Positions 1-64,000 of a stretch of DNA of 64,000 nt are shown in pieces. The first letter of the stretch is position 1, and the number at the start of each line of letters is the position of its first letter. Source of the DNA: Patescibacteria group bacterium (GTDB taxonomy: Bacteria; Patescibacteriota; Doudnabacteria; UBA920; O2-02-FULL-48-8). The translations under genes were made by a program, and so were the position numbers. The stretch covers positions 91,892 through 155,891 of the forward strand of contig DASUKB010000001.1 of assembly GCA_036278915.1 (NCBI GenBank). The letters are read 5' to 3'. The notes beneath the pieces are model-generated. The model ran no database searches and was not told where the DNA came from. It worked only from the letters and a program-made list of their open reading frames with translations.

Positions 1-1863
1 ATCCTTTCCGTGGACGAAGTCAATGACCCAGACATCGTTGCCATAAATGCCGCATCCGCCGCTTTGTCCGGATCCAACATTCCGTTTGAAGGGCCGATTG
101 CAGCCGTGCGCGTGGGCCGGGTCAAGGGCGAATACGTCATCAATCCCAATTACCAGGAGCGCGAAGAAGGCGATTTGGATTTGGTAGTTTCCGGCACCAA
201 GGAGCACATTATGATGGTGGAAGCCGGCGCCAAACAAATCACCGAAGCCGATATGATAGGCGCCATTAAGTTTGCAAAAGATTACCTGTCGCAGCTTTTC
301 GATTTGCAGATGGAACTCATAAACAAAGTCAAAGTCCCCAAAGCCGAAGTCGTATATATTTTGCCGGACAAAGACATTTACGCCGAAGTAGAAAAATCTC
401 AAGCCAAACTTGAGCAGGCTTTGTATGGCACATTCAGCAAAGAGATCCGCGAAAAGCAGGTGGACGAAGTCAAAAAGACAATCGTAGCGGAAATTACCGA
501 AGCGTATAAAGAAAAGCCCGAGATGAACGGGGAGAAAAACGCGAAATTGTCCTTTGACAAACTTCTCAAAAAAACCATCCGCAAAAATATTTTGGAATCA
601 GACAAGCGCATTGATTTGCGCCCGCTCAATGTCACCCGACCCGTGTCTTGCGAAGTTGGGGTGCTCCCGCGCACGCACGGCAGCGCTTTGTTTAACCGCG
701 GCGAAACTCAGATACTTACCACAGTGACTTTGGGCTCGGCTGGCGATGCGCAGATTCTGGACGGCATGGAAGACTTTGGCGTGGACGGCACAGTCAAACG
801 CTACATCCATCACTACAATTTCCCGGGCTACTCCGTGGGCGAAGTTGCTCCTATCCGCGGACCTGGCCGGCGCGAAGTCGGCCACGGTGCTCTGGCTGAG
901 CGCGCGGTGGAAGTGGTCATACCTGACAAAGAAAAGTTCCCGTACACCTTGCGCCTTGTTTCCGAAGCCTTGGGCAGCAACGGTTCTACATCCATGGGTT
1001 CAACCTGCGGTTCAACTCTGGCGCTTATGGATGCCGGCGTGCCAATTACAGATATGATCGGCGGCGTGGCCATGGGACTCATCCTTGATCCTGCCAGCGG
1101 CAAATACAAAGTTCTTACAGACATTCAGGGTATAGAAGACGGCAATGGCGACATGGATTTCAAAGTTACCGGTTCGGACAAAGGCATTACCGCCCTTCAG
1201 ATGGACAACAAGACCAAGGGCCTCACTGTAGAAATTTTGGAAAAGGCTTTGGCGCAGGCGCGCGAAGGCCGCATGCACATTCTGGACGTTATGAAAAAGA
1301 CAATTGATAAGCCGCGCGCGGAAATGTCGCCTCTGGCACCTCGCATCGAGACCATGCAGATTAATCCGGAAAAAATCCGCGACGTCATAGGCTCCGGCGG
1401 CAAGATTATAAACAAAATCATTGCCGACACTGGAGTTAAGATTGACATTGAAGATTCCGGTCTTGTGATGGTTGCCTCAAATAACGCCGAGGGTATGAAA
1501 AAGGCGCTTGAGATAATTCACAATCTGACGCGCGAGATTAAAGTCGGAGAAGTCTTTCACGGCAAAGTCAACCGCATTATGGACTTCGGCGCGTTTGTGG
1601 AACTGACCCCGGGCCACGACGGCCTCTGCCACGTTTCGGAACTTGCCTGGACTCACGTCAACAAAGTTGAAGACGTCGTGCACATCGGCGACGAGCTGGA
1701 CGTCAAAGTCGTGGAAATCGACCACATGGGCCGCATCAACCTTTCGCACAAAGTTTTACTCCCGCGCCCAGAAGGCGGCAGCATCGACGAGAGGCCCAGA
1801 CCTCCGAGAGGACCAGGGCATGACCACGGCCACGGCGGCAGGCATTTTGCATCCAGGCATTAA
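1..1863 (+). CDS. pnp: Polynucleotide phosphorylase (PNPase), 3' portion; gene starts upstream of the window
   Basis: Open frame from base 1. Second RNase PH core ([22 protein letters not shown]) followed by KH ([11 protein letters not shown]) and S1 ([15 protein letters not shown]) domains. Gly/His/Arg-rich C-terminal tail. Confidence 0.9.
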
Positions 1864-1883
1864 ATTAATTGAAAGGCAATTAA

Positions 1884-2099
1884 GTGAAAAAAATTCTTTG
1901 TTCGAACCTGGGCGGGCCGGCAGACTGCACCACAGTCATCACCGGCAACACCGCACAGGAGATGATCGACAGCGGTTGGAAGCACCTCCAGGAAACGCAT
2001 CCGGAGCAGGCCGAAAACATTATGAAGAACCCAAAAGAAGCCAATGACAAATGGATGGCGGAGTTCAAAGAAAAGTTCGACACTTTGGAAGACATGTAG
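1884..2099 (+). CDS. DUF1059 small metal-binding protein
   Basis: 71 aa, MKKILCSNLGGPADCTTVITGNTAQEM... matches the DUF1059 pattern (C-x-D/N-x-G-x-x-C, then TxxGxTEEE-like). Followed by a hairpin terminator at 2110-2142. Confidence 0.6.
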   Translation: MKKILCSNLGGPADCTTVITGNTAQEMIDSGWKHLQETHPEQAENIMKNPKEANDKWMAEFKEKFDTLEDM

Positions 2100-2196
2100 C
2101 AAAATCCAAAACAGTCCAGCAATTTCGCTGGGCTGTTTTATTTGTTTGTTTGGGTTGTTTGTGCAATACTTTTGGCAACAGGAACTGGAGGGCTTT

Positions 2197-2493
2197 ATGT
2201 GGAAACTGCTGCTGTTTTGTTCGTGCCCTCTGCTTGCGTATTGGGCATATGCGTCAAAACGGGCGCAGGACGAAGCCATGGCGACGCAAATACGCGAATG
2301 CGAAGCCTTGATTCTGTGCCATGACATGACCAGCAAAATTTCCGAACTAGCCGACGATCCGGACATAACCGAAAGCACATGGCGGGAATGGTTGCCGGTA
2401 GTAGAGGCTGCTGATGCGGAAATCAGCGCCAAATGCCCACGTCTGGAAATGGCGTCAATTGCGGACTTGGTCTATGCGGTAGTCGCTCATTGA
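2197..2493 (+). CDS. Hypothetical membrane-anchored small protein (paralog 1 of a pair)
   Basis: The ORF-track entry 2044..2493 overlaps the DUF1059 gene, so the internal ATG at 2197 (GGAGGG SD 5 nt upstream) is the likely start. N-terminal TM segment. C-terminal motif EW..LP..EAAD shared with 2647..2976. Confidence 0.45.
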   Translation: MWKLLLFCSCPLLAYWAYASKRAQDEAMATQIRECEALILCHDMTSKISELADDPDITESTWREWLPVVEAADAEISAKCPRLEMASIADLVYAVVAH

Positions 2494-2505
2494 TTCTGGA
2501 GCGCA

Positions 2506-2536
2506 GGCACTTCGTTTGAAACGAGGTGCCTTTTGT
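2506..2536 (+). terminator. Intrinsic terminator, member of GGCACTTCG...CGAGGTGCC hairpin family
   Basis: GGCACTTCG-tttgaaa-CGAGGTGCC plus TTTT. Related copies at 2992-3021 and 4233-4266. Confidence 0.55.
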
Positions 2537-2646
2537 ATTTGCGGCAGTAATTTGGCGAGTTGAGATGTTTTTTTTGAAAGCTTGATTTTTGCAATCGTTA
2601 GTGGCAAAATAGGGCAGATCGGAGTCTGCGTACCCAAGGAGGAGAC

Positions 2647-2976
2647 ATGAGATTGCTTTACTATATTCTTGGCGTGTTCACAATCCCTTGTGCTGTCGTT
2701 GTAATCAACGGGCTTGCACGCCATTTTTTCCGGCGCGAGGACATCAGCGTCGAGGACGCGGTCAGGCTCAATGTGGCCATGAGCCGCCAGATTGAGGATT
2801 TCTTGGCTGACCTTGATATGACTGTAGAGGAATGGAAAGCCACACTCCCGTATTTCGAAGCAGCCGACAGGCTCATACAAGAGACTCTGGATGAGATGCC
2901 TACCCATGTTCGGATGGTTCGGGAAATCATCTCACAGATGGAGGATGGAGAGCTGACTTATCCCACACCCGCATAG
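2647..2976 (+). CDS. Hypothetical membrane-anchored small protein (paralog 2 of a pair)
   Basis: GGAGG SD upstream of the ATG and an N-terminal TM helix. TVEEWKATLPYFEAAD aligns with TESTWREWLPVVEAAD of the 2197 gene. The same GGCACTTCG...CGAGGTGCC terminator follows both genes. Confidence 0.5.
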   Translation: MRLLYYILGVFTIPCAVVVINGLARHFFRREDISVEDAVRLNVAMSRQIEDFLADLDMTVEEWKATLPYFEAADRLIQETLDEMPTHVRMVREIISQMEDGELTYPTPA

Positions 2977-3189
2977 GGCATTCCCGACCAAGGCACTTCG
3001 CGCAAACGAGGTGCCTTTTTGTTTGACGGAGCGCAAGCAAAGTGTATAATTTAAACAAGCGGCACAAGGCCGCTATTTTCTTTTTCATAAAACCCCCCCG
3101 ATTTCGGCAAAGCCGAAATCTGCCCCCTCTTTAATAAAGAGGGGGCGGGTCAGCCCAGGGTCAGCGGGGGAGTTTAGTAGAATTAATCC

Positions 3190-3714
3190 ATGCCAGAAAT
3201 AAATTTGGAATTTAAATCCGGAAAATCTTACCGCAGACTTGCGATTCGCGTCTTCCCCAGCGGCCGGGTGGTGGTCACCAAACCGCGCAGGCTTAGCGTT
3301 TCCCAGGCGCAATTTTTCGTAGACAAAAAGATGCACTGGATCCGCAAAAAACTGGAATTCTACAAATCCGCGCACGTCTACGACTGGAAAGATTATGTGC
3401 CGGATTTGCCCAAATCCCTGGAATTCGTAAAGGGGAGGCTTGCGCACTTCAACCAGCACTACCAATTTGCCTACGGCATGGTGCGGGTAAAAAATCAGAA
3501 ATCCGTGTGGGGCACGTGCTCTGCCCGCAAAAATCTCAACTTCAATGCCAAAATAATTGCCCTGCCGCCAGAGCAGGCGGACTACATCATAGTCCACGAG
3601 CTTTGCCACACTCGCGAACTAAACCATTCGCAGAAATTTTGGGATTTGGTAGCCGAGCAAATCCCAGACTACAAACGCATCAAACAAGAGCTAAAACTAT
3701 ACTCTTTCGACTGA
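3190..3714 (+). CDS. YgjP-like/WLM (DUF45) HExxH metal-dependent hydrolase
   Basis: 174 aa. HELCH motif near the C-terminus (IIVHELCHTRELNHSQKFW) is typical of the YgjP/M48-like zinc hydrolase family. Confidence 0.65.
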   Translation: MPEINLEFKSGKSYRRLAIRVFPSGRVVVTKPRRLSVSQAQFFVDKKMHWIRKKLEFYKSAHVYDWKDYVPDLPKSLEFVKGRLAHFNQHYQFAYGMVRVKNQKSVWGTCSARKNLNFNAKIIALPPEQADYIIVHELCHTRELNHSQKFWDLVAEQIPDYKRIKQELKLYSFD

Positions 3715-3809
3715 TTTTCAGGCAGCCTGTCCGCCGAAGCTCGATAAGTTGGAAGCTTTACGCGAAGGCGGATTCGTGGCAAACTATGCCGGCAAGGAGG
3801 ATTTAGTAT

Positions 3810-4220
3810 ATGGCTACTCCGGAGTGGGATAAGCTGCTTTCTGCAGCCAACAAGGCGAGATTCAACGCCTATGCGCCTTACTCGGAATTTCTGGTGGGCG
3901 CTTCGGTACAGACAGTCGGCGGCGAAATTTTTTCCGGCTGTAACGTGGAGAACGCTTCCTACGGCCTCACCATCTGTGCCGAGCGCACGGCGCTGGTGAA
4001 AATGGTGTCCGAGATTGCCTTTCCGGTACTTGCGGCTGTCTGCGTCGTACTCAAGGGTGGCCACATGAAAGGCGGATCCCCTTGCGGCGCCTGCCGGCAG
4101 TTTATATGGGAGTTCTGCCGAGGCAACGAGGATGTGCCGGTGCTTATGACCGATCCGGATGACACCGGCAGAAGGTACAGCACTATCGGCCAACTGCTCC
4201 CCGAAGCGTTTGTGTTGTAA
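3810..4220 (+). CDS. cdd: Cytidine deaminase
   Basis: CAERTA (H/C-A-E zinc site) and PCGACRQ motifs. 136 aa, typical of homotetrameric Cdd. Confidence 0.85.
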   Translation: MATPEWDKLLSAANKARFNAYAPYSEFLVGASVQTVGGEIFSGCNVENASYGLTICAERTALVKMVSEIAFPVLAAVCVVLKGGHMKGGSPCGACRQFIWEFCRGNEDVPVLMTDPDDTGRRYSTIGQLLPEAFVL

Positions 4221-4801
4221 AACAACCCTAAGGGCACTTCGTCTCAGACGCGGTGCCTCTTTTATTTGGGTCAAAAAAATTTACAATTTATCATTTATAA
4301 TTTCTAATTTCTCATCTTTCGTCTGCACGAGGTACAAAAAAACAGTCCAGGCTTTCGCTGAACTGTTATCATGTTTTCGCAATCCTCGTTTGTTGCGCTG
4401 CGGCCGGGCAGTAGGAGGCCTTATTCACCTCAACAGGTGCTTTTTGTCACGGGACTAGGTAGTCATTCCTCGGTCCCCACGACATCCATCCGATCCACTT
4501 CCCGGATGTTTTGACAAAAATGAGCTCTAGGCGATTTTTCACGCCATACCCTCCAACCCGGCCCCAAGCGCTTTGTTCACAAATATGTTACCTCGAAATC
4601 CCAAACTCCGCAACGAAAGCTTATCAGGTTAATTCCCCACACCCGTATGGGGCGCTAAAAACGAGTTGACAGTGGATGCTTTTAGATGTAGGATCAGGGT
4701 GTTCGAAATCCACAAGGAGATCATAGCTAGGTCACGCAGACCGAGGTTATTCAGGTTCTTCCTGTGAAATCCTTGATGGGTTTCACTAAAAAGGAGGAGT
4801 T

Positions 4802-5044
4802 ATGAGTTACTCTCCGGTCTCAATATGCATCTATTGCATGTTGCGTAGATTTTGGCAGGTGGATCGTCGCGGGCTGAACAAGCTCGAGGCGATGGGCATC
4901 CTCACGGTTGCCACCATTTGTCAAAAGACTCGCCGCGACCTCAGGCAGATACGAGGTGTGGGCAATCTGACGATTGCGGAGGTTGAGCGAATACTCGCCA
5001 TCTTCAACGAGAAGTTGAAAGAAGATCTTCCACTCTTCAGATAA
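4802..5044 (+). CDS. Small helix-hairpin-helix DNA-binding protein (RNAP alpha-CTD-like)
   Basis: 80 aa. The DLRQIRGVGNLTIAEVERIL motif is HhH-like. Strong AAGGAGGAG SD. GC-rich hairpin terminator at 5056-5087. Confidence 0.45.
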   Translation: MSYSPVSICIYCMLRRFWQVDRRGLNKLEAMGILTVATICQKTRRDLRQIRGVGNLTIAEVERILAIFNEKLKEDLPLFR

Positions 5045-5159
5045 CCCTACCCGAAGGCGCTCGCCCTTTGAGCGCCTTTTTCTTTTTGTGTCAAGAGACT
5101 AGGGTCTTGACCTTAGGATTGCTCAGGTCTACGTTTTAGTTGTAATTAACAATAACCAT

Positions 5160-5720
5160 ATGAGTCCCTATAGTCCCCAATATCATAATAGTTCTTGGTT
5201 TGGTGACTGGTGGTGGGTGATAGTCCTTGTGATTGTAGGAATTGCTGCCGCAATATATTTAATTTACACGGAGCTTGGCCGACGACATTCAACACGTTTA
5301 TTTTTGCGGAACCAAAAAGTACCACAAATAATGAAAGACCTCACTCCCTTGTCCTTTGAAATTTGGGTGAGGGGATTATTTATAAATATTGGAGCAGACG
5401 CCATACTTTCCAAACGAGAATCAAAAACCGGTTTTGATCACGGGATTGATTTAGTCGCGCATTACAAAGGTCAGAAAATTTGTATTCAATGCAAGAAATA
5501 TTTCCCGAACAGATTGGTCGATGAAACAATTTTGCGAGATTTATATGGAGCAATGGAGTATGGCAAATACGACAAAGCGGTACTTGTCACCACCAGCAGT
5601 TTTACTCGCCGCGCGCGAGAGTGGGCGGAGAAGGCTGATGATATGATTTTGATAAACGGTGAACTCCTCCAAAAGATGCGAGACAATACAGGAATCCTGA
5701 TAAACCTTTTAAATAAATAA
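5160..5720 (+). CDS. Membrane-anchored Mrr_cat (restriction-endonuclease-like) domain protein
   Basis: N-terminal TM helix (WWWVIVLVIVGIAAAIYLIY). The Mrr_cat pattern follows: LSFEIW..., ...GFDHGIDLVA..., ...ICIQCKKY..., ...VLVTTSSFTRRAREWA. Located in the AT-rich island. Confidence 0.6.
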   Translation: MSPYSPQYHNSSWFGDWWWVIVLVIVGIAAAIYLIYTELGRRHSTRLFLRNQKVPQIMKDLTPLSFEIWVRGLFINIGADAILSKRESKTGFDHGIDLVAHYKGQKICIQCKKYFPNRLVDETILRDLYGAMEYGKYDKAVLVTTSSFTRRAREWAEKADDMILINGELLQKMRDNTGILINLLNK

Positions 5721-5884
5721 CGCCCCACACTCCTATGGGGCGTTAAAATTTGACAAAATGCCCATTTGGCTATAAACTTTAGGAAAGATATAATTTTTTA
5801 GAGCGGCTTTTGCCGCTTTTTTTGTCTTAATTCCATATTGCCCTTGACGTCTTTTTTTGCCTATAGTAATATTTTATTACCTAT

Positions 5885-6211
5885 ATGCAAATAAGTAAAC
5901 TAGTCAAAAATTTAAGAGACCAAAGTGAGTTCACACTCGACGTTCTAGCAAAGAAGACCGGGTTATCTGCAGGTTTTCTATCTAGATTAGAAAAGGGCAA
6001 TTACGATAACAAGAACATACAATTGGAGACAATTATACGCTTGGCGAATGGTTTGGGACAAAAGTTAAAAGATTTTTTGGACAACTTGCAGATTATAGAC
6101 CAGAATGAATTACCTCCTTTGAATCTATACCTGAGAGAAAAGTATAAGATAAAAAAAGATTCAGATATAAAAACTATCGAAGACATAATTAATAAGTTTA
6201 CTGATGAGTAA
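5885..6211 (+). CDS. XRE-family helix-turn-helix transcriptional regulator
   Basis: FTLDVLAKKTGLSAGFLSRLEKGN is a canonical Cro/C1 HTH. Overlaps the next gene by 8 nt. Confidence 0.8.
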   Translation: MQISKLVKNLRDQSEFTLDVLAKKTGLSAGFLSRLEKGNYDNKNIQLETIIRLANGLGQKLKDFLDNLQIIDQNELPPLNLYLREKYKIKKDSDIKTIEDIINKFTDE

Positions 6212-6776
6212 TTCCATAATACAAACTATAAATTCTGATGCAGAAAAAATCGCTGCAGCAATAATAGACTCGATCAATTATGGAGAAAATCCGCCACTTG
6301 GAAAGTTAATTGGTTGGTTAGAAGATAATCTACGCTCTCAGATTGATCTTAAACATATCGATTTGGGTTCTACTCCTGTTTGCGGTCTCACGTATCATGT
6401 TTTTTCAAAAGATATGTATGTGGTCCGTGTTGACAAAACCAATCCATACACAAGACAAAAATTTACGGTTGCTCACGAACTAGGACACATAATAGGAGAC
6501 TTGCAGTTAACAGCTATAGCTGGTTATTTCGACGGCGAATTGGAAAATGTAAAAAGTGGTTTGGAAAGATTTTGCAATAGATTTGCCGCAGCTTATTTAA
6601 TGCCACCAGAAATATTTAAAAGGATTTGGTCCATGTCTGGAGATAAGAATTCAACACAAATAACGAAGATGCTTTATGTTGCTTCAAGATTTGGTGTTTC
6701 CGAAGAGGCGGCCAGGTATAGAGCTATCGAACTTGGATTACTAAATTACAGTAAACGGGACAACGACCGAAATTAG
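6204..6776 (+). CDS. ImmA/IrrE-family metallopeptidase (DUF955)
   Basis: HEXXH in FTVAHELGHIIGD. Classic XRE+ImmA/IrrE pair arrangement. Confidence 0.75.
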   Translation: MSNSIIQTINSDAEKIAAAIIDSINYGENPPLGKLIGWLEDNLRSQIDLKHIDLGSTPVCGLTYHVFSKDMYVVRVDKTNPYTRQKFTVAHELGHIIGDLQLTAIAGYFDGELENVKSGLERFCNRFAAAYLMPPEIFKRIWSMSGDKNSTQITKMLYVASRFGVSEEAARYRAIELGLLNYSKRDNDRN

Positions 6777-6800
6777 CGTTGTAGAAAGGACGAAACAAAA

Positions 6801-7091
6801 ATGATCAGAATTACTTGTATCAACAAAGATAACGGTAATCATGAAAACCCACATTTGGCCATTACCTACTTAGGTTGGATAGAAGACGGTACTAATGCGG
6901 TAGGAAAATGGGCTCGATTACAGTTATATAGATGGATCAAGGAGCAAGGCGGGATTGCGTATGTTATGGATGCTATTAAGAACCGCGTATACGTAAAACC
7001 TGCCGTTTCTGTAATGGGGAATCCTTATGTTCGGACTGAATCCGATGGCAAGGTTACAAATAATTTACTCTCGTTAATTGAGTGTAAATAG
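6801..7091 (+). CDS. DUF3892 domain protein
   Basis: 96 aa. The C-terminal ...VRTESDGKVTNNLLSLIEC matches the conserved DUF3892 signature (T..D....NNLL.LP.C). Confidence 0.55.
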   Translation: MIRITCINKDNGNHENPHLAITYLGWIEDGTNAVGKWARLQLYRWIKEQGGIAYVMDAIKNRVYVKPAVSVMGNPYVRTESDGKVTNNLLSLIECK

Positions 7092-7190
7092 CAAAGACCC
7101 GAATATAATTCGGGTCCATACTCGAATTATATCACAAAAAGCGGCACTAGTGCCGCTTTTTGCTTTTTTGAATTAAAAATGTCAAAATAA

Positions 7191-8042
7191 ATGAAAGATT
7201 TAAATCAACTAGCCTTGAAATTAAAGACCAAAATTGACGCCCAGCCCTTTATAAAGTGGGCTGGCGGTAAAAGACAGCTTTTAGATGAGCTTGAGAAGCA
7301 CAAGCCTAAATGGTTCAATAGATACTTTGAACCATTTGTTGGCGGTGGAGCTTTATATTTTCGGATTCAGCCAGGGCAAAGTTTTCTGTCGGATATAAAT
7401 CCTGAATTAGTAAATCTATATTTAATAATTCAAAGTAAAGTTGATGAATTAATTTCTGAACTCAAAAAATTAAAAGTATCGGAGAAAGAATTTTATAAAA
7501 TAAGAAATATTGACAGAAAACCGGAATATAGAGAATGGAATAACATAAAAAAAGCTGCAAGATTTATATATCTAAATAAAACTTGCTTTAATGGATTGTA
7601 CAGAATGAACTCCAAAGGCCATTTTAATGTTCCTTATGGTAACCAAAACAATCCAAAAATTCTTGACGAATATAATCTCCGGCAAGTAAATAAATTATTG
7701 CAAAATTCTGATATCAAATGTCAATCCTATTCTGGAATAGAAAAAAATGTAAAGAAAGGTGACTTTGTCTACTTTGATCCTCCTTATGCTCCATTAAACA
7801 AATCTTCTTTTACGAAGTACTTTAAAGACGATTTTGATATTAAAATGCAGGTTGATCTACGAGATTTATGCGACCGTTTAGATAAAAAGGGTGTTTATTT
7901 TATGATTTCAAATTCTCATACATCCTTGATTTTTGGATTGTATAAAAACTATGATATCAAGGTAGTTGACGCAATCAGAGCTATCAACTGCAAGGGTTCT
8001 GGTAGAGGAAAAGTGAAGGAAGTCTTAATAACGAATTACTGA
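7191..8042 (+). CDS. Dam-family (D12 class) N6-adenine DNA methyltransferase
   Basis: The N-terminal SAM motif (KWAGGKRQLL, FEPFVGGGALYF) and the catalytic DPPY (VYFDPPYAP) match the alpha-group m6A MTases of the Dam/DpnM/T4Dam family. Confidence 0.85.
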   Translation: MKDLNQLALKLKTKIDAQPFIKWAGGKRQLLDELEKHKPKWFNRYFEPFVGGGALYFRIQPGQSFLSDINPELVNLYLIIQSKVDELISELKKLKVSEKEFYKIRNIDRKPEYREWNNIKKAARFIYLNKTCFNGLYRMNSKGHFNVPYGNQNNPKILDEYNLRQVNKLLQNSDIKCQSYSGIEKNVKKGDFVYFDPPYAPLNKSSFTKYFKDDFDIKMQVDLRDLCDRLDKKGVYFMISNSHTSLIFGLYKNYDIKVVDAIRAINCKGSGRGKVKEVLITNY

Positions 8043-8043
8043 A

Positions 8044-9297
8044 ATGTCCAACCGAGAACTATGGTCAAAGGTGTTTGAAATAAAAAAATTTGATCTAAAT
8101 AAAGATATTCATTTTATTACCGCAAAGGAGATAAAGCAGATCACTGGCCAAGAGCCAAGGAATATGGCTAAGATGGATAGCACTGCAGATCTGCCGTCTA
8201 TTTTCAAAAATAACGGTTATTTTTTATTACCAATTGAAAATGGGAGATATGAAATTATACGAGGTGAGGGATATCATAAATTAGAAAAAAATAAAAAGAC
8301 AGGTGAATATGATGCAGATATTAAATTTTCTATTACGACTGCTGCCAGGGGTGCAAGTGAGATGGAATATTTAGATTACTCAATTTATACAGGAGTGCTT
8401 GAGAAAATTTTGGGTCTAGGTTCCATGTACCCATCCATCCGAGGGCGTGGCCGAAGCCGAAGTTTTAATTTTTTTGTTAACCGTCATCAAGTGGATGTTT
8501 CAGGTGTCCAACTGGAAGTAGATTCAGGTTTAGAAGCGGAGCATGCCATAGTTCTTATTGAAGCCAAAATGGAGACTCCTGAGGATTTTATTGTCCGACA
8601 ACTTTATTATCCATATAGACATTTTGGCTTGATCTCGCCTTATAAAAAAATTGTCCCAACTTTTTTTACTTATGATTTAGGCAATAAAGTTTATAAATAT
8701 TGGGTTTATGATTTTAAAAACGATGTAGATTACAATTCTATATATTTAAAATCCGTCCATGCTTTTAAAATCATAAGTACCGAACCAGTGGAACTAAGCG
8801 AGCTAAAACCTTTGGAAAACACGCAGATCGCTGATATTCCACAGGCCAATGATCTTGATAAAATTATAACTATGGTTTTTGGTGTTAATGAAAAGATTGA
8901 TGATTATAAAAAAATTGCAAAATATTTTGAGTTTAATGAGCGTCAGAGTAGCTACTATAGACAGGCTGCTGAGTCTTTAGGGTTAATCTCTTCTCATAAA
9001 GGTAAGTATTATCTTACCGATAAAGGGCAGAAATTGATTAAATTGTCTACTTCTGAGAGAAATATATTTTTTATTAAGCTCATCTCGGAATACGAGCTTG
9101 TGAAAAGTAGTTTGGATATTCTTCAGCATAAGTCGGTTTTGACCGATGGAGATTTAGTTAAGCTTGTCCGCCAAAACCATAAAATAAGTGGCAGCACTGT
9201 TATCCGACGCGCTCAATCATTGAAATCTTGGTTAAATTGGATCGCTGAGAGGACAAATACGTTTATAAAAGAAGATAACAAATTTATAGTCTCATAA
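8044..9297 (+). CDS. Putative PD-(D/E)xK restriction-endonuclease-like protein with C-terminal winged-helix domain (probable partner of the Dam-family MTase)
   Basis: Start codon 1 nt after the MTase stop (translational coupling). Candidate nuclease motif ...QLEVDSG...AIVLIEAKME (D...ExK). The C-terminal ~130 aa look wHTH-like (YYRQAAESLGLISSHKGKYYLT). No family can be assigned without a search. Confidence 0.4.
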   Translation: MSNRELWSKVFEIKKFDLNKDIHFITAKEIKQITGQEPRNMAKMDSTADLPSIFKNNGYFLLPIENGRYEIIRGEGYHKLEKNKKTGEYDADIKFSITTAARGASEMEYLDYSIYTGVLEKILGLGSMYPSIRGRGRSRSFNFFVNRHQVDVSGVQLEVDSGLEAEHAIVLIEAKMETPEDFIVRQLYYPYRHFGLISPYKKIVPTFFTYDLGNKVYKYWVYDFKNDVDYNSIYLKSVHAFKIISTEPVELSELKPLENTQIADIPQANDLDKIITMVFGVNEKIDDYKKIAKYFEFNERQSSYYRQAAESLGLISSHKGKYYLTDKGQKLIKLSTSERNIFFIKLISEYELVKSSLDILQHKSVLTDGDLVKLVRQNHKISGSTVIRRAQSLKSWLNWIAERTNTFIKEDNKFIVS

Positions 9298-9319
9298 TTT
9301 TATCCAATAATTTAAATCT

Positions 9320-9649
9320 ATGTCCAATTTGATGTATTTGGTTATCGGAATTGTGGTTGGGTATGTGATTGCCAGGGTTCAGCGCAATTTTGCTGCAAGA
9401 AAAGATTCTTCGCCTGCGGCTCAGAATGATAATTCTCTCAATCAACAACGGGCCGTGGAGCATCAGGCACATCTCGATAAAATTCTTGCAAGTTTCAATT
9501 CTGGAGATGAGATTACCAATGACAAAGTCCAGGCGTTGCTTGGGGTTTCTGATACAACTACTGGTAGATATTTGGAAGAACTAGAGAAGCAGGGGAAGCT
9601 GCAACAGATCGGTACTTTGGGGAAATATGTTAAATATCGAAAAATCTAA
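9320..9649 (+). CDS. Small membrane-anchored winged-helix protein
   Basis: N-terminal TM helix (LVIGIVVGYVIARV), then a predicted helical region ending in a wHTH-like segment (ALLGVSDTTTGRYLEELEKQGKLQQIGTLGKYVKY). Confidence 0.4.
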   Translation: MSNLMYLVIGIVVGYVIARVQRNFAARKDSSPAAQNDNSLNQQRAVEHQAHLDKILASFNSGDEITNDKVQALLGVSDTTTGRYLEELEKQGKLQQIGTLGKYVKYRKI

Positions 9650-9787
9650 CGCCCCATACGGGTGTGGAGAGTTAGAAGAAAAAAATCACTGATTTAAATT
9701 ACTTTCATTTTTATTAAATATACAAATTCAATTGATGAAGCAGATTACACCACATCTTTGGTACGATAAGCAGGCAAGAGGAGTATT

Positions 9788-10288
9788 ATGAACATACTAT
9801 ATGATGTAGCGGCGTGGGGGGCATTCTTTATGGCTGTAGCCGGAGCCGGGGCGGCTCTCACCGGACTTGTATTTGTAAGTATCACTTTGAATTTACAAAA
9901 AATCGTGGGGTCCGCCCGGTTGGTGGGGCGCGCAGAAGAAGCAGTGCTGCATTTGCTCTCAACTGTTATACTTTCTCTCGTCTGTCTTATGCCTGGCATA
10001 TCGGCTAAGCTTACCGGCATATTTGTACTCATACTTATAATCCCGACGTGGATTTTCTTAACTGACCTGCACCGCCGGGCTTACGCGGAGCAAAAGCAGG
10101 AAAACATGCGCTCGTTTATGTCGCGGTTCGTGCCAGCGCAGGTGGCGCTGGTGCCGATTATAATTTCTGGCATAAGCCTTATGGCGCATGGCGGCGGCGG
10201 TTTGGGCTGGCTGGCATTTGGACTTATGGCATCGGTGACAGTGGGCGTGGTGGATGCCTGGGTTTTGACTATAGAGATCATAAGATAA
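9788..10288 (+). CDS. Hypothetical polytopic membrane protein
   Basis: 166 aa with about 5 hydrophobic segments. No recognisable family. Confidence 0.4.
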   Translation: MNILYDVAAWGAFFMAVAGAGAALTGLVFVSITLNLQKIVGSARLVGRAEEAVLHLLSTVILSLVCLMPGISAKLTGIFVLILIIPTWIFLTDLHRRAYAEQKQENMRSFMSRFVPAQVALVPIIISGISLMAHGGGGLGWLAFGLMASVTVGVVDAWVLTIEIIR

Positions 10289-10290
10289 GC

Positions 10291-10548
10291 ATGAGCCCGT
10301 TTTTTGTATACATTATCAAGTGCAAAGACGGGACGCTTTATACCGGCATCACTACGGATTTGGACCGAAGGATTGCGGAGCATAATTCGTCCAAGCTTGG
10401 CGCCAAATACACCCGCGCGCGCCGGCCCGTAAAACTGGCTTATTCCCAAAAATTCCTCACTCGCTCTGCTGCCTGCCGGCAAGAAGCGAGAATCAAGCAA
10501 TTTACGCGTGTGGAAAAGCTTGCGCTCATAAAAAAGAAAAGGCGATAA
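10291..10548 (+). CDS. GIY-YIG nuclease superfamily protein (YhbQ/UPF0213-like)
   Basis: FFVYIIKCKDGTLYTGITTDLDRRIAEHN...AKYTRARRPVKLAY is the GIY-YIG core. Confidence 0.75.
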   Translation: MSPFFVYIIKCKDGTLYTGITTDLDRRIAEHNSSKLGAKYTRARRPVKLAYSQKFLTRSAACRQEARIKQFTRVEKLALIKKKRR

Positions 10549-10620
10549 TTAGAAATTTTTATGGTTATTCGTTGACATGCGTGGTGGTTTTGCTAGAATT
10601 CTCTTTGTGAAGGAGGGTTC

Positions 10621-10830
10621 ATGCAACAGGTCCATTATTTCCACAGCCGAAAGCTTATGGAAGCTTTGGAATTTGCGCGCAAGTCCGGATTCCCCGTAAG
10701 GCTGGCTCCGGCGTGCGCGTACGGTGGATGGGTGAAGCTTGCGGACAACGAAGAAGAGTTCAAGACCCTGTTCAAGAAGGCGGCCCGCAGGTCGCCCGGC
10801 AACGAAGTCGAGGTGCAAATCCTCGCATAG
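10621..10830 (+). pseudogene. Isolated ATP-grasp domain fragment (GC-rich, own promoter/SD/terminator)
   Basis: 69 aa. FPVRLAPACAYGGWVKLADNEEEF...NEVEVQ resembles the B-domain of ATP-grasp carboxylases. The rest of the enzyme is absent. Promoter-like TTGACA-16-TAGAAT at ~10572-10600, a GAAGGAGG SD, and a terminator at ~10841-10875. Confidence 0.3.
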
Positions 10831-10949
10831 ACCAATTTCTGGAAGGTGTCCACCGTGGGCGCCTTCCTTTTTATTTGTGGAAATTACAATTGTCAGTGAA
10901 TTATTTTCTTTGTATGATAAACACAAGCAATTAAGCTGAAGGGATATAT

Positions 10950-11252
10950 ATGTATATAGTGCGCGAAGTGTTTACGGCCAAACCGGGCAATGCGTCCAAA
11001 ATGGCCAAACTTATGAAAAAAGCATTTAAAGCCGACGCTAAAGCTCGCGTGATGACCGACATGGTGGGTCCATACAATACCGTGGTGGTGGAGACAGAAG
11101 TCAAAACCCTGGCGGAGTGGGAACAAACAATGCTGGACATGAAGGCGGGCAAGCCGGACCCAAACATGGACGAGGAAGCCATGAAGGAGATGGCCAACTA
11201 CACCGAGATGTATATGAAAGGCCGACGCGAAATTTATCAGATCCTGGAATAA
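10950..11252 (+). CDS. Small dimeric alpha+beta-barrel-like protein (NIPSNAP/ABM-like)
   Basis: 100 aa. The N-terminal MYIVREVFTAKPG motif resembles NIPSNAP/ABM-fold stress proteins. Weak assignment. Confidence 0.3.
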   Translation: MYIVREVFTAKPGNASKMAKLMKKAFKADAKARVMTDMVGPYNTVVVETEVKTLAEWEQTMLDMKAGKPDPNMDEEAMKEMANYTEMYMKGRREIYQILE

Positions 11253-11256
11253 TTTT

Positions 11257-11619
11257 ATGATTGCAGATTTGGGACGATACGCCAGTCTAGGGTTTTGGGT
11301 GATGCAGGCCGTGGTCGGCATAATTTTTATATACCACAGCGGGTTTAAGATAAAACATCCGTCGCAGATTGCCTCGGCTTACGGCGCACCGGCGTTTGTG
11401 GGCTTGGCCCACGGATTGGTGGAATTGGTAGGCGGGGCTTTGCTGGTGGTAAACTTTTACGCGCAGCCTGTGGCGTTTATATTTGGGCTCATCATGCTTG
11501 GGGCCATATACATGAAGATGTTCAAATGGAACGTCGGGTTCTTCGCGCACGACAAAACCGGCTGGGAATTTGACCTCATCCTGCTGGCCTGTTGTGTGGC
11601 CATAGTCACCAGAGTTTGA
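11257..11619 (+). CDS. DoxX-family membrane protein
   Basis: 120 aa. The hydrophobic pattern with GLVELVGGALLV and the terminal MKMFKW is typical of DoxX. Confidence 0.6.
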   Translation: MIADLGRYASLGFWVMQAVVGIIFIYHSGFKIKHPSQIASAYGAPAFVGLAHGLVELVGGALLVVNFYAQPVAFIFGLIMLGAIYMKMFKWNVGFFAHDKTGWEFDLILLACCVAIVTRV

Positions 11620-11660
11620 TTTACAATTGACAAATCATGTTTGCTTGTTAAAATAAATTT

Positions 11661-12245
11661 ATGATTACGTGGTTTAAAGTAATTGTGTTCTTGCATATAA
11701 TTTCTGCTATCATCTGGATCGGCGCGGTGATCGTGTTGGAAATTTTGGAATGGCAAACCGTGCACGCCACCAGGCGCGAGCAGATCGCATCGCAAACTCA
11801 CCGCCAGAATTGGTTTGGCAAGCGCGTGTTTGCTCCGGCATCTATAGCAACCATTGTGACTGGACTTATTGCTGTGGCTATAGGCAATCCGGCCTTTAAA
11901 CAGTTTTGGGTGATAGTGGCTTTGGTGGGCGTGGCTGTGGCTTTGGGACTTGGCGCGGGCGTCATCGGCCGCACCATGGGTAAGATTTCACAGATGCTGG
12001 CGAATCCGGCCACCACAGATGAACAAATTGAACAGCAGTTTCAGTTCCTTAAGCCGTTTACGTTTCTGGATCTGGCGGTGCTCATATATATTTTGTTTGA
12101 TATGGTTATGCGGCCGGCAACTGCAAACACCGGATTCCTGGGTGTGACTGTCGTATACTTTGCGATCGTGCTTGTATCCATCGCTCTTGCCCGCGCAAAA
12201 TCCCACAGACCAAAAATAGAATTTCACGACCAACCGCACACCTAA
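11661..12245 (+). CDS. Hypothetical integral membrane protein (DUF2269-like)
   Basis: 194 aa with 4-5 TM helices. Terminator hairpin at ~12231-12258. Confidence 0.35.
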   Translation: MITWFKVIVFLHIISAIIWIGAVIVLEILEWQTVHATRREQIASQTHRQNWFGKRVFAPASIATIVTGLIAVAIGNPAFKQFWVIVALVGVAVALGLGAGVIGRTMGKISQMLANPATTDEQIEQQFQFLKPFTFLDLAVLIYILFDMVMRPATANTGFLGVTVVYFAIVLVSIALARAKSHRPKIEFHDQPHT

Positions 12246-12321
12246 CGTGCGGTTTTTTTGACACCCTAAGCGCTTTTTATATTTGTTTGCCAAGCCCTAG
12301 CAATGGTATAATTTTATCAGT

Positions 12322-12588
12322 ATGAAGAAGAATACATTAGTTCTAATAGTTCTCATAATTCTGCCGGTTTTTTTGATAAATGTACTTCAAAACCTAAACA
12401 ATAAATATAAATTCGTATTACTAATAGTTTCTATCTTGTCCAGCTTATGGATTGTTATAAGATCAGCAAGATTTACGAATATAAGAGGTAAGATTATTTG
12501 GATGTCTGTAGGGGGAATATTAGCAGCCTTATTGATTCTATATTTTTGGATTGCTTATTCCTGGGTTCACGCTAATTTTATTTTATAA
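12322..12588 (+). CDS. Small 3-TM protein, tandem paralog 1 (type A, C-term WVHANFIL)
   Basis: MKKNTLVLIVLIILPV... Preceded by a TGgTATAAT extended -10 (12305-12312) and TTGCCA (12287-12292). No SD; likely a leaderless or short-leader mRNA. Confidence 0.55.
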   Translation: MKKNTLVLIVLIILPVFLINVLQNLNNKYKFVLLIVSILSSLWIVIRSARFTNIRGKIIWMSVGGILAALLILYFWIAYSWVHANFIL

Positions 12589-12627
12589 TTATTTGCCAAG
12601 CCCTAGCAATGGTATAATTCTATCTGT

Positions 12628-12906
12628 ATGAAGAAGAATACATTAATCCTTTTATTTTTGATCCTTCTGCCAGTGGGTTTGGGTTTTGCCTATGACGCTT
12701 CTGGTATGTATGACCATACTACTGGAACTAAATTTACGCTCTTATCCATAGCGCTACTTTCTAGCATTTATTTATTTTTTAGATCTTTATCATTAGAAAA
12801 AAGTAACGTCAAGAACTTTTGGGTTGCCATTTCATGTATCTTAATTGCTACTTTATTACTTTTCATTATGGCAGGATATTCGTTTACTAGCCTAGAAATT
12901 GGATAA
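12628..12906 (+). CDS. Small 3-TM protein, tandem paralog 2 (type B, C-term SLEIG)
   Basis: Its 60-nt upstream region is nearly identical to that of paralog 1 (TTGCCA 12593-98, TATAAT 12613-18). Body diverged. Confidence 0.55.
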   Translation: MKKNTLILLFLILLPVGLGFAYDASGMYDHTTGTKFTLLSIALLSSIYLFFRSLSLEKSNVKNFWVAISCILIATLLLFIMAGYSFTSLEIG

Positions 12907-12948
12907 ATGTAAATAATTATTTCGCCACCTAGGGTATATTCTATTGGC

Positions 12949-13221
12949 ATGAAGAAGAATATAATCATATTAATATTTCTTGTTGTGCTACCTACTGTAC
13001 TAGAATTGTTGCCGTTAAACCCAACGGATTATAGCAATAGGACCGCATACAGCCTTTTGACTGTGTCGTTGGTATCGAGCATATGGATATTTGTGCGTAC
13101 ATTAGCATATGAAAAATCTTGGACTAAGTACGCATGGGTAACTGTTTCAGTTATATCAATATTATTTTTTGTAACTTGGATATATATTGGCTACTCGCTG
13201 TCCCATATAGAAATAGGATAA
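12949..13221 (+). CDS. Small 3-TM protein, tandem paralog 3 (type B, C-term HIEIG)
   Basis: MKKNIIILIFLVVLPTV... Upstream GGTATATT -10-like box. Confidence 0.5.
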   Translation: MKKNIIILIFLVVLPTVLELLPLNPTDYSNRTAYSLLTVSLVSSIWIFVRTLAYEKSWTKYAWVTVSVISILFFVTWIYIGYSLSHIEIG

Positions 13222-13273
13222 ATTAAAAAAACAAAATAGCCGAAGGACTTTTTCTAAATTGATATCTAATATT

Positions 13274-13546
13274 ATGAAAATGAAAAGGAATATCTTGATT
13301 TTTATCTTTTTGGTAGTTCTGCCACTCGTTTTGGTAAAAATTATACCAAATCTTAGTAACGAATATAGCTTTGTTGCATTATCGATATCCATATTAGCGA
13401 GTATTTGGATAGTAATAAGGTCTATAAAATTACCAAGTTCCAAAATTAGAATTACTTGGATAATTATAGGAGCATTATTGGTAATTGTATTGAGTTTATA
13501 TTTTTGGCTTGCGTATGCTTGGGTCCATGCAGACTATATTTTATAA
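13274..13546 (+). CDS. Small 3-TM protein, tandem paralog 4 (type A, C-term WVHADYIL)
   Basis: The ORF-track start (13259) is a TTG. The ATG at 13274 (MKMKRNILIF...) aligns with the other copies. Confidence 0.5.
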   Translation: MKMKRNILIFIFLVVLPLVLVKIIPNLSNEYSFVALSISILASIWIVIRSIKLPSSKIRITWIIIGALLVIVLSLYFWLAYAWVHADYIL

Positions 13547-13624
13547 AATTTCATTAAATCATAAATAAAATAGCCATAGGGTCGGTTGTTTGACAAGCCC
13601 CAGCAATGGGTATATTTTATCGAT

Positions 13625-13873
13625 ATGAAGAAAAAGTTGATTATATTTCTAAGTTTGGTAGTACTACCCGATTTAATTGGTTATTGGTTTTATAATACAA
13701 GAATTTATACTGTAACTTCATGGGTTTCGATTCTGGCGTCACTGTGGTTGTTAGTTTTAAGTATTAAAGAGAGAAATTGGGTTCATTTTAGTATTTTTCT
13801 TTTAATCTTTGTTGCGGCAGTAATGTATTTCTTAATTGGTATATCGATTAGTCACATAGAAATAGGCGGATAA
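13625..13873 (+). CDS. Small 3-TM protein, tandem paralog 5 (type B, C-term HIEIGG)
   Basis: The ORF-track start at 13586 lies inside the promoter (TTGACA 13589-94, 16-nt spacer, TATATT 13611-16). The ATG at 13625 (MKKKLIIF...) aligns with the family. Terminator ~13896-13925. Confidence 0.5.
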   Translation: MKKKLIIFLSLVVLPDLIGYWFYNTRIYTVTSWVSILASLWLLVLSIKERNWVHFSIFLLIFVAAVMYFLIGISISHIEIGG

Positions 13874-13945
13874 AATACCGAAAACAAAAAACCAAAACAA
13901 AAATAGCCACAGGGGCTATTTTTTTCGTAATTAATTTCTAATTTT

Positions 13946-16690
13946 ATGAAACATACTTTGAAAATATTAATACCAGCAGTTTTTGTATGTTTGTTTTTTG
14001 CCCACACTGCCAACGCGCAAGTCAACTTCCGTATCCATAGCTTCGGCATGATCTTGCAGCCAAATGACGCGCCAGGCCAGTACACCTTTTTGATTAAACA
14101 AAAGATTAATGGCGAGTATGTGGACCTTATAAACAAGCCCTTGGATGTTCACCTTACTGATCTTGTAAGCTTGTTCGCATCTCTTGATAATGAAGATTAC
14201 CTTATTACGATGGATTTGCCGCCCGGTGCGGTGCTGGACAGCGTGGATTGTACGGATTCGAATTCTTTAAGTACGTTCATCCCAATCCCGGGAGGTGTAC
14301 ACGCGCTCCCGCAAGGTACGGGTAATCTTCTTTGTACTTTTACTACTTCAAAAGCTGCGACAAGCAAGACACCTGTTCTAATCGTTCCAGGAGTACTTGG
14401 AACTAATATTAAAAAAGGTGACGATGTCCTATGGCTAAATCCACTTAAGTCAATAGTGGATCCAGCTGATCATTTCATGAATTCTTTGTCTTTCAGCACT
14501 GATTTAAATCCGGTCGATCCCGATGTAACCTTTGGATCTGTCATAGGTAAGGTTGGCGTGGGTAGAATTAGTTATGATTACACTCAAAGTTTACGGCAAG
14601 AGTTGATAGACCAGCATTATACCGAAGGTGTTGATCTGTTTACCTTTCCATATGATTGGCGTTATGGCGTTTCTGGTAAAGATTCAAGTGGAGATTTTGT
14701 AAATCTCAAGGCATTTGAGGGCCAGATGAATTATATTTTGACACAGACCGGTGCGGGCAGGTCAGCTGGTAAGGTGGATGTAATTGCCCATTCAACAGGC
14801 GGTTTAATCGTTAAGTAGTATATTCAAGAACATCCGTCGGATAATCATATAGATAAGGCTGTTTTTGTGGGTACCCCAAACTTAGGCGCACCCAAAGCTT
14901 ACAAAGTTCTTATCGCTGGAGATAACTTTACTATACAGGGATTGAGCGATAGTGAGATGAAATTTTTGGCTCAAAACATGCCAGTAGTTTACGATTTAGC
15001 CGCAGACCAGAATTATTATAATCTGGCGGGTAGTCCAATGACTATCCATTTCGACCCAGCGTTAGGTAAACCAGATACTCAGGATACTCTAACCGAAATG
15101 ACTAACCAGTTAGAAAATAATGATCTAATTAACTCATTGGCGATGTCGGATAGTCAGGTCTTACATGACTCTTTGGATAATTTGGATATTTCTAGCACGA
15201 ATGTGGATACTTACAATATTATTGGTTGCAAAACAGGTACTTTTGGAAGTTTTACAGCAAATTTGGGTATAAATAATGATATAGAATCGTTTGATTTTCC
15301 TAAAATCACGCCTGGTGATGGGACGGTCCCGCTTTTGAGCGCTAAAAGTATAAATGCTTCCGATGATCATACCTTTTATGCGCCGGGGGTTCAGCATAGT
15401 AGTTTACTTTCTGCTGATGGACCAATGCAGGAGATCGTAAATATTGTAAGCGGCAGTAATTTGGATGTCGGCAAGGTTGTATCGCAATCCAGCCTTAATG
15501 ATGACCCTTCTCAATGCCAACTCAAGAAAGGGAAATTTTTGGGAATCTTCAGCCCTGTTTCTATAAGCATTACGGATCAGGAAGGGCAGATTTCGCAAGT
15601 TCTAGATGACGGCAGCATAGAAAATGACATTCCCGGAGCAGATTATGAAGTCTGGGGCGAACATAAGTATATTTATCTTCCCACAGATGCCGGCCAGCAG
15701 TATTCGATTGAACTGACAGGCACAGGAACCGGGACTTTTACTCTCAAGGATGAGGATATTGAAGATAATAATGTTACTGGAACGGAGGTGTTCAGTAATC
15801 TGCCAGTGACGACCAGCCTCAAAGGCCAGGTCGTGTTAGCTGATACCTCTTCGCTTGAATTGGATAACAATGGGGATGGTGTATTTGATCAAACACTCTT
15901 GCCGACTTCGGTTGTAAATGGCGAGCAATCCGACGATATAACTCCTCCCATTACCTCGGCGGATATTTCTGGCATCCAAGGACAGCCAAATTATTTCCGC
16001 AGTAACGTTGCTATCAAATTATCCGCGCAGGATTTTGTGGATCCGGCCAAGCCAAATCAAACCTCCGGCATGCTGAATACGCACTTCAGTTTAGACGGAT
16101 CAGAGATAGAAAATTACCAAGTACCAATTACCGTTTCTTCGGAAGGCGCGCACACAATCCGATTTTTCTCAACGGATCGGGCAGGGAACAATGAGCCCGA
16201 GCAAACAATCAACTTTGTTGTGGACAAAACTGCGCCTGAATTTAGTATCCAATTTGATCCCAGCAGCCAAGATATTAAATTTACGGGCACAGACAATTTG
16301 ACTCCGGCTGAAAATGTAAGCCTCCAGGACAATGATGATCAGATAATAATTAGCGATCAAGCCGGCAACACTTCAGAAATTATCCTGTCGAGCAAGGATC
16401 GCAAGAAAAAAATGACTGCCGAGATTGAAGGACTTTTGTATAACGGCGTGGCGGCGGATTTGAGCAAAAATAAATTTAGTTTCAGCTGGCAGTACGACAA
16501 ACAAGGCCAGCTCAAAAAACTTACGCAAAGCGCGCAGGATAAGAAAAACTTTAGAATTGATGCCACTTTCGACGGGCAGCAAACCCGTTTTCGCGGAAAT
16601 GGCAACCAAGGAAAAATAAACGAGCTGCGGCCTGGACTAGTCTCCCTAAAAATTCGCACGCAGACAGGGGATCTGATGTGGTCGTATTAA
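13946..16690 (+). pseudogene. Secreted LCAT/PGAP1-like alpha/beta-hydrolase (lipase/acyltransferase) with C-terminal beta-rich domains, interrupted by one in-frame TAG (14816-14818)
   Basis: Signal peptide MKHTLKILIPAVFVCLFFAHTANA. PVLIVPGVLGTNIKKGDDVLWLNP (the LCAT-family PVvLvPG motif). Nucleophile elbow AHSTGGLIVK, then TAG, then YIQEHP...KAVFVGTPNLGAPKAYK in the same frame. Later GDGTVPLLSAKS and HSSLLS. The two ORF-track entries (13946..14818, 14867..16690) share one frame. Confidence 0.6.
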
Positions 16691-16762
16691 TTGCTTGCGT
16701 AAATATTTGAATAAAAACATCTGCTTGACCGCGGGTGTTTTTATTTGTGCTAATATAAATGT

Positions 16763-18010
16763 ATGCTGAGCAAACAAAAACAAATTCTTACATTTGACCA
16801 AAGGCTGGAGGCGCTCAAACCCAGTGCGCAGGAATTGCTGCTCAAAAACCGCCGGTTTGAAGGCGAGCACCAGTACACCGTGCCGTCGCCTGCGACATAT
16901 CCGTACCAGTGGCTCTGGGATTCGTGTTTCCATGCCATAGTCCTCACGCATTTCAATGCCGAGGATGCCAAAAAAGAATTATTATCCCTGGTGGCGCGGC
17001 AGTTTCCAAACGGCATGATCCCGCATATGATCTACTGGAAAATGGCGGAAGTTATACGCGTGGCGTGGGGCACGGAGGGCACTTCAAGCATCACCCAGCC
17101 GCCGCTTCTGGCCCAGGCTGTGGAGCGCATTTGGAATTTGGACCACGACAAAGCATTTTTGGAAAATATCTACCCGCATCTTTATCATTTTTACAATTAT
17201 CTGCTCACTGACCGCGACCCCAGGCACCATCACCTTATCGGCATTATAAATCCGGATGAGTCGGGGGAGGATAATTCGCCGCGGTTTGACATACCGCTGG
17301 GCATGGGGCCGAAACAGACGCTGGAGGAAAATTTCCAAAGGCGCATGGAGCTTATAGACAAAAATAAAGATTGCAAATTTGACGCGCCGTTCTGCATGAA
17401 GAATTTTTTCTGGGTCAAGGATGTGCCGTACAATGCGATTATGATAGTAAATTTGCGCGCTCTGGCTTCGCTTGCAGCCGCGCTGGGCAATGCTGATGAC
17501 GAAGTTTACTTCGGCCAGCAGGCCGACGAGGTGGCGCTCTCCATGCGCGCGCGCATGTTTGAAGATGGTTTGTTCTGGTCCACGTATGGCCAGGATTACA
17601 AAAAAATTAAAGTCAAAACCTGGGCCATATTTGCGCCATTGATTGCCAAAGTCCTCACGCAGGATGAGGCGGAAAAACTTGTGACCGAATATTTGTTTAA
17701 TCCCCGCGAATTTGGCGCCAGGTTTGGCGTGCCTACAGTGTCCAAGTCCGAACCCTCGTATGACCCGAAGGGTTTTTGGCGCGGCCCCACGTGGATAGCC
17801 ATAAATTGGTTTATCTATCACGGCCTGCTGAATTATAATTTTCAGGCAGCGGCAGACCGCGTGCGAGACGCAAGCTTGCGGCTGGTGGAGGCTTCGGGAT
17901 TCCGCGAACAATTCCACCCGGACACAGGCGAGGGGGCCGGCGCTTTGGAATTCACCTGGGGCACTTTGGTTTTGGATATGACTCCAAAAATTAATCCAAA
18001 CACTTTATGA
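16763..18010 (+). CDS. (alpha/alpha)6-barrel glycoside hydrolase, GH63-like (mannosyl-/glucosyl-glycerate hydrolase family)
   Basis: YPYQWLWDSCFHAI is the WDSxF motif of GH63/MGH-type enzymes. 415 aa. Confidence 0.5.
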   Translation: MLSKQKQILTFDQRLEALKPSAQELLLKNRRFEGEHQYTVPSPATYPYQWLWDSCFHAIVLTHFNAEDAKKELLSLVARQFPNGMIPHMIYWKMAEVIRVAWGTEGTSSITQPPLLAQAVERIWNLDHDKAFLENIYPHLYHFYNYLLTDRDPRHHHLIGIINPDESGEDNSPRFDIPLGMGPKQTLEENFQRRMELIDKNKDCKFDAPFCMKNFFWVKDVPYNAIMIVNLRALASLAAALGNADDEVYFGQQADEVALSMRARMFEDGLFWSTYGQDYKKIKVKTWAIFAPLIAKVLTQDEAEKLVTEYLFNPREFGARFGVPTVSKSEPSYDPKGFWRGPTWIAINWFIYHGLLNYNFQAAADRVRDASLRLVEASGFREQFHPDTGEGAGALEFTWGTLVLDMTPKINPNTL

Positions 18011-18486
18011 ACATTGCCATAGATCTTATAGCTGCCGTACTTATAATTTTCGGCACCATAGGTTCAGTGTTGCCGTTTCTGCCAGGGCTGCCTCTGGCCT
18101 GGCTCGGGCTTTTGGTGTACGCCTGGTACTGGGACTTTGCCCGCATCGGGGCTTTGGGACTTTTGGTGTTTGCGATTCTTATAATCTTAAGCCTGGTGGT
18201 GGACGTGGCGGCTCCAGCAATTGCAGCTCGCGGCCATAGGGCCTCGCGTTACGGCTTGGTAGGTGCAAGTTTGGGCGGAATTCTCGGCGTAATTTTCCTG
18301 GGACCGATCGGCGTGCTGTTTGGGCCGTTTGTGGGATCGTTTGTGGGCGAGGTAATGCATGCCAAAACCACAAAACAGGCTTTGCGCGTGGCTTGGGCAT
18401 CCCTGGGCGGGCTCATTATAAGTTCCGGCTTTAAATTGATCATCGGTTTCAGCATGCTGGTGTATTTTGTAATCAAACTTTTTTGA
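18007..18486 (+). CDS. DUF456-family membrane protein
   Basis: IIFGTIGSVLPFLPGLPLAWLGLLVYAW matches DUF456. 4 TM segments. Confidence 0.65.
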   Translation: MNIAIDLIAAVLIIFGTIGSVLPFLPGLPLAWLGLLVYAWYWDFARIGALGLLVFAILIILSLVVDVAAPAIAARGHRASRYGLVGASLGGILGVIFLGPIGVLFGPFVGSFVGEVMHAKTTKQALRVAWASLGGLIISSGFKLIIGFSMLVYFVIKLF

Positions 18487-18487
18487 G

Positions 18488-19093
18488 ATGGAACTTTCGG
18501 CCAGGGAACAGCGGATATTTAAAAAATTAAATACGCCGGCAAAAATTCAGGATTTTGTGCATCGGATTCCCACCAATTTTGAAAAGCACGGGCAGACGCT
18601 GCATTCTCCTCGAGTTTTGCTGGAGAAAAATGTGGCCCACTGCATGGAGGCCGCGCTTTTTTCCGCCGCCGTGCTTTGGTATCATGGGCAGCCGCCGCAG
18701 CTTTTGGATTTGCGCACCATCAAAGGCGACTTCGACCACGTGGTGGCGCTGTTTCGTTATCGGGGCCGGTGGGGCGCGATAAGCAAATCCAACCACGCGG
18801 TCCTGCTTTATCGCGATCCTATATACAAAACGGTGCGCGAGCTGGCCGTGTCGTATTTCCATGAATATTTCCTGCAGGACGGCCGCAAGACTCTGCGCGA
18901 ATATTCTGATGCCTTTAATTTGCGCCGATTTGGGCAGGATTGGATTACGGCCGAAGACGACCTTTGGCATTTGGACCGCGCGCTGGATAAATCTCCCCAT
19001 CATAAGCTTTTGGACCGCGACCATATACTACAACTTCGGCCAGCGGACCGAATTCAAATCCGCGCCGGAAATTTGGAAATATTCCATAAATAA
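18488..19093 (+). CDS. Transglutaminase-like cysteine-peptidase-fold protein
   Basis: Putative Cys-His-Asp triad: C in NVAHCMEAALFSAAVL, H/D in DFDHVVALFRYRGRWGAISKSN. Confidence 0.45.
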   Translation: MELSAREQRIFKKLNTPAKIQDFVHRIPTNFEKHGQTLHSPRVLLEKNVAHCMEAALFSAAVLWYHGQPPQLLDLRTIKGDFDHVVALFRYRGRWGAISKSNHAVLLYRDPIYKTVRELAVSYFHEYFLQDGRKTLREYSDAFNLRRFGQDWITAEDDLWHLDRALDKSPHHKLLDRDHILQLRPADRIQIRAGNLEIFHK

Positions 19094-19162
19094 AGCGGTG
19101 GTTCATTCTCCGGAAATTTGTTATGATACTTTTGGGTTTAGTATTAAAACGGAGAATTTTCT

Positions 19163-19882
19163 ATGAAATACAAGATAAAGCTCGTAAAAAAAGAAGAGGT
19201 GGCTGAAGGCACGATGGCGTTTTTTTATACCAAACCAGAAGGGTTTGTTTTTAAGTCCGGACAGACCATGGATTTAACTCTTATAAATCCGGCGGAAACG
19301 GATGCGGAAGGCAACACCCGCACTTTTTCCATAATCCAAACTCCGCTTGAAGAGACGCTCGGCAATGCCACGCGCATGCGCGACACGGCATTTAAGCGCG
19401 TGCTCAAAAATATGCCGGAAGGTACGGAGCTCGAGATGGAAGGGCCGTTTGGATCGTTTACGCTGCACAATGATTCCAGCAAACCGGCCGTGATTTTGGC
19501 CGGGGGAATCGGAATTACGCCTTTTTATAGCATTGCCAAATTTGCCGCGGCCCAAAAATTACCCCACAAAATTTATCTGTTTTATTCCAATCGCAGGCCC
19601 GAGGACTCAGCGTTCCTGTCGCAGCTGCAAGAACTGCAAACGCAGAACCCCAACTTCAAGCTTGTCGCAACCATGACCGATATGGAAAAAAGCTCGCAGA
19701 AGTGGGACGGGGAAACGGGTTACATAACCAAAGAAATGATCGCAAAATATGTACCGGATTTGCCAAGCGCTATTTCTTACATCGCCGGGCCGCCGAGCAT
19801 GGTGGCCGCTATGCGCAAAATTCTAAACGATGCGCAAGTTAACGACGACAACATCCGAACCGAGGAATTTACCGGCTACTAA
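19163..19882 (+). CDS. FAD/NAD(P)-binding oxidoreductase (ferredoxin-NADP reductase-like)
   Basis: RTFSI (the RxYS FAD motif), ILAGGIGITP (the NAD-binding GGxGxxP) and a C-terminal EEFTGY. Confidence 0.7.
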   Translation: MKYKIKLVKKEEVAEGTMAFFYTKPEGFVFKSGQTMDLTLINPAETDAEGNTRTFSIIQTPLEETLGNATRMRDTAFKRVLKNMPEGTELEMEGPFGSFTLHNDSSKPAVILAGGIGITPFYSIAKFAAAQKLPHKIYLFYSNRRPEDSAFLSQLQELQTQNPNFKLVATMTDMEKSSQKWDGETGYITKEMIAKYVPDLPSAISYIAGPPSMVAAMRKILNDAQVNDDNIRTEEFTGY

Positions 19883-19896
19883 TTTTAAGGAGGAGT

Positions 19897-20784
19897 ATGG
19901 AAAGTATGGAACACGAACCTAAACGAGATTTTGCAACAGAGTTTGCCAATTACGAAAAAAAGAAAGAGCAGCAAGCGCAGTCAGCGGAAATCCCCGGATA
20001 CAAAACGGAGCAAGATAATTCCGCCAAGTTTGACGTGGAGCCGATAGGCAACAGCTGGACGCGGAAACTCTATGACGGTGATTTTTTCCAGATGCGCGCG
20101 GACTCCAAATTTCCCGCTTTGAATACGGTGTTTGTGCAGACGCGAGATCTCAATACCGGTGCGGACAATCCCGGTGATCTGGGCGGCGGGGAGACGGATA
20201 AGCACCTCATCTACGAAGGGCTGTCTCGCGTGGCTGCGGATGCGGTCATGGCCGGCGCCAACACGATCCGCGGCTCCGGAGTGGTGCTTTCGGTTTGGCA
20301 TCCGGAACTGGTGGCCTTGCGACGCGAATTGGGATTGCCCAGGCATCCGGCGCAAATCGTGGTCACGGAGTCAGGCAGAGTTGATATGGATTCGGAGCTG
20401 ATGTTCAATATCCCGCAGGTGCCGGTGTACGTGCTCACGTCATCCCGTGGCGCGGAAGTGCTCAAACCATATGTGGAGTCCCGGCCATGGGTACGCGTCT
20501 ATTCCGATGAAACGGTAGACATGAGCAAGCTGCTGGCGCAATTATCTGCCGAACAGAAGATTTCCAGAATTTCGGTAATCGGCGGCCGGACTCTGACATC
20601 TTCTCTTATCGATGGCGGGTTGGTGAAGGATTTGTATCTCACGACTTCGGCCATCAACGGGGGCGAACCGCACACTCCGTTTTACATCGGCCAGAAGATA
20701 CTCCGGATGGACCGGGTACTGCGCAAAACTGGACTTGGCAAAGAAGAAGGCGTGGTGTTTGAACACCTTTCACTTGTTCCCTAA
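19897..20784 (+). CDS. RibD C-terminal domain (dihydrofolate-reductase-like) protein
   Basis: The pattern ...GRTL.SSLIDGGLVKDLYLTTS...G resembles the RibD_C/DHFR-like reductase fold. Weak. Confidence 0.4.
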   Translation: MESMEHEPKRDFATEFANYEKKKEQQAQSAEIPGYKTEQDNSAKFDVEPIGNSWTRKLYDGDFFQMRADSKFPALNTVFVQTRDLNTGADNPGDLGGGETDKHLIYEGLSRVAADAVMAGANTIRGSGVVLSVWHPELVALRRELGLPRHPAQIVVTESGRVDMDSELMFNIPQVPVYVLTSSRGAEVLKPYVESRPWVRVYSDETVDMSKLLAQLSAEQKISRISVIGGRTLTSSLIDGGLVKDLYLTTSAINGGEPHTPFYIGQKILRMDRVLRKTGLGKEEGVVFEHLSLVP

Positions 20785-20857
20785 TACTTCCAACTGGCCG
20801 CAAGAACCTATCTCTTGCGGCTTTTCTTTTTGTCATATAAAAGTTAGAATAAGCATT

Positions 20858-22003
20858 ATGAGTTTTGAAATTTCCAAAAAAGATGAAAGCACTAAGGCCC
20901 GGACCGGAATTATTCACACCGCGCATGGAGACGTGCATACGCCCGTGTTTTTGCCCATCGGCACCAAGGGCGCCATCAAATCCATAGCCGCCGAGGAGCT
21001 CAAGTTTTGGGGCGCAGAAATGATTCTGGCAAACACTTACCATCTCTGGCAGCGTCCAGGAGACGCACTTATTGCCAAAGCAGGCGGCCTGCATAAATTT
21101 ATGAACTGGAAAGGGGCTATATTCACGGACTCCGGCGGGTTTCAGGTTTTTTCACTTGCCAAAATGGTAAAAGTCACAGACACCGGCGTAACGTTCCAAT
21201 CCGATATCGACGGTTCTACGCATACGCTTACGCCAGAGTCATCGGTACAGATCCAGCTCAATTTGGGATCAGATGTGGCACTCGTGCTGGATGAATTTCC
21301 CGGATTTCCCGCCACCGAAAAACACGTAAAAGAAACCGTAGCCAGGACCACGGCCTGGGCAAAGCGCGCCGCGCTGGAACACAACAAGCTTGCTGGCTCT
21401 TCGCTTAATCCCGGCCAGATGCTGTGGGGCATAATACAAGGCGCGACTTTCAAAAAACTGCGCAAACAATCCGCGGAAGAAATTTCTGCCATCGGTTTCC
21501 CAGGATTCGCCATAGGCGGCGTGGCTGTGGGGGAACCGCCCGAAAAAATGTACCAAGCCGTGGAGGACTCAATTCCTTATCTGGATGAAGATAAACCAAA
21601 GCATTTGCTGGGCGTGGGCACGCCGGAACAAATTGTGCAAGGGGTTGCCCGTGGCTGCGACAGTTTTGACTGCGTCATCCCCACGCGCGAAGCCCGCCAC
21701 GGCAAACTTTATATAAACCTCAAACCAGGCGAAGGCGAAGGTTATACTACCATCAATATCGATAATGAAAAATTCAAAGAAGATTTTTCCGCGGTAGACA
21801 ACACCTGCAATTGTTATTTGTGCATGAATTTCACGCGAGCGTACTTGCGGCATTTGTTTGCCACCAAAGAGCCTTTGGGAATTCGCCTGGCGACCATGCA
21901 CAATCTGCGGTTTTATTTAAACCTTATGCAGACCGTGCGCACGGCCATCGAAACCGGAGGCTTTGACCACTTGCACAAGAGTTATAAGGAGCATAATATT
22001 TAG
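20858..22003 (+). CDS. tgt: Queuine tRNA-ribosyltransferase
   Basis: ARTGIIHTAHGDVHTPVFLPIGTKGAIKS, zinc site CNCYLC, and LGIRLATMHNLRFY. The ATG at 20858 (MSFEISKK) is preferred over the extended ORF-track start at 20735. Confidence 0.9.
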   Translation: MSFEISKKDESTKARTGIIHTAHGDVHTPVFLPIGTKGAIKSIAAEELKFWGAEMILANTYHLWQRPGDALIAKAGGLHKFMNWKGAIFTDSGGFQVFSLAKMVKVTDTGVTFQSDIDGSTHTLTPESSVQIQLNLGSDVALVLDEFPGFPATEKHVKETVARTTAWAKRAALEHNKLAGSSLNPGQMLWGIIQGATFKKLRKQSAEEISAIGFPGFAIGGVAVGEPPEKMYQAVEDSIPYLDEDKPKHLLGVGTPEQIVQGVARGCDSFDCVIPTREARHGKLYINLKPGEGEGYTTINIDNEKFKEDFSAVDNTCNCYLCMNFTRAYLRHLFATKEPLGIRLATMHNLRFYLNLMQTVRTAIETGGFDHLHKSYKEHNI

Positions 22004-22024
22004 GTCAATAAGGAGGTTGCTGAT

Positions 22025-22402
22025 ATGCGCGTTGACTGGGACCGCTACAACGGGCTCGTGTCTATGACTATCACCGGCAAACTCGGTCGGGAAACGGATC
22101 CGCAGCAAAAGGATTTATCGGAATATGTTTCCGACCTTTCCGAAGCAGACCGCAAGGCTCTGGTGTTTGATCTATCCAATGTGACCGGCATCGATACCTA
22201 CGGCATAGGCCAGATGATCTACTGTCAGCAGCTGATTCTCGAATCCGGCGGGAAATCCTGCTGGGTCCTGCCCAAAGAATCAGCCTCGTACGCCAAACTC
22301 CGGCATTTGTTGGACCGGATGCAACTATCAAAGGTGTTCATCTTCTGCGACACCATCCAAGACGGCTACCAGAAGATGTCTGCCAACAAAGGAACCGCTT
22401 AG
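22025..22402 (+). CDS. STAS-domain protein (anti-sigma-factor antagonist-like)
   Basis: VFDLSNVTGIDTYGIGQMI is the SpoIIAA-like STAS core. Terminator at 22393-22433. Confidence 0.6.
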   Translation: MRVDWDRYNGLVSMTITGKLGRETDPQQKDLSEYVSDLSEADRKALVFDLSNVTGIDTYGIGQMIYCQQLILESGGKSCWVLPKESASYAKLRHLLDRMQLSKVFIFCDTIQDGYQKMSANKGTA

Positions 22403-22525
22403 GCCCCTAAGGAGCAGAAGCGGTTTTATTTTTCTGTCGTACATGTTAGACTATATGCAAATAAGAAGTGGCGCAGCCAGCCTGGCTTAAAGTCAGGCAA
22501 CCAGTGTCATATTCAAAAGGAATTT

Positions 22526-22642
22526 ATGCAAGAATCAAAATTTGATCTGATGGACAAAGTAATCTCGCTTGCCAAAAGACGGGCCGCCCACAAATCTAAT
22601 CCTTTGACGGGCGAGCCTCGTCTTTTTGTTTTTAAAAAATAA
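22526..22642 (+). other. 38-codon upstream ORF re-encoding the GlyRS N-terminus, followed by a terminator hairpin
   Basis: MQESKFDLMDKVISLAKRR... versus GlyRS MKQEQKFDLMDKVISLAKRR... Ten synonymous differences and one nonsynonymous over 18 aligned codons. A hairpin plus T-run lies at ~22598-22635. Confidence 0.4.
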
Positions 22643-22647
22643 ATTTT

Positions 22648-23982
22648 ATGAAACAAGAACAAAAATTCGACTTGATGGATAAAGTGATTAGTCTAGCAAA
22701 AAGGCGGGGTTTTATTTTTCCTGGAAGCGAAATTTATGGAGGGCTAGCCAACAGCTGGGACTACGGCCCGCTTGGCGTAGAGCTGAAAAATAATATCAAA
22801 AAACTTTGGTGGAAAATGTTTGTGCAGGAGCGCAGCGATATGGTAGGCATAGACGCAAGCTTGATTATGAACACAAAAGTCTGGGAAGCTTCGGGACACC
22901 TTCAAAACTTTACCGATCCGCTGGTGGAATGCAAAAAATGCCATACTCGATATCGGGAAGATCAGAAACCAGACGAATGTCCGGTTTGTGGTTTCAGCGA
23001 ATTCACACCAGCCCAGCAATTTAATTTGATGCTCAAAACATTTTTAGGACCAACGGAAGAGAAAGCCAATGAAGTCTTTTTTCGCCCGGAAACGGCTCAG
23101 GCGATTTTTGTAGACTTCAAACAGATTTTGGAAACTTCCCGCCAAAGAATTCCTTTCGGCGTGGCGCAGATTGGTAAAGCTTTCCGAAACGAAATCACTC
23201 CAGGCAACTTTATATTTCGCACGCGCGAATTTGAGCAGATGGAAATAGAATACTTCATCCAGGCTGAAGAATGGGAAAAACATTTTGAAAATTGGCTGAC
23301 GGAACTCAAAAAATGGATTAAGGCTGTGGGAATCGACGAGAAAAAAGTCCATTATGAAGAAATTGGCGAGGCTGACCGTGCATTTTATAGCAAGCGCACT
23401 ATAGACGTAGAATTTGAATACCCGTTTGGACAAAAGGAATTGTACGGCTTGGCTTATCGTACCGATTATGACCTGACTCAACATCAGAAATTTTCCGGCA
23501 AGGATTTGTCTTTCTTGGACCCAACGACAAACGAAAAATTCATACCGCACGTCATAGAGCCTTCGCTGGGCGTAGATCGTACTGTTTTGGCGGTATTGCT
23601 TTCATGTTATTCCGAATCCGAAGCGCGATCAGGCAAAGAAGATGCCGTGCACGAGACAGAAGTGACTTTGAGATTGCCGAAAAAAATTGCGCCAATCAAA
23701 ATCGCCGTGCTGCCGCTTTCCAAAAAAGACGAATTAACGGGTCCCGCGCACGAAATTGTAAATAGCTTGCACAAAACTTGGATGTGCCAGTATGATGAGA
23801 CAGCCTCAATCGGCAAGCGCTACCGAAGGCAGGACGAAATCGGCACGCCGTACTGCGTGACAGTGGATTTCGAAACCGCCAAAGATGAGTCGGTAACGGT
23901 GCGCGACCGCGACACCATGCAGCAGGATCGAATCAAAATTTCTGACTTGGAAAAATATTTTAAAGATAAATTGCAGCGCTGA
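22648..23982 (+). CDS. glyQS: Glycyl-tRNA synthetase, alpha2 (eukaryote/archaeal-like) type
   Basis: 444 aa, a single-chain class II aaRS with the FRNEITPGNFIFRTREFEQMEIEYF motif 2 region. Confidence 0.9.
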   Translation: MKQEQKFDLMDKVISLAKRRGFIFPGSEIYGGLANSWDYGPLGVELKNNIKKLWWKMFVQERSDMVGIDASLIMNTKVWEASGHLQNFTDPLVECKKCHTRYREDQKPDECPVCGFSEFTPAQQFNLMLKTFLGPTEEKANEVFFRPETAQAIFVDFKQILETSRQRIPFGVAQIGKAFRNEITPGNFIFRTREFEQMEIEYFIQAEEWEKHFENWLTELKKWIKAVGIDEKKVHYEEIGEADRAFYSKRTIDVEFEYPFGQKELYGLAYRTDYDLTQHQKFSGKDLSFLDPTTNEKFIPHVIEPSLGVDRTVLAVLLSCYSESEARSGKEDAVHETEVTLRLPKKIAPIKIAVLPLSKKDELTGPAHEIVNSLHKTWMCQYDETASIGKRYRRQDEIGTPYCVTVDFETAKDESVTVRDRDTMQQDRIKISDLEKYFKDKLQR

Positions 23983-24118
23983 ACTTGCATCCGCACCATT
24001 CGCTCGGCAAACTGTTTTTTCTGCGGCACGTCCGATTAACGGACTAAATTCTCTGCCTTTGGAATGGCCTCGAAGTTGCCTTGGAAAGAACAGTTTACCT
24101 CGCTGATACAGATTATTT

Positions 24119-25399
24119 ATGTCTATACCTTCTTTATATACCAAAAAGGTTCTCCAAAATGGTTTAACCTTGCTCATGGTGCCCATAGAGACGGCCTCGT
24201 CTGTAACGATGTCGATTTTTGTGAAAGTCGGCTCGCGCTACGAAGAAAAAAAGCTAAGCGGCATTTCTCATTTTTTGGAACACTTGCACTTCAAAGGTTC
24301 GCAAAAATTCCCTAGCGCCAAAAAACTTTCGGAGATCGTGGACTCAATCGGCGGCGAATTTAACGCCAACACTGGCAAGGAGCATACTCAATACTATATC
24401 CGCGCCGCATATGAGCATATGGATTTGGTGTTTAACGTGCTCACCGACATGCTTCAGCATCCGCTGTTTGCGGAAAAAGAAATCAACCGCGAGCGGGGAG
24501 TCATCATTGAAGAAATCAACATGTACAAAGACAATCCGCAGTTTAGCGTGGATACATTGTTTGAAGAAATGCTCTGGCCCAACCAGCCGCTGGGCCGCGA
24601 CATTCCCGGTACCGCTGATGTCATCTCTGCCATTTCGCGCAAAGATATTTTGCAGTACCGCGAAAAGTTTTATACGCCGGGGAATATGATTATTGCCGTG
24701 GCCGGACAATTTGACACACGCAAACTGGAAGATCTTGTGGCCAAATACTGGACCAAACTTCCCGGACACAAGAGCGCGACATTCAAACCCGCGGCGTCAA
24801 ATCAAAAACTGCCGCAGATACAGATTCAAACCAAAACTACGGAGCAGGCGTATATGATGCTTGGCTTCCATGGCTACTCGTACCGCAGTCGCAACAATGC
24901 AGCCCTAAGGATTCTATCCGCGGTTTTGGGCGGCGGCATGAGTTCCAGGCTTTTTTTGCGCATCCGCGAGCGCTTGGGTTTGGCTTACTATATCAGCACC
25001 TCCTTTAACAATTATTTGGATGCGGGTAATTTTGCAGTATCCGCAGGACTCAAAATCCAAAACGTCAATCAGGCCCTGCAAATTACGCTTGAGGAGTTGC
25101 GCAAAGTCCGCGATCACGGCATTTCCCGCGCGGAATTGGCCAAGGCCAAAGATTACATTAAGGGTAAAATCGCACTGGCTATGGAGGACCCGCACGACAA
25201 ATTGGAATGGTATCTCGGCCAGGAAGCATTCAATGGCAAAATCAAAACTATCAAGCAGTCGTTTGAAGAGCTGGATCGCGTAACGCTTCAACAGGTGGCC
25301 AAAGTTGGGCATGACATTATCCGCAATGAATGTATGAATTTGGCGTTGGTCGGACCATTTGAAGATAAATCCATTTTTGAAAAGAAACTAAAACTATAA
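24119..25399 (+). CDS. M16-family (insulinase/pitrilysin-like) zinc peptidase
   Basis: The inverted zinc motif HFLEHLHFKGS (HxxEH). Confidence 0.85.
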   Translation: MSIPSLYTKKVLQNGLTLLMVPIETASSVTMSIFVKVGSRYEEKKLSGISHFLEHLHFKGSQKFPSAKKLSEIVDSIGGEFNANTGKEHTQYYIRAAYEHMDLVFNVLTDMLQHPLFAEKEINRERGVIIEEINMYKDNPQFSVDTLFEEMLWPNQPLGRDIPGTADVISAISRKDILQYREKFYTPGNMIIAVAGQFDTRKLEDLVAKYWTKLPGHKSATFKPAASNQKLPQIQIQTKTTEQAYMMLGFHGYSYRSRNNAALRILSAVLGGGMSSRLFLRIRERLGLAYYISTSFNNYLDAGNFAVSAGLKIQNVNQALQITLEELRKVRDHGISRAELAKAKDYIKGKIALAMEDPHDKLEWYLGQEAFNGKIKTIKQSFEELDRVTLQQVAKVGHDIIRNECMNLALVGPFEDKSIFEKKLKL

Positions 25400-25404
25400 C
25401 TGGC

Positions 25405-27864
25405 GTGATTATCGTCATCCCAACATATAATGAGCGGGAAAATATCGAACCCACAGTTCGGGGAATCCGCAGCACCGTTCCTGATTCCCAGATTTTGTTT
25501 GTGGACGACGCCTCTCCGGACGGCACGGCCGAAGAAATTAAAAGAATCCAAAACACGGATCCAAAAATCTTGCTTCTGGAACGCAGCGGCAAGCTTGGCT
25601 TAGGTTCGGCGTACGTGGAGGCCTTCGAAAAAATTTTAGCGGACAATTCCACCGACGTGATTGTGACCATGGATGCCGATTTGTCCCATCCGTTTGAAAC
25701 GCTCATCGCTTTTGAGGAAAAAATTAAGAATTACGAGCTTGTGGTAGGTTCGCGGTATGTACGCGGTGGAAGCATTTCCAACTGGAGCTTCATCCGGCGG
25801 GTGATTAGCCGCGTGGGCAACTGGTACGAACGCACGTTTAATAACTTGCCGCTTCGAGATGTATCGTCGGGGTTTATGTGCATCCGGACCGAAACTTTGG
25901 CTCGGACAAATTATCGCAAAATCCGAGCGCGCGGGTATGCATTTTTGGTGGAACTCAAACATGTCTTGGTGCGCGCAGGCGCGAGTACATGCGAGGTGCC
26001 AATTACGTTTTCAGAACGCCGCGCCGGCCATTCTAAATTCTCGATCAAAATTATGGTCGAAGCGATGTTTTTGCCGGCGCGTTTGAATCCAAAAACTCTG
26101 TTTGGCGCGTTTGTGTTCTTGTTCAGCCTGGCGGTGTACATTCAAACGGCGCCGCGAACGATCTTTCTGAATGACAACGCCGAATTTATAACCGCGGGCA
26201 AGGTTTTGGGCATACCGCACCCGACTGGGTATCCGCTGTATGTTATGCTTTCCAAACTTTTTAGCTACCTGCCCATAGGGCCTTTGCCGTTTAGGATTAA
26301 CTTTCTTTCTATTCTTGCCGCGAGTTTTTCGCTGCTGGTGCTTTTTTTGTGGCTATGCAAAGTCCTCAAAAAGTTAAGCCGGGACCCGCAAGGGGTTTGG
26401 GTTTGGCTGGTGGCCGCGGCAACTTCTTTATCTGCCGGATTTTCGCTTATGTTTTGGTCGCAGGCTGTGAGTGCCAAAACCTACACCCTTCATTTTTTAA
26501 TTTTGTCCTGCATCCTGCTAGCGCTTTGGCAATGGTGGGAGACCGCCGAACATAAATATTTTTACTGGGTTTGTTTTTTGACGGCCTTAGGCGTGGCAAA
26601 CCACCTGCTTATGCTCGCGTTTGCTCCCGCAATTTTTTTGGGCTTGCTGTATGACATCAAACGTACCAATTGGAAAATCTGGCTCAAAGGATTTTTATTT
26701 GTGATTTTGGGTTTGAGTCCGTTTTTGTACTTGCCAATCCGTGCCGCACAGAATCCAATTTACGCCTGGGCTCCAGGAGTCAGCTCCCTGCGTTCCTTCT
26801 GGGATTATATTTTTCCCGCGCATTATTATGGTTTGGGTACCGGACTAAACTTGAGCGGACGTTTGGCATTTTTGTCGGACTTCGGGTCCCAGCTTGCAAG
26901 GGAATTGGGGTTGTTACTCGTTATGTCCTTAGTCGGAATTATTTGGATAGCGCTCAAGCATAAAAAATTATTTTTTGTCCTAGCTTTGGCCGTGCTGGGA
27001 AATATTTCTGGAATTTTATTCTTGCGCCACTTTGGATTTTCGCTGGAGAACGCTTATTTTTACTCCTTTTATTACTTGTCGGCTATTGTGCTAATGTTTG
27101 TCTTTATGGGATTCGGACTTTACTTTATCTATGATTTGCTCAAAAACAGAATTGGTCCCAAGGTGAGTGCTTTAGTACTGGTCTATATTTTGATTCCCGT
27201 ACTGCTTCTGGCAGTAAATTTTGGATCCAGTAATTTACGCGGATTTGATTTCGTGGAAAATTATACTAAGAGTATGCTCGAAAGCCTGCCACCAAACGCG
27301 GTGCTGATTTTTTCTGCTGACGGACCGGGCGAGGATACGGAAATTTTTGGTCTGCTTTATCAGCAAGTTGCGGCCAAAATTCGGCCCGACGTAAAAATTA
27401 TTGGTTTGCCAGGAGTGGTGGTGGTGCCGGATCCCCAAAAACTTACAGATGTGTATAGGCAGCCGGATCTGGAAAAGATGCGCGAAGGGCTAATTGAGTA
27501 TGCGCTCAACGAGCCGAGCCTGGCGAACCGGCCGATCTATACGACTTATTTGGCAGTGGGTCCGGAAATTTCTGTTCATAGCTTTTCGAACGGCTTGGCG
27601 TACAAGCTGGAAACTGGAAATGCGGATCCTTATAATTTACCCGAAACTGTAAACTTAAGTCCGCAAGATGAGAAAATTCTCAATGCTGATTTGGCCGGAT
27701 CCGATATGCTGGCCGGATATTATTACGCGCAGGCCGCCTATTTTCTGGATCATGGGGACAGCAAACAATCCGAAAATAATTTCATCCAGGGGATTAATTA
27801 CGATTATAATGTTTATGGTTTAGACAAGACTAACTTTATGAGTTATAGGAATTCAAAAAAATGA
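25405..27864 (+). CDS. GT2 (DPM1-like) glycosyltransferase fused to a large polytopic membrane domain (GT-C/DUF2723-like)
   Basis: GTG start. IVIPTYNE...DADLSHP is the GT-A DxD region over ~230 aa. The following ~590 aa contain many TM helices. Confidence 0.7.
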   Translation: MIIVIPTYNERENIEPTVRGIRSTVPDSQILFVDDASPDGTAEEIKRIQNTDPKILLLERSGKLGLGSAYVEAFEKILADNSTDVIVTMDADLSHPFETLIAFEEKIKNYELVVGSRYVRGGSISNWSFIRRVISRVGNWYERTFNNLPLRDVSSGFMCIRTETLARTNYRKIRARGYAFLVELKHVLVRAGASTCEVPITFSERRAGHSKFSIKIMVEAMFLPARLNPKTLFGAFVFLFSLAVYIQTAPRTIFLNDNAEFITAGKVLGIPHPTGYPLYVMLSKLFSYLPIGPLPFRINFLSILAASFSLLVLFLWLCKVLKKLSRDPQGVWVWLVAAATSLSAGFSLMFWSQAVSAKTYTLHFLILSCILLALWQWWETAEHKYFYWVCFLTALGVANHLLMLAFAPAIFLGLLYDIKRTNWKIWLKGFLFVILGLSPFLYLPIRAAQNPIYAWAPGVSSLRSFWDYIFPAHYYGLGTGLNLSGRLAFLSDFGSQLARELGLLLVMSLVGIIWIALKHKKLFFVLALAVLGNISGILFLRHFGFSLENAYFYSFYYLSAIVLMFVFMGFGLYFIYDLLKNRIGPKVSALVLVYILIPVLLLAVNFGSSNLRGFDFVENYTKSMLESLPPNAVLIFSADGPGEDTEIFGLLYQQVAAKIRPDVKIIGLPGVVVVPDPQKLTDVYRQPDLEKMREGLIEYALNEPSLANRPIYTTYLAVGPEISVHSFSNGLAYKLETGNADPYNLPETVNLSPQDEKILNADLAGSDMLAGYYYAQAAYFLDHGDSKQSENNFIQGINYDYNVYGLDKTNFMSYRNSKK

Positions 27865-28718
27865 GAATTGGAACCCATGTTTCTATCGCCAAAGGCGTTT
27901 GGAATGCTCCGGGCAATGCGGCTAAAGTAGGCGCGGAGGTTTTCCAGATTTTCAGCCGGTCGCCTCACGGCGGTGCTGTTGTACCCATCACCAAGGATAT
28001 ACAAAACAAGTTTGCCCAAGAAATGGACAAATATAAGTTTGATACATTTTACATCCACGCGCCGTACTTTATAAATTTTTCGTCGGTGAAGGGCAATATT
28101 TATTACGGTTCCATTTCGGTGGTTCGGCAAGAATTGGAGCGAGGCACGCTGCTCGGGGCAAAAGCTTTGATGACGCATTTGGGCAGTTTCGGCGAACTGA
28201 CGGACGAGGAGGGCATCGAACGGCAGGTGAAAGCAATTATTAAAGTCATGGAAGGCTACCATGGCACCACCCAATTGCTTTTGGAAATCTCCGCTGGCGC
28301 CGGACGGGTGGTGGGCGATACCTTCGAGGAACTGGCATGGATTTTGGACGACAAGCGACTTAAAGATTTTGACCTTGGCGTTTGTCTGGACACATGCCAC
28401 TTGTTTGCTTCTGGCTACGACATCCGCGATAAAAAATCCGTGGACAAAATGACCAAACAGCTGGAGAAAGTCTTGGGACTTAAACGAGTAGTCCTTTTGC
28501 ATGCCAACGATTCCAAAGGCGATTTCGGCAATCATTTAGACAGGCACGAAAACATTGGTGAGGGAAAAATCGGACTTGAAGGATTTAAAGCTTTGGCATC
28601 GCAGAAATTTTTTAGCCAATTGGATTGGATTTTGGAAACTCCGAAAGATAACCCGGCGGATGACCCCAAAAATATAGCGGTCCTTACAAATTTACGAAAA
28701 ATTAGTAAAAATAAATGA
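27861..28718 (+). CDS. nfo: Endonuclease IV (AP endonuclease family 2)
   Basis: MRIGTHVSIAKG...FQIFSRSPHGG...HAPYFINFS. Overlaps the flanking genes by 4 nt on each side. Confidence 0.85.
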   Translation: MRIGTHVSIAKGVWNAPGNAAKVGAEVFQIFSRSPHGGAVVPITKDIQNKFAQEMDKYKFDTFYIHAPYFINFSSVKGNIYYGSISVVRQELERGTLLGAKALMTHLGSFGELTDEEGIERQVKAIIKVMEGYHGTTQLLLEISAGAGRVVGDTFEELAWILDDKRLKDFDLGVCLDTCHLFASGYDIRDKKSVDKMTKQLEKVLGLKRVVLLHANDSKGDFGNHLDRHENIGEGKIGLEGFKALASQKFFSQLDWILETPKDNPADDPKNIAVLTNLRKISKNK

Positions 28719-30400
28719 AATTTCAAAATCTCAAGGCGCTGCTGCTCTTTATTGTGTTGGTTGTGGCGTTCACATGGCCGCTTACTCCGCATATGGCCAC
28801 GCATTACCCATCCACGCTTTGGTACGAAGGCGGTGACCCCAACCTCTACATCTCTGTAATGAATCTTGTCGCGCAAAAAGCGGCTAATTGGCATTTCCAC
28901 CCCAGCCAAATGATTTATTACCCGGCCGGTATGAATTTTTTGGCCGGGTATGAGGCGCCGCTGATCTTTGTCGTGAGCACGCCTGTAATTCTGGTTTCTC
29001 ATAATCCGATATTGGCTTATAACATCATCCTCCTGCTGGCGTTTGTGCTGACCTGTTATGCGGCTTACGCTTTGATCCGGTATCTTACGAAATCGTACTT
29101 TGCGGCGTTGATTGCGGGCGGAAGTTTTGGACTTTCGCCGTATATGATGGTCCGTGGTACGCAGCATCTCGATTTGCTCCTGTTGTTTTGCGTGCCGTTT
29201 TCCATACTGCTTGGTTTTAAATTTGTCGAAAATCCGAACTGCCGCAATGCTATCCTGCTGGCGCTGTCCGTGCTCATTGCATCGCTTACGGCCTGGTATT
29301 ATCTGCTGGGGATCCTGATTTTCCTGGGGTTGCTGTTTCTTTTTAATATTCGCAAAGCCGAGCCTTACAAAAAACAATATTTATTCGCCATGATTTTGGT
29401 TTTTTTTGCCGTAGCTATTCCGGCCTTGCCAATGTTTATATACCGGAATCCGGATTCGTTTAAATACGTAAGTTATTTGGTGGATACGCGCGGCGCTGAC
29501 CCTTTGAATTTTTTTATACCACATCCATATATGCAGCCGTGGACTGGAAATATTTACAATTATTTTATCTCGCCATATGAAGCCACAAGTTATTATGGAA
29601 TTATCGGGATAATCGCGATTTTGGTGCTGGTGCTTATGCGCCGCCGAATTGTAATTCCATACCGGAGGTTATGGATCACCACGATTATTTTGTTTATCGT
29701 CATTGCCATGGGTAATTATTTTTCAGCGTTTCATCATCAGATTAAGCTGCCGTTTTATTATCTGAGCCGGTTTTTGCCCTTTGATCGTTTGCGCGCCCCA
29801 AACAGATTCTTTATATTTTCTTACCTCGGAGTTACGGTTGTATTTGGGTACTTCCTGGCATATATGCGGAATTGGTTCCAAAAGATCAGCGGGCTTGCCA
29901 TGTTTACTATTCCGCTGCTTGCATTGCTTTGTGCGGAGCGGATGATCATTCCGTATCCTGTCATACAGCTTTCAGTGCCTAAATTCTACATGGACATTGG
30001 CCAGGATAATTCCAATTATGCCATCGCTGACATACCATTCGTGGATCCAGGATTGAGTATTTATAATTTTTACCAAATCTACCACAAAAAGCCGATTGCC
30101 GACGGAGAATATTTTTGGACGGCATACAATTACGATACGTTTGATTTTGCGCGCAGCAACGCACTGCTCGTCAATTCGGTCCCGACCTTAAACGATATCC
30201 GCCCGCCCGCACCAGTGGACGCGAAGCTTGCGCTCAAGCAGCTGGCGTACGCCAATATCAAGTACGTCGTCGTGCACAATCTCATACTCCATGCGGATAA
30301 AGACGAGGCACTCACGGCTTTTATCCATAATTTTTTCCGAGACCAAAAATCAGTCTACGCCGACGGGGCGATTACAGTTTATTCCACCAGTCCAGAATAA
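28715..30400 (+). CDS. Large polytopic membrane protein, putative GT-C-fold glycosyltransferase (YfhO/ArnT-like)
   Basis: 561 aa with more than 10 TM helices. Operonic with nfo and the GT2 fusion. No specific family can be recognised from the sequence alone. Confidence 0.4.
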   Translation: MKFQNLKALLLFIVLVVAFTWPLTPHMATHYPSTLWYEGGDPNLYISVMNLVAQKAANWHFHPSQMIYYPAGMNFLAGYEAPLIFVVSTPVILVSHNPILAYNIILLLAFVLTCYAAYALIRYLTKSYFAALIAGGSFGLSPYMMVRGTQHLDLLLLFCVPFSILLGFKFVENPNCRNAILLALSVLIASLTAWYYLLGILIFLGLLFLFNIRKAEPYKKQYLFAMILVFFAVAIPALPMFIYRNPDSFKYVSYLVDTRGADPLNFFIPHPYMQPWTGNIYNYFISPYEATSYYGIIGIIAILVLVLMRRRIVIPYRRLWITTIILFIVIAMGNYFSAFHHQIKLPFYYLSRFLPFDRLRAPNRFFIFSYLGVTVVFGYFLAYMRNWFQKISGLAMFTIPLLALLCAERMIIPYPVIQLSVPKFYMDIGQDNSNYAIADIPFVDPGLSIYNFYQIYHKKPIADGEYFWTAYNYDTFDFARSNALLVNSVPTLNDIRPPAPVDAKLALKQLAYANIKYVVVHNLILHADKDEALTAFIHNFFRDQKSVYADGAITVYSTSPE

Positions 30401-30443
30401 GCTATTGCGTGATTAATGCTTTGGCTTTACACTTAATATATAT

Positions 30444-31451
30444 ATGAAGGACGAGAAAATAGTCAACATCTCCACCATTACCGTGCTGAAAGTGCTGTTT
30501 ATCGTGCTTTTGGTGTGGTTTTTGTTTGCCATCCGCGAGATCCTATTGCTATTTATTATCGCTATCATTATCTCCGCGGCCATGGATCCGATCGCCGATT
30601 ATTTCAGCAAATGGAAAATTCCCCGTGGAATCTCCGTGCTTTTGGTTTATGTTTTGCTCCTAAGTTTGATCGGACTCATCGGTTATCTGCTAGTGCCGAC
30701 TATGGTGGACCAGTTTCAGGCTGTACAGTCTGGAAACTTCGTGAGCGCAATCCAATCCAAAATTGGCCCTTACCAGCAGACGCTGGACCGTTTCGGCGTA
30801 TCCAAGAGCTTCAACGATACCATAAATGAATTTCGCTCGGGTCTTGCCGGCAATCTCTTCCGCACCACCAAAGGCGTGGTTACGGGTATTGTCTCGTTCA
30901 TTACAATCCTTGTGATTTCTTTTTACCTCACGGCCGAAGAGGCGGGCATGAAAAATTTTATCCGGCATTTGGCGCCATACAAACACCAGACCTACATCAC
31001 GGGCTTGGTTACAAAAATTCAGCGCAAAATGGGTTATTGGCTTCTGGGACAGCTGATTTTATCCGTAGTGATTTTTGGCATTGTCTATATTGGCCTGACA
31101 GTACTTCATGTCCAGTACGCGCTGCTTTTGGCGCTCATTGCCGGAGTATTGGAAATTATCCCATACATAGGTCCGTTTATCGCGGGAGCGGTTACGGCAT
31201 TCTTTGCTTTTTTGCAAAGCCCTGGTCTGGCGCTGGCCGCAGTAATATTTTTTATAATTGTCCAGGAATTGGAAGGTCATGTGCTGGTGCCAGTCATTAT
31301 GAGCAAAAGCGTAGGTCTGAATCCGGTCATGGTCATTTTGGCAATTCTCATCGGCGGCTCTTTGGGTGGAATCACAGGCGCACTCATTGCTGTGCCGATT
31401 GCCTCTGGCGTTTCTGTTTTCGTGACGGACATCATGGAACAATACACTTAG
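30444..31451 (+). CDS. AI-2E family transporter (UPF0118/PerM-like)
   Basis: TM topology and the N-terminal ...LFIIAIIISAAMDP motif typical of PF01594. Confidence 0.7.
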   Translation: MKDEKIVNISTITVLKVLFIVLLVWFLFAIREILLLFIIAIIISAAMDPIADYFSKWKIPRGISVLLVYVLLLSLIGLIGYLLVPTMVDQFQAVQSGNFVSAIQSKIGPYQQTLDRFGVSKSFNDTINEFRSGLAGNLFRTTKGVVTGIVSFITILVISFYLTAEEAGMKNFIRHLAPYKHQTYITGLVTKIQRKMGYWLLGQLILSVVIFGIVYIGLTVLHVQYALLLALIAGVLEIIPYIGPFIAGAVTAFFAFLQSPGLALAAVIFFIIVQELEGHVLVPVIMSKSVGLNPVMVILAILIGGSLGGITGALIAVPIASGVSVFVTDIMEQYT

Positions 31452-31516
31452 ATAAAAAATTCGACCCCGGCTCTGTAAAAGAGTCGGGGTCTTTTCATTC
31501 CTCAAATCGTTAGGCT

Positions 31517-31885
31517 TCAGGCACGTTTGTCACGGATCTGGTCGCCGAGCGGAAACATCGGGGGTTTTGGCTGTTCGGGCTTCTGATCAGTCTCCTGTTT
31601 TCTCACCAGTGTGGGCAGCTCGATCTCAGCGCGCTTGCGGAAGTAATTCCCCAGATAAAAGGCGACACGGTTGCCGAGTTCTCCTTTGCGGTTGATCCGG
31701 ACCTTGACCTGAACCCGGAATGGCCCACTTGTGCGCGGCAGATTCCGAATCTCCAACAGCTGGAGATCGAACCCTTGGGAGCGCAACAGGGATTTGACAT
31801 CATGTTCCGTGACTGGCGCTTCGGGTCTGCTCGTCAGGGAAATGAGGGTAATCGGCAGGATCCTGTCCGGAAAATCGTCTGGCAT
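31517..31885 (-). CDS. Hypothetical protein in a GC-rich insert
   Basis: 122 aa. AAGGAGG SD 8 nt upstream of the ATG (read on the minus strand). Composition looks clearly more GC-rich than the flanks. No family recognised. Confidence 0.4.
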   Translation of the reverse strand: MPDDFPDRILPITLISLTSRPEAPVTEHDVKSLLRSQGFDLQLLEIRNLPRTSGPFRVQVKVRINRKGELGNRVAFYLGNYFRKRAEIELPTLVRKQETDQKPEQPKPPMFPLGDQIRDKRA

Positions 31886-32053
31886 TACGCATGCCTCCTT
31901 GAATGTAGGGTGATTATAACAGATTGGCCGCGTTAGGCAACTGCCAGCAAATTATGGTACAATTATTTGGCTGAAAGGGCTTTTTTATTAAGAAACCTAG
32001 CCGCCTCACCCTCTTATCCCTCTCCTAAAAGGAGAGGGAAGTTCTAAAATTGT

Positions 32054-33490
32054 ATGGATATTGAACGCAAGAAATTTTATATTACAACTCCGATTTATTA
32101 TGTGAACGACAAACCGCACATAGGACACGCCTATACGACTATAGCCGCGGATGTTTTGGCGCGCCTTCACAGAAGTTTGGGCGAAGACGTTTTTTTCCTG
32201 ACCGGGACCGACGAGCATGGAGCCAAAATTGCCGCGTCCGCCGAAAAGGCAGGCAAATCGCCACAGGAATTTGTAGATGAAATCTCAGCGAAATATTCGC
32301 TGACCTGGGACCAGCTGGGTATTGCGCCCGACAAATTTATAAGGACCACCGATCCGGAACATTTGGACGCCGTAAAAGTCTTTTTGGAAAAACTGAAAGC
32401 TTCAGGCAAATTATATGAAGGCGAATACGAAGGCCTATACTGCATCGGTCACGAAGCATTTATCAAGGAATCGGAGCTGGTGAATGGCCTTTGCCCGGAG
32501 CATAAGACCAAACCTGAATTGGTCAAGGAGCAGAATTGGTTTTTTAAACTGTCCGATTACCAAAAAATTCTTGCGGAAAAAATTGAAGATGATGATATAT
32601 TGATCCGGCCGCAAACTCGAAAAAACGAAGTTTTGTCTTTCATACGACAAGGTTTGGAAGATATCGCAATTTCTCGCCCGAACGTAAAGTGGGGGATTCC
32701 TCTTCCCTGGGACGATAAGCAAACTGTCTACGTTTGGGTGGAGGCGTTGTTCAATTACTGCTCGGCCATAGGGTACGTCTCGGATCCCGAACAGTTCCAA
32801 AAATACTGGCCCGCCGACCTGCATATGGTTGGTAAAGAAATAATTAAATTCCATTGCATCATATGGCCGGCTTTACTTCTGGCCATAAAAGAAGAATTGC
32901 CCAAAGCAATTTTTGCAAACGGGTTTTTTACGATCAACGGCGAAAAAATCAGCAAAACAATCGGCAATGTCATAGACCCTACAGATTGGGCAGCCAAATA
33001 CGGCGCGGATGCTGTGCGCTACTTCGTGCTGCGCGAAGTGCCGTTTGGTCAGGATGGCGACGTCAGCGAAGACAAACTCAAGGCTCGCTATAACGGAGAT
33101 TTGGCCAATGGTTTGGGTAATTTGTTTTCGCGCACGACAAACATGATAGAGAAATATCTGGATGGCGATGTTGAGTCTTTGCAGAAGTCGCCGAAAGATC
33201 TGAATGATGCCTGGGAGGCATTCAATTCGCTGAATTTTTCCGAAGGCTTGGCCAGAATTTGGGAAGAGATTGCCTGGGCCAACCAGCTTATTGATCGTGC
33301 TAAGCCCTGGGACTTGGCGAAAACTGACCTGGAGAAAGTCAAAGAGTTGCTGGTGAATTTGGCGTCGTTGCTTTATGATATCGCGCAAAAACTGTCGCCG
33401 ATTATGCCGGAGGCTTCAAACAAGATCCGACAGGTCCTGGAGTCCGGCGATATAAAAAAGCCCGAACCGTTGTTTGCAAAAATTGATTAG
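32054..33490 (+). CDS. metG: Methionyl-tRNA synthetase (short form, no C-terminal dimerisation domain)
   Basis: HIGH-type motif PHIGHAYTTIAADVLAR, KMSKS-type motif KISKTIGN, and an anticodon-binding helical domain. Confidence 0.9.
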   Translation: MDIERKKFYITTPIYYVNDKPHIGHAYTTIAADVLARLHRSLGEDVFFLTGTDEHGAKIAASAEKAGKSPQEFVDEISAKYSLTWDQLGIAPDKFIRTTDPEHLDAVKVFLEKLKASGKLYEGEYEGLYCIGHEAFIKESELVNGLCPEHKTKPELVKEQNWFFKLSDYQKILAEKIEDDDILIRPQTRKNEVLSFIRQGLEDIAISRPNVKWGIPLPWDDKQTVYVWVEALFNYCSAIGYVSDPEQFQKYWPADLHMVGKEIIKFHCIIWPALLLAIKEELPKAIFANGFFTINGEKISKTIGNVIDPTDWAAKYGADAVRYFVLREVPFGQDGDVSEDKLKARYNGDLANGLGNLFSRTTNMIEKYLDGDVESLQKSPKDLNDAWEAFNSLNFSEGLARIWEEIAWANQLIDRAKPWDLAKTDLEKVKELLVNLASLLYDIAQKLSPIMPEASNKIRQVLESGDIKKPEPLFAKID

Positions 33491-33519
33491 ACAATCGGGT
33501 CCTGCCACGTTCGTATAGG

Positions 33520-33627
33520 GCTCGGGTCAGCATTTTTTCTCGGACACGTCCGCCTTGGCGGCGGATTAAAGTGCTCGACATTGGAAAGTCTCGCACGTTG
33601 TCCTCGAAAAATATGCCGACCCTCGCT
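33520..33627 (+). repeat. Conserved ~105-nt structured intergenic element, copy 1 (upstream of tatD)
   Basis: About 80-85% identical over ~105 nt to 43046-43148 and 51765-51872. Shared core TAAAGTGCTCGACATTGGAAGGTCTCGCACGTTGTCCTC. T6/A6 outer arms. An inner hairpin varies between copies with compensatory changes. Confidence 0.6.
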
Positions 33628-33640
33628 AATTAAATTTTTT

Positions 33641-34396
33641 ATGCTATTTGATACCCATACACATGTAAATTTTCCGGAATTTGACGCGGATCGAGAGGAA
33701 ATTTTAACGAAAGCTCAAGCGGGCGGACTTTGGATCACCAACGTCGGCTGTGATTTTGCATCGTCCAAATCTGCGGTAGAACTTGCTGCAAAATTTGAAA
33801 AAGGAGTCCTTGCCACTGTTGGCCAGCATCCGACTGATTCCAAAGAAGAATTTGATGAAGAAAAGTACGCTCAACTTATCACACCCAAAGTTGTGGCAGT
33901 AGGCGAGTGCGGACTGGATTATTACCATGAGAAGCAGGAAGAAGGAATCCGCAAGCAAAAATCAGAATTCGTAAAGCAAATCCATTTTGCGCAAAAATTG
34001 AACTTGCCGCTCGTGATCCATTGTCGTGAGGCCTACGGTGATTTGATTGAGATTATGAAATCCGAATATAATGGTCTGGCAATTATTCATTCATTTACGG
34101 ATTCCTGGGACACAGCCAAAAAGTTTTTGGACATGGGTTACTATATTGCTCTAAACGCGATTTTGATATTTGATAAAACGGGGAAATTGCCGGAAGTGGC
34201 AAAGCTTGCGCCTTCTGATAGAATACTTATAGAAACCGACGCGCCATTTTTGTCCCCCGTGCGCGGCAGAAGGAACGAACCAAGTAATGTAGTTAAGGTT
34301 GCAGAAAAAATCGCCGAATTGCGAGGAGAAAGCTTGGAACAGGTTTCGGAATATACATTCAATAATGCGTTGAAGATTTATGGCCTACGATCATAA
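33641..34396 (+). CDS. tatD: TatD-family metal-dependent DNase/hydrolase
   Basis: MLFDTHTHVNF...ECGLDYY...HCR...ETDAPF. The ORF-track start at 33581 overlaps the repeat element; the ATG at 33641 is preferred. Confidence 0.85.
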   Translation: MLFDTHTHVNFPEFDADREEILTKAQAGGLWITNVGCDFASSKSAVELAAKFEKGVLATVGQHPTDSKEEFDEEKYAQLITPKVVAVGECGLDYYHEKQEEGIRKQKSEFVKQIHFAQKLNLPLVIHCREAYGDLIEIMKSEYNGLAIIHSFTDSWDTAKKFLDMGYYIALNAILIFDKTGKLPEVAKLAPSDRILIETDAPFLSPVRGRRNEPSNVVKVAEKIAELRGESLEQVSEYTFNNALKIYGLRS

Positions 34397-36800
34397 AGAA
34401 ATAGAAAGCAAATGGCAGGGAGCTTGGGATAAAGCAGCGAATTTTTCCCAGGACTTTTCGGATAAGCCCAAAAAATACATTTTAGTAGAATTTCCGTATC
34501 CGTCCGGGGCAGGATTGCATATGGGTCACTTGCGTTCATATGTGGCAGCGGATGTCATTTCGCGTTTTCTGCGCGCGGGCGGGTCCAACGTTATGTTTCC
34601 AATCGGCTGGGATGCGTTTGGCCTCCCGGCAGAAAATTACGCTATCAAAATGGGAGTCAAACCACAGGCATCTATTGCGGAGAATATTGGAAATTTTCGG
34701 AAACAGCTGGACGCGTTGGGTTTAAGTTTTGACTGGTCACGAGAAGTAAACACCACTGACCCCGATTATTACAAATGGACCCAGTGGATCTTTTTGCAGT
34801 TCTTCAAAGCTGGTTTAGCTTACGAAGCCACTGGGTTTATCAACTGGTGTCCCAAAGACAAAACCGGCTTGGCCAATGAGGAAGTCATAGACGGCCGGTG
34901 CGAGCGCTGCGGTACGCTGGTGGAAAAAAAGGAACTGCGCCAGTGGTATCTTAAAATCACCGCATATGCAGACAAACTGCTTGACGGGCTTAAAGATCTG
35001 GACTGGCCAGACGCGGTAAAACTCCAGCAGCAAAATTGGATTGGTAAATCTGAGGGGGCCGAAATTGATTTTAAATTGGTCTTTAAGAAAAACCCCGGCG
35101 ACAATTCTTGGGTCGATAAGGACGGAAATCCTGCTCACATAAGCGTATTCACCACGAGACCCGATACAATTTTTGGCGCAACTTATTTGGTGCTGGCACC
35201 CGAGCATCCGTGGGTTCGGCTGGCCACAGATGCGGATCACGATGCGCTCCTCAACAGAAAAAAAGTTTTGGATTTTATCGAAAGCGTCAGAAATAAACCT
35301 GAAATGGAGCGTATAGCGCAAGATCGTGAAAAATCCGGCGTGGAGCTGGAAGGGGTTACAGCTATCAATCCTGCCACAGGCAAGGAAATATCGGTTTGGA
35401 TTGCCGACTACGTCTTGGCAAATTACGGCACGGGCGCGGTCATGGCTGTGCCGGCGCATGACGAGCGTGATTTCTCATTCGCCAAAAAATACAATCTGGG
35501 AATAATCAAAGTCATAAAGCCCGACCATGAGATAGACGAGTGCTACAGCGGAGAAGGAATGCTCATCGATTCGGGTGAATTTACATCCATAAGTTCGTCC
35601 ACGGCCAAATCTGAGATGGCGGCAAAATTTGGACGGGTAAAAGTTTTCTACAAACTACGAGATTGGGTATTCTCGCGCCAGCGCTACTGGGGCGAGCCGA
35701 TTCCGCTCATTCACTGCAAGCAATGCGGCATTGTGCCCGTGCCCGACAATCAATTGCCTGTTAAATTGCCTGACGTCGATAAATACGAGCCCACCGGAAC
35801 TGGTGAGTCGCCGCTTGCATCTATTGCTGATTGGGTAAATATAAAGTGTCCGAAATGCGGGGGAGAGGCTAAACGCGAGACCAACACCATGCCCCAATGG
35901 GCGGGCAGTTCTTGGTATTGGCTGCGTTATACCGATCCCAAAGATGCCGAGCAGTTTGCGGCTAAGAAAAACCAGGAGTACTGGACCCCAGTGGACACAT
36001 ACTTCGGCGGCATGGAGCACACGACTTTGCACTTGCTGTATGCGCGTTTTTGGAATAGATTTTTATTTGACCAGGGATTTGTAAGCGCTCCCGAGCCATT
36101 TCTTAGACGCATTCCGCACGGCATCGTGCTGGCATCAGACGGCGAGAAAATGAGCAAGTCGCGCGGCAATGTCGTAAATCCCGACGATCTGATATCAAAA
36201 TTTGGCGCGGATGCCACGCGCATGTACGAAATGTTCCTTGGACCGCACGAACTTTCTGTGTCGTGGAATGAGCGGGGCATCGTGGGCGTCAAAAGATTTT
36301 TGGACAAAATCTACCGTTTCGGAGAATCCGGCGAGTTCGGCGCGGATAATGCCAAGATCCATAAATTGGTCCAAAAAATTACATCCGACATAGAGCATAT
36401 TAAATTCAATACCGCGGTGGCCGCGTTTATGGAATTTTTCAATGACTTTGGCACTATGAGCCGCGCTGATTGGGAAAAGTTTCTGAAACTTTTGTCGCCC
36501 TTCGCACCTTATATTACCGAAGAGCTCTGGCACATGCTGGGCCACACGGATTCTGTGCACACGCAACCTTGGCCGCAATACGACGAAAGCTTGATCAAGG
36601 ACGAAACAGTGGAAATCGTGATTTCGGTTAATGGCAAGAAGAGGGGAACTATAAGGCTTCCTGCGGGTCTGGAAGGCAATGACTTGAAGCAAGCCGTAGA
36701 CAGCTCGGAGCTTTACGCAAAGCTTGGTTTAAAGGATAAGAAAAAAGAAAAAATTATCACGGTTCCAGACAAATTAGTTAACTTTGTGATCAAAGAATGA
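34380..36800 (+). CDS. leuS: Leucyl-tRNA synthetase
   Basis: 806 aa. HMGH (HIGH) at PYPSGAGLHMGHL and KMSKS at EKMSKSRGN. Overlaps the tatD stop. Confidence 0.95.
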   Translation: MAYDHKEIESKWQGAWDKAANFSQDFSDKPKKYILVEFPYPSGAGLHMGHLRSYVAADVISRFLRAGGSNVMFPIGWDAFGLPAENYAIKMGVKPQASIAENIGNFRKQLDALGLSFDWSREVNTTDPDYYKWTQWIFLQFFKAGLAYEATGFINWCPKDKTGLANEEVIDGRCERCGTLVEKKELRQWYLKITAYADKLLDGLKDLDWPDAVKLQQQNWIGKSEGAEIDFKLVFKKNPGDNSWVDKDGNPAHISVFTTRPDTIFGATYLVLAPEHPWVRLATDADHDALLNRKKVLDFIESVRNKPEMERIAQDREKSGVELEGVTAINPATGKEISVWIADYVLANYGTGAVMAVPAHDERDFSFAKKYNLGIIKVIKPDHEIDECYSGEGMLIDSGEFTSISSSTAKSEMAAKFGRVKVFYKLRDWVFSRQRYWGEPIPLIHCKQCGIVPVPDNQLPVKLPDVDKYEPTGTGESPLASIADWVNIKCPKCGGEAKRETNTMPQWAGSSWYWLRYTDPKDAEQFAAKKNQEYWTPVDTYFGGMEHTTLHLLYARFWNRFLFDQGFVSAPEPFLRRIPHGIVLASDGEKMSKSRGNVVNPDDLISKFGADATRMYEMFLGPHELSVSWNERGIVGVKRFLDKIYRFGESGEFGADNAKIHKLVQKITSDIEHIKFNTAVAAFMEFFNDFGTMSRADWEKFLKLLSPFAPYITEELWHMLGHTDSVHTQPWPQYDESLIKDETVEIVISVNGKKRGTIRLPAGLEGNDLKQAVDSSELYAKLGLKDKKKEKIITVPDKLVNFVIKE

Positions 36801-37399
36801 AATCAGGACTCAGACAAGCTCTTGAGGTTCTCAAATCGGGCGGTGTGGTGGTTTGTCCCACTGACACCGCTTATGGTATGGCGGTGGATGCCACCAATCC
36901 TTCTGCCGTCAAAAAATTATACCAACTCAAAGGCCGCGATTTCAAAAAACCCATTCATGTGATTCCTCCTACTAAGGCCTGGGTGGAAAAGTTGGTTAAA
37001 TTAAATTCTCCAGCCAAACTTCTTATCGACGAGTTAATGCCGGGTCCGATTACTCTCGTGCTGCCGCTAAAAGCCAAGGGAGAAGTTTATAAATTGTTAT
37101 CCGCCGGAACAAAGTCCTTGGGAATTCGCAGGCCAAAAAATAAAATAGCTTTAGATCTTGCCATGCTTTGCGGCAAGCCCATAACCGCCACTTCGGCCAA
37201 TGTTTCGGGTCAGCCAAATTGCTATTCGGTAGCACAAGTAAAGAAACAATTTGGGAAAAAGGCTTCAGAATTATATTTTTTGGATGCCGGGAAGCTTCCA
37301 AAAGTTGCTCCATCCACAGTTGTGGCAATCCGCGGTAAAAATGTTACAATACTCAGAGAAGGTCCAGTGTCCAAAGCGGCGATAATGAAAGCAATATGA
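36797..37399 (+). CDS. tsaC: L-threonylcarbamoyladenylate synthase (YrdC/Sua5 family)
   Basis: VVVCPTDTAYGMAVDATNPSAV is the YrdC fold core. 200 aa. Confidence 0.8.
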   Translation: MKSGLRQALEVLKSGGVVVCPTDTAYGMAVDATNPSAVKKLYQLKGRDFKKPIHVIPPTKAWVEKLVKLNSPAKLLIDELMPGPITLVLPLKAKGEVYKLLSAGTKSLGIRRPKNKIALDLAMLCGKPITATSANVSGQPNCYSVAQVKKQFGKKASELYFLDAGKLPKVAPSTVVAIRGKNVTILREGPVSKAAIMKAI

Positions 37400-38631
37400 G
37401 TTTAAAATCAAATGACCCCGAAATATATGATTTGATCGGCAAGGAACGGAAGCGCCAGGCCGATTGTTTGGAATTGATAGCATCCGAAAACTACGCCTCC
37501 GAGGAAGTTTTGGAAGCTCTGGGGTCAATCCTCAACAACAAATATGCCGAAGGCTACGCCGGCCGCAGGTATTATGCTGGCAACGAAATCATAGACCAGG
37601 TAGAGCGCCTGGCTATAGATCGCACGAAAGAAACATTTCGCCTGCCGGAGAACTGGCACGTGAATGTACAGCCCTACTCGGGCAGTCCTATGAATTTGGA
37701 AGTTTATTTTGCCTTACTTGAACCTGGTGCCACCGTGCTTTCGCTGGATCTAGCCCACGGCGGACATCTTACCCATGGTTCACGGGTAAATGCGTCGGGT
37801 AGGACATACAACTTTGTACATTACGGCGTAGATGCCAAAACCGAGCGGCTGGACTACACAGAAATTCTCAAAATCGCGGACAAGGTTAAACCCAAACTTA
37901 TAGTCTCGGGCTTTACTGCTTATCCGCGCGAAATTGACTTCAAAAAATTCCATGAAATCGCGGAAAAAGTCAATGCTGTTTCCATGGCCGACATTTCGCA
38001 CATCGCGGGTTTGGTCGCGGCAGGAGTGCACCAGTCACCGATTCCTTTTTTTGACGTCGTCACGACAACAACTCACAAAACTTTGCGCGGCCCCAGAGGT
38101 GGCATCATAATGTGCAAAGACAAGTTTGCCACGACCATAGACAAAGCTGTATTTCCGGGCATGCAGGGTGGTCCGCACGAAAACGCCATTGCTGGCATTG
38201 CGGTGGCTCTGAAGGAAGCCAATACGCCCGCGTTTCGCAAGTACGCTGAACAGATCGTAAAAAATTGCAAAGCGCTGGCTAAATCCTTGCAGGACTTCGG
38301 GTTCCGCGTGGTCTCCGGCGGCACGGACAATCATCTTATGCTTGTGGATTTGACCAACAAAAACATCGGCGGCAAAGATGCGCAAAACCTTTTGGAATCC
38401 GCAGGTATAGTGCTCAACCGCAACATGGTCCCGTTTGACAAACGCAGCCCTATGGATCCATCCGGCCTGCGCATCGGCACCGCGGCCGTCACCAGCCGCG
38501 GTATGAAAGAAAAAGAAATGAGCAAAATCGCGTCTTGGATTGCAGCTGTAATTACCGACCAGACGGTTGCACCGCAAGTGAAAGAGGAAATCAAAAGATT
38601 TACCAAAAATTTCCCAGCTCCGGGAATTTGA
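37396..38631 (+). CDS. glyA: Serine hydroxymethyltransferase
   Basis: VQPYSGSPMNLEVYFAL and TTTTHKTLRGPRGG, with the PLP lysine in THKTLRG. Confidence 0.95.
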   Translation: MSLKSNDPEIYDLIGKERKRQADCLELIASENYASEEVLEALGSILNNKYAEGYAGRRYYAGNEIIDQVERLAIDRTKETFRLPENWHVNVQPYSGSPMNLEVYFALLEPGATVLSLDLAHGGHLTHGSRVNASGRTYNFVHYGVDAKTERLDYTEILKIADKVKPKLIVSGFTAYPREIDFKKFHEIAEKVNAVSMADISHIAGLVAAGVHQSPIPFFDVVTTTTHKTLRGPRGGIIMCKDKFATTIDKAVFPGMQGGPHENAIAGIAVALKEANTPAFRKYAEQIVKNCKALAKSLQDFGFRVVSGGTDNHLMLVDLTNKNIGGKDAQNLLESAGIVLNRNMVPFDKRSPMDPSGLRIGTAAVTSRGMKEKEMSKIASWIAAVITDQTVAPQVKEEIKRFTKNFPAPGI

Positions 38632-38647
38632 GGTTATATTTAAAATT

Positions 38648-39163
38648 ATGACTTTAGATCACAATTTATTCCTAACTATCAATGGTTGGGCCGGCCATTC
38701 GGCGATACTCGATAAAATCGGCACATTTGTCGGCGGCGATTATTTTTTGTATTTGTTCGGTTTGGCGGTAATACTTTTATGGTTTAACAAAAGGCTGCGC
38801 AAAAATGTTTATTTGGCAATTGTTTCGGGCATTCTAGCGCGCGGAATTATTGCCGAGGTTCTTAAACGATTGGTGCACCGGCCAAGGCCATTCCAAGTGC
38901 TCAAGGTCCACCAACTGATTGTAGACAACGAAGCTGGAAATTCGTTTCCATCCGGGCACGCTGTGGCGTACTTTGTATTTGCGTTTGCATTCTTAGGCAC
39001 CGAATATTTCTGGCCATTTTTCGTGGCCGCATGCATCGGCTCTCTGGGCCGGGTGTTTGTGGGTGTGCATTATCCGCTGGATGTGATTGCTGGGGCAATT
39101 ATCGGAGCCGCTATTACTTGGATAATACAAAAGTCCTTTAAATATTTTTCTAAGCCAAATTAA
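38648..39163 (+). CDS. PAP2-family phosphatase (undecaprenyl-diphosphatase-like)
   Basis: PAP2 motifs KRLVHRPRP, SFPSGHA and GVHYPLDVIAGAIIG. Confidence 0.8.
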   Translation: MTLDHNLFLTINGWAGHSAILDKIGTFVGGDYFLYLFGLAVILLWFNKRLRKNVYLAIVSGILARGIIAEVLKRLVHRPRPFQVLKVHQLIVDNEAGNSFPSGHAVAYFVFAFAFLGTEYFWPFFVAACIGSLGRVFVGVHYPLDVIAGAIIGAAITWIIQKSFKYFSKPN

Positions 39164-39188
39164 AAAGCCCGAACTTCCGGGTTTAATT

Positions 39189-39273
39189 TGGTGGCCGAGG
39201 AGGGAGTCGAACCCTCATGAGGAAACCTCGCGCGATTTTGAGTCGCGTGCGTCTGCCATTCCGCCACTCGGCC
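39189..39273 (-). tRNA. tRNA-Leu (anticodon CAA), class II with long variable arm, CCA encoded
   Basis: The reverse complement folds as acceptor GGCCGAG/CTCGGCC, an anticodon stem CGCGA/TCGCG with loop CTCAAAA, a long variable arm, a T-loop GTTCGACTC, and a terminal ACCA. Confidence 0.85.
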
Positions 39274-39364
39274 ATTTGTAAACGTATTATGTAAAAAGTC
39301 CGAACAGCAGTATTTTAGCGGAAAAAACCTTTTTTGGAAAGAGCTAAGACTTTGCAAAAACACA

Positions 39365-40090
39365 ATGCCTAGAAACCTAAACCGATTTAAAATTTATAAA
39401 AACCGAGCGCATGTTGCGGCCACGATTGCCATTGTCGCCCTGCCATTTTTATTTTTGCTGCTGTTTTCGCAAGTTGCAAAAATCGCGTCCAGCGAGCTTT
39501 TTTATGATGTATTCATCTCCGTCTTTCGTCTGGCTATAGCCTACGCAGTGGCCGCGGCCACGGGCTGGCTTCTGGCTGTTTGGTTTTATCACGGCCAAAG
39601 GTCGCATATCGCTCTACCGCTCTTTGACGTATTGCAGAGTTTCCCGACATTTGCCGCAGTACCGCTGGCCACGCTCTACTGGGGAGCCACGGATTTTACT
39701 GTTATATTTTTTTTGGCAGTTACTATCATCTGGCCCATTTGCTTCAATGTCATATCGTCGCTTAGGTCCGCGCGCCGCGACTGGACCGAGGCTGTGGAAA
39801 TGTCCAGGCTTACCGGCTGGAATTATTTGAGATATTACCTCTGGCCTGTGACTGTGCCGGGATTTGTCACGGGATCTATAATTTCTCTTGGCGAAGGCTG
39901 GGAAGCGCTGGTGGCCACGGAAATTATTATCCAAGTAAAACCCGGGCTGGGGAATTTTTTCCAGGCTTACTCGGTACACCCGGGAATAATCTTTTTTGGC
40001 ATCCTCGCCCTTTTGCTCATAGTTTTTTCGCTTAACAAAATTATCTGGAGTCCGTTGCTTGAAAAAAGCCACCTTATGACCGAAGAATAA
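39365..40090 (+). CDS. ABC transporter permease (NitT/TauT-family-like)
   Basis: 241 aa with 6 TM segments and an EAA-like loop region (SLRSARRDWTEAVEMSRLTGW). Confidence 0.7.
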   Translation: MPRNLNRFKIYKNRAHVAATIAIVALPFLFLLLFSQVAKIASSELFYDVFISVFRLAIAYAVAAATGWLLAVWFYHGQRSHIALPLFDVLQSFPTFAAVPLATLYWGATDFTVIFFLAVTIIWPICFNVISSLRSARRDWTEAVEMSRLTGWNYLRYYLWPVTVPGFVTGSIISLGEGWEALVATEIIIQVKPGLGNFFQAYSVHPGIIFFGILALLLIVFSLNKIIWSPLLEKSHLMTEE

Positions 40091-40837
40091 ATGAAACCAA
40101 TCATTAAAATTTCCAACTTAACTAAATTTTACGAGGAGGCGCCGCGTAAGCACCTTTTGGCTTTGGAAGATGTATCGCTCAATATAAATGAGGGAGAATT
40201 TTTCGTAATCTTGGGGCCGTCCGGTTCCGGCAAATCCACGCTCCTGCGCTCAATTTCCGGCCTGGACCGGGAATTTGAAGGACAAATTTACATTGCGCCA
40301 TCGATTAATCCGTCGGATTTGAGCTTTGTGTTCCAACAGTTTGCACTTCTGCCATGGCTGACTGTGCGCGAAAATATCGAACTCGGTTTAATCGGCCGGA
40401 ACGCGCCCGTTTCGCATCGTCGCGAAATAGTCAAACGCGAACTGGATCAGTTCGGCTTGCATAAATTTGCCGCGAGTTTTCCGCACGAGCTTTCTGGCGG
40501 CATGCGACAGCGAGTGGGGATTGCGCGAGCGCTGGCTACGGATCCCAAAATTATTTTTTTGGATGAGCCGTTCTCGGAACTGGATTTCTTCACCGCCGAA
40601 ACGCTCCGGCACGAACTTTTGGACATCTGGCGGGAGCGGAACTTAACTGTAATTATGGTCTCGCATATCATTCAGGAGGCGCTGGAATTGTCCGACCGCA
40701 TGGCTGTGCTCACGGCCCGGCCCGGCCGTATCAACAAAATTATCAAAAACACTCTGCCCCGGCCGCGCAATATGCGCACCGAGGAGTTCTTTAAGCTGGA
40801 GGATTATGTTTACCATCTGCTCAAAGCCCAAAGTTAA
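40091..40837 (+). CDS. ABC transporter ATP-binding protein
   Basis: Walker A GPSGSGKST, ABC signature LSGGMRQRVGIARAL, and Walker B IIFLDEPFS. Confidence 0.9.
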   Translation: MKPIIKISNLTKFYEEAPRKHLLALEDVSLNINEGEFFVILGPSGSGKSTLLRSISGLDREFEGQIYIAPSINPSDLSFVFQQFALLPWLTVRENIELGLIGRNAPVSHRREIVKRELDQFGLHKFAASFPHELSGGMRQRVGIARALATDPKIIFLDEPFSELDFFTAETLRHELLDIWRERNLTVIMVSHIIQEALELSDRMAVLTARPGRINKIIKNTLPRPRNMRTEEFFKLEDYVYHLLKAQS

Positions 40838-40858
40838 ACTGTGGTATAATCTTTAAGT

Positions 40859-41791
40859 ATGGACGAAATTCAAGACCCAACCCAAATTCCGAATCAGATA
40901 AGTCCCGAAGCAGTCAGCAATGTCACAACCGAACCCGAAGCTCCGGTAACTATGACCCAGGCTCCTGTGACGTCCGACATTCCGCTTTTGCCCGCGCATT
41001 TTACGGAAATAGACATCAATCTCATAAAGCCCAATCCCTGGCAGCCGCGCAAAATTTTTAAGGAACAGGAATTAGCCGAGCTTTCTGCATCCATAAAAGA
41101 GCATGGCATCCTTCAGCCATTGGTGGTGGTGCCTGACACGGAGGGCACTTACCAGCTTATAGTGGGGGAGAGGCGATTGCGCGCGTCCAAACTGGCCGGA
41201 CTGACCATGGTGCCGGTGATCATCCGTGATGCTATGGAAGAGCGCCAAAAGTTGGAATTGGCGCTTATTGAGAATATTCAGCGGCACAACCTTGACCCCA
41301 TCGAAGAAGCCACGGCCTACCAGCAGCTCATAGACTCCTACCAACTGACGCAAGACCAGGTGTCGCAGAAAGTCGGCAAGAACCGCACCACTGTCACCAA
41401 CACGCTCCGGCTTCTCAATTTGCCGCTCAAAATTCAGCGTGCCATAGCAGAAGAAATAATTTCCGAAGGACACGGACGGGCTATTCTAGGCGTCACCGGC
41501 ATGGAGCGCCAATTGGCTTTGTTTGATGAAGTTGTGGCCGGCGGGTTTACGGTGCGACAAGTAGAGGCGCGCGCCCGCGAAATTATGCAGCGGCCCAAGA
41601 TGCTAAAGATGCCCAAGGCCGTGGCTCCCAAAGACGCCGAAACCGAAGCGCTGGAAAACGAACTTCGCGGCAAGCTTGGGACCAAGGTCAAAGTCCAAAA
41701 AAGCGGCGAGACCGGCAAAATTATGATTGAATTTTTCACAGCCGAGGAACTCAATAATTTTTTGGATAAGGTCCACCGTTTGGAAAATTGA
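40859..41791 (+). CDS. parB: ParB/Spo0J-family partition protein (with ~50-aa N-terminal extension)
   Basis: GILQPLVVVP...YQLIVGERRLRASKLAGL and the Spo0J-type C-terminus GKIMIEFFTAEELNNFLDKV. No parA next to it. Confidence 0.85.
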   Translation: MDEIQDPTQIPNQISPEAVSNVTTEPEAPVTMTQAPVTSDIPLLPAHFTEIDINLIKPNPWQPRKIFKEQELAELSASIKEHGILQPLVVVPDTEGTYQLIVGERRLRASKLAGLTMVPVIIRDAMEERQKLELALIENIQRHNLDPIEEATAYQQLIDSYQLTQDQVSQKVGKNRTTVTNTLRLLNLPLKIQRAIAEEIISEGHGRAILGVTGMERQLALFDEVVAGGFTVRQVEARAREIMQRPKMLKMPKAVAPKDAETEALENELRGKLGTKVKVQKSGETGKIMIEFFTAEELNNFLDKVHRLEN

Positions 41792-41976
41792 CTTGACTAA
41801 ACTTTTTGGTAGGGCTAAACTATCTGTGTTATGAATCTAACCTCTCACATTAACTACTGGTTTATTCTTCGCTCCACTGGTGTGGCTGGGTAGGTTCGTA
41901 TTGCGATTTTGACCCGGCCGCACGTGGCCGGTTTTTTGTTGAGTACATCGTTTGAAAGTTTCCAGGAGGAGACAGA

Positions 41977-42174
41977 ATGGAGATCAGGCCCGAGAACCAT
42001 CCGCAGGTAAAACGGCTCCTTCGCAAAATCGAAGTTGCCCAGAAGCACCCGGAGACACCCCAAGTGCTGGCGGCGATTGCCCGGCATCAGGACGAAATCC
42101 GCCGGCATCTGGGACTGCCGAGACTTCCCCGGCCGGTTCCGACGACCGACAGGGAATACCGCTTGTTCGTGTAG
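41977..42174 (+). CDS. Small hypothetical protein, GC-rich cassette gene 1
   Basis: 65 aa. Strong SD CCAGGAGGAGACAGA before the ATG. Upstream terminator at ~41912-41940. Confidence 0.35.
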   Translation: MEIRPENHPQVKRLLRKIEVAQKHPETPQVLAAIARHQDEIRRHLGLPRLPRPVPTTDREYRLFV

Positions 42175-42183
42175 GAGCCCAAG

Positions 42184-42456
42184 GTGTGCGTGCATAACTT
42201 CCTCCAGCAAGCACTGGATAAGCTCCGAGCAGCCGGCCGCCGTGCGGTCATCAATCTCACTCATGTTCCGAACCTGAATCAACCCGAGATGACCGTAGCC
42301 CTCTATCTTGACGAGCTGAGGTATTATTTCCTCGGCGAAGACTTTCGTCCTTCGTGCTCGGAAATTGCAAGTCGCCGGACGATAGTGTTGGCTATTTTCC
42401 CCCAGAGCATCACGGTAAGGGGAGTTGTCAGCATGGCAGAAAAGAAAGTTGCCTAA
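42184..42456 (+). CDS. Small hypothetical protein, GC-rich cassette gene 2
   Basis: 90 aa. GTG start with a TAGGAG SD 6 nt upstream. Confidence 0.35.
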   Translation: MCVHNFLQQALDKLRAAGRRAVINLTHVPNLNQPEMTVALYLDELRYYFLGEDFRPSCSEIASRRTIVLAIFPQSITVRGVVSMAEKKVA

Positions 42457-42469
42457 GGAGGCAGATCAA

Positions 42470-42631
42470 ATGGAAGAGAAGAAAGAGGAGCAGCCCGACA
42501 AGCTTGTGCCCGCGAAATTCCCGAATGTGGAACCGCCGCAGCGCACAGACGTGCCAATCAACTACGGCAGGCCGGTGAAGTTCGATCCGGATCCGGCTCC
42601 CAAGCCCACGACCCGCACCTTCCGCTCGTGA
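42470..42631 (+). CDS. Small hypothetical Pro/Lys-rich protein, GC-rich cassette gene 3
   Basis: The ATG at 42470 (AAGGAGG 9 nt upstream) is preferred over the ORF-track start at 42425. Followed by a perfect 14-bp-stem terminator at 42644-42687. Confidence 0.35.
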   Translation: MEEKKEEQPDKLVPAKFPNVEPPQRTDVPINYGRPVKFDPDPAPKPTTRTFRS

Positions 42632-42643
42632 ACGGCACCGAGG

Positions 42644-42687
42644 CCTGGAACTTATGCTATCGCATAAGTTCCAGGTCTTTTATTTTT
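42644..42687 (+). terminator. Intrinsic terminator closing the GC-rich three-gene cassette
   Basis: A 14-bp perfect stem CCTGGAACTTATGC / GCATAAGTTCCAGG, then a T-run. Confidence 0.7.
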
Positions 42688-42965
42688 GGCAAACAAAAAG
42701 ACCATGCACAAATTACGTTGCATGGCCTTTGGGCAATTGCTTGGGAGTGATACGTACTTCCGTGATTTTTTTGCCGTCGGGTGTGCGGAAATCAAGGAAT
42801 ACTCCCGGATTGTTGCGGTAAGCTTCCCTTACGAATTCAATATCCATTTCTTGCCTGTGCCACCGATGCCAGAAAACAATTCTCGTCTCCACAGAATCCT
42901 CCTTGCAGGTTAAATATAGTCATTTCACAAAAATTGTAAAGGCTAGTACAATACTTTCGGATCGG

Positions 42966-43039
42966 CGGGGTGTAGTATACCGGTAGTACGCGCCCATGGG
43001 GTGGGTGTAGACCGGGTTCAATTCCCGGCATCCCGACCA
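42966..43039 (+). tRNA. tRNA-Pro (anticodon GGG), CCA encoded
   Basis: Acceptor CGGGGTG/CATCCCG (C1:G72, typical of bacterial tRNA-Pro). U8 A9. D-arm GTAT/GTAC. Anticodon stem CGCCC/GGGTG with loop ATGGGGT. T-arm CCGGG-TTCAATT-CCCGG. Discriminator A plus CCA. Confidence 0.75.
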
Positions 43040-43045
43040 AAATAC

Positions 43046-43148
43046 GCTCGGACATCAGTTTTTTTCGGACACGGCCGCTTCGGGCGGCCTAAAGTGCTCG
43101 ACATTGGAAGGTCTCGCACGTTGTCCTCAAAAAACTGCTGTCCTCGCT
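43046..43148 (+). repeat. Conserved ~105-nt structured intergenic element, copy 2 (downstream of tRNA-Pro)
   Basis: Aligns with the 33520-33627 and 51765-51872 copies. The inner hairpin GGCCGC-ttcgg-GCGGCC has a UUCG-like loop. A classical terminator (43154-43180) follows directly. Confidence 0.6.
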
Positions 43149-43153
43149 TCTAG

Positions 43154-43180
43154 AAAAAAACCACTTCGGTGGGTTTTTTT
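43154..43180 (+). terminator. Intrinsic terminator with UUCG tetraloop (potentially bidirectional)
   Basis: AAAAAAACCAC-TTCG-GTGGGTTTTTTT. Confidence 0.7.
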
Positions 43181-43244
43181 CGTTTGCAAGCAATTATGTT
43201 TTCGTTTATACTTAAACAAAGGAAAATTAACCTAAACCTCTCAA

Positions 43245-43994
43245 ATGGACACACAAAATCCGGGCCAAATGCCCGCAAGCAGTCCCGAGACACCCAATCC
43301 GGAGCCTGCAAAAAATTGGTTTGCAGCTCACAAGGCTCTCGTGATTATAATTGTGGTCGCGGTTCTTGCCGCCGCAGGAGCGTCTGCGTACTTTATCATG
43401 ACTAGCAAGGTTAGTCCTATAGCTCTGCAACCAGTGGTGCACCAGGAGAAAGCAGACACGTCTGCGAAAGTTTATACAAATTCCAAATATGGTTTTGAAT
43501 TTTCGTATCCCGGAAAGTATTTCCTAGCAAGTCCATTGATTGAACAACCGAACGGCCAGCTGGATTTCGATGCCCAGACAAAACAGCTTAACAGCGGGCT
43601 TCCGGAAAATGCGGAATTTCTTAATGTAGAAACTCAAGATTACGCAGAATTGAAGCCTGCCGTCTCGTGTAGCGCCGGTGAATTATGTGAAGCATCCCAA
43701 ACTGATTTTAATTCCAATATTAAGATTATAAATAACGCACAATTGGGTGATACGGTTAATATGCAACAAATTAACGGTACGGTGGTTTCGATTGGTGGCC
43801 AGAAGGGGTTGCGTACTAACTATTTCAATCCCACTGGCGGAGATTGGGATTTAGCAGTCATCCTATATGATAAAAACAAAAATCAGATTTGGCTGAGCTT
43901 TAGCATCCCAGCGGCTAGCAAAGAAGAAGCCTTAGCCAGTGCGGAATACAAAGATATGACTTCGATAATTTCCACCTTCAAATTCACAAACTAA
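43245..43994 (+). CDS. Hypothetical signal-anchored/secreted protein
   Basis: Pro-rich N-terminus, then the TM segment ALVIIIVVAVLAAAGASAYFIM. No family recognised. Confidence 0.4.
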   Translation: MDTQNPGQMPASSPETPNPEPAKNWFAAHKALVIIIVVAVLAAAGASAYFIMTSKVSPIALQPVVHQEKADTSAKVYTNSKYGFEFSYPGKYFLASPLIEQPNGQLDFDAQTKQLNSGLPENAEFLNVETQDYAELKPAVSCSAGELCEASQTDFNSNIKIINNAQLGDTVNMQQINGTVVSIGGQKGLRTNYFNPTGGDWDLAVILYDKNKNQIWLSFSIPAASKEEALASAEYKDMTSIISTFKFTN

Positions 43995-44020
43995 TTAAGT
44001 ATGTTGTTTAGTACGTTGTT

Positions 44021-44206
44021 ATGGCTAGACCTATAAATAACATTCGCAAACTTACAAAAGTTTCCAGAACTTCATTGGCCGTAGTGATCCCGTCTGATCT
44101 CATCCGGCAGCTTGGGTGGAGGGAGCGGCAGCGGGTGATAGTAAAAAAGATGCCGCGGGGGATACAGATAATTGATGCAATAACGAAAGTTAGAAGTAAG
44201 AAGTGA
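44021..44206 (+). CDS. AbrB/MazE/SpoVT-type swapped-hairpin DNA-binding protein
   Basis: 61 aa. The KVSRTSLAVVIPSDLIRQLGW...RVIV pattern. Its 3' end runs into an AGAAG-rich low-complexity tract. Confidence 0.45.
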   Translation: MARPINNIRKLTKVSRTSLAVVIPSDLIRQLGWRERQRVIVKKMPRGIQIIDAITKVRSKK

Positions 44207-44279
44207 GAAGGCGGAAGAAAGTTGGAAGTTGATGTGAGAAGTCAGAAGAATTAAAAGTTATAATTCAGAAGGCAGAAGC

Positions 44280-44522
44280 ATGCAGAATGGCAGATATAAA
44301 ACGGATTTGCGTCAAAGGTGCTATCAATTTGGTTTAGCTGTTCTAAAATTGACCGACAATTTGCCCAATAAACGTAGCGCTTGGGTCATCCAAGATCAAG
44401 TGATCAGATCAGCTACATCCATTGGAGCAAATCTGGTTGAAGGTATTCTAACTTCTAACTTATCACTTCTAACTTTATGTTCAAGGAATTTAAAGAATTT
44501 GCTGTCAAAGGCAATGCCATAG
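44280..44522 (+). pseudogene. Truncated four-helix-bundle protein (23S rRNA intervening-sequence protein family, PF05635)
   Basis: LRQRCYQFGLAVLKLTDNLPNKRSAWVIQDQVIRSATSIGANLVEG matches the family N-terminal half. The frame then diverges and overlaps mscL, and the expected C-terminal half is missing. Confidence 0.45.
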
Positions 44523-44869
44523 ATTTGGCTGTGGGCATAGTGATCGGCGCGGCGTTTACGCAAGTTGTAAATTCGCTGGTGTCGGACGTCATCTCACCGC
44601 CGTTGGGCGCCATTACCGGCCGGGTGAATTTTGCCAATCTGAAGATTCACCTTTACGGCGGCACGTTTTTAACTTACGGAGCGTTTTTGAACACGATCAT
44701 AAATTTTGTTATCGTGTCTTTTGCCATATTCCTCATTGTCCGGCAAATAAATCGCTTCCGCCGCAAGCCAAATGCTTTGCCCACGGAAAAAACGTGCCCG
44801 TTCTGCCAGACTTTGATCCCGATTGCCGCGGTTAAGTGTCCGAACTGCACGTCTAATCTCCAGCAATAA
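44477..44869 (+). CDS. mscL: Large-conductance mechanosensitive channel MscL with C-terminal CxxC...CxxC zinc-ribbon-like tail
   Basis: MFKEFKEFAVKGNAIDLAVGIVIGAAF is the canonical MscL N-terminus. The C-terminus reads TCPFCQTLIPIAAVKCPNCTSNL. Confidence 0.8.
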   Translation: MFKEFKEFAVKGNAIDLAVGIVIGAAFTQVVNSLVSDVISPPLGAITGRVNFANLKIHLYGGTFLTYGAFLNTIINFVIVSFAIFLIVRQINRFRRKPNALPTEKTCPFCQTLIPIAAVKCPNCTSNLQQ

Positions 44870-45027
44870 AAAATTTTTGTGTAAACTGCACAAATTGTCG
44901 TACGTTTATCCGCAAGTTTTTGTGCATCATCTTTGTAGGAATTTCCGCTTGGTAAGTCTATATTTTCTAGGTGGCTTGGAAGACCTCTAAATTAACCTCT
45001 CCGAATTCCAGGCTTTTTTAAAGACTT

Positions 45028-47574
45028 ATGTTTGAAAATAAAGAAATTGCTGATTCACAGTTTGACTTTGACCAGTTTTTCAACAAATCAAATCTCAACC
45101 CACATCTCTACGAAATTTTGCAGGCCCTTACAGACGGGGTTATAGTTCAGGATCGCATGCGAAAGGTTTTGTTTGCCAACGAAGCCGGCGCGCATATGAT
45201 GGGCTTTCGAACAGCCAATGAAATTTTGGAGCGGCCGGTTTCCAATTCCGTGGGCAAGTTTGAAATCATGGATGAAAATGGCAACGCGCTGGATCTGGAT
45301 CATCTGCCGGCGCAAGTGGTGCTAGACGGCGCCGAAATTTGCACCAAAATTATGTTTAGCAAAAACCGAGAGACAGGCGTGGGGATCTGGTCGGAAGTTA
45401 AGGCACGTGCCATCCGCGACGAGGACGGATCGGTGAAGTTTGCCGTAAGTTTGTTTCGCGACATCACCTCGGAGAAGCTAATCCAAGCCGAATACGAACG
45501 CAGCAACCGCCGGAGCCAGCACATTTTGGAAAGCATTACCGACGGCTTTTTTGCGTTTGATAAAAATTGGAATTTCACTTACATCAACAAAGCCGCGGAG
45601 CAGTTTCTGGACCGGTTGCGCGAACAACTCTTGGGTAAAAATCTTCTGGAAGAATTCAAAAATGTCGGACAGAACGAGGCATTTATAAGACTCAAAACGG
45701 CGGCGGAAAAGGGAGAAACCATCCGGTTTGAGCAGCAGTCGCGGCAAGGATTGTGGTTTGAGTTGTCGCTTTATCCGTCCCGGGACGGATCTTCGGTGTA
45801 TTTCCGCGAAATTACGGACAAGAAAAAATCCGAAGAGTATAACCTCAAGCTCCTGGCAAGCGAGGAGCGCTACCGGGCCATGATTGAGAATTCATCCGAC
45901 GGCATTGTTATGCTTAATGCCGATGGCACTATAACTTATGTTACGCACCCAATCGAACGAATTTTGGGATTTTCCGAGCAGGAAATCGTCGGTATGGTGG
46001 CTTTTGATCTCATCCACCCAGAGGATTTACCTCTGGTAATGGAAATTTTTGGCAACATGCTAAGAGCCCCGAATGCTACTAGTTCGGCGCAATTCCGCGC
46101 CCGACACAAAGATGGCACCTACCGCTGGATTGAGGGCGTGGGAACTAATCTTTTGCAGCATCCGAGCATTCAGTCTATAGTTGCCAATTTCCGCGATGTT
46201 TCGCAGCGCAAAAAAGCCGAGGACACGCTTGCTTACCATTACCAGCACGATGTACTTACGGATTTGCCCAACCGGACGTATCTGACGTCCAGGTTTGCAG
46301 AAAGCCTGCAGGAGTCCGATCGTGCGCGCAAGTCCGTGGCGCTTATGCTCATTGATTTGGACAGATTTAAGCAGATCAACGAATCTCTGGGGCACGCCCT
46401 CGGTGACCGCCTGATCCAGGAGGTAAGTTTGCGGCTTCGGGCGTGCATGAGTGAATCATGCGTTTTGGCGCGCTTGGGCGGAGATGAATTTGGCATTCTG
46501 ATCTGCAACCTGGAGCGGGAAGAGGATGAAGTGGCGAAACTTTGCAACAAGATTCTGGAGGATTTCAAGCCAGCATTTTATTTGGATGCGCACGAACTTT
46601 ATATAAGCCCCTCGATTGGCATTTCGCTGTACCCTTACGATGGCCGCGAGCCGGCTATGCTTTTCAAAAACGCAGAGACCGCGCTCTACCGCGCCAAAGA
46701 TTACGGCCGCAACACGTACCAGTTCTACACGCAAACTATGAACGCCACGGCCTACGAACGCCTGGCTATGGAGTCTAAACTTCGACATGCCATAGAGAAT
46801 AATGAGTTGGTGCTGTTTTATCAACCGCAAATTGAAGTGGTCTCGGGCAAAATTGTGGGCGCTGAAGAACTTATCCGCTGGCAGCAGCCGGACGGAAGAT
46901 TGGTGGCGCCGGATCGGTTCATACCTCTGGCCGAAGCCAATGGACTCATCGAACCCATAGGCGAATTTGTCTTGCAACAATCTTTAATCCAGGCAAAAAT
47001 TTGGCATGACGCTGGGTTTAAGCTGATTATCGCGATCAATCTTTCCGCGCGGCAGTTTAAGCAGAAAAATTTTGAAAAAATTCTCACAAATATAATTGAA
47101 GAATCGCAGCTTGATCCAAAGTTCATCGAGCTTGAGCTGACAGAAACCGTGCTGGCGGAAAACCAAGACACCGTGTTTGGAATTATGAACGGCTTGCGCG
47201 GCCGCGGCGTGCGGTTCTGCCTGGATGATTTTTCAACCGGTTACTCGTCGCTTAAATACCTCAAACAGTTTCCGGTGGACATGCTCAAAATCGAGCGCAA
47301 CTTTATGAAGGGCATCCCAGGCGACATCCAAAACGCGGCCATCGCCAAATCAATCATTACGCTTGGCCAGTCACTCGGCATGGAAGTCACGGCCGAGGGA
47401 GTGGAATCCAAACGCCAGCTGGAATTTTTGCGCGATAATCTTTGCAACCGCGCGCAAGGGTATCTTTTCAACGGCGCCATGCCGGCGCATAGCCTGTCTG
47501 AAATCCTCGGAGAACACCGGTATTTGTCCGTGGTAAAAAATTTGGACAACCAACCCAAGGCTGGACGCCCCTGA
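45028..47574 (+). CDS. Multi-PAS sensor diguanylate cyclase/phosphodiesterase (PAS-PAS-PAS-GGDEF-EAL)
   Basis: GGDEF site RLGGDEFGIL. EAL domain motifs (EELIRW, QPQIE, ELTE, DDFSTGYSSL, KIERNF). Confidence 0.85.
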   Translation: MFENKEIADSQFDFDQFFNKSNLNPHLYEILQALTDGVIVQDRMRKVLFANEAGAHMMGFRTANEILERPVSNSVGKFEIMDENGNALDLDHLPAQVVLDGAEICTKIMFSKNRETGVGIWSEVKARAIRDEDGSVKFAVSLFRDITSEKLIQAEYERSNRRSQHILESITDGFFAFDKNWNFTYINKAAEQFLDRLREQLLGKNLLEEFKNVGQNEAFIRLKTAAEKGETIRFEQQSRQGLWFELSLYPSRDGSSVYFREITDKKKSEEYNLKLLASEERYRAMIENSSDGIVMLNADGTITYVTHPIERILGFSEQEIVGMVAFDLIHPEDLPLVMEIFGNMLRAPNATSSAQFRARHKDGTYRWIEGVGTNLLQHPSIQSIVANFRDVSQRKKAEDTLAYHYQHDVLTDLPNRTYLTSRFAESLQESDRARKSVALMLIDLDRFKQINESLGHALGDRLIQEVSLRLRACMSESCVLARLGGDEFGILICNLEREEDEVAKLCNKILEDFKPAFYLDAHELYISPSIGISLYPYDGREPAMLFKNAETALYRAKDYGRNTYQFYTQTMNATAYERLAMESKLRHAIENNELVLFYQPQIEVVSGKIVGAEELIRWQQPDGRLVAPDRFIPLAEANGLIEPIGEFVLQQSLIQAKIWHDAGFKLIIAINLSARQFKQKNFEKILTNIIEESQLDPKFIELELTETVLAENQDTVFGIMNGLRGRGVRFCLDDFSTGYSSLKYLKQFPVDMLKIERNFMKGIPGDIQNAAIAKSIITLGQSLGMEVTAEGVESKRQLEFLRDNLCNRAQGYLFNGAMPAHSLSEILGEHRYLSVVKNLDNQPKAGRP

Positions 47575-47616
47575 ATTACTCTGTTACAATTGGGCGGACA
47601 TTAATCGTCTGACTTC

Positions 47617-48330
47617 ATGAAAAACTATATTAAAACTATTATTCTGGTCGTGGTGCTTTTGGCAGTGGGGTATTTCCTCTTGCCTTATGTCAAAAATTAT
47701 CCCAAACATCCAACTCCAAGCTCGCAGACCTCCAGCACCTCAGGCACCAATTCGTCATCTTCTAATTCTTCAAGCTCTACAAGTTCCAGCAATGGCATTC
47801 AGACTTTTACGTCCAGCAATTTGGGCGTAAGTTTTCAGTATAATCCGGATCAGGACGGCGACGGCACAGCTGACACCACAGCAGCCGAATCGGGCGACAA
47901 GGTTTATGTTTACTACACTGCAAGCCCGATGGAGCAGGGACAATGGGTTGAGAAATTTACGAAGGATCCGTCCATGAGTTTGGCCGATGCGATTCAAAAA
48001 CAATTCTTGTCCGGCGTCTCAAGCACTGATTGCTTCGTTGCGGATATGGATTCTTTCTACACCCAGTATGGCGCGCAGGCGCCGGCTTCACCGCAGAACT
48101 TTGAGCGGGACATAATTGCGTATCCGTTTCCCACAGACCCCAACCAGCCGTTTGATGCCAATGCCAGCAAATGCCCGGCCACATACAGCCTAAGCAGCAG
48201 CGGATTGAGCTACTTTGCGATGGACAAAAATCACCCGGATCAATACTATTTCTTCAACATAGGGCAGTACGCGATAACTGCCGACACACAAGGTCAGCTG
48301 GCTTGGCAGGACACATTTGAGATAAAATAA
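47617..48330 (+). CDS. Hypothetical secreted protein with Ser-rich low-complexity linker
   Basis: Signal/TM segment IILVVVLLAVGYFLL, then SSTSGTNSSSSNSSSSTSSSNG, then a globular C-terminal domain. Confidence 0.4.
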   Translation: MKNYIKTIILVVVLLAVGYFLLPYVKNYPKHPTPSSQTSSTSGTNSSSSNSSSSTSSSNGIQTFTSSNLGVSFQYNPDQDGDGTADTTAAESGDKVYVYYTASPMEQGQWVEKFTKDPSMSLADAIQKQFLSGVSSTDCFVADMDSFYTQYGAQAPASPQNFERDIIAYPFPTDPNQPFDANASKCPATYSLSSSGLSYFAMDKNHPDQYYFFNIGQYAITADTQGQLAWQDTFEIK

Positions 48331-48404
48331 TCAGAGTCCAAAAAATGGATACCAACATTGAATTTTGGGAATTAAAAAACTCTTCTGGTTTCCAGAAGAG
48401 TTTT

Positions 48405-48590
48405 TTACTTGGTGGCCATGGCCAATTTATGGTTGCGGGTCCGGATGCACTTGGTGCAGGCGCGGATTCTACCGTGTTCAACTTTAAGCCATTGGAGATT
48501 GGGATAGAGTTTGACTTTGGTAGCGCGCATGGAGTGGGAGCGCCGGACAGAGTTGAGGTAGCCTTTGCCGCAGATTTCACATTTTCGCAT
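48405..48590 (-). CDS. rpmB: 50S ribosomal protein L28
   Basis: MRKCEICGKGYLNSVRRSHSMRATKVKLYPNLQ...CTKCIR matches the L28 zinc-ribbon pattern. The ORF-track start at 48635 is an upstream extension. Confidence 0.7.
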   Translation of the reverse strand: MRKCEICGKGYLNSVRRSHSMRATKVKLYPNLQWLKVEHGRIRACTKCIRTRNHKLAMATK

Positions 48591-48659
48591 ATGCGTTCCT
48601 TTTGCTACAATTAAGGTACTGACAAAGTTTAGCATTAAATTGACCGCAAGTCAACCTTT

Positions 48660-49301
48660 ATGGATCTTTTGAGCATTGTGATTTTAATTTTGATTTTGCT
48701 TTTTTCCGTGATATTCCACGAGGTGGCGCACGGCGTGGTCGCAGAACATTTGGGCGACCCAACCGCGCGGTATGCCGGAAGGCTCACGCTTAACCCTATC
48801 CCGCACATTGATTTGTTTGGGTCCATCTTGCTTCCTGCTATCTTGCTTATCTTCCATTCGCCGTTTTTGTTTGGCGCGGCCAAGCCCGTGCCAGTCAATT
48901 ACCAGAATTTGCGCAACTTCCGGAAGGACATGATACTCGTGGCGTTTGCAGGCCCGGCCACGAATTTCCTGCTTGCGATTATGGCCGCTATTGCGTACCG
49001 GCTGTTTCCCAATACATCGCCCCTGGCCGGGTCTATACTTTTGGAAGTCGTCATTCTCAATTTGGTGCTAGCCGTGTTTAACCTTATACCAATCCCGCCG
49101 CTGGACGGGTCCAAAATTTTGGCCTCGCTTCTGGGATTCGTGGACCGGGGGATTATGTACTGGATTTTGGAACTGGAACGCTACGGATTTATATTGATCA
49201 TATTGTTTTTATTTACGGGATTGTTCACGGCAATTTTGATTCCAACCGTGTCGTTCTTTGCCGGCCTCCTACTGGGCACCGGAGTAAATCTGGGATTTTA
49301 G
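48660..49301 (+). CDS. Site-2-protease-family (M50) intramembrane metalloprotease, small form
   Basis: HExxH in IFHEVAHGVVAEHLGD within a TM helix. LDGS(K) motif in the second half. Confidence 0.75.
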   Translation: MDLLSIVILILILLFSVIFHEVAHGVVAEHLGDPTARYAGRLTLNPIPHIDLFGSILLPAILLIFHSPFLFGAAKPVPVNYQNLRNFRKDMILVAFAGPATNFLLAIMAAIAYRLFPNTSPLAGSILLEVVILNLVLAVFNLIPIPPLDGSKILASLLGFVDRGIMYWILELERYGFILIILFLFTGLFTAILIPTVSFFAGLLLGTGVNLGF

Positions 49302-49360
49302 AAATAAAAAAGACCCACAAGCGGCACACACTTTCGTGTGTACACACTCATGGGACGTGA

Positions 49361-49762
49361 TTACGACCGGGTCTTCGGGAAAATTCCGGTCTCGATGCGT
49401 ACGAAGCCTTCTTCGGTCTGCTTCAGTATCAAATCGCAATGTTTGGACTTCTCCAGTCCTCCGAAGTAGGTCATAATTCCGATGGCCACCAGCTCTTCCG
49501 GTGTTGTCTTGCATCTGGTTGACAAGTCCGCCAGCATATCCGCCGCTTCATTCTTCACGTTGACCAGGATCGTGGTATCACCCGTGCTTGGGTGTAGCAG
49601 GAAGGGAAAAATTTCATCGCTATCCCGATCTTCCCAGTACAAGGGCTTGCCTACGATTTCCTGTTGCTTGCCGAGCAGGACAGCGCTCATAGCGTTCGAG
49701 ATTGTTTTTGAATCTCGGAGTTTGGCTTTCTGTTCCTGAGAAACTGCCACAACAAGTCTCAT
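49361..49762 (-). CDS. Hypothetical protein, GC-rich two-gene cassette, gene B
   Basis: The internal ATG (M19 of the ORF-track entry) carries a GGAGG SD. The longer ORF start would overlap the upstream repeat/terminator. No family recognised. Confidence 0.4.
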   Translation of the reverse strand: MRLVVAVSQEQKAKLRDSKTISNAMSAVLLGKQQEIVGKPLYWEDRDSDEIFPFLLHPSTGDTTILVNVKNEAADMLADLSTRCKTTPEELVAIGIMTYFGGLEKSKHCDLILKQTEEGFVRIETGIFPKTRS

Positions 49763-49834
49763 ATCTTCCTCCGTTAAAGAAAGACCCGCAAGCGGCACAC
49801 ACTTTCGTGTGTACACGCCTGCGGGTCGCGATCG

Positions 49835-50464
49835 TCAGATCAGGCTGCGGAATGCATCCGCTTCCTGCTTGCGCCGTTCCAGCATCAGCTGACGCTGATT
49901 CGTTGTATGCTGCAGGTTGCGCTCCGTGGCCTCGGCGTCGGCCTGGTTCTTCATCGCCCGCCTGTTGTTCTCAGCGATTACGGCACGCTTCCTGTCGCGC
50001 TTCTTCTGTTCGTCATCGGCCGCTTTGAGCGCATCGTGGACCATCGTGTAGGCCTCGACGCGGTTTTCAAACGTGCCGTTGGTCTCGGTGTGCACCGCTT
50101 CGACCGCCTTATTGAACTTCGACTTGAGGCCGGCGAGAAGGTCTTCGTCGTACTTCTCTCCTTCACGCTCTTCGAGCTGACGAGAGAAGTAGGATTTTCG
50201 CGAGATCTCGATGCCGTTGTCCGACACGACACGATCGAGAAATGCGTTGCGTATGAAAGCACCGAAGATGGCGTGGAGACCGTTGATGGCCTCGTTTGCC
50301 GCCCGAACCGCGTTCTGCTCGTCGCCCTTTTCGAGGTGGGAGGCGGTCATGTTGATGTTGGTCCTCACCGTGTCCGGGATACGGAACGATTCGATCTTCT
50401 TGACGGTTCCCAGGAGGGTTACGAGTTGTTCTTTCGCGTCTTGGATCGTGGTGGCTTTGGCCAT
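49835..50464 (-). CDS. Hypothetical helical/charged protein, GC-rich two-gene cassette, gene A
   Basis: 209 aa with an AAGGAG SD. A basic C-terminal stretch (KKRDRKRAVIAENNRRAMKNQ). No family recognised. Confidence 0.4.
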   Translation of the reverse strand: MAKATTIQDAKEQLVTLLGTVKKIESFRIPDTVRTNINMTASHLEKGDEQNAVRAANEAINGLHAIFGAFIRNAFLDRVVSDNGIEISRKSYFSRQLEEREGEKYDEDLLAGLKSKFNKAVEAVHTETNGTFENRVEAYTMVHDALKAADDEQKKRDRKRAVIAENNRRAMKNQADAEATERNLQHTTNQRQLMLERRKQEADAFRSLI

Positions 50465-50640
50465 CGCAATAACTCCTTGAAATTGTGTGAAAATCCCGCT
50501 AGGGCAGAATTGTCCCTTTTGGGAGGATTGGACTAGCTTTCTAGTCTAATTCTTCCAAAAGCGACCCAGTCTTATCCAGACAATACAGATTAGCATAAAA
50601 TATGGCATTTGTCAATAGCTTGGGTTTGATTTATACAGAG

Positions 50641-50669
50641 TTGACGCGCGATGCAAAACCTGTTATTAT
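50641..50669 (+). promoter_or_regulatory. Sigma70-like promoter of the str operon (TTGACG-17-TATTAT)
   Basis: Consensus-like hexamers with a 17-nt spacer, ~90 nt upstream of rpsL. Confidence 0.5.
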
Positions 50670-50713
50670 TTGCCAGTACAAGATATTTTAGTATTTAAGT
50701 CCGTTAGAGTTGC

Positions 50714-50740
50714 AACGGCAAGCCTTGCCGTTTTGTTTTG
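50714..50740 (+). promoter_or_regulatory. Terminator-like hairpin in the rpsL 5' leader (possible attenuator)
   Basis: AACGGCAAG/CTTGCCGTT stem, then TTTTGTTTTG, between the promoter and the rpsL ATG. Confidence 0.4.
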
Positions 50741-50756
50741 TAAGAATGTAATAATC

Positions 50757-51170
50757 ATGCCTACCATAAATCAGCTTGTCCGACACGGACGCACCAAATC
50801 AGTATATAAATCAAAGTCTCCAGCCCTGGAGCGCGTTTATAATTCGCTCAAAGGCGAGAACTACAACGTCGCCAAAGGTTCGCCGTTTAAGCGCGGCGTC
50901 TGTATAAAAGTCTCTACTATGACGCCGAAGAAGCCAAACTCGGCTATCCGCAAATTCGCCCGTGTGCGCTTGAGCAACGGCATGGAAGTCAACGCCTACA
51001 TCCCAGGGATAGGCCACAACTTGCAGGAGCACAGCGTGGTTATGATCCGCGGCGGCCGCGTGAAAGATTTGCCAGGTATGCGCTACCACATCGTAAGAGG
51101 CAAACTTGATGCCGGCGGAGTAGAAGGAAGAAAGAGATCAAGATCTAAATACGGAGCAAAGAAAAGTTAA
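50757..51170 (+). CDS. rpsL: 30S ribosomal protein S12
   Basis: [12 protein letters not shown]...[18 protein letters not shown]. The ORF-track start at 50670 is an upstream extension. Confidence 0.95.
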
Positions 51171-51245
51171 ATTGACCTAACTACTAATTGATCTAATTTC
51201 TAAACTTTAGGTCAATTAGAAATTAGTAATTAGAAATTTTATTTT

Positions 51246-51764
51246 ATGCCACGCAAAGCCAGATCATATGACCGCCATCCAGTGGATGCGGATCACAAAT
51301 ACAACAGCGTTAAGCTGTCTAAGTTTATAAACTACGTTATGACTCGCGGCAAAAAGACTGTTGCCGCTAAAGTCGTGTACGATGCCTTGGATATAATCGC
51401 AAAAGGAGCAACTCCCGCCGAAGGCGGATCCGCCTCCGGCGGAAAAGCCGACCCAAAGGTTTTGTTTGAACAGGCGGTACGGAATGTCTCGCCGATTTTG
51501 GAAGTTAAAGGCCGCCGCATCGGCGGTGCCAACTACCAGGTGCCTATGGAAGTTCAGGAGCCGCGCAAAACTACGCTTGGTATGAAATGGATTATAGACG
51601 CGGCCCGCGCCAAAAAGGGAAAACCCATGGCGGAAAAATTGGCATCCGAACTTATGGAAGCCTACAACAAAACCGGTTCGGCCATCAAAAAGCGCGAAGA
51701 CGTACACAAAATGGCTGAAGCCAACAAGGCTTTTGCGCATTTCGCAAGATTCCAGAGACGGTAG
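51246..51764 (+). CDS. rpsG: 30S ribosomal protein S7
   Basis: [22 protein letters not shown]...; carries an internal insertion ([17 protein letters not shown]). Confidence 0.9.
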
Positions 51765-51872
51765 ATCGCTCGGTCAGAAATTTTTTGTCGGACACGCCCG
51801 CTTAGGGCCGGCTAAAGTGCTCAACATTGGAAGGTTTCGCACGTTGTCCTCCAAAAAATTTCTGCCCTCGCT
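51765..51872 (+). repeat. Conserved ~105-nt structured intergenic element, copy 3 (rpsG-fusA spacer)
   Basis: Aligns with the other two copies. It carries the GAC:GTC to AAC:GTT compensatory change in the central helix and fills the usually short rpsG-fusA spacer. Confidence 0.6.
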
Positions 51873-51893
51873 AATAAACAATTTTAAAATTAC

Positions 51894-54026
51894 ATGGCCA
51901 GAGAATACTCATTAGAAAAAACCAGGAATATCGGAATTATTGCCCATATCGACGCCGGTAAGACCACGACTACCGAGTCTATTTTGTTTTACACGGGAAA
52001 AATTCACAAGATCGGCGAAGTCCACGAAGGCAACACGGCTATGGACTGGATGGAACAGGAACGCGAGCGCGGCATTACTATTACCGCGGCGGCCACGACT
52101 TCGTTTTGGTCCACCTCATTACAAAACGGCGGGGCTTCGCCTGACACACACCGCATAAACATCATAGATACTCCCGGCCACGTGGACTTTACGGTGGAAG
52201 TGGAACGGTCTTTGCGCGTGCTCGATGGCGCGATCGTAGTATTTGACGGCAAAATGGGTGTGGAGCCGCAGTCGGAGACCGTCTGGCGGCAGGCGGATAA
52301 ATATTCCGTGCCCCGTATGTGCTTTATAAATAAAATCAACCAAACTGGCGGGGATTTTTACAAGTCTCTGGATGCCATCCATAAGCGCTTGTCACCGAAC
52401 GCCTTTCCAATCCAACTTCCTATCGGATTTGAAAAAGACATCGTCGGCATTGTGGATTTGGTGAAGATGAAATCCTACACCTACAAAGAACATAAAGATA
52501 AGGGATTCACCGAGGGCGAAGTGCCGGCGGACATGGCTGAAAAAACAAAAGAGTATCGCATCAAACTCGTGGAAAAAGTCGTGGAAACCGATGACGCGCT
52601 TATGGAAAAATATCTGGCGGGACAGGAAATTTCAAATGACGAACTTATGAAAGCTATCCGCGCCGCAACCCTCACCGGCAAATTTTACCCGGTGCTGGGA
52701 GGTGATGGTCGGGGACTTATCGTAACCACGCTTCTGGACGGGGTAGTAAATTATTTGCCATCACCGTTGGACAAGCCTCCGGTTAAAGCCGTTGACATCA
52801 AAACCGGCGAGGAAATTTTACTGACGCCCAAAGACAGCGACAAATTTGTTGCGCTGGCGTTTAAGATTGCCACTGACCCATTTGTCGGGAAACTGGCGTT
52901 CTTCCGTGTTTACACAGGCACTCTTTCAGCCGGGTCATACATCCTCAACACTCGCTCTGGTAACAAGGAGCGTGTTGGACGATTGGTGCGTCTGCACGCG
53001 GACTCGCGCGAAGAAGTTAAGGAAGTTTATTCCGGAGATATTGCCGCACTAGTCGGGCCGAAAGATACTTTCACTGGCGACACGCTTTGCGACGCGGAGC
53101 ATCCGATCCAGCTAGAATCCATTAAATTTCCGGAGCCGGTTATTTCTGTCGCAATTGAGCCTAAGACCAAAGCCGACCAGGAAAAAATGGGCTTGGCTTT
53201 GCAGAAATTGGCGGAAGAAGATCCAACTTTCCGCGTCTCAACTGATGAGGAAGTCCAACAGACACTTATATCCGGAATGGGCGAATTGCATTTGGAAATT
53301 CTGGTGGATCGTATGAAACGAGAATTTAAAGTGGAAGCTAACGTCGGTAAACCGCAAGTGGCGTACAAAGAAACGATCAAGGGAAAATCCGAAGCCGAAG
53401 GCAAATACATCCGTCAGACCGGCGGCCGCGGCCAATATGGCCATGTTTATATTCGCATTGAACCGCAGGATGATCCCACCAAAGGCAATGAGTTTGTAAA
53501 CGAAATCGTGGGCGGTGTAATTCCCAAAGAATACATCAAACCGGTCGAAAAAGGCATTGCCGAAGCTGAAGACCGCGGGGTTATCGCAGGATTTCCGGTG
53601 CTCAATATCAAAACAACATTGTACGATGGTTCTTACCACGAAGTTGACTCCTCCGAAATCGCGTTTAAAATCGCAGGCTCAATGGCTTTCCAGGATGCAG
53701 TTAAAAAAGCCAACCCGATACTGCTGGAGCCGATTATGAAAGTTGAGGTCACAACTCCGGAGTCGTCCATGGGCGACGTTATTGGCGACCTTAACGCCAA
53801 GCGCGGCAAGATTTTGGAAATGACAGACCGCGGCAATCTCAAAATTATAGACGCAGAAGTGCCTTTGGCTGAAATGTTTGGCTACGCTACGCAGATTCGA
53901 TCCATGTCGCAAGGCCAGGCTTCCTATACCATGGAATTTCACCATTACGAAGAAGTTCCGCGCAATGTGGCGGAAAAAATCATTGGCGAGTCAGGTAAGA
54001 TCCGCGTCGGACAAGTTGGGAAATAA
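51894..54026 (+). CDS. fusA: Elongation factor G
   Basis: [23 protein letters not shown] and the domain IV/V motifs. 710 aa. Terminator at 54038-54062. Confidence 0.95.
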
Positions 54027-54037
54027 TTGTTAAATTA

Positions 54038-54062
54038 TCCCCGCGAAAGCGGGGATTTTTTT
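54038..54062 (+). terminator. Intrinsic terminator after fusA
   Basis: TCCCCGC-gaaa-GCGGGGA plus TTTTTTT. Confidence 0.75.
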
Positions 54063-54125
54063 GTCTTACCAGACGAGTGTCTATTTCTTTTCTAGAAAAG
54101 AAATAGACGAAAGAAAAGTCGCGAC

Positions 54126-54692
54126 CTAACGAAAAATTTCCGGGATTTCTATTGAGGAGATTGTTTCGCTTATAAATTTCGCTGCCTCTTGGACGGATTT
54201 TTCCAAGCCGCCGGGCTTAAAAGAATTTTTGATTACCAAATCAAATTGCAGATTGGATTGTTTTTCGCGTTCGTCATCCGCCTTTTCGCGCACCAGACTG
54301 CGGTCCAATTCCCAATCGCGGTCCGGAATAACTTTTATAAGCACCAGATGATAACCTTGAGCTCGCAGTGTGGGCACAGTGCTTTCTATGATTGCAAATA
54401 TGCCACAGTGGGAAATCAAACATTCGTCCAGGTTTTGTCTTTCGTATATGTAATGGTTGCCGCTATAGATTTCGTGGCTCAAGAATCCTGCTTGGTTTTG
54501 CCGGTCTTGCGCATACGCTTCGTCCACAAATTTATAAAAAAGATCATCGTAGTCGTCGCGTCTGGGCCTGGTGGACGTGGATTTAATAATTTGTAGGTGC
54601 GGTAAAAAGTTCAGAAGCTCTATCATAATGGTGGTTTTGCCAGAGCCGGATGCGCCTATAAACGCAAAAATTATATGTTTTTGGTTAGTCAT
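54126..54692 (-). CDS. Guanylate-kinase-like P-loop NTPase
   Basis: Walker A GASGSGKTT. STSTRPRRDDYDDLFYKFVDEAY...YSGNHY resembles the GMP-binding region of Gmk. Inserted between fusA and tuf on the opposite strand. Confidence 0.5.
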   Translation of the reverse strand: MTNQKHIIFAFIGASGSGKTTIMIELLNFLPHLQIIKSTSTRPRRDDYDDLFYKFVDEAYAQDRQNQAGFLSHEIYSGNHYIYERQNLDECLISHCGIFAIIESTVPTLRAQGYHLVLIKVIPDRDWELDRSLVREKADDEREKQSNLQFDLVIKNSFKPGGLEKSVQEAAKFISETISSIEIPEIFR

Positions 54693-54774
54693 ATAATATT
54701 TATAGCAAAAAGAAAACGGCTCGGATAGCTCGAGCCGTTAATAACGGCGAGTCCGGTCGGATTCGCTGTATTCG

Positions 54775-54963
54775 TTAGATCTTCTGGCCGAATTTTGCCA
54801 GGTACTTCTGGCGGCAATCACTGCAACCGCCGCGCAGATCACGGACGTGAGTGACGGCCCTGCCAGGAAGCACTGGCTTGAGGCCGTAGTAGCGCGGGCA
54901 CTTCTCGGTGAACTTCACGAGAGCAGTAAGCTTCGCGGAATTCAGGCCAGGCTCGTGATCCAA
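54775..54963 (-). CDS. Small hypothetical protein (possibly longer, non-canonical start) in GC-rich insert
   Basis: The open frame extends upstream to ~55080 without an ATG/GTG. The Cys-containing C-terminus reads CPRYYGL...GGCSDC. Confidence 0.2.
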   Translation of the reverse strand: MDHEPGLNSAKLTALVKFTEKCPRYYGLKPVLPGRAVTHVRDLRGGCSDCRQKYLAKFGQKI

Positions 54964-55104
54964 GACAGCGTCTTCGTCCTTTTTGTAGGTCTCCTGTTCC
55001 TGCTGTTTCAGGATTTCCAGGTAGACATTACTACTTTGGCTCCGAAAGTTCTTGAGCCTCGTACGAGCACTGCTGATATCAGTTTGTCTCGACAGATGAT
55101 CCTC

Positions 55105-55305
55105 CTATTGGAATGAAAGCCGGGCAGCGTACCCGAGGGCTGCTGCTGTGATCAGTAGGGAGAAGTAGAACGCCCTGATGATCAATCGGGGATGTTGAAC
55201 GTAGAAGTCGCGGCCAGCGGTCCCCAGGTGTGCCATGTGATAAAGCACAAATCCCAAAAGGATCATGACCGAGGCTGGGATAACGATAAGACAAACCCTT
55301 GCCAT
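55105..55305 (-). CDS. Small 2-TM hypothetical protein in GC-rich insert
   Basis: 66 aa with a GGAGGG SD. GC-rich relative to the flanks. Confidence 0.3.
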   Translation of the reverse strand: MARVCLIVIPASVMILLGFVLYHMAHLGTAGRDFYVQHPRLIIRAFYFSLLITAAALGYAARLSFQ

Positions 55306-55626
55306 AAACCCTCCGGTCCTACTTGTTTAAATAATTATGTTACCACCTGGAGGATTAGTCAAACGAGTATTCCGACAAGACTTTATCCACAACCCTTGAG
55401 GGACTTTACAATGTTAGTCAAATGCTTTATAATCTTAAAGCGTTTCAAATTAATTTATTAGCAGTTTTAAGCTCGGCGTCATCCTGATCTTGGCCAAATA
55501 CCAAAGTCGATAGGGTATTGGGCTAAGGATTCGGGAAGACTGGATACCACTTAGAGACTGCTTAAAAGGGATTTAGCCCTTCACTCCAAGGTTGAGAGAG
55601 GTTATAGTCCTGAAAGGAAGAAGCAA

Positions 55627-56814
55627 ATGGCGGAAAAATTTGACCGTTCCAAGCCGCACATCAACGTCGGTACCATTGGTCACGTCGACCATGGCAAAAC
55701 CACGCTGACTGCAGCCATCACCACTGTCTTGTCCAAGCAAGGCAAAGCCAAAGCGCGCGCTTATGATTCCATCGACAACGCTCCGGAAGAAAAGGCTCGC
55801 GGCATCACTATTAACACCTCCCACGCCGAATACGAAACCGACAAGCGTCACTACGCTCACGTCGACTGCCCGGGTCATGCTGACTATGTCAAAAACATGA
55901 TCACTGGCGCGGCCCAAATGGATGGTGCGATTTTGGTTGTGTCTGCAGCTGACGGCCCAATGCCCCAGACCCGCGAGCACATCTTGCTGGCCAAACAGGT
56001 CGGCGTGCCATACATTGTCGTTTATATGAACAAAGTGGATATGGTGGACGACAAAGAACTTCTGGACCTCGTGGAAGAGGAAATTCGCGATCTTTTGACC
56101 AAAAATGGATTTCCAGGAAAAGATACGCCTATCATCCGCGGTTCGGCATTGAAGGCTTTGGAAGGCGATACGTCAGAAATCGGCGAACCGTCGATCCTCA
56201 AGCTCGTGGACGCACTTGATACATACATCCCAGAACCAAAGCGCGAAACCGACAAGCCATTCCTCATGCCTATCGAAGACATTTTCTCAATTGAAGGCCG
56301 CGGCACCGTAGTTACCGGCCGTATTGAACGCGGTATCATCAAAGTCGGCGAAGAAATCGAAATTGTCGGCATCCGCCCAACCGTCAAGACTGTCGTCACT
56401 GGAATTGAAATGTTCAACAAGCAGTTGGATGAAGGTCGGGCTGGCGACAATGCAGGCATTCTGCTCCGCGGTACCAAGAAAGACGAAGTTGAACGCGGCC
56501 AGGTTTTGTGCAAGCCGGGTTCTGTGACCCCGCACACCGAATTTGACGCCGAAGTCTACATCCTCACCAAAGAAGAGGGCGGACGACACACCCCGTTCTT
56601 TAAAGGTTACAAGCCGCAGTTCTACATCCGTACCACAGACGTGACCGGAGAAGTTGAATTGCCAGCCGGCCAGGAAATGGTTATGCCGGGCGATACGGTA
56701 AGCTTGAAGATTAAACTCATCACCCCAGTAGCTATGGAAGACAAGATGCGGTTTGCTATCCGCGAAGGCGGACACACCGTGGGCGCGGGCGTGGTGCTCA
56801 AGATTACAAAATAA
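55627..56814 (+). CDS. tuf: Elongation factor Tu
   Basis: [27 protein letters not shown]. 395 aa. Confidence 0.97.
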
Positions 56815-57054
56815 GCCAAAAGCTACTTATCGAAAGATAGGTAGCTTTTTGTGCGAACTGAAAGATTTCTGGGCGGGTCCCCGCAAATTTGCCACCCGCC
56901 TGAAATTGGCCGTCGCAGTCCACGGGCTAGTTTGCCGCCAGGGCTCGCTCCAAGTCCTGAACCGCACCACCTAAAATGCTCTTGACTTTAGCTCCCAAAT
57001 TCGCTAATATATCCAAGTTGCTTAATAATTAGTCGTTATTTATTTACCAATTGA

Positions 57055-57378
57055 ATGCCCGCTGAAAAGACAGAAACTGCCAGAATCCGGATTAAGATTC
57101 GAGCCTATGACCACAAACTCATAGACCAGTCCGCCCGATCTATAGTAGATACTGCCAAACGCACAGGCGCCGAAGTTATAGGCCCAGTGCCGCTGCCTAC
57201 TGAAAAATCCAAGGTTACCGTGAATCGCTCGACATTCGTGCACAAGAATGCCAGAGAGCAGTTTGAAATGCGCATTCATAAGCGGCTTATCGATATTGCC
57301 TCTCCCACACCCAAAACAATTGATGCGCTTTCAAACCTCAATTTGCCAGCAGGCGTGGATATAGAGATTAAAATGTAA
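57055..57378 (+). CDS. rpsJ: 30S ribosomal protein S10
   Basis: [39 protein letters not shown]. Confidence 0.95.
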
Positions 57379-57430
57379 ACATGGTTTAGATTGGATTGAT
57401 CCCCGAGGATATCGCCAGTCACACGAAGCA

Positions 57431-57475
57431 CCATTCAGGCTTCTTGTTTCCGGGATCCTGAATGGTTTTTTGTTT
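57431..57475 (+). promoter_or_regulatory. Terminator-like hairpin between rpsJ and rplC (possible S10-operon attenuator)
   Basis: CCATTCAGG...CCTGAATGG 9-bp stem, then TTTTTTGTTT. Confidence 0.4.
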
Positions 57476-57488
57476 AAAGAAGTATCAA

Positions 57489-58097
57489 ATGTCAAAATTT
57501 CTGATGGCTGAAAAACTGCATATGTCGCAAATCTTTACCCCCGACGGTAAGGTTGTTCCGGTCACAATTCTTAAGGCTTCACCAAACAAGGTAACTCTTG
57601 TACGAAGTTTGGAAAAAGACAAGTATCAGGCAGTGCAGGTCGGATTTGGGCGCCGCAAAAAAGCTACCAAAGCTTTAGCTGGCCACACTAAGGAGCTTGG
57701 CAAATTTGCGCACCTTTCCGAATTCCGCGTGGATGATTCTTCCAAATTCAGCCGCGGCCAGGAGATTACAGTGGCGACATTTGCTGTGGGTGATAAGGTT
57801 AAAGTAACCGGCGAAATGAAAGGCCGGGGATTTGCCGGACCGATTAAGCGCCACGGTTTCCACGGAGCACCGGCTTCGCACGGTCACGATCACCCGCGAG
57901 CCGTGGGAGCAATCGGCGGCAGGTTTCCGCAGCACGTGCGCAAAGGCTTGCGCATGGCGGGGCACATGGCAGGTATTCGTACCGTTAAAAATTTGGAAGT
58001 CGTGGAAATAGACGCCAAGCGCAACCTCATAGCGGTCAAGGGCGCGGTGCCGGGCGCGCCGGGAAATGTTGTCAGGATACAGTTGTCCCTAAAGTAA
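57489..58097 (+). CDS. rplC: 50S ribosomal protein L3
   Basis: ...MSQIFTPDGKVVPVTIL...; the ATG at 57489 is preferred because the ORF-track start at 57462 lies inside the hairpin. Confidence 0.9.
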   Translation: MSKFLMAEKLHMSQIFTPDGKVVPVTILKASPNKVTLVRSLEKDKYQAVQVGFGRRKKATKALAGHTKELGKFAHLSEFRVDDSSKFSRGQEITVATFAVGDKVKVTGEMKGRGFAGPIKRHGFHGAPASHGHDHPRAVGAIGGRFPQHVRKGLRMAGHMAGIRTVKNLEVVEIDAKRNLIAVKGAVPGAPGNVVRIQLSLK

Positions 58098-58774
58098 TGT
58101 TTATAATTGCGCATCGCGGGGCTTCGGGACTTGAACCTGAAAACACCCTCCGTTCCTTCAAAAAAGCCGAAGAACTCGGCGCCGATCTCATCGAACTCGA
58201 TGTGCGAATTTCCAAAGACGGTGAATTGGTCATAAGCCACGATGCTGATATGTTGCGGCTGTTTGGTGATCCAAGATTGCTCAAACAACTTCCGCTTTCC
58301 GAGATCAAGCGAATAAGCGCTTTGCACAACCGGGAAATCCCAACACTTGCGGACGTAATTGCAAACGTAAATCGCGATTTGAATATTCATATCAAAAATC
58401 ACGGTATCGAGCGCCAAGTCTTGGAAGCTATAAAAAGTTTTCCGCACAGGGTCCTGATTTCCTCCACCTTTCCAGGGGTGCTTAAGAAGATCAGAGCTTT
58501 GGATGGAAAAATTGATCTGGGATTGATTATCGGACGAGGGGAACTCCACCTTTTGCCGGTTGCCAATTTCCTGACCCGAAATATCGGACTTTACTCAATT
58601 CATCCAAAAGCCACAATTATATCTTTGCCTATCGTAAAATTATTTAAACTTTCCGGACGCAAGGTTAATGTGTGGACAGTGAATACAAAAGAAGAATTTA
58701 TAAGAATGCAACGCTTGGGCGTGGACGGCATTATCACCGACCACCCGGAGCTTATGAAAATTTATGGCAATTAG
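58097..58774 (+). CDS. Glycerophosphodiester phosphodiesterase (GDPD family) inserted in the S10 operon
   Basis: IIAHRGASGLEPENTLRSFKKAEELGADLIELDVRISKDGELVISHD. Overlaps the rplC stop by 1 nt (TAATG) and rplD by 11 nt. Confidence 0.8.
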   Translation: MFIIAHRGASGLEPENTLRSFKKAEELGADLIELDVRISKDGELVISHDADMLRLFGDPRLLKQLPLSEIKRISALHNREIPTLADVIANVNRDLNIHIKNHGIERQVLEAIKSFPHRVLISSTFPGVLKKIRALDGKIDLGLIIGRGELHLLPVANFLTRNIGLYSIHPKATIISLPIVKLFKLSGRKVNVWTVNTKEEFIRMQRLGVDGIITDHPELMKIYGN

Positions 58775-59411
58775 AACCGCAGTCTACAATCAATCCGGAG
58801 AAAAGATTTCCGAGTTGGATCTCAATCCCAAAATTTTTGGTTTGGAAGATTTGGATGCGCATTTGGTGCATACTGCCGCAGTAGCGCAAGCCACCAATGC
58901 CCGCCATTCTATAGCCCACACCAAAAATCGCGGCGAAGTTGCCGGTTCCGGTAAAAAGCCTTGGAAACAGAAGGGTACCGGACGCGCACGCGCCGGTTCG
59001 GTTCGTTCCCCAATTTGGCGCCACGGCGGCATCACATTTGGCCCGAGAAATCAGGCCGACTGGTCCGTGAAGTTAAATCGCAGCGCATTCCGCAAGGCTC
59101 TATTTACGATTCTGACCGACAAGATGCGTGACAATAAATTAACTATTATTGATAAGCTGCCACAGGTTGAAAAAACTCGAGAATTGGCGGGGATTTTGGC
59201 TCGGATTGCCGCAAACGCCGGACTTGGCAAAAATTATTCATTGATTTTGGCTGTAAAGAATGCCGAGGTCGTGCGTGCGGGACGAAATCTTTCTCACGTG
59301 AAGATTATGTTTGCCGACCAGCTCAATATTTTGGACCTTGTGCAGTATGATCCAATTATCACTCAGGACGCGCTGGCTGTTATAGAGAAAATTTATTTAA
59401 AGAACTCCTAA
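58764..59411 (+). CDS. rplD: 50S ribosomal protein L4
   Basis: GSGKKPWKQKGTGRARAGSVRSPIWRHGG. Confidence 0.95.
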   Translation: MAIRTAVYNQSGEKISELDLNPKIFGLEDLDAHLVHTAAVAQATNARHSIAHTKNRGEVAGSGKKPWKQKGTGRARAGSVRSPIWRHGGITFGPRNQADWSVKLNRSAFRKALFTILTDKMRDNKLTIIDKLPQVEKTRELAGILARIAANAGLGKNYSLILAVKNAEVVRAGRNLSHVKIMFADQLNILDLVQYDPIITQDALAVIEKIYLKNS

Positions 59412-59415
59412 GAAT

Positions 59416-59856
59416 ATGAGTATTATAGACCGCATCAAAGGCAAGAAGGACGAAGCTCCGAAGAAAGCTTCCAAGAAATCCCCGAAAAAGCAAGAGGATG
59501 TTTTGTCCATGGTTCAGGAAGAAACTCCGACTGCGGAAAAAACCGAGACGGTGCTAAAAGAGGACACCGGCCGCGCGCATCATATCCTTTTAAATTATCA
59601 CTTGTCGGAAAAATCCAACCTTTTGTCTACTTTCGGTCGCTATGTGTTTAAGGTTTCGCGACATGCCAACAAGCTTGAGGTTCGAAAGGCGGTGGAAAAG
59701 GTATATGATGTACATGTCGTGAGCGTAAATATCGTTCGCAGCCGCGGCAAGGTTCGCAGATCGGGACGAGTTGTCGGCAAAACTTCCGACTGGAAAAAAG
59801 CTTATGTGACTCTTAAAGAAGGAGAAAAGATCAGCGGGTTAGCAGAAGGAGTATAA
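59416..59856 (+). CDS. rplW: 50S ribosomal protein L23 with ~50-aa Lys-rich N-terminal extension
   Basis: The core HILLNYHLSEKSN...KLEVRKAVEKVYDVHVVSVNI follows the extension KGKKDEAPKKASKKSPKKQ. Confidence 0.85.
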   Translation: MSIIDRIKGKKDEAPKKASKKSPKKQEDVLSMVQEETPTAEKTETVLKEDTGRAHHILLNYHLSEKSNLLSTFGRYVFKVSRHANKLEVRKAVEKVYDVHVVSVNIVRSRGKVRRSGRVVGKTSDWKKAYVTLKEGEKISGLAEGV

Positions 59857-59882
59857 ACAGTTTTTAATTACTAATTTCTAAG

Positions 59883-60713
59883 ATGGCTATCAAGATTTAC
59901 AAACCAACTTCAGCAGGACGCAGAATCCACTCGGTGACTGACTATTCCGTACTGACTAGAAACGCGAAGGCTCCGCGGAGTTTGGTTGTGTCCCAGAAGA
60001 ACTCTGCCGGACGAAACAACCAGGGCAAAATCACTATACGCCATCGCGGCGGCGGACATAAAACCCGCACACGGATAATTGATTTTATGCGCGAGAAGAT
60101 GAACATTCCGGCCCGTGTCCAGACTTTGGAATACGACCCGGGACGATCGGCTTTTATCTCGCTTTTGGCTTATAAAGATGGTGAGAAGCGCTATATTTTA
60201 GCACCCGACGGCACCAAAATCGGCGAAGTTTTGATGACTTCCGAACGCGCAGACATTAAACCCGGCAACCGGATGATGATGAAAAATATCCCGGTCGGCA
60301 CCAACATTCACAACATTGAACTGATCCAAGGCCGCGGCGGCCGCATGGCTCGCGCTGCTGGGACTTATGCTATAATTCAGTCTTCCGAAGGGGATTATGT
60401 GACTTTGAAGATGCCTTCAGGAGAAATTCGCAAAATTGCTTCGAATTGCTATGCTACTGTCGGTCAGGTTTCAAACACCGACTGGATGTACGTTCGTATC
60501 GGCAAAGCGGGCCGTACCAGGCATATGGGAATTCGCCCTACTGTGCGCGGCAAAGCCATGAACCCGATAGATCACCCGCATGGCGGCGGCGAAGGACACA
60601 ACCCGATTGGTTTGAAATATCCAAAAACGCCTTGGGGCAAACACGCATTGGGCGTGCGCACCCGCAACCCGAAGAAAGCTTCCGGCAAATTTATACTCCA
60701 GCGGAGAAAGTAA
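59883..60713 (+). CDS. rplB: 50S ribosomal protein L2
   Basis: GGGHKTRTR..., ...GRNPIDHPHGGGEG. Confidence 0.97.
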   Translation: MAIKIYKPTSAGRRIHSVTDYSVLTRNAKAPRSLVVSQKNSAGRNNQGKITIRHRGGGHKTRTRIIDFMREKMNIPARVQTLEYDPGRSAFISLLAYKDGEKRYILAPDGTKIGEVLMTSERADIKPGNRMMMKNIPVGTNIHNIELIQGRGGRMARAAGTYAIIQSSEGDYVTLKMPSGEIRKIASNCYATVGQVSNTDWMYVRIGKAGRTRHMGIRPTVRGKAMNPIDHPHGGGEGHNPIGLKYPKTPWGKHALGVRTRNPKKASGKFILQRRK

Positions 60714-60714
60714 T

Positions 60715-61179
60715 ATGAAATTTTTAATCTCAATTGTCGCTATATTGTTAGTTTCTGCCGCTTGCAACCAGCAGCCCACAGTAAGTCAGCAGAATAATTC
60801 AGATACGACTGCTGTTACTACAACGCAATCTACCCAAACATCTCAGCAATCTTCCGAGTCGTCCAACCAGACTAATGACCAAGGCCAAGCTTCTTCCGCC
60901 ACTGTCAGAATTGATTCACTTGCTCCAACTTCCGCAGCCATAGGAGCACAAGTTGCGGTCAAAGGCGCTGGATTTACCGAAACCGATAATACGATCAATG
61001 AAGGCGGTATAGAACTGACAGGAATTACTTCCAATGGCACCTCGCTTGTATTTACAGTTTCCAGCTGTCCGACCTACGCGCCAAGATGTCCAGGACATTT
61101 ATTGGCTGGGCCAATCCAAATATCTATTACAAACGCAAATGGCAATTCTAATTCAGTAACCCTCAACGTAACCGAATAA
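60715..61179 (+). CDS. Predicted lipoprotein with Ser/Thr/Gln-rich linker and IPT/TIG-like beta domain, inserted between rplB and rpsS
   Basis: Signal peptide with a lipobox-like LVSAAC. Low-complexity QQNNSDTTAVTTTQSTQTSQQSSESSNQTNDQ. A C-terminal beta-strand-rich domain. Confidence 0.55.
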   Translation: MKFLISIVAILLVSAACNQQPTVSQQNNSDTTAVTTTQSTQTSQQSSESSNQTNDQGQASSATVRIDSLAPTSAAIGAQVAVKGAGFTETDNTINEGGIELTGITSNGTSLVFTVSSCPTYAPRCPGHLLAGPIQISITNANGNSNSVTLNVTE

Positions 61180-61182
61180 TTT

Positions 61183-61506
61183 ATGTCACGATCACTTAAA
61201 AAAGGACCGTTTATAGATCCCAAGCTCTGGGAAAAAGTCAAAAATGCCAAACCGGGCATGAATACGCAGATTAAAACCTGGTCGCGCGATTCTACTATTT
61301 TCCCGGAAATGGTCGGCATGAGTTTTTTGGTGCATAACGGCAAGACTTTTATCACCGTCAGCTGCAGTGAAAATATGGTTGGACACAAGCTTGGTGAATT
61401 TTCCCCAACACGCAAATTTATCCGACACGGCGGCAAGATGGCCAAAGAAGAGGCTCAAGCCGCTGCGGCCAAGGAAGCTCCGGCTCCGGCAGCTCCCAAG
61501 AAATAA
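61183..61506 (+). CDS. rpsS: 30S ribosomal protein S19 with Ala/Lys-rich C-terminal extension
   Basis: [15 protein letters not shown]...HNGKTFITV...[13 protein letters not shown]. Confidence 0.95.
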
Positions 61507-61518
61507 TTTTTAATTTTT

Positions 61519-62133
61519 ATGGCACAAGAGGCAAGACTTAAAACCAATACCGCAACCTCCAAGACTGCTCCGATTGAAAAACAGCAGGTCAAGGCTTTTG
61601 CGCGTTTCATCCAGGTTTCGCCGCAGAAGATGCGGCTCTTGGCTGACATGGTGCGCAATACACCAGTGTCTTATGCTTTAGAACAGCTGGAATTTTCTCC
61701 TAAGAAAGCCTCCGTGCCAATGATTAAAGTTATAAATTCCGCGATTGCCAACGCCGTACACAACTTTAGTCTCCGTAAGGAAGATTTATTTATCAAAACC
61801 TTGACCGTGGATGGCGGACCGGTGCTCAAACGGTTCCGACCGCGCGCGCAGGGGCGTGCAGGTGCTATCCATAAACGAACCAGCCACATTAATGTTGTAT
61901 TGGAAGAGCGTGCTGGCGGCAAGCGCACAGCCAGATCAATATTTGCCCGTATCCGTCCAACCAAAACGACCCGCACACAGGAACACAAGCACGATCACGA
62001 TACGGAAGTTGAAGAAGGACAGACCTCCGCGCCAAAACAGCAGCACACTCAAGCTCCTAAAACTGGTGAAGCTAAAAAGACGCAGAAGATTTCACTCAAG
62101 CGAAGATTATTTAACCGCAAATCAGGACAATAG
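61519..62133 (+). CDS. rplV: 50S ribosomal protein L22 with ~85-aa C-terminal extension
   Basis: Core AKAFARFIQVSPQKMRLLADMVRN... plus a basic tail. Confidence 0.9.
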   Translation: MAQEARLKTNTATSKTAPIEKQQVKAFARFIQVSPQKMRLLADMVRNTPVSYALEQLEFSPKKASVPMIKVINSAIANAVHNFSLRKEDLFIKTLTVDGGPVLKRFRPRAQGRAGAIHKRTSHINVVLEERAGGKRTARSIFARIRPTKTTRTQEHKHDHDTEVEEGQTSAPKQQHTQAPKTGEAKKTQKISLKRRLFNRKSGQ

Positions 62134-62138
62134 ACTAT

Positions 62139-62801
62139 ATGGGACAGAAGGTTAACGCCAACAGCTTAAGACTTAACATTACCGATACTTGGAAATCCAG
62201 GTGGCTTTCCAAAACCAACTTTTCCAAATTTTTGGAAGAGGATACGCGAATCCGGGCATTCCTGTCAAAGGAACTTAAAAAAGCCGGACTGGTCAGAATT
62301 GATATCGAGCGTTTTGCCAATACTACTGCCATCACCATAAAGACTACAAAGCCAGGCATGATTATCGGCAAAGGCGGCGGCGGGATTGAAGACCTCAAGA
62401 AAAAGTTGGCCAAACACCTTGGTTACAAGCTAGATGTTAAGATCAATATTGAAGAAGTGCGGGACGTCAACTTGCAGGCACAGGTAATCGCCCAAGACAT
62501 AGCAGACCAGATCGAGCGCCGTATAGCATTTCGCCGCGCCATGAAGCAGTCTATTGAACGGATAATGGAAGCCGGTGCTTTGGGAGTGAAGATTGAATGC
62601 GCGGGCCGCCTGGGAGGCGCAGAAATTGCGCGCACTGAGCGGTTGTTTAAGGGAAAGCTGCCTTTGCATACCCTGCGGGCCAATATTGACTTTGCTCGGA
62701 TCACAGCCTACACCACTTATGGAACAATAGGTGTGAAGGTTTGGATCAATAAAGGCGAAGTGTTTGCACAAGGAAAGCCCGGAAAAATTTCTAATTCCTA
62801 A
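62139..62801 (+). CDS. rpsC: 30S ribosomal protein S3
   Basis: MGQKVNANSLRLNITDTWKSRW... and the KH-like and C-terminal domains. Confidence 0.97.
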   Translation: MGQKVNANSLRLNITDTWKSRWLSKTNFSKFLEEDTRIRAFLSKELKKAGLVRIDIERFANTTAITIKTTKPGMIIGKGGGGIEDLKKKLAKHLGYKLDVKINIEEVRDVNLQAQVIAQDIADQIERRIAFRRAMKQSIERIMEAGALGVKIECAGRLGGAEIARTERLFKGKLPLHTLRANIDFARITAYTTYGTIGVKVWINKGEVFAQGKPGKISNS

Positions 62802-62818
62802 TTTCTAATTGACCGATT

Positions 62819-63232
62819 ATGTTAATCCCCAAGAAAGTTAAACATCGCAAACAGCACCGCGGACGCTCGACTGGCAAAGCTATGTCCGGCAATTTCGTGG
62901 CGTTTGGGAGTTTCGGACTCAAGTCTATGGAAAATTCTTGGATTACAAGTCGGCAGATTGAAGCCGCGCGCCGCGCAATGACCCGCTATATTCAGCGTGG
63001 CGGCAAGGTTTGGATACGTATTTTTCCGGATAAATCTGTGACTTCGCACGGCAATGAATCTCCTATGGGCACCGGCAAAGGCGCGGTGGACCACTTTGTG
63101 GCTGTGGTGCAGAAAGGCCGGATACTATTTGAGATGGACGGCGTGACTGCCGAACAGGCCGCTGAAGCCATGCGATTAGCTTCTCACAAGCTGCCGGTGA
63201 AGACGAAATTTATACTCAGGAGTCAGCAATAA
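62819..63232 (+). CDS. rplP: 50S ribosomal protein L16
   Basis: [16 protein letters not shown]... Confidence 0.97.
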
Positions 63233-63233
63233 T

Positions 63234-63437
63234 ATGAAGATGAAAGAACTGCGAGCCCGAAACCAGAATGAACTGATTAAAACACTTTCGACCTTACGCG
63301 AACAGGTGCGCGACCTCAAATTTAAAGTCCATTCCAAGGAAGTTAAGGATTCCCACCGGCTGAAAAATGTCCGGCAGGATATTGCCAGAATTTTGACGAT
63401 TTTAAACGAGCCTGAATCGGACTCGCAGAAGGCATAA
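63234..63437 (+). CDS. rpmC: 50S ribosomal protein L29
   Basis: MKMKELRARNQNELIKTLSTLREQVRDLKFK. Confidence 0.9.
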   Translation: MKMKELRARNQNELIKTLSTLREQVRDLKFKVHSKEVKDSHRLKNVRQDIARILTILNEPESDSQKA

Positions 63438-63442
63438 ATTTT

Positions 63443-63682
63443 ATGAGCAAACGAACACTAATCGGCATAGTAGAATCCGCTAAAATGACCCAAACCGTGA
63501 TTGTGAAAGTGGGATCGATAAAAGTCCATCCCAAATACCACAAACGGTTCCAGGTCACGAAAAAATACCCGGCGCACAACGAACTTGCCGACATTAAAGC
63601 CGGAGACCGCGTGGAAATCGAGGAAAGCAAGCCGTACTCCAAAACAGTTAATTGGAACGTAGTTAAAAAGTTAGAAAGTTAA
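63443..63682 (+). CDS. rpsQ: 30S ribosomal protein S17
   Basis: [20 protein letters not shown]...HPKYHKR...HNE. Confidence 0.95.
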
Positions 63683-63734
63683 AAAGTTAGAAAGACTTTT
63701 AAACCTTCGAACTTTCAAACCTTTAAACATTCAT

Positions 63735-64000
63735 ATGATTCAGCTTAGAACCAGATTAAAAGTAGCAGACAACACTGGCGCCAGAGAATTGGCAGTGTTC
63801 GGCGTGTCCGGCAAGAATCACCGCCGCTGGGCTCGTTTGGGCGATGTTGTGGCCGCTTCCGTAAAGATCGCAAGCCCAAAAGGCCAGGTTAAAAAAGGCG
63901 ACAAAGTCTATGCTGTTATTGTCCGCACTCATAAAGAAGTTCGCCGACCCGACGGATCATATATACGGTTTGACGATAACGCTGCAGTGCTCGTGGCCAA
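63735..64000 (+). CDS. rplN: 50S ribosomal protein L14 (5' part; continues past window end)
   Basis: [19 protein letters not shown]... The open frame runs to the window edge. Confidence 0.9.

Follow-up and report, generated by a model that had tools for sequence, protein, structure and literature searches.

A single in-frame TAG interrupts the gene for a predicted secreted LCAT/LPLA2-type hydrolase in a patescibacterial genome and most likely represents a recent nonsense mutation

Results and Discussion

The gene described here encodes a large, predicted secreted lipase and is interrupted by one in-frame TAG codon within its catalytic domain. We consider it likely that one base substitution to a nonsense codon has inactivated the gene, and that it is a young pseudogene or a null allele that is dominant in the sampled population. 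The stop codon would thus most likely reflect an ordinary, very recent mutation rather than a special decoding mechanism. The gene is located on a 386-kb contig (385,993 bp) of a metagenome-assembled genome (MAG), and all positions refer to the window, i.e. the whole stretch of 64 kb that was analysed.

An open reading frame with one internal stop codon

Positions 13946-16690 can be translated in one frame into 915 codons, with one internal stop at codon 291 and a terminal TAA. The original prediction that the ORFs 13946..14818 (290 aa) and 14867..16690 (607 aa) share a frame, with the TAG at 14816-14818 as the sole break, was confirmed by this translation. Direct reading of the sequence gave the codons GTT AAG TAG TAT ATT around the stop. 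Further stops or frameshifts were not found in the 623 codons downstream of the TAG (14819..16690). When both ORFs are joined, they encode a protein of 914 residues with a signal peptide. No other adjacent ORFs in the 64-kb window share a frame and also belong to one protein family. In the NCBI annotation, the N-terminal part is listed as the hypothetical protein VFX17_00615 and the downstream part as the 613-aa hypothetical protein VFX17_00620; a joint annotation as a single disrupted gene would be more appropriate. The features of the region are as follows.

13946..14017, + strand: Sec-type signal peptide MKHTLKILIPAVFVCLFFAHTANA, with cleavage expected after ANA (read from the translation)
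13946..14815, + strand: N-terminal 290 codons, comprising the signal peptide, a beta-rich domain and the first half of an LCAT-type alpha/beta-hydrolase including Ser283
14582..15004, + strand: Pfam LCAT domain (PF02450), residues 213-353, spanning the TAG (joined protein, profile search)
14792..14794, + strand: codon TCA of the nucleophile Ser283 in the A-H-S-T-G elbow (family alignment; aligns to the Ser of LPLA2)
14816..14818, + strand: in-frame TAG, codon 291 (sequence, translation and homolog alignment)
14819..16690, + strand: 623 in-frame codons and TAA, comprising the rest of the hydrolase domain, followed by beta-sandwich domains of about 400 aa in total
15317-15319, + strand: codon of Asp458 in the GDGTV motif
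15395-15397, + strand: codon of His484 in the QH motif
16061..16222, + strand: OmpL47-type beta-barrel / bacterial Ig-like domain, residues 706-759 (NCBIfam NF047446)

The stop codon splits an LCAT-type catalytic domain

The joined protein showed one continuous match to the LCAT profile (PF02450) with 58 bits and an E-value of 1.3e-15 (cut-off 21 bits). When the halves were searched alone, they matched the adjoining profile positions 69-135 and 148-203, where the N-terminal half scored 18.9 bits, which is below the cut-off of 21, and the C-terminal half 27.4 bits. The protein had originally been labelled LCAT/PGAP1-like. The LCAT part of this label is supported, whereas the match to the PGAP1-like profile (PF07819) scored only 14.2 bits (E-value 0.036; cut-off 24.3 bits) and was limited to the generic nucleophile-elbow region (residues 260-317). 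A PGAP1-like identity is not supported, as the score is below the Pfam gathering threshold.

In a family alignment of 30 sequences, Ser283, Asp458 and His484, as well as the motifs AHSTGG, GDGTV and QH, were invariant. The downstream frame has thus retained the Asp and His motifs, and the stop follows the nucleophile elbow and precedes the next conserved block, both as originally described. The motif around Ser283 aligns to AHSMG of LPLA2 (4x90), and the counterpart of GDGTV, DGDGTV, falls in a segment that is below the threshold. The description of the product as a protein of about 915 aa with a signal peptide, an LCAT-type hydrolase and beta-rich C-terminal domains also proved to be correct. 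By eye, the signal peptide has a basic N-terminus, a hydrophobic core and an A-x-A motif. The N-terminal beta-rich domain gave a weak prealbumin-like match (SpaA_4), and the C-terminal region gave a match to NF047446 of 54.3 bits (cut-off 40) besides weak matches to Big_13 and CHB_HEX_C_1. Judged from its sequence, the product of the intact gene is a Sec-secreted LCAT/LPLA2-type serine hydrolase and putatively a phospholipase A or acyltransferase, which may have an enzymatic role in lipid scavenging or attack.

To place the stop in a structure, the AlphaFold2 model of P0002 (pLDDT 91), which is the closest homolog among the matches listed although it is only about 50% identical, was taken as a stand-in for the window protein. 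This model matched LPLA2 (4x92 and 4x90) with Foldseek E-values of 4e-15 to 2e-14 and target-normalised TM-scores of 0.72-0.73, which indicates a predicted LCAT/LPLA2 fold for this homolog. The column of the TAG corresponds to Arg308 of P0002, which lies inside the modelled helix 301-312 that follows the nucleophile. Since the TAG separates Ser283 from Asp458 and His484, the 290-aa product should be inactive.

Homologs are uninterrupted and the lesion appears to be young

The search yielded more than 400 homologs, most of which come from the tiny, symbiotic Patescibacteria. The original prediction had called for a comparison with orthologs, and this comparison turned out to be informative: the best 119 homologs are uninterrupted and about 900-990 aa long, and at the column of the TAG they mainly have Lys (98 of the 119), Gln (9), Arg (5) or Glu (5). 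None of these 119 proteins has a stop at this column and, at the DNA level, the same is true for 80 GTDB loci and 80 metagenome loci (0/160). A recurrent or programmed stop at this position was therefore ruled out. As Lys, Gln and Glu codons (AAG, CAG and GAG) are each one base change away from TAG, a single substitution would explain the interruption. The premature stop thus lies in a conserved domain of a gene whose homologs are intact, and the sense codons of this column are one substitution away.

Columns that are conserved in the family have been kept equally on both sides of the TAG, namely 35 of 39 upstream and 108 of 117 downstream (92%). As the closest homolog is only 50% identical, conservation was judged from these columns and from secondary lesions rather than from dN/dS. 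Of the possible downstream substitutions, 3.7% would create a stop codon. None is present, which suggests that neutral divergence since the lesion amounts to at most about 4%. Together, the absence of lesions from the downstream codons and the conservation of 92% of the family-conserved residues suggest that the lesion is young. It should be noted that an intact and well-conserved downstream frame would also fit a gene that is still functional, either because the TAG is read through or because the population also carries an intact allele.

In GTDB genome and JGI metagenome contigs, exact-pattern scans that allowed any codon at this position did not detect strain variants or intact alleles. A tblastn search did not reveal a compensating paralog in the 64-kb window, and none of the best 120 homologs is contributed by the same 386-kb contig. 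Synteny with the locus of the closest homolog is absent, except for a nearby TGT gene.

Lesions were also observed elsewhere in the family. The family member L003 (P0113; ENA ERZ25039518 contig_4859, 868 kb) is split by an in-frame TAG (L003 5989-5991) into parts of 294 and 650 aa. The column of this TAG, which often holds Lys in the family, lies 15 alignment columns upstream of the present TAG column, across the nucleophile from it. The detection of this case was biased towards breaks near or before the present TAG, because only long C-terminal fragments were among the matches listed. For a distant family member, the contigs L146 and L140 from sibling samples are 99.92% identical and show a TAA/GAA polymorphism. 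A further family member, L105, carries a frameshift. The lesions in the family are thus sporadic and non-recurrent, as they differ in both site and type (TAG, TAA and frameshift). That a second TAG split occurs only 15 columns away could hint at something systematic, but this case is subject to the detection bias described above.

TAG is a regular stop codon in the window

TAG terminates 18 of the about 80 crudely predicted genes in the window (TAA 45, TAG 18 and TGA 17). These include the genes for ribosomal proteins S7 and L22, MetRS, an AI-2E transporter and a GDPD enzyme. For S7, L22, the AI-2E transporter and the GDPD enzyme, the TAG falls at the full length of the respective Pfam profiles. 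The earlier view that TAG is a normal stop codon in this DNA therefore holds, but the DUF1059 gene that had been given as an example was not located by a crude motif scan. An alternative genetic code was rejected for the window, as all three stop codons are used and conserved genes end in TAG at full length. The only recoding known to us in Patescibacteria is that of UGA to Gly in Gracilibacteria and Absconditabacteria, and TAG reassignment is not known from this group. Only tRNA-Leu(CAA) and tRNA-Pro(GGG) were found in the 64-kb window, and a suppressor tRNA with a CUA anticodon was not among them. Likewise, no stimulatory RNA structure was detected at the TAG, as the region 14790-14920 folds no better than shuffled sequences (-23.8 kcal/mol versus a shuffled mean of -24.6; z = 0.21).

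A nonsense substitution versus other explanations

Could the TAG be absent from most of the population? It might stem from an error in sequencing or consensus calling, or belong to an allele that is in the minority or co-dominant, in which case the population would be mostly intact with a sense codon that is probably AAG. This view is in line with the origin of the sequence from a MAG, with the flawless downstream frame that is as conserved as the upstream part, and with the L140/L146 pair, which indicates that nonsense and sense alleles coexist in populations. However, the TAG site is neither a homopolymer nor a repeat, and a contig of an independent Logan assembly (SRR25158533) is 100% identical to the NCBI third-party (TPA) MAG over 18,993 bp, TAG included, although both may stem from the same reads. 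Because the two assemblies agree base for base, an assembly error is an unlikely source of the TAG. Logan contigs are built from exact k-mers that were seen repeatedly, so that the TAG would have needed multiple accurate reads. Taken together, we regard an artefact or a minor allele as rather unlikely, and the same applies to the sequencing or assembly error that the original prediction had offered as an option.

Another option offered at the time, programmed readthrough, fares worse. A UAG that is programmed or tolerated to be read as Lys, Gln or Tyr by a near-cognate or suppressor tRNA would lead to low, possibly regulated levels of the full-length lipase. The intact downstream ORF would fit this idea, as would the TAG of L003 at an often-Lys column, and a membrane-active enzyme that may be toxic to its producer would be a plausible target for dampened expression. 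On the other hand, none of the inspected proteins or DNA loci has a stop at the present column, the TAGs of the two split genes occupy different columns, and the remaining family lesions are a TAA and a frameshift. In addition, TAG terminates conserved genes within the window, the window tRNAs do not read it, the flanking RNA is not unusually folded, and TAG reassignment is not known from this group. Readthrough is therefore very improbable. It would be just as surprising if the TAG were tolerated or exploited to provide a trickle of a full-length, potentially self-toxic secreted phospholipase through a near-cognate or unannotated suppressor tRNA, with L003 as an independent instance of the same strategy. 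A functional split gene appears to be hardly credible. Here, the ORFs would be translated separately, with ribosomes reinitiating at or close to GTG 14867, and an active enzyme would form from the reassembled fragments. The NCBI annotation does list two separate proteins, an AAGG is present 8 nt upstream of GTG 14867, and L003 is split in a similar manner. However, the AAGG and the GTG lie within the codons for the conserved residues D-K-A-V-F-V-G, so that protein conservation accounts for their presence, and a split architecture was not found family-wide in the 80 GTDB and 80 metagenome loci. Moreover, the break would interrupt a helix of the alpha/beta core according to the model, a start at GTG 14867 would leave out 16 conserved residues, some of them in the next beta-strand, and the signal peptide is confined to the N-terminal fragment, so that the pieces would reach different compartments. 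The fold position, the lost residues and the export topology led us to reject the split gene.

The recent nonsense mutation, which had also been among the original options besides strain heterogeneity, is thus the explanation that is supported, possibly in the form of a segregating allele. We infer the ancestral codon, the loss of function and the age of the lesion. The substitution was most likely from AAG (Lys) to TAG, or else from CAG or GAG to TAG. Translation would end at codon 291, in the helix that directly follows the nucleophile elbow. The truncated product of 290 aa would be exported with Ser283 but without Asp458 and His484 and with roughly half of the core fold missing, and should thus have no catalytic activity. 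Reinitiation further downstream would give a product with neither the signal peptide nor the nucleophile. The lesion would be very young, either as a fixed young pseudogene or as a null allele dominating the sampled population. In ordinary bacterial nonsense pseudogenes, too, a single premature stop breaks a conserved ORF that is undamaged in other respects, orthologs are intact and the stop codon is used normally elsewhere in the genome. The present case differs from them in nothing but its occurrence in a reduced Patescibacteria genome. Pseudogenes are not known to be common in such genomes. We found no paper on LCAT-family proteins or nonsense pseudogenes in Patescibacteria.

Relation to known enzymes and possible role of the family

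The closest solved relatives by sequence and fold are LPLA2 (PLA2G15, 4x90) and LCAT (4xwg, 5txf). They share with the present family the alpha/beta-hydrolase core, the motifs A-H-S-x-G and G-D-G-T-V and the catalytic His, and all are secreted. The protein matches 4x90 with a phmmer E-value of 7e-6, and the P0002 model superposes on LPLA2 at a TM-score of 0.73 and on LCAT at 0.65-0.69. However, the sequence identity is only about 18-20%, and the present protein is bacterial with about 914 aa, compared to about 380 aa for the animal enzymes. Unlike LPLA2 and LCAT, it carries an additional beta-domain at its N-terminus and, at its C-terminus, Ig-like/OmpL47-type beta-domains of about 400 aa in total, and the present copy is interrupted by a stop. 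Phospholipase A or acyltransferase activity on glycerophospholipids is a putative function.

The next structural neighbour is Tle4 (4r1d; Foldseek E-value 1.4e-6, TM-score 0.48), an antibacterial phospholipase effector of the Pseudomonas aeruginosa type VI secretion system. Tle4 is also a lipase-fold enzyme, with which one bacterium attacks another bacterium's membranes, and such a role had initially been proposed for the present protein. However, its structural similarity is much weaker, and it is delivered by the type VI system and has a cognate immunity protein, whereas the present gene encodes a Sec signal peptide and no immunity gene was recognised.

Patescibacteria are thought to depend on lipids from other cells. 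For the predatory CPR bacterium Vampirococcus lugosii, which has no phospholipid synthesis, a predicted secreted phospholipase has been proposed to serve host-membrane disruption and lipid supply (PMC8080830). The present protein resembles this phospholipase by description, and the function of the latter is a hypothesis from the literature.

The stop codon itself is of minor importance. It means that one MAG is probably devoid of a working copy of one secreted lipase. The family is the more useful by-product of this analysis. Large enzymes of about 900-990 aa with a signal peptide, a predicted LCAT/LPLA2 fold and Ig-like domains are widespread in Patescibacteria, and an intact member such as P0002 would be a reasonable candidate for studies on how these bacteria acquire or attack host membrane lipids. 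The probable loss or polymorphism of the present gene suggests that some populations can do without this enzyme or face fluctuating selection on it.

The interrupted lipase gene

Translation of 13946-16690 gives 915 codons with codon 291 as the sole internal stop, which confirms that two lipase ORFs in one common frame, 13946..14818 (290 aa) and 14867..16690 (607 aa), are split by a single TAG at 14816-14818 (GTT AAG TAG TAT ATT at 14810-14824). Of the ORF pairs in the window that are adjacent and share a frame, this was the only one derived from a single protein family, the remaining pairs being distinct operon neighbours. In the NCBI record the halves appear as separate hypothetical proteins and not as one disrupted gene, and the length assigned to the second half means that a non-canonical ATA at 14849 was taken as its start.

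Features of the lipase gene
13946-14818, +, VFX17_00615 (HEX5429566.1), NCBI hypothetical protein, 290 aa, first half
14849-16690, +, VFX17_00620 (HEX5429567.1), NCBI hypothetical protein, 613 aa, second half
14792-14794, +, Ser283 codon
15317-15319, +, Asp458 codon
15395-15397, +, His484 codon

Each half matched the Pfam LCAT profile (PF02450) at adjoining positions, 69-135 and 148-203, and the joined protein, in which Lys replaces the stop, gave a single match across codon 291 (residues 213-353; 58 bits, cut-off 21). The LCAT part of the LCAT/PGAP1-like label in the original prediction therefore holds, whereas its PGAP1 part is unsupported, since the joined protein scored 14.2 bits against a cut-off of 24.3. 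NCBIfam places an OmpL47-type beta-barrel domain at residues 706-759 of the joined protein, and the N-terminus, MKHTLKILIPAVFVCLFFAHTANA followed by QV, looks like a Sec signal peptide. The database search returned more than 400 homologs, of which the best 119 are 40-50% identical, about 900-990 aa long and all uninterrupted; the named sources among them are Patescibacteria (Nomura-, Doudna- and Staskawiczbacteria). Ser283 (AHSTGG), Asp458 (GDGTV) and His484 are invariant in a 30-sequence alignment. The nearest solved structure by sequence is lysosomal phospholipase A2 (LPLA2; 4x90, E 7e-6). Fold comparison used P0002, the closest homolog, in place of the window protein; its AlphaFold model (pLDDT 91) resembled LPLA2 (E about 1e-14, TM 0.72-0.73) and LCAT (TM 0.65-0.69), followed by the T6SS phospholipase Tle4.

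In the best 119 of the more than 400 homologs, the column of the TAG holds Lys (98), Gln (9), Arg (5), Glu (5), Ser (1) or Asp (1), and the codons AAG, CAG and GAG are each one substitution away from TAG. The column corresponds to Arg308 of the P0002 model, within helix 301-312 that immediately follows the nucleophile Ser300. With the TAG inside this helix, termination at codon 291 would yield an exported 290-aa fragment that keeps the Ser and is missing the Asp, the His and half of the core fold.

Interruptions elsewhere in the family

P0113 (650 aa), one of the listed family hits, starts at the nucleophile motif. At its locus (L003), which is also present in Logan assembly ERR10755945 (L004), a 294-aa ORF precedes it in frame, and one TAG separates the two ('...QTGIG*VNLVAHSTGG').

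Split lipase gene of P0113
5107-7953, TAG at 5989-5991, on ENA ERZ25039518 contig_4859 (868-kb ENA/NCBI contig)

This TAG occupies a variable, often Lys, column 15 alignment columns upstream of the window TAG, and the nucleophile Ser lies between the two stops. The proximity of the two is weak evidence for recurrence, since a C-terminal fragment is long enough to rank among the 120 listed hits only if the break comes no later than about residue 300. Recurrence was surveyed by looking for stops and frameshifts in the matched frames of 80 GTDB-genome and 80 JGI-metagenome family loci. All the GTDB loci were uninterrupted, and two of the JGI loci were broken: L146 carries a TAA around query position 600, and L105 a frameshift at about 3447-3483 in an A-rich run (..NRKK / KKMMMAEIKS..; near query position 812-825 and near the C-terminus). 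The latter lies near a contig end and reflects either a homopolymer error or a genuine slip. L146 (Ga0187878_1000784) and L140 (Ga0187870_1000614), from JGI sibling metagenomes, are 99.92% identical, with 4 mismatches in 4,860 bp, and codon 2902-2904 of this distant LCAT-family gene is TAA in L146 versus GAA in L140. This shows directly that in natural populations nonsense alleles of the lipase family either segregate or are called in error. Lesions in the family are rare (about 1-2%) and unlike in type and position.

Origin of the stop codon

The source record is an NCBI third-party-assembled MAG (locus tags VFX17_, contig of 385,993 bp). The TAG is unlikely to be an assembler artefact, because a 54-kb contig of the independent Logan assembly of SRR25158533 is 100% identical to window 4867-23859 (18,993 bp), TAG and both ORFs included, and because the site is neither a homopolymer nor a repeat. 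Exact-pattern scans that allowed any triplet at the codon detected no further copy of the locus in the GTDB genome and JGI metagenome collections, and the protein search had no homolog between 50% and 100% identity among the matches listed; an intact same-species allele is therefore not available. A consensus error has a small probability, shared with the case of a mixed population whose intact allele is present alongside the TAG allele or in the majority; the TAA/GAA pair of L146 and L140 speaks for such coexistence.

No sign of special decoding of TAG was found in the window. Crude gene calls end with TAA 45, TAG 18 and TGA 17 times; TAG terminates ribosomal proteins S7 and L22, an AI-2E transporter and a GDPD enzyme exactly at the ends of their Pfam profiles, and it likewise terminates the MetRS and TGT genes. 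The original prediction was thus right that TAG is an ordinary stop here, although the DUF1059 gene it cited was not located in a crude Cys-motif scan of small ORFs. The 64-kb window encodes only tRNA-Leu(CAA) and tRNA-Pro(GGG), with no suppressor tRNA (tRNA-CUA), and RNA folding around the stop was no better than that of shuffled sequence (z = 0.21). UAG with U after it and a Lys codon before it is not known as a leaky context in bacteria, and in Patescibacteria no stop reassignment is known other than UGA=Gly in Gracilibacteria and Absconditabacteria. Functional readthrough or suppression, which could account for a downstream part without stops, is consequently very unlikely. Even less credible is a functional split gene: restart at GTG 14867 would leave out 16 conserved residues, the signal peptide and the nucleophile, and the AAGG upstream of this GTG belongs to conserved D-K-A codons.

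In our view the gene for this secreted hydrolase of LCAT/LPLA2-like type is likely a pseudogene of recent origin or a young nonsense allele. Columns conserved at 90% or more in the family were kept to the same degree on both sides of the stop, at 35 of 39 positions upstream and 108 of 117 positions downstream. In the downstream 1,869 nt, 3.7% of the possible single substitutions are stop-creating and no stop is present, the probability of which is 0.5 at 1% neutral divergence and 0.05 at 4.3%. Either inactivation happened very recently, or selection still acts on the downstream part via an intact population allele or readthrough; at 50% identity, the nearest homolog is too distant for dN/dS to be computed downstream.

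Genomic setting and implications

The lipase gene and its 2-kb upstream flank have an atypical base composition. Across 13946-16690, GC3 is 0.39-0.43, compared with 0.54-0.62 in its neighbours (0.62 in the adjacent trehalase-like GH gene, 16763-18010; 0.54 in EF-G, 51894-54026), and window 12-14 kb has 33% GC. The gene may therefore have been acquired horizontally or be evolving fast. It lies 3' of a restriction-modification/defence island and five tandem small membrane-protein paralogs. Together with the composition, this position suggests that the region is variable and accessory, so that loss of a gene here would be no surprise.

Regions upstream of the lipase gene
5160-10548, +, defence island, low GC (34-37%)
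12322-13873, +, five tandem paralogous genes for 88-95-aa proteins, 33% GC, directly upstream

The island encodes a Mrr-like type IV restriction nuclease, DUF3892 and GIY-YIG proteins, a CapH/CapP-like regulator pair (HTH and M78-peptidase), and a type II Dam-like methyltransferase adjoining a type II restriction enzyme (DUF6996/6997/7226). The paralogs (MKKN..ILIFLVVLP..) contain two or three hydrophobic segments, end in sequences such as HIEIG or HA(N/D)(F/Y)IL and match nothing in Pfam; 65-nt stretches conserved at 93.8% identity are repeated at 12275-12339 and 12581-12645.

Several other genes of the window were recorded. An 80-aa ORF at 44280-44522 (+) matches the 23S rRNA-intervening-sequence protein family at profile positions 4-50 of 106 only and overlaps the mscL start (44477-44869) in a different frame; this ORF may be a further remnant of a truncated gene. 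A multi-PAS GGDEF-EAL protein of 848 aa (c-di-GMP turnover) is encoded at 45028-47574 (+). An 819-aa fusion of a GT2 glycosyltransferase with a TMEM260-like/DUF2723 protein O-mannosyltransferase-like part (25405-27864, +) and a nearby weakly PMT_2-like membrane protein (28715-30400, +) form a possible protein-glycosylation cluster. The complete glycerophosphodiester phosphodiesterase (GDPD) gene at 58097-58774 (+), immediately ahead of a run of short genes with L22 (61519-62133), could process phospholipase products, which bears on lipid or head-group scavenging.

Our literature search found no paper on this LCAT-type family in Patescibacteria. Judging from fold and motifs, the intact family would plausibly act as an extracellular phospholipase or acyltransferase on foreign membranes, given that lipid dependence has been proposed for CPR bacteria and a secreted phospholipase has been discussed for Vampirococcus (PMC8080830). 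The interrupted lipase is real but ordinary, a disrupted new member of an already known kind.

Follow-up and report, generated by a model that had tools for sequence, protein, structure and literature searches.

Why does a short open reading frame that re-encodes the start of glycyl-tRNA synthetase lie directly upstream of the synthetase gene itself? Within the window (the whole 64-kb stretch of Patescibacteria DNA analyzed here), glyQS (22648–23982, + strand) encodes a class II glycine–tRNA ligase of 444 aa with the N-terminus MKQEQKFDLMDKVISLAKRRGF..., Pfam domains PF00587 and PF03129, and 100% identity to a protein from a Patescibacteria metagenome-assembled genome. The upstream ORF (uORF; 22526–22642, + strand) comprises 38 codons and a stop, specifies the peptide MQESKFDLMDKVISLAKRRAAHKSNPLTGEPRLFVFKK, and repeats the first 19–20 codons of glyQS with 17 of 18 aligned residues identical. 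The underlying direct repeat (22529–22583 versus 22654–22708) is 55 nt long and 75% identical, with a start-to-start spacing of 125 nt. Fourteen nucleotide differences fall within the 18 aligned codons; 10 codons differ synonymously (including TCG versus AGT for serine) and one differs non-synonymously (S versus Q). When 14 substitutions were placed at random, none of 200,000 placements caused one amino-acid change or fewer, and therefore both copies diverged as coding sequence. A preliminary description of this locus, which reported the 38-codon ORF, about ten synonymous changes and a peptide kept while its nucleotides diverged, holds on all three counts; its distance of about 15 nt to the true ATG does not, as the uORF stop codon (22640–22642) sits 5 nt 5′ of the glyQS ATG. 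Homology between the copies ends abruptly past CGG(G), at 22583 and 22708. A second copy of the N-terminal peptide, expected if a large island flanked by att-like repeats were present, was sought across the 64-kb window, and only the adjacent pair was found; no duplicated start or end was found in other genes of the window.

The copies are separated by 64 nt (22584–22647, + strand) that contain no ORF of their own and are absent from all close relatives. This module consists of GCCGCCCAC, an apical stem, TTGACGGGCGAGCCTCGTC, a U-run, and an AT-rich spacer. The last uORF codons common to glyQS (AAA AGA CGG) and the first inserted bases form the 5′ arm of a 16-pair hairpin (22574–22589 with 22609–22626; −27.6 kcal/mol, z = −5.0 versus shuffles), followed by UUUUUGUUUUU to 22633. 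The GC stem and T-run previously placed at ~22598–22635 are real but were drawn too small, since hairpin and U-run (22621–22633) together span 22574–22633 on the + strand. The hairpin is flagged by a terminator scan, and its G+C-rich stem with an adjacent U-run resembles an intrinsic terminator. Its core is single-copy in the window and was not found in viral contigs. Covariation in the inserted hairpin amounts to one compensatory pair, no better than in shuffles, and structural selection is not claimed from it.

Comparison with close relatives distinguishes the two starts. The closest (GlyRS 78–86% identical) have the same TGT–STAS–glyQS–M16 synteny as the window, and the uORF is absent from all that were checked (L001, L002, L154–L157, and the P0007 contig). 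Their true glyQS start occupies the position of the uORF, behind the same structured leader, which argues that the uORF is the orphaned native start and the working start an incoming copy from another allele. The orphaned 5′ end (ATG, 18 codons, and G; 22526–22583, + strand), now the first half of the uORF, matches the glyQS start of the closest relative, L154, at 52 of 57 nt (5 differences). By comparison, the replacement start (ATG and 19 codons, in frame with the resident gene; 22648–22707, + strand) matches L154 at 44 of 57 nt (13 differences) and has its best match in L001 (49/57). The orphan start lies 13 nt past the leader, within the 11–19 nt seen for native starts elsewhere, and the STAS-to-start spacing at the uORF equals that in the P0007 contig, which was compared by gene map alone. 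The working start, MKQEQ..., differs from the clade-typical MQESKF... and MKEEKF... and resembles the cassette-borne MTKQD, MKKDE, MSKKD, and MTKND of other hairpin-type loci. The same polarity is visible in L113, whose uORF start MKEKND is that of its 92%-identical, insert-free relative L112 and whose two insert flanks both align to L112 at about 84.5%. The locus has the duplicated gene end of a gene hybrid, with one native copy and one that is foreign and fused in frame. The preliminary description had considered a remnant of a divergent glyQS allele, which was the right direction with the roles reversed, the uORF being the resident copy and the working start the incomer.

This architecture is not confined to the window. 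Displaced native start, insert, and replacement start occur at the same glyQS site in nine other Patescibacteria lineages, and the breakpoints in nine lineages lie within 6 nt of one another. Four carry a homologous ORF-less hairpin (L113/L158, L108, L159, and L037/L116/L147) with CGG/GCCGCCCAC...TTGACGGGCGAGCCTCGYCTTTTTG in common; one, L033, has a different inverted repeat of 18 bp, inserted after codon 10; and four carry a GIY-YIG nuclease gene. The GlyRS proteins of L113, L108, and L159 are just 60–63% identical to that of the window, yet the insert motif is common to all. The distribution is patchy, with insert-bearing genomes interleaved among insert-free ones: the insert is present in L113 and not in L112, and in the window and not in its six clade-mates, and among more than 150 loci examined only about 10 lineages have one, in three unrelated forms. 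A 67-aa "glycyl-tRNA synthetase" fragment in L160 is a multiply frameshifted glyQS (a pseudogene or poor assembly) and is unrelated.

In the nuclease form, the ORF is located at RRGF/ACCCKCCCAACTTTTTGA (L010/L150, L161, L162/L163, and L165). The window has no nuclease between its gene-end copies, and L010, L161, L162, and L165 have one at the same site. In L010, the protein has 91 aa, of which residues 1–69 match the GIY-YIG domain (PF01541, E = 4e-14). Homologues span 85–107 aa, or exceed this only through upstream read-in, which leaves no space for a second domain; these ~90-aa proteins depart from the I-TevI-like pairing of a GIY-YIG domain with a separate DNA-binding domain. The nuclease form is bounded by perfect or near-perfect terminal inverted repeats of 14–23 bp, and four of the five genomic contexts examined for this nuclease family are this glyQS site. 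The ends of the hairpin type (GCCGCCCAC) and the terminal repeat of the nuclease type (ACCCGCCCAAC) are similar at a level that is only suggestive, with p of about 0.002–0.05 for some pairs and most pairs not significant. Among the loci examined, none of the hairpin-type cassettes had an ORF within the loop. The window's own GIY-YIG ORF (10291–10548) was considered and rejected: its product is 26% identical to the L010 protein and falls in another subfamily, and neither a duplicated gene end nor convincing terminal repeats were found beside it.

We consider it most likely that the uORF was left by a selfish mobile element rather than being a dedicated leader-peptide switch, and assign a probability of roughly 60% to the whole explanation of an orphaned native start, a mobile-element insertion, and a translational relay. 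A 125-nt insertion after glyQS codon 19 (...AAA AGA CGG/G) would have orphaned the resident start, bringing with it the inverted-repeat hairpin and U-run, a short AT-rich spacer without a ribosome-binding site, and a replacement ATG with about 20 codons from another glyQS allele, in frame with the resident body. Displaced start, insert, and replacement start would together mark an element family that targets a conserved stretch of glyQS in Patescibacteria. The complete element would be the ~90-aa GIY-YIG nuclease gene within its 14–23 bp terminal inverted repeats, and the window would hold an ORF-less, hairpin-only form, presumably derived from the nuclease-carrying element. Spread would resemble that of a homing endonuclease gene, with the empty allele cut and then repaired from the occupied allele; the orphan fragment and the gene body could act as homology arms, while the cassette-borne start would restore the essential gene. 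Such nuclease-driven mobility is a prediction, and cleavage of glyQS is putative for ~90-aa proteins that are without the DNA-binding domain usually present in characterised GIY-YIG homing endonucleases.

How glyQS could be expressed behind such an insert is suggested by the geometry of the reading frames. In all seven loci tested, and by inspection in the others, the orphan frame crosses the insert uninterrupted, with its stop 1–17 nt before the next ATG. In the window, this frame runs on until 5 nt short of the glyQS ATG, whereas the other two have closed 40 and 48 nt upstream of that ATG; overall, the other frames mostly close 40–72 nt earlier. In the nuclease form, the orphan stop lies 1–4 nt before the nuclease ATG, and the nuclease stop lies 5–14 nt before the glyQS ATG. 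An open orphan frame has a chance probability of 0.10–0.15 per locus. For three independent cassette types the value is roughly 2e-3, a modest statistic, and openness could be a survivorship effect dating from the insertion and not a sign of function today. A Shine–Dalgarno-like AAAGGAA (22516–22522, + strand) serves the uORF, that is, the native start. A similar AAGGA lies 5′ of the orphan start in L113, L159, and L037 and 5′ of the native start in L112 and L157, and no such element was found before the working glyQS ATG in any of the five hairpin-type loci. Further upstream, a promoter-like extended −10 element (TG-T-TAGACT / CTATAT; 22444–22456, + strand) was read from the sequence and is presumed to be the native glyQS promoter. 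A two-hexamer consensus scan gave no match at the locus; TGnTAnAAT-like elements occupy the equivalent position, 15–25 nt 5′ of the leader, in L001, L002, L113, L155, L156, and L159. Transcription would then start from the native promoter, and ribosomes would load at the native start behind the conserved leader and translate the orphan frame across the hairpin, which if left untranslated would be a structural block or strong terminator, before ending 5 nt short of the glyQS ATG and re-initiating at it. We infer that such a relay, combining anti-termination with re-initiation, keeps glyQS under its original 5′ signals. Coupling of uORF translation to glyQS expression is plausible because in every case seen the uORF spans the terminator-like hairpin and has its stop shortly ahead of the glyQS ATG.

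The same geometry could be read as a leader-peptide attenuator, in which a selected uORF senses the supply of glycyl-tRNA or the level of GlyRS and controls a terminator before glyQS. Known attenuators (trp, his, thr, and pheST type) combine a short translated ORF with an overlapping hairpin and U-run directly upstream of an amino-acid-related gene. Here, too, a strong hairpin and U-run lie within the uORF, where ribosome position could decide whether the hairpin forms. The hairpin 3′ arm can alternatively pair with 22697–22709, the downstream copy of CAAAAAGGCGGGG. The structure preceding the uORF is conserved, the single glycine codon (GGC) falls within the hairpin 3′ arm, and the tail TGEPRLF/SGEPRLF recurs in four lineages. 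Attenuators differ, however, in carrying a run of cognate codons and a leader conserved among relatives, whereas this uORF has glycine in just 1 of 38 codons (one glycine codon each likewise in L113, L159, and L108) and is a decaying copy of the N-terminus of its own gene, apparently of insertion origin. Outside the stem, most differences between the tails of the window and L113 are non-synonymous, and conservation is therefore at the nucleotide, not the peptide, level; peptide-level conservation of the tail was rejected on this basis. In L037, the frame is shifted past the stem and GEPRLF is lost. There appears to be no selection on the orphan peptide, because in other lineages it decays, with AK changed to DI or LF or with an internal deletion, while the hairpin is invariant in its nucleotides. 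The nuclease gene found at the same site also speaks against a dedicated switch. The preliminary description had offered such an attenuator as one of its two readings and proposed aligning the leader across relatives; those relatives have a plain leader and then the start, which by that description's own criterion refutes a conserved regulatory role. Translational coupling survives as a plausible component. We regard a dedicated attenuator as unlikely.

A one-off recombination scar without any mobile element would require DNA from a related strain to be joined through homology inside glyQS and by illegitimate joining at codon 19 (homology-facilitated illegitimate recombination), leaving the resident start and a junction behind. 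In its favor, DNA uptake is generally attributed to Patescibacteria, the two copies resemble alleles from separate lineages, and the window insert has no ORF. But the junction CGG/GCCGCCCAC is identical, and the 50-nt module homologous, in five lineages from two GlyRS clades that are 60–63% identical, and two further insert types lie within this stretch: one shares the codons of the insertion point, and the other (L033) follows codon 10. One of these types is a nuclease gene flanked by terminal repeats in four lineages. A random event would not recur so, and a scar of this kind is quite improbable; the other loci come from separate NCBI, JGI, ENA, and Logan assemblies and have different flanking genes. 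If the glyQS 5′ end had instead been duplicated in tandem in situ and the copies had then diverged, both being retained by selection on the peptide, this would fit a direct repeat with 125-nt spacing whose copies are both intact at the protein level. We consider it highly improbable, given the unequal distances of the copies from L154, the non-clade-type first codons of the working copy, the module shared with a distant clade in which orphan copies are decaying, and the failure to find intermediates with two identical copies among about 150 loci. Finally, an assembly or binning artefact joining two strains at glyQS, to which a metagenome-assembled source and variable G+C content along the window might point, has a negligible chance of being correct, as an assembler would not be misled by copies only 75% identical, gene order is undisturbed to either side, and independent assemblies from four data sources have the same architecture.

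With the mobile-element footprint as the preferred reading, known systems offer partial parallels. In mobile-ORF gene hybrids of fungal mitochondria, an endonuclease ORF accompanies a foreign C-terminus and the native C-terminus is displaced, the two having diverged mostly at synonymous sites, as in atp6 of Allomyces macrogynus and atp6, atp9, cox2, and nad3 of Glomus (PMC3630166). This appears to be the closest precedent, here mirrored to the 5′ end. In both cases, an element lies inside a conserved gene with its own copy of the gene end fused in frame and the resident end displaced nearby, the copies differ mostly synonymously, the native copy is the one that agrees with close relatives, and occurrence among lineages is patchy. 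The glyQS insert differs in occupying a 5′ rather than a 3′ end, on a bacterial (Patescibacteria) chromosome instead of an organelle, and in its nuclease, a GIY-YIG protein of ~90 aa and a single domain whose gene has terminal inverted repeats, rather than a LAGLIDADG or long GIY-YIG enzyme, the window copy being a hairpin with no ORF. In addition, unlike in the fungal hybrids, the displaced glyQS fragment keeps its promoter and start signals and is probably translated, feeding the downstream gene.

Free-standing GIY-YIG homing endonuclease genes of phages (seg genes and relatives of I-TevI) lie beside or inside conserved essential genes, at a specific site and in some lineages. The nuclease at glyQS is similar in its restriction to one site and some lineages and in the tie between its expression and host-gene signals. 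Characterised phage enzymes, however, have a C-terminal DNA-binding domain and create no duplicated gene end, whereas the glyQS-site proteins are catalytic domain only and are flanked by terminal inverted repeats. Miniature ORF-less derivatives are known among MITE-like elements and among group I introns mobilised in trans, and the window insert is comparable as a short inverted-repeat sequence at a site held elsewhere by an ORF-carrying relative. Unlike MITE-like elements, it has inverted arms without an identical target-site duplication, the flanking "duplication" being 55 nt at 75% identity, and it is single-copy in the window.

On the mobile-element reading, a seemingly self-mimicking uORF would be explained without a new regulatory principle, and annotators may meet such uORFs before conserved genes as mobile-element footprints. 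Endonuclease-borne replacement of a gene end, documented so far for the 3′ ends of fungal mitochondrial genes, would extend to the 5′ end of an essential bacterial gene, where an element must also solve the problem of expression, apparently through the open-frame relay. The small GIY-YIG proteins of Patescibacteria, widespread and of unknown function, would gain a concrete, testable role and target site.

A by-product of this analysis is the conserved structured leader 5′ of the uORF (22470–22512, + strand), which the preliminary description overlooked. Its parts are a stem P1, an internal loop that is symmetric and has A-N-C-C-A on each strand, and a hairpin P2 that varies. The covariance model built for it, R1, has one match in the 64-kb window (48.6 bits, E = 1e-9) and matches in 13 of 78 genome loci, exclusively upstream of glyQS. 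In an alignment of 19 sequences, pairing is kept in 95% of cells and compensatory changes occur at 9 of the 12 pairs, a level reached by none of 500 shuffles. The leader corresponds to no Rfam family. In a cmscan of 21900–23100 on both strands (E ≤ 10), neither the T-box (RF00230) nor the glycine riboswitch (RF00504) was matched, in agreement with the preliminary description, and the only matches were four at chance level to unrelated families. The leader is a glyQS-specific structure in a phylum where synthetase regulation is essentially unknown. A more ambitious and decidedly tentative proposal would join it to the insertion: a previously undescribed selfish element, with a minimal ~90-aa catalytic-domain-only GIY-YIG nuclease and terminal inverted repeats, would home into the first 20 codons of glyQS with its own replacement start, set up a relay from orphan start to nuclease to glyQS, and leave ORF-less hairpin derivatives. 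The uORF would then be an adaptor that keeps glyQS under a leader RNA whose two N-C-C-A loops may mimic tRNA-Gly and be bound by dimeric GlyRS for autoregulation.

Binding of GlyRS to the leader is pure conjecture. Synthetase mRNAs can mimic tRNA, as in the example of yeast HisRS mRNA (PMC6542539). The leader is similar to the E. coli thrS operator and other synthetase tRNA-mimics in being a conserved structure just 5′ of an aminoacyl-tRNA synthetase start, and differs from the thrS operator in architecture, as a single hairpin with a symmetric internal loop. Its invariant N-C-C-A triplets resemble the tRNA-Gly anticodon with A37, or the discriminator base followed by CCA.

Ahead of glyQS (22648–23982, forward strand; 444 aa, opening MKQEQKFDLMDKVISLAKRR) lies a 38-codon ORF (22526–22642, forward strand; opening MQESKFDLMDKVISLAKRR), whose stop codon is separated by 5 nt from the glyQS ATG and whose sequence matches the GlyRS-like upstream ORF (uORF) of the preliminary description. 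The two starts form a direct repeat (22529–22583 and 22654–22708; 55 nt, spacing 125), within which 14 nucleotide differences fall across 18 aligned codons. Ten of these codons differ synonymously, including TCG versus AGT, as had been read from the sequence, and a single codon carries an amino-acid difference. When 14 substitutions were placed at random, one amino-acid change or fewer resulted in 0 of 200,000 simulations, which indicates that both copies diverged while serving as coding sequence. The similarity breaks off sharply past CGG(G). Misassembly is an unlikely source of the repeat, since the copies are only 75% identical, synteny is intact and independent assemblies show the same architecture. 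An exact 13-nt repeat, GGTTTTATTTTTC, is found once in the terminator of the upstream STAS gene, where it is the U-run (22422–22434), and once in glyQS codons 21–24, directly past the insertion breakpoint (22708–22720); it is probably a low-complexity coincidence.

Our comparison set comprised about 150 glyQS loci, drawn from the genomes of species representatives and from metagenomes, together with contigs for the closest proteins. The GlyRS of the window is 100% identical to a Patescibacteria MAG protein, and its nearest relatives are Doudnabacteria-like. The close relatives (78–86% GlyRS identity) share the gene order TGT-(STAS)-glyQS-M16 peptidase, and the uORF is absent from every one of them. 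Instead, a conserved leader is followed 11–19 nt downstream by the true ATG, with starts reading MQESKFDL..., MQENKFDL... or MKEEKFDL.... In the window, the uORF begins 13 nt past this leader and glyQS 141 nt past it. At 52 of 57 nt the uORF agrees with the start of L154, the closest relative, whereas the working glyQS start matches L154 at 44 of 57 and finds its best match in another collected locus, L001 (49 of 57). Both the spacing and the identities argue that the uORF is the resident start and the working start the newcomer. Duplication of the glyQS 5′ end in situ leaves two things unexplained: the two copies are not equally distant from the closest relative, and the first codons of the working start are foreign. 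We therefore read the uORF as the orphaned native start, created by an insertion (probability about 0.85). The earlier suggestion of a remnant of a divergent glyQS allele thus holds in spirit, but with its polarity reversed, and it missed the recurrence elsewhere. At L160, a contig otherwise syntenic with the clade of the window, glyQS (378–1100) is broken by several frameshifts and is either a pseudogene or the product of an error-rich assembly.

All loci were screened for a second copy of their own N-terminus, for the hairpin core and for an abnormally long leader-to-ATG distance, and the uORF peptide was searched against a protein database. These screens found nine additional lineages with this architecture, in three forms: a hairpin, a different inverted repeat and a nuclease gene. 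The hairpin form occurs in the window and in the loci L113/L158, L108, L159 and L037/L116/L147, all with the junction CGG|GCCGCCCAC, a variable apical stem and then TTGACGGGCGAGCCTCGYCTTTTTG (folding energies −26 to −34 kcal/mol). In the window, 22574–22589 pairs with 22609–22626 (−27.6 kcal/mol, z = −5.0), followed by UUUUUGUUUUU; the GC stem and T-run noted at first sight are present but belong to this much larger hairpin, whose 5′ arm is built from the final shared codons (AAA AGA CGG) and the first non-homologous bases. The stem shows just one covarying pair (A-U to G-C), which does not reach significance.

The other hairpin-form GlyRS proteins constitute one clade, with 81–85% identity among its members (measured for L113, L108 and L159) but only 60–63% to the GlyRS of the window. 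Within this clade, L112 lacks the insert although it is 92% identical to L113; its start, MKEKNDLMDK, equals the L113 uORF start, and the L113 flanks on both sides align to L112 at ~84.5%. The window insert contains no ORF, its spacer (AAAATAAATTTT-ATG) is similar to that of L159, and the working start MKQEQ... is akin to the cassette-borne starts MTKQD, MKKDE, MSKKD and MTKND of the other hairpin loci. Beyond this start, the replacement copy is typical of the window's own clade, which suggests acquisition from a clade-mate that already bore the cassette. The orphan copy is undamaged in the window, whereas its counterparts in the other hairpin clade have undergone non-conservative changes or a deletion, suggesting a recent arrival in this lineage.

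The second form, at L033 (1767–1845), is an ORF-less insert after codon 10 with an 18-bp near-perfect inverted repeat (CCAGTAGTAGAAGTTCGAT...ATCGAACTTCACTACTGG) unrelated to the other inserts, making it a third type in the glyQS 5′ end; its orphan frame ends 4 nt ahead of the new ATG. In the nuclease form (L010/L150, L161, L162/L163 and L165), the orphan fragment terminates as ...KRRGF|TLPTF* (or TRPTF*), a ~90-aa GIY-YIG ORF (PF01541, E = 4e-14) begins 1–4 nt beyond it, and the new glyQS start lies 5–14 nt past the nuclease stop codon. The elements (L010 1610–1893, L161 191–475, L162 141–421, L165 about 170–470) have perfect or near-perfect terminal inverted repeats of 14–23 bp, CCTCCCAACTTTTT and AAAAAGTTGGGAGG. 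Four of the five inspectable genomic contexts of this nuclease family are exactly this glyQS site, and the fifth (L164 2610–2906) is intergenic with the same terminal repeats. The left end of the hairpin form, GCCGCCCAC, resembles the L165 repeat ACCCGCCCAAC, with alignment statistics that are only suggestive, and the hairpin form may be a collapsed nuclease element.

A one-off scar of illegitimate recombination leaves unexplained why five lineages share identical junctions and a homologous module, and why two more insert types occur at the same place. The insertion site is constant within 6 nt in nine lineages, and genomes with and without the insert are interleaved, a distribution that favors a mobile, homing-type element over a chance scar; we consider this origin probable on balance. 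During homing, one homology arm would be the orphan fragment and the other the gene body, which would account for the replacement start always traveling with the cassette. Mobile-ORF gene hybrids are described from fungal mitochondria, in Allomyces atp6 and in Glomus atp6, atp9, cox2 and nad3 (PMC3630166). There as here, the native end is displaced, a nuclease gene lies between, a foreign end is fused in frame, most of the divergence is synonymous and it is the native copy that agrees with close relatives; the arrangement is mirrored, with the 3′ end affected in the fungal genes and the 5′ end in glyQS. We class the glyQS case with these endonuclease-associated gene-end replacements. What is new is the 5′-end position, the bacterial host, the minimal GIY-YIG gene with terminal repeats, the ORF-less hairpin derivative and an apparent translational relay.

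The interval from the hairpin to the glyQS ATG has no room for a sigma-70-like promoter, and a consensus promoter scan found none at all; the sole promoter-like element is an extended −10 at 22444–22456, at a position conserved in relatives. Because glyQS is essential, transcription must pass a hairpin and U-run that resemble a strong terminator. A Shine–Dalgarno-like sequence is absent before the working ATG in all five hairpin loci, and AAGGA is retained at the orphan start in four of them. Across the insert, the orphan frame is open in 7/7 tested loci, with its stop 1–17 nt before the next ATG, and the remaining two frames usually close 40–72 nt earlier. By shuffling, an open frame is expected by chance at 0.10–0.15 per locus, or ~2e-3 for the three unrelated insert types; at L037 the frame is open despite an indel that alters the reading frame past the stem. 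Ribosomes from the native start might thus melt the hairpin, averting termination or a structural block, and then terminate and re-initiate at the glyQS start; where a nuclease gene is present, they would pass through it first. We put forward this relay tentatively, at slightly below even odds. Outside the stem, most differences between the uORF tails are non-synonymous, and the N-terminal halves are decaying, which argues against any importance of the amino-acid sequence of the orphan. The proposal that the uORF is a dedicated leader-peptide attenuator, a conserved peptide-sensing switch, is wrong in that form: relatives lack the uORF, its codons show no enrichment and its peptide is not conserved. 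The other element of the proposal, a coupling of uORF translation and hairpin to glyQS expression, probably stands.

The conserved leader (22470–22512), which falls inside the interval given in the preliminary description, is predicted to form a structured RNA: a 5-bp stem (P1), then a symmetric internal loop whose two strands each bear A-N-C-C-A, then a variable hairpin (P2). It recurs in L001 (3942–3990), L002 (3944–3987), L007, L032, L034, L038, L072, L073 and others, ending 11–19 nt ahead of the native ATG. Among 19 distinct sequences, 95% of alignment cells are paired, with compensatory changes in 9 of 12 pairs, a level reached by 0 of 500 shuffles (slid controls, 27–52% paired). A covariance model built on this leader has one match in the window and, in 13 of 78 genome loci, matches only just upstream of glyQS or the orphan start; L033, L037 and L011 matched although outside its seed. 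The leader is absent from Rfam, and an Rfam scan (E ≤ 10) returned no T-box or glycine riboswitch, in agreement with the initial reading. The leader lies beside the start codon and carries invariant CC(A) triplets, features suggestive of an operator through which a bound protein controls translation. Its N-C-C-A loops are reminiscent of either the tRNA-Gly anticodon with A37 or the discriminator base followed by CCA, and we conjecture, by analogy, a tRNA-Gly mimic serving as an autoregulatory operator for dimeric GlyRS. A synthetase mRNA operator that mimics tRNA has a precedent in thrS. Yeast HisRS mRNA offers a second analogy (PMC6542539). If the leader is such an operator, a relay through the orphan uORF would keep glyQS under its control after insertion.

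Patescibacteria GIY-YIG genes of this kind are ~90 aa, comprise the catalytic domain only and have 14–23 bp terminal inverted repeats (ACCCTCCCAACTTTTT / AAAAAGTTGGGAGGGT), the right one falling within the conserved C-terminal KKVGRT/KKLGG codons. Many homologues lie on very short contigs, as repeats do, and one, the protein P0156, is read in from the apparent 3′ part of a tRNA gene (...VVGSIPTRG... in translation). The window itself has an 85-aa GIY-YIG (YhbQ-like) ORF (10291–10548, forward strand), only 26% identical to the L010 nuclease; neither clear terminal repeats nor duplicated gene ends adjoin it. It lies in a stretch of strongly fluctuating G+C (30–50%, about 5000–14000) that is possibly a genomic island. 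In the ORF at 2044–2493, the last 20 residues, DPDITESTWREWLPVVEAAD, resemble a translated stretch ~300 nt downstream (about 2808), DLDMTVEEWKATLPYFEAAD; the pair are probably neighboring paralogues.

Follow-up and report, generated by a model that had tools for sequence, protein, structure and literature searches.

Four copies of a short, strongly folded element lie in the 64-kb window, by which we mean the whole stretch of DNA analysed here (Table 1). Every copy is intergenic and inside a transcription unit. Copy 1 separates metG from tatD, beginning 29 nt after the metG stop (33490) and ending 13 nt before the tatD ATG (33641), and copy 2 follows tRNA-Pro(ggg). Copy 3 occupies the spacer between rpsG and fusA, 3 nt beyond the rpsG stop (51764) and 21 nt ahead of the fusA ATG (51894). 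Copy 4 lies between a class II aminoacyl-tRNA synthetase gene (22648-23982), the stop of which is 19 nt away, and the ATG of an M16 peptidase gene (24119), 14 nt away, both genes being assigned by Pfam. The initial annotation of this DNA had described the first three sites as copies of one element of ~105 nt, and its positions and contexts (upstream of tatD, just after tRNA-Pro, rpsG/fusA) agree with the gene and tRNA coordinates; the site of copy 3 stands, with its start moved from 51765 to 51768. The count of three, by contrast, falls short of the window total, to which a covariance model trained on copies 1-3 (R1; the later model is R2) adds the copy at 24002-24104. R1 scores the four copies at 69-119 bits. 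A 39-nt core has three occurrences in the window at two mismatches or fewer, compared with none in 100 shuffles.

Table 1. Coordinates of the element copies, the parts of copy 1 and the features of the tRNA-Pro unit in the window.
Feature	Position	Strand	Sequence or context	Score or basis
Element copy 1	33520..33627	+		CM 116 bits; fold -46.1 kcal/mol, z -4.9
Copy 1, basal stem 5' arm	33520..33546	+	GC[UC]GGGUC[A]GCAUUUUUUC[UC]GGACA	folding
Copy 1, hairpin P2	33548..33566	+	variable, GC-rich	folding, RNAalifold, pair counts
Copy 1, hairpin P3	33571..33596	+	GUGC[UC]GAC, loop AUUGGAAA, GUC[UC]GCAC	folding, RNAalifold, pair counts
Copy 1, basal stem 3' arm	33599..33626	+	UGUCC[UC]GAAAAA[U]AUGC[C]GACCC[UC]GC	folding, pair counts
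Element copy 2	43046..43148	+	6 nt 3' of tRNA-Pro(ggg)	
Element copy 3	51768..51872	+		CM 119 bits
Element copy 4	24002..24104	+		CM R1 69 bits, E 4e-15; CM R2 100 bits; fold z -4.4
Promoter-like site before tRNA-Pro	42924..42952	+	TTCACA-17-TACAAT	consensus scan
tRNA-Pro(ggg) gene	42966..43039	+		ARAGORN
Terminator-like hairpin	43154..43180	+	between A7 and U7, AAAAAAACCACUUCGGUGGGUUUUUUU	read from sequence

The copies are 101-108 nt long and have a common Y-shaped fold, obtained both by single-sequence folding and with RNAalifold. The basal stem of ~22 bp is made up, in order, of GC[UC]GG, a variable part of 7-8 bp, U6:A6, [UC/UC] and GGACA:UGUCC, and is interrupted by conserved 2x2 UC/UC internal loops. 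The sequence of the 7-8-bp segment varies freely, with complementarity always kept and a 1x1 mismatch at its centre. Atop the stem is a three-way junction that carries hairpin P2, the spacer UAAA and then hairpin P3, which has a UC/UC internal loop of its own and an 8-nt loop, AUUGGAAG (consensus WUUGGRAK). Loop and junction nucleotides are conserved in 9/9 canonical copies. The helices proposed at the outset, namely an outer helix (U6/GGACA against UGUCC/A6), a core helix (GUGC..GAC[8-nt loop]GUC..GCAC) and a variable GC hairpin, were all recovered by the two approaches, and the double change from GAC:GUC to AAC:GUU reported for copy 3 is real (RNAalifold columns 59/72).

The best-conserved part of the element is its termini, 5'-GCUCG...CUCGCU-3', which are nearly invariant. 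The arms are long imperfect inverted repeats of which the terminal 6 nt are mismatched (GCTCGG vs CCGAGC, read as GC[TC]GG/CC[TC]GC), and these mismatches are conserved in all copies. The motif CUCG occurs up to six times per copy on the + strand, with the UC dinucleotides opposed; on the minus strand the UC loops become tandem GA mismatches, and that strand is therefore predicted to be the more stable. The + strands of copies 1-3 fold with z from -3.4 to -5.6 relative to shuffled sequence. Most other copies agree with the canonical P2/P3 arrangement, from which the + strand MFE and centroid structures of the copy in locus L083 (see below) deviate. A coding element was considered and rejected: the copies have no reading frame in common, their lengths differ by non-multiples of three, and those of L083 and L093b contain stops in 3/3 forward frames.

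The search for further copies was productive. Besides copy 4, it yielded five copies and one diverged copy outside the window, in three related Candidatus Doudnabacteria assemblies, and the element is known from loci of four assemblies in all. The copies of L082 and L083 (metagenome Ga0209542) were found with a looser core pattern, and those of L089 (one) and L093 (two), contigs of GCA_034680565.1, via protein-guided syntenic loci; these five have covariance model scores of 80-108 bits. The diverged copy, in L088 (GCA_019659055.1), sits after tRNA-Pro and resembles the others in its GCUCG...CUCGCU termini, its length and its Y-shaped fold (z -5.7 to -6.4). Its inner sequence is not kept, and the loop and junction nucleotides are not retained. 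Pairwise identity among copies is 57-90%. There are no near-identical full-length copies among those compared, and recent mobility is therefore not demonstrated. The nearest rpsG loci are those of Candidatus Doudnabacteria, at 77% identity, and the rpsG-fusA spacer of the Logan contig L001 is identical to that of the window, copy 3 included.

Elsewhere, the searches were negative. A tight degenerate core pattern had no matches in genome and metagenome contig collections, the phage, plasmid and viral collections held no match to the element, and R1 and R2, run over 550-709 kb of rpsG and parB loci from other CPR bacteria, returned no further copies. The loose terminal pattern GCTCG-N80-108-CTCGCT was rejected as a family marker, as it gives chance matches without hairpins in other loci. 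The earlier remark that no known Rfam family is recognisable here was checked on all copies and holds: none matched any of the 4227 families of Rfam 15, whether judged by the gathering threshold or by E<=10. The passing matches were tRNAs only, and sub-threshold overlaps (at most 14-28 bits, where 42-60 would be needed) lay mostly over the adjacent tRNA. The literature on Doudnabacteria or Patescibacteria repeats and non-coding RNAs yielded nothing relevant. Across the loci searched, the family is limited to one subgroup of Candidatus Doudnabacteria (CPR/Patescibacteria).

Covariation across the nine canonical copies is extensive. Standard pairs are found in 94.7% of pair cells, compared with 40-50% when the partners are slid by 1-3 columns, and double-sided changes in 18/36 pairs, values reached by 0/500 shuffles; fitting of the alignment to the model biases these counts towards structure, yet the margin is wide. 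The basal stem is 97% paired, with double changes in 10/22 pairs, P2 is 87% paired, with double changes in 3 pairs, and P3 is 94% paired, with double changes in 5/7 pairs. Given the margin over the controls, pairing has been kept up in every copy, and the many pair-preserving changes and the shared fold predicted from the window alone are thus upheld.

The further step taken in the initial annotation, that such substitutions indicate selection on RNA, is not supported. REPINs, in which compensatory changes are common, are DNA-level hairpin elements (PMC3116915) and give the same pattern. The count of G·U against A·C combinations, which is 6 to 5 overall (5:3 in the sense copies and 1:2 in the two antisense copies), carries no strand signal. 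Matching arms can also arise neutrally, through template-switch correction in quasipalindromic DNA. The minus strand folds equally well or better, and the copy shared by L083 and L093 is apparently antisense to predicted transcription. For each of these reasons RNA is not established as the selected molecule.

The setting of the copies is less uniform than their fold, with one recurring feature, the end of a tRNA gene. At the first of three independent tRNA sites, the element lies 5-6 nt from the 3' end of tRNA-Pro(ggg) (window, L082, L089 and L088); at the second, it lies 7 nt from the 3' end of tRNA-Gly(ccc) (L093); at the third, it is inverted and lies 7 nt upstream of the 5' end of tRNA-Met (L083 and L093). 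The GCUCGG end faces the tRNA gene at 3/3 of these sites. Copies orthologous to copy 2 follow tRNA-Pro in L082 and L089 and, in diverged form, in L088, and both the tRNA-Pro- and the tRNA-Met-linked copies are found at orthologous sites across species, with neighbouring proteins 64-75% identical. All six independent sites adjoin genes of the translation apparatus, an adjacency that is suggestive given that ~37% of window genes belong to that class, although the comparison is post hoc. The tRNA-Met-linked copy of L083 and L093 sits between the tRNA-Met operon and a promoter-like site (TTGATT-17-TATAAT, or TTGCTT-17-TATACT with TG); if that site is a promoter, it appears to be the reverse complement of the element that is transcribed. 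Both orientations therefore occur relative to flanking genes or predicted transcription.

Two further features of these tRNA-Met loci may be recorded. The block of element, two tRNA-Met genes and tRNA-Asp is inverted relative to the CCA-adding-enzyme gene between L083 (1795-2513) and L093 (11780-12170), with the mutual arrangement of element and tRNAs preserved. In L083, ~365 nt (1965-2329) separate two minus-strand tRNA-Met genes that are 35 nt apart in the L093 orthologue; this interval contains tRNA-like pieces uncalled by ARAGORN and may represent a disrupted or intron-bearing tRNA.

The tRNA-Pro site has the organization of a small transcription unit. Promoter-like sequences precede tRNA-Pro in L082, L089 and L088 as well as in the window, and a terminator-like hairpin follows the element. 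That of the window is too short for the terminator-scan criteria, and those of L082 and L088 are stronger. The window, L082 and L088 have the same order of promoter-like site, tRNA-Pro, element and terminator, and tRNA-Pro(ggg) is predicted to be co-transcribed with copy 2. This conserved order invites a reading in which the element is a structured RNA with a host function. The tRNA-Pro-linked copy would then be an sRNA gene with the promoter of the tRNA and its own terminator, freed by tRNA 3' processing and acting in trans, for example through a protein bound via the AUUGGAAG loop and the UAAA junction, and the remaining copies would be paralogues expressed from operon transcripts. Strong covariation, the retention of loop and junction nucleotides throughout the canonical copies and the presence of translation genes beside every site all fit such a role. 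However, the diverged L088 copy retains only the termini and overall shape, the L083 and L093 copies are apparently antisense to the only promoter-like sites found there, the operon-internal copies have neither promoter nor terminator of their own, four relatives (L084, L086, L092 and L004) do not have the element after tRNA-Pro, and the G·U pairs show no strand asymmetry. We therefore consider an sRNA function to be distinctly unlikely. A hairpin of 18 perfectly matched base pairs with a U-rich run after it (42640-42679, + strand), about 290 nt before tRNA-Pro, resembles a strong terminator; its matches to the element model are weak and spurious.

Regulation in cis, by a riboswitch, protein-binding leader or attenuator of the downstream gene, is suggested by the five copies that end 13-21 nt before the next start codon and by the conserved sequence of the three-way junction. 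The short distance to the start codon follows from insertion into very short spacers, and the downstream genes are unrelated (tatD, fusA, and genes for an M16 peptidase, a cytidylyltransferase-like protein and an HD-domain protein). A terminator rather than a gene directly follows three tRNA-Pro-linked copies, which in itself makes a leader unlikely, one orthologous pair (L083 and L093) is apparently antisense, and no alternative terminator/anti-terminator or start-site-masking fold was found. The element thus differs from known riboswitches and leaders in not being consistently sense, in not lying 5' of functionally related genes and in having no expression platform, and we regard this explanation as highly improbable. 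The idea that the element replaces a Shine-Dalgarno sequence was also rejected, since genes in the window generally do without one. The sequences upstream of ~40 start codons in the window are mostly A/U-rich and have no Shine-Dalgarno motif, and translation initiation therefore appears largely independent of one. We read the element as neither a riboswitch nor a dedicated sRNA.

Comparison with orthologous junctions is informative as to how the element came to its present positions. In four relatives metG and tatD abut or overlap, with no spacer, and the rpsG-fusA spacer of close relatives measures 54 nt (L002) and 11 nt (L003). The window copies are therefore insertions, or else their absence elsewhere reflects clean deletion. 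In a rough ParB tree, carriers of the tRNA-Pro-linked copy are interleaved with non-carriers. The metG-tatD spacer of L088 was examined as a possible decayed copy and rejected, the similarity not being significant; this spacer of 77 nt (920-996) is CTCG-rich and contains CTCGCTAATCGCTCG, which is like the 3' terminus of the element joined to the 5' terminus. In six other CPR loci (L005, L007, L009, L010, L017 and L022) the distance from rpsG to the next large ORF, taken as fusA, is 0.5-1.0 kb, and something other than the element occupies the gap.

Variation among the copies has a pattern of its own. In P3, the variant GUGC UC GAC is common to window copies 1-3, GUC UC GGRC to L082 and L083, and UUC NC NGCC to L089, the L093 copy at 2182 and window copy 4; copies from one assembly have core variants in common. 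The copy after tRNA-Pro in L089 (9795-9899) and that after tRNA-Gly in L093 (2182-2282) have an identical 62-nt core and different outer stems, each of which is still fully complementary, and this combination suggests either conversion of the core or unusually fast change of the outer stem. The orthologous tRNA-Pro copies of L082 and L089 are 72% identical, compared with 89% for their ParB proteins. Judged by these comparisons, the copies of a genome seem to turn over, to convert one another or to be re-inserted, a pattern unlike the slow vertical evolution of a single gene.

A possible trace of such an event lies immediately before copy 4, where GCATCCGCACCA (23987-24001) is identical at 10/12 positions to the tRNA-Pro 3' end, GCATCCCGACCA (43028-43039), and is offset from copy 4 by about the same distance as the tRNA-Pro end is from copy 2. 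It could be a remnant, with copy 4 derived from a tRNA-Pro-linked copy. The broader proposition that copies generally carry an upstream piece of tRNA was rejected, as it applies to copy 4 only, with a post hoc shuffle p of ~0.07. Two other candidates for a feature in the flanks were likewise discarded: a constant hairpin in front of the element (over 80 nt, the sequences upstream of the three non-tRNA copies are unstructured), and a structured RNA in the conserved leader upstream of the antisense copy (not significantly structured).

In our view, the element on balance probably represents a new, non-coding family of palindromic interspersed repeats, 101-108 bp in size, that are co-transcribed with their neighbours and form a generic RNA hairpin. 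Its dispersal and its pattern of presence and absence, with four copies in 64 kb and empty orthologous junctions in relatives, are those of a repeat, and of the three possibilities raised in the initial annotation it is the MITE-like palindromic repeat that fits best, a cis-regulatory RNA and a small RNA fitting less well. Copies may have spread by hairpin-dependent copy-and-insert in the manner of REPINs or MITEs or, alternatively, through successive rounds of duplication and conversion that started from a tRNA-linked copy already in the genome. Each would form a Y-shaped hairpin as single-stranded DNA or as RNA, from either strand. Since every copy lies inside a transcription unit, the copies are presumably transcribed, and they would then place a long RNA hairpin in tRNA precursors and in polycistronic mRNAs of translation genes. 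A ~22-bp basal stem with internal loops is predicted in every copy, and an RNase III substrate needs ~20 bp or more; the hairpin would most likely have a generic role, either as a site of RNase III-type processing or as a barrier to exonucleases that keeps the flanking RNAs apart or stabilises them, such effects having been reported for Correia, ERIC and REP elements. It may plausibly influence how transcripts are processed or how stable they are.

The usual marks of a mobile element are scarce around these copies. There is no target-site duplication in the flanks of eight copies and no conserved target motif, the flanks sharing nothing other than a C that precedes 9/10 copies, and no transposase, reverse transcriptase or integrase was found among the 46 ORFs scanned in the 64-kb window. 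Other considerations count against an interspersed repeat as the whole explanation. The sequence-conserved three-way junction and loop are more elaborate than a transposase substrate needs, retention at orthologous sites in a small, deletion-prone genome suggests a host function, and the location of all sites beside translation genes is suggestive in the same direction.

A stricter version of the repeat explanation would place everything at the level of DNA. The element would be a non-autonomous transposon and would move as a hairpin of single-stranded DNA, with the help of an HUH/Y1-type (RAYT- or IS200-like) enzyme encoded in trans that cuts at the GCTCG/CTCGCT termini, and the RNA fold would be incidental and without a role. 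The termini are indeed the sole sequence shared with the diverged L088 copy, both orientations are seen, and hairpins with compensatory changes are typical of REPINs. Furthermore, the greater stability of the minus strand, in which tandem GA replaces the UC loops, is in keeping with this version, and the GCUCGG end is turned towards the tRNA irrespective of the direction of the tRNA gene, as would fit the targeting of DNA and not of RNA. The element has, however, no conserved GTAG and no REP doublets, there is no Y1 transposase in the DNA examined, there are no identical copies, and a co-directional block of genes has two copies of opposite orientation within 10 kb, at odds with the replication-linked bias of IS200/IS605. 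We think it unlikely that DNA-level transposition is the full account.

The closest parallels to a co-transcribed palindromic repeat are to be found among the small extragenic elements of other bacteria. REPINs persist vertically for long periods and are predicted to fold in single-stranded DNA or mRNA (PMC3116915). Like the present element, they are non-coding extragenic hairpins of ~100 nt in dispersed copies, with conserved ends and a middle that is less constrained yet complementary (PMC3116915), and here, too, compensatory changes keep the hairpin. Unlike REPINs, the element does not conserve GTAG/CTAC-bearing REP units, where they have a spacer it has a three-way junction bearing two dissimilar hairpins, and it is associated with the ends of tRNA genes, which is a trait of the element and not of REPINs. 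REP-RAYT systems include a single-copy RAYT (Y1 transposase) gene in the same genome, usually flanked by REPINs; the ORFs scanned in the 64-kb window, a small part of the genome, contain no RAYT gene. Known REPINs are from proteobacteria and cyanobacteria, whereas the element is from CPR bacteria.

The Correia/NEMIS elements of Neisseria and ERIC/IRU of enterobacteria are co-transcribed with flanking genes, and their RNA stem-loops have been linked to RNase III cleavage (Correia) and to changes in mRNA stability (ERIC) (PMC2229807). These repeats of 100-155 bp are likewise palindromic and occupy intergenic positions within operons. Their terminal inverted repeats are true ones and TA is duplicated at the target site, whereas the element described here has neither a TA duplication nor matched termini (GCUCG vs CGAGC, with UC/UC loops) and no sequence similarity to them. 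The Rickettsia palindromic elements (RPE, 105-146 bp) offer a parallel in having spread in a small, reduced genome, in or beside RNA genes (PMC2229807), but they lie in-frame in protein-coding genes and carry ORFs, whereas the element is strictly intergenic and non-coding.

IS200/IS605-derived elements differ from it in that it has no fixed replication orientation and its left flanks have only the final C in common. It is also unlike an integron attC site: its termini are GCTCGG/CCTCGCT, it has no R''/R' cores (RYYYAAC ... GTTRRRY), and its neighbours are housekeeping genes. Repeated, structurally conserved hairpins between cistrons are also exemplified by the intercistronic RNase III sites of T7 and the 3' stabilisers formed by REP sequences in E. 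coli. As a functional analogy, a helix of some two turns is broken by internal loops in the T7 sites, as it is here; the T7 sites are ~60 nt long and unbranched, the element ~105 nt and branched. The element departs from each named family considered in the characters that define that family, and constitutes a separate one, with an unusual branched interior, mismatched termini and an association with tRNA ends, although it resembles the small palindromic repeats of other bacteria in its workings and probably in its evolution.

The genomes of CPR/Patescibacteria are ~1 Mb in size, tightly packed and poor in repeats, and to our knowledge almost nothing is known of their non-coding RNAs and mobile DNA. 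Both the density of the element in so streamlined a genome and its adjacency to tRNA genes are mildly surprising, and it is unusual for a bacterial miniature repeat to favour the ends of tRNA genes and to turn the same terminus towards them each time. Four copies in 64 kb, in essential translation operons and at tRNA ends, would represent either a parasite that has persisted in the genome or a signal for RNA processing used in common by these transcripts. The latter possibility can be taken further, to a host-functional, tRNA-linked "punctuation" RNA of CPR bacteria, in which a nuclease or binding protein would recognise the GCUCG/CUCGCU base and the UC/UC loops. We judge this to be unlikely. 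Were it true, the hairpin would direct how tRNA precursors are processed, and likewise the polycistronic mRNAs that encode aminoacyl-tRNA synthetases, ribosomal proteins and elongation factors, so that minimal genomes would have one common means of controlling their translation apparatus after transcription. Whichever reading proves correct, the motif, supported as it is by covariation, can be used in RNA and repeat libraries and in the annotation of Doudnabacteria MAGs, and can be tested for in metatranscriptomes.

One other feature of the window deserves mention. At 5160-9297 lies a restriction/defence-like cluster that includes a Mrr-type endonuclease, an M78 (IrrE-like) peptidase, a D12 N6-adenine DNA methyltransferase and a DUF6996/DUF6997/DUF7226 protein.
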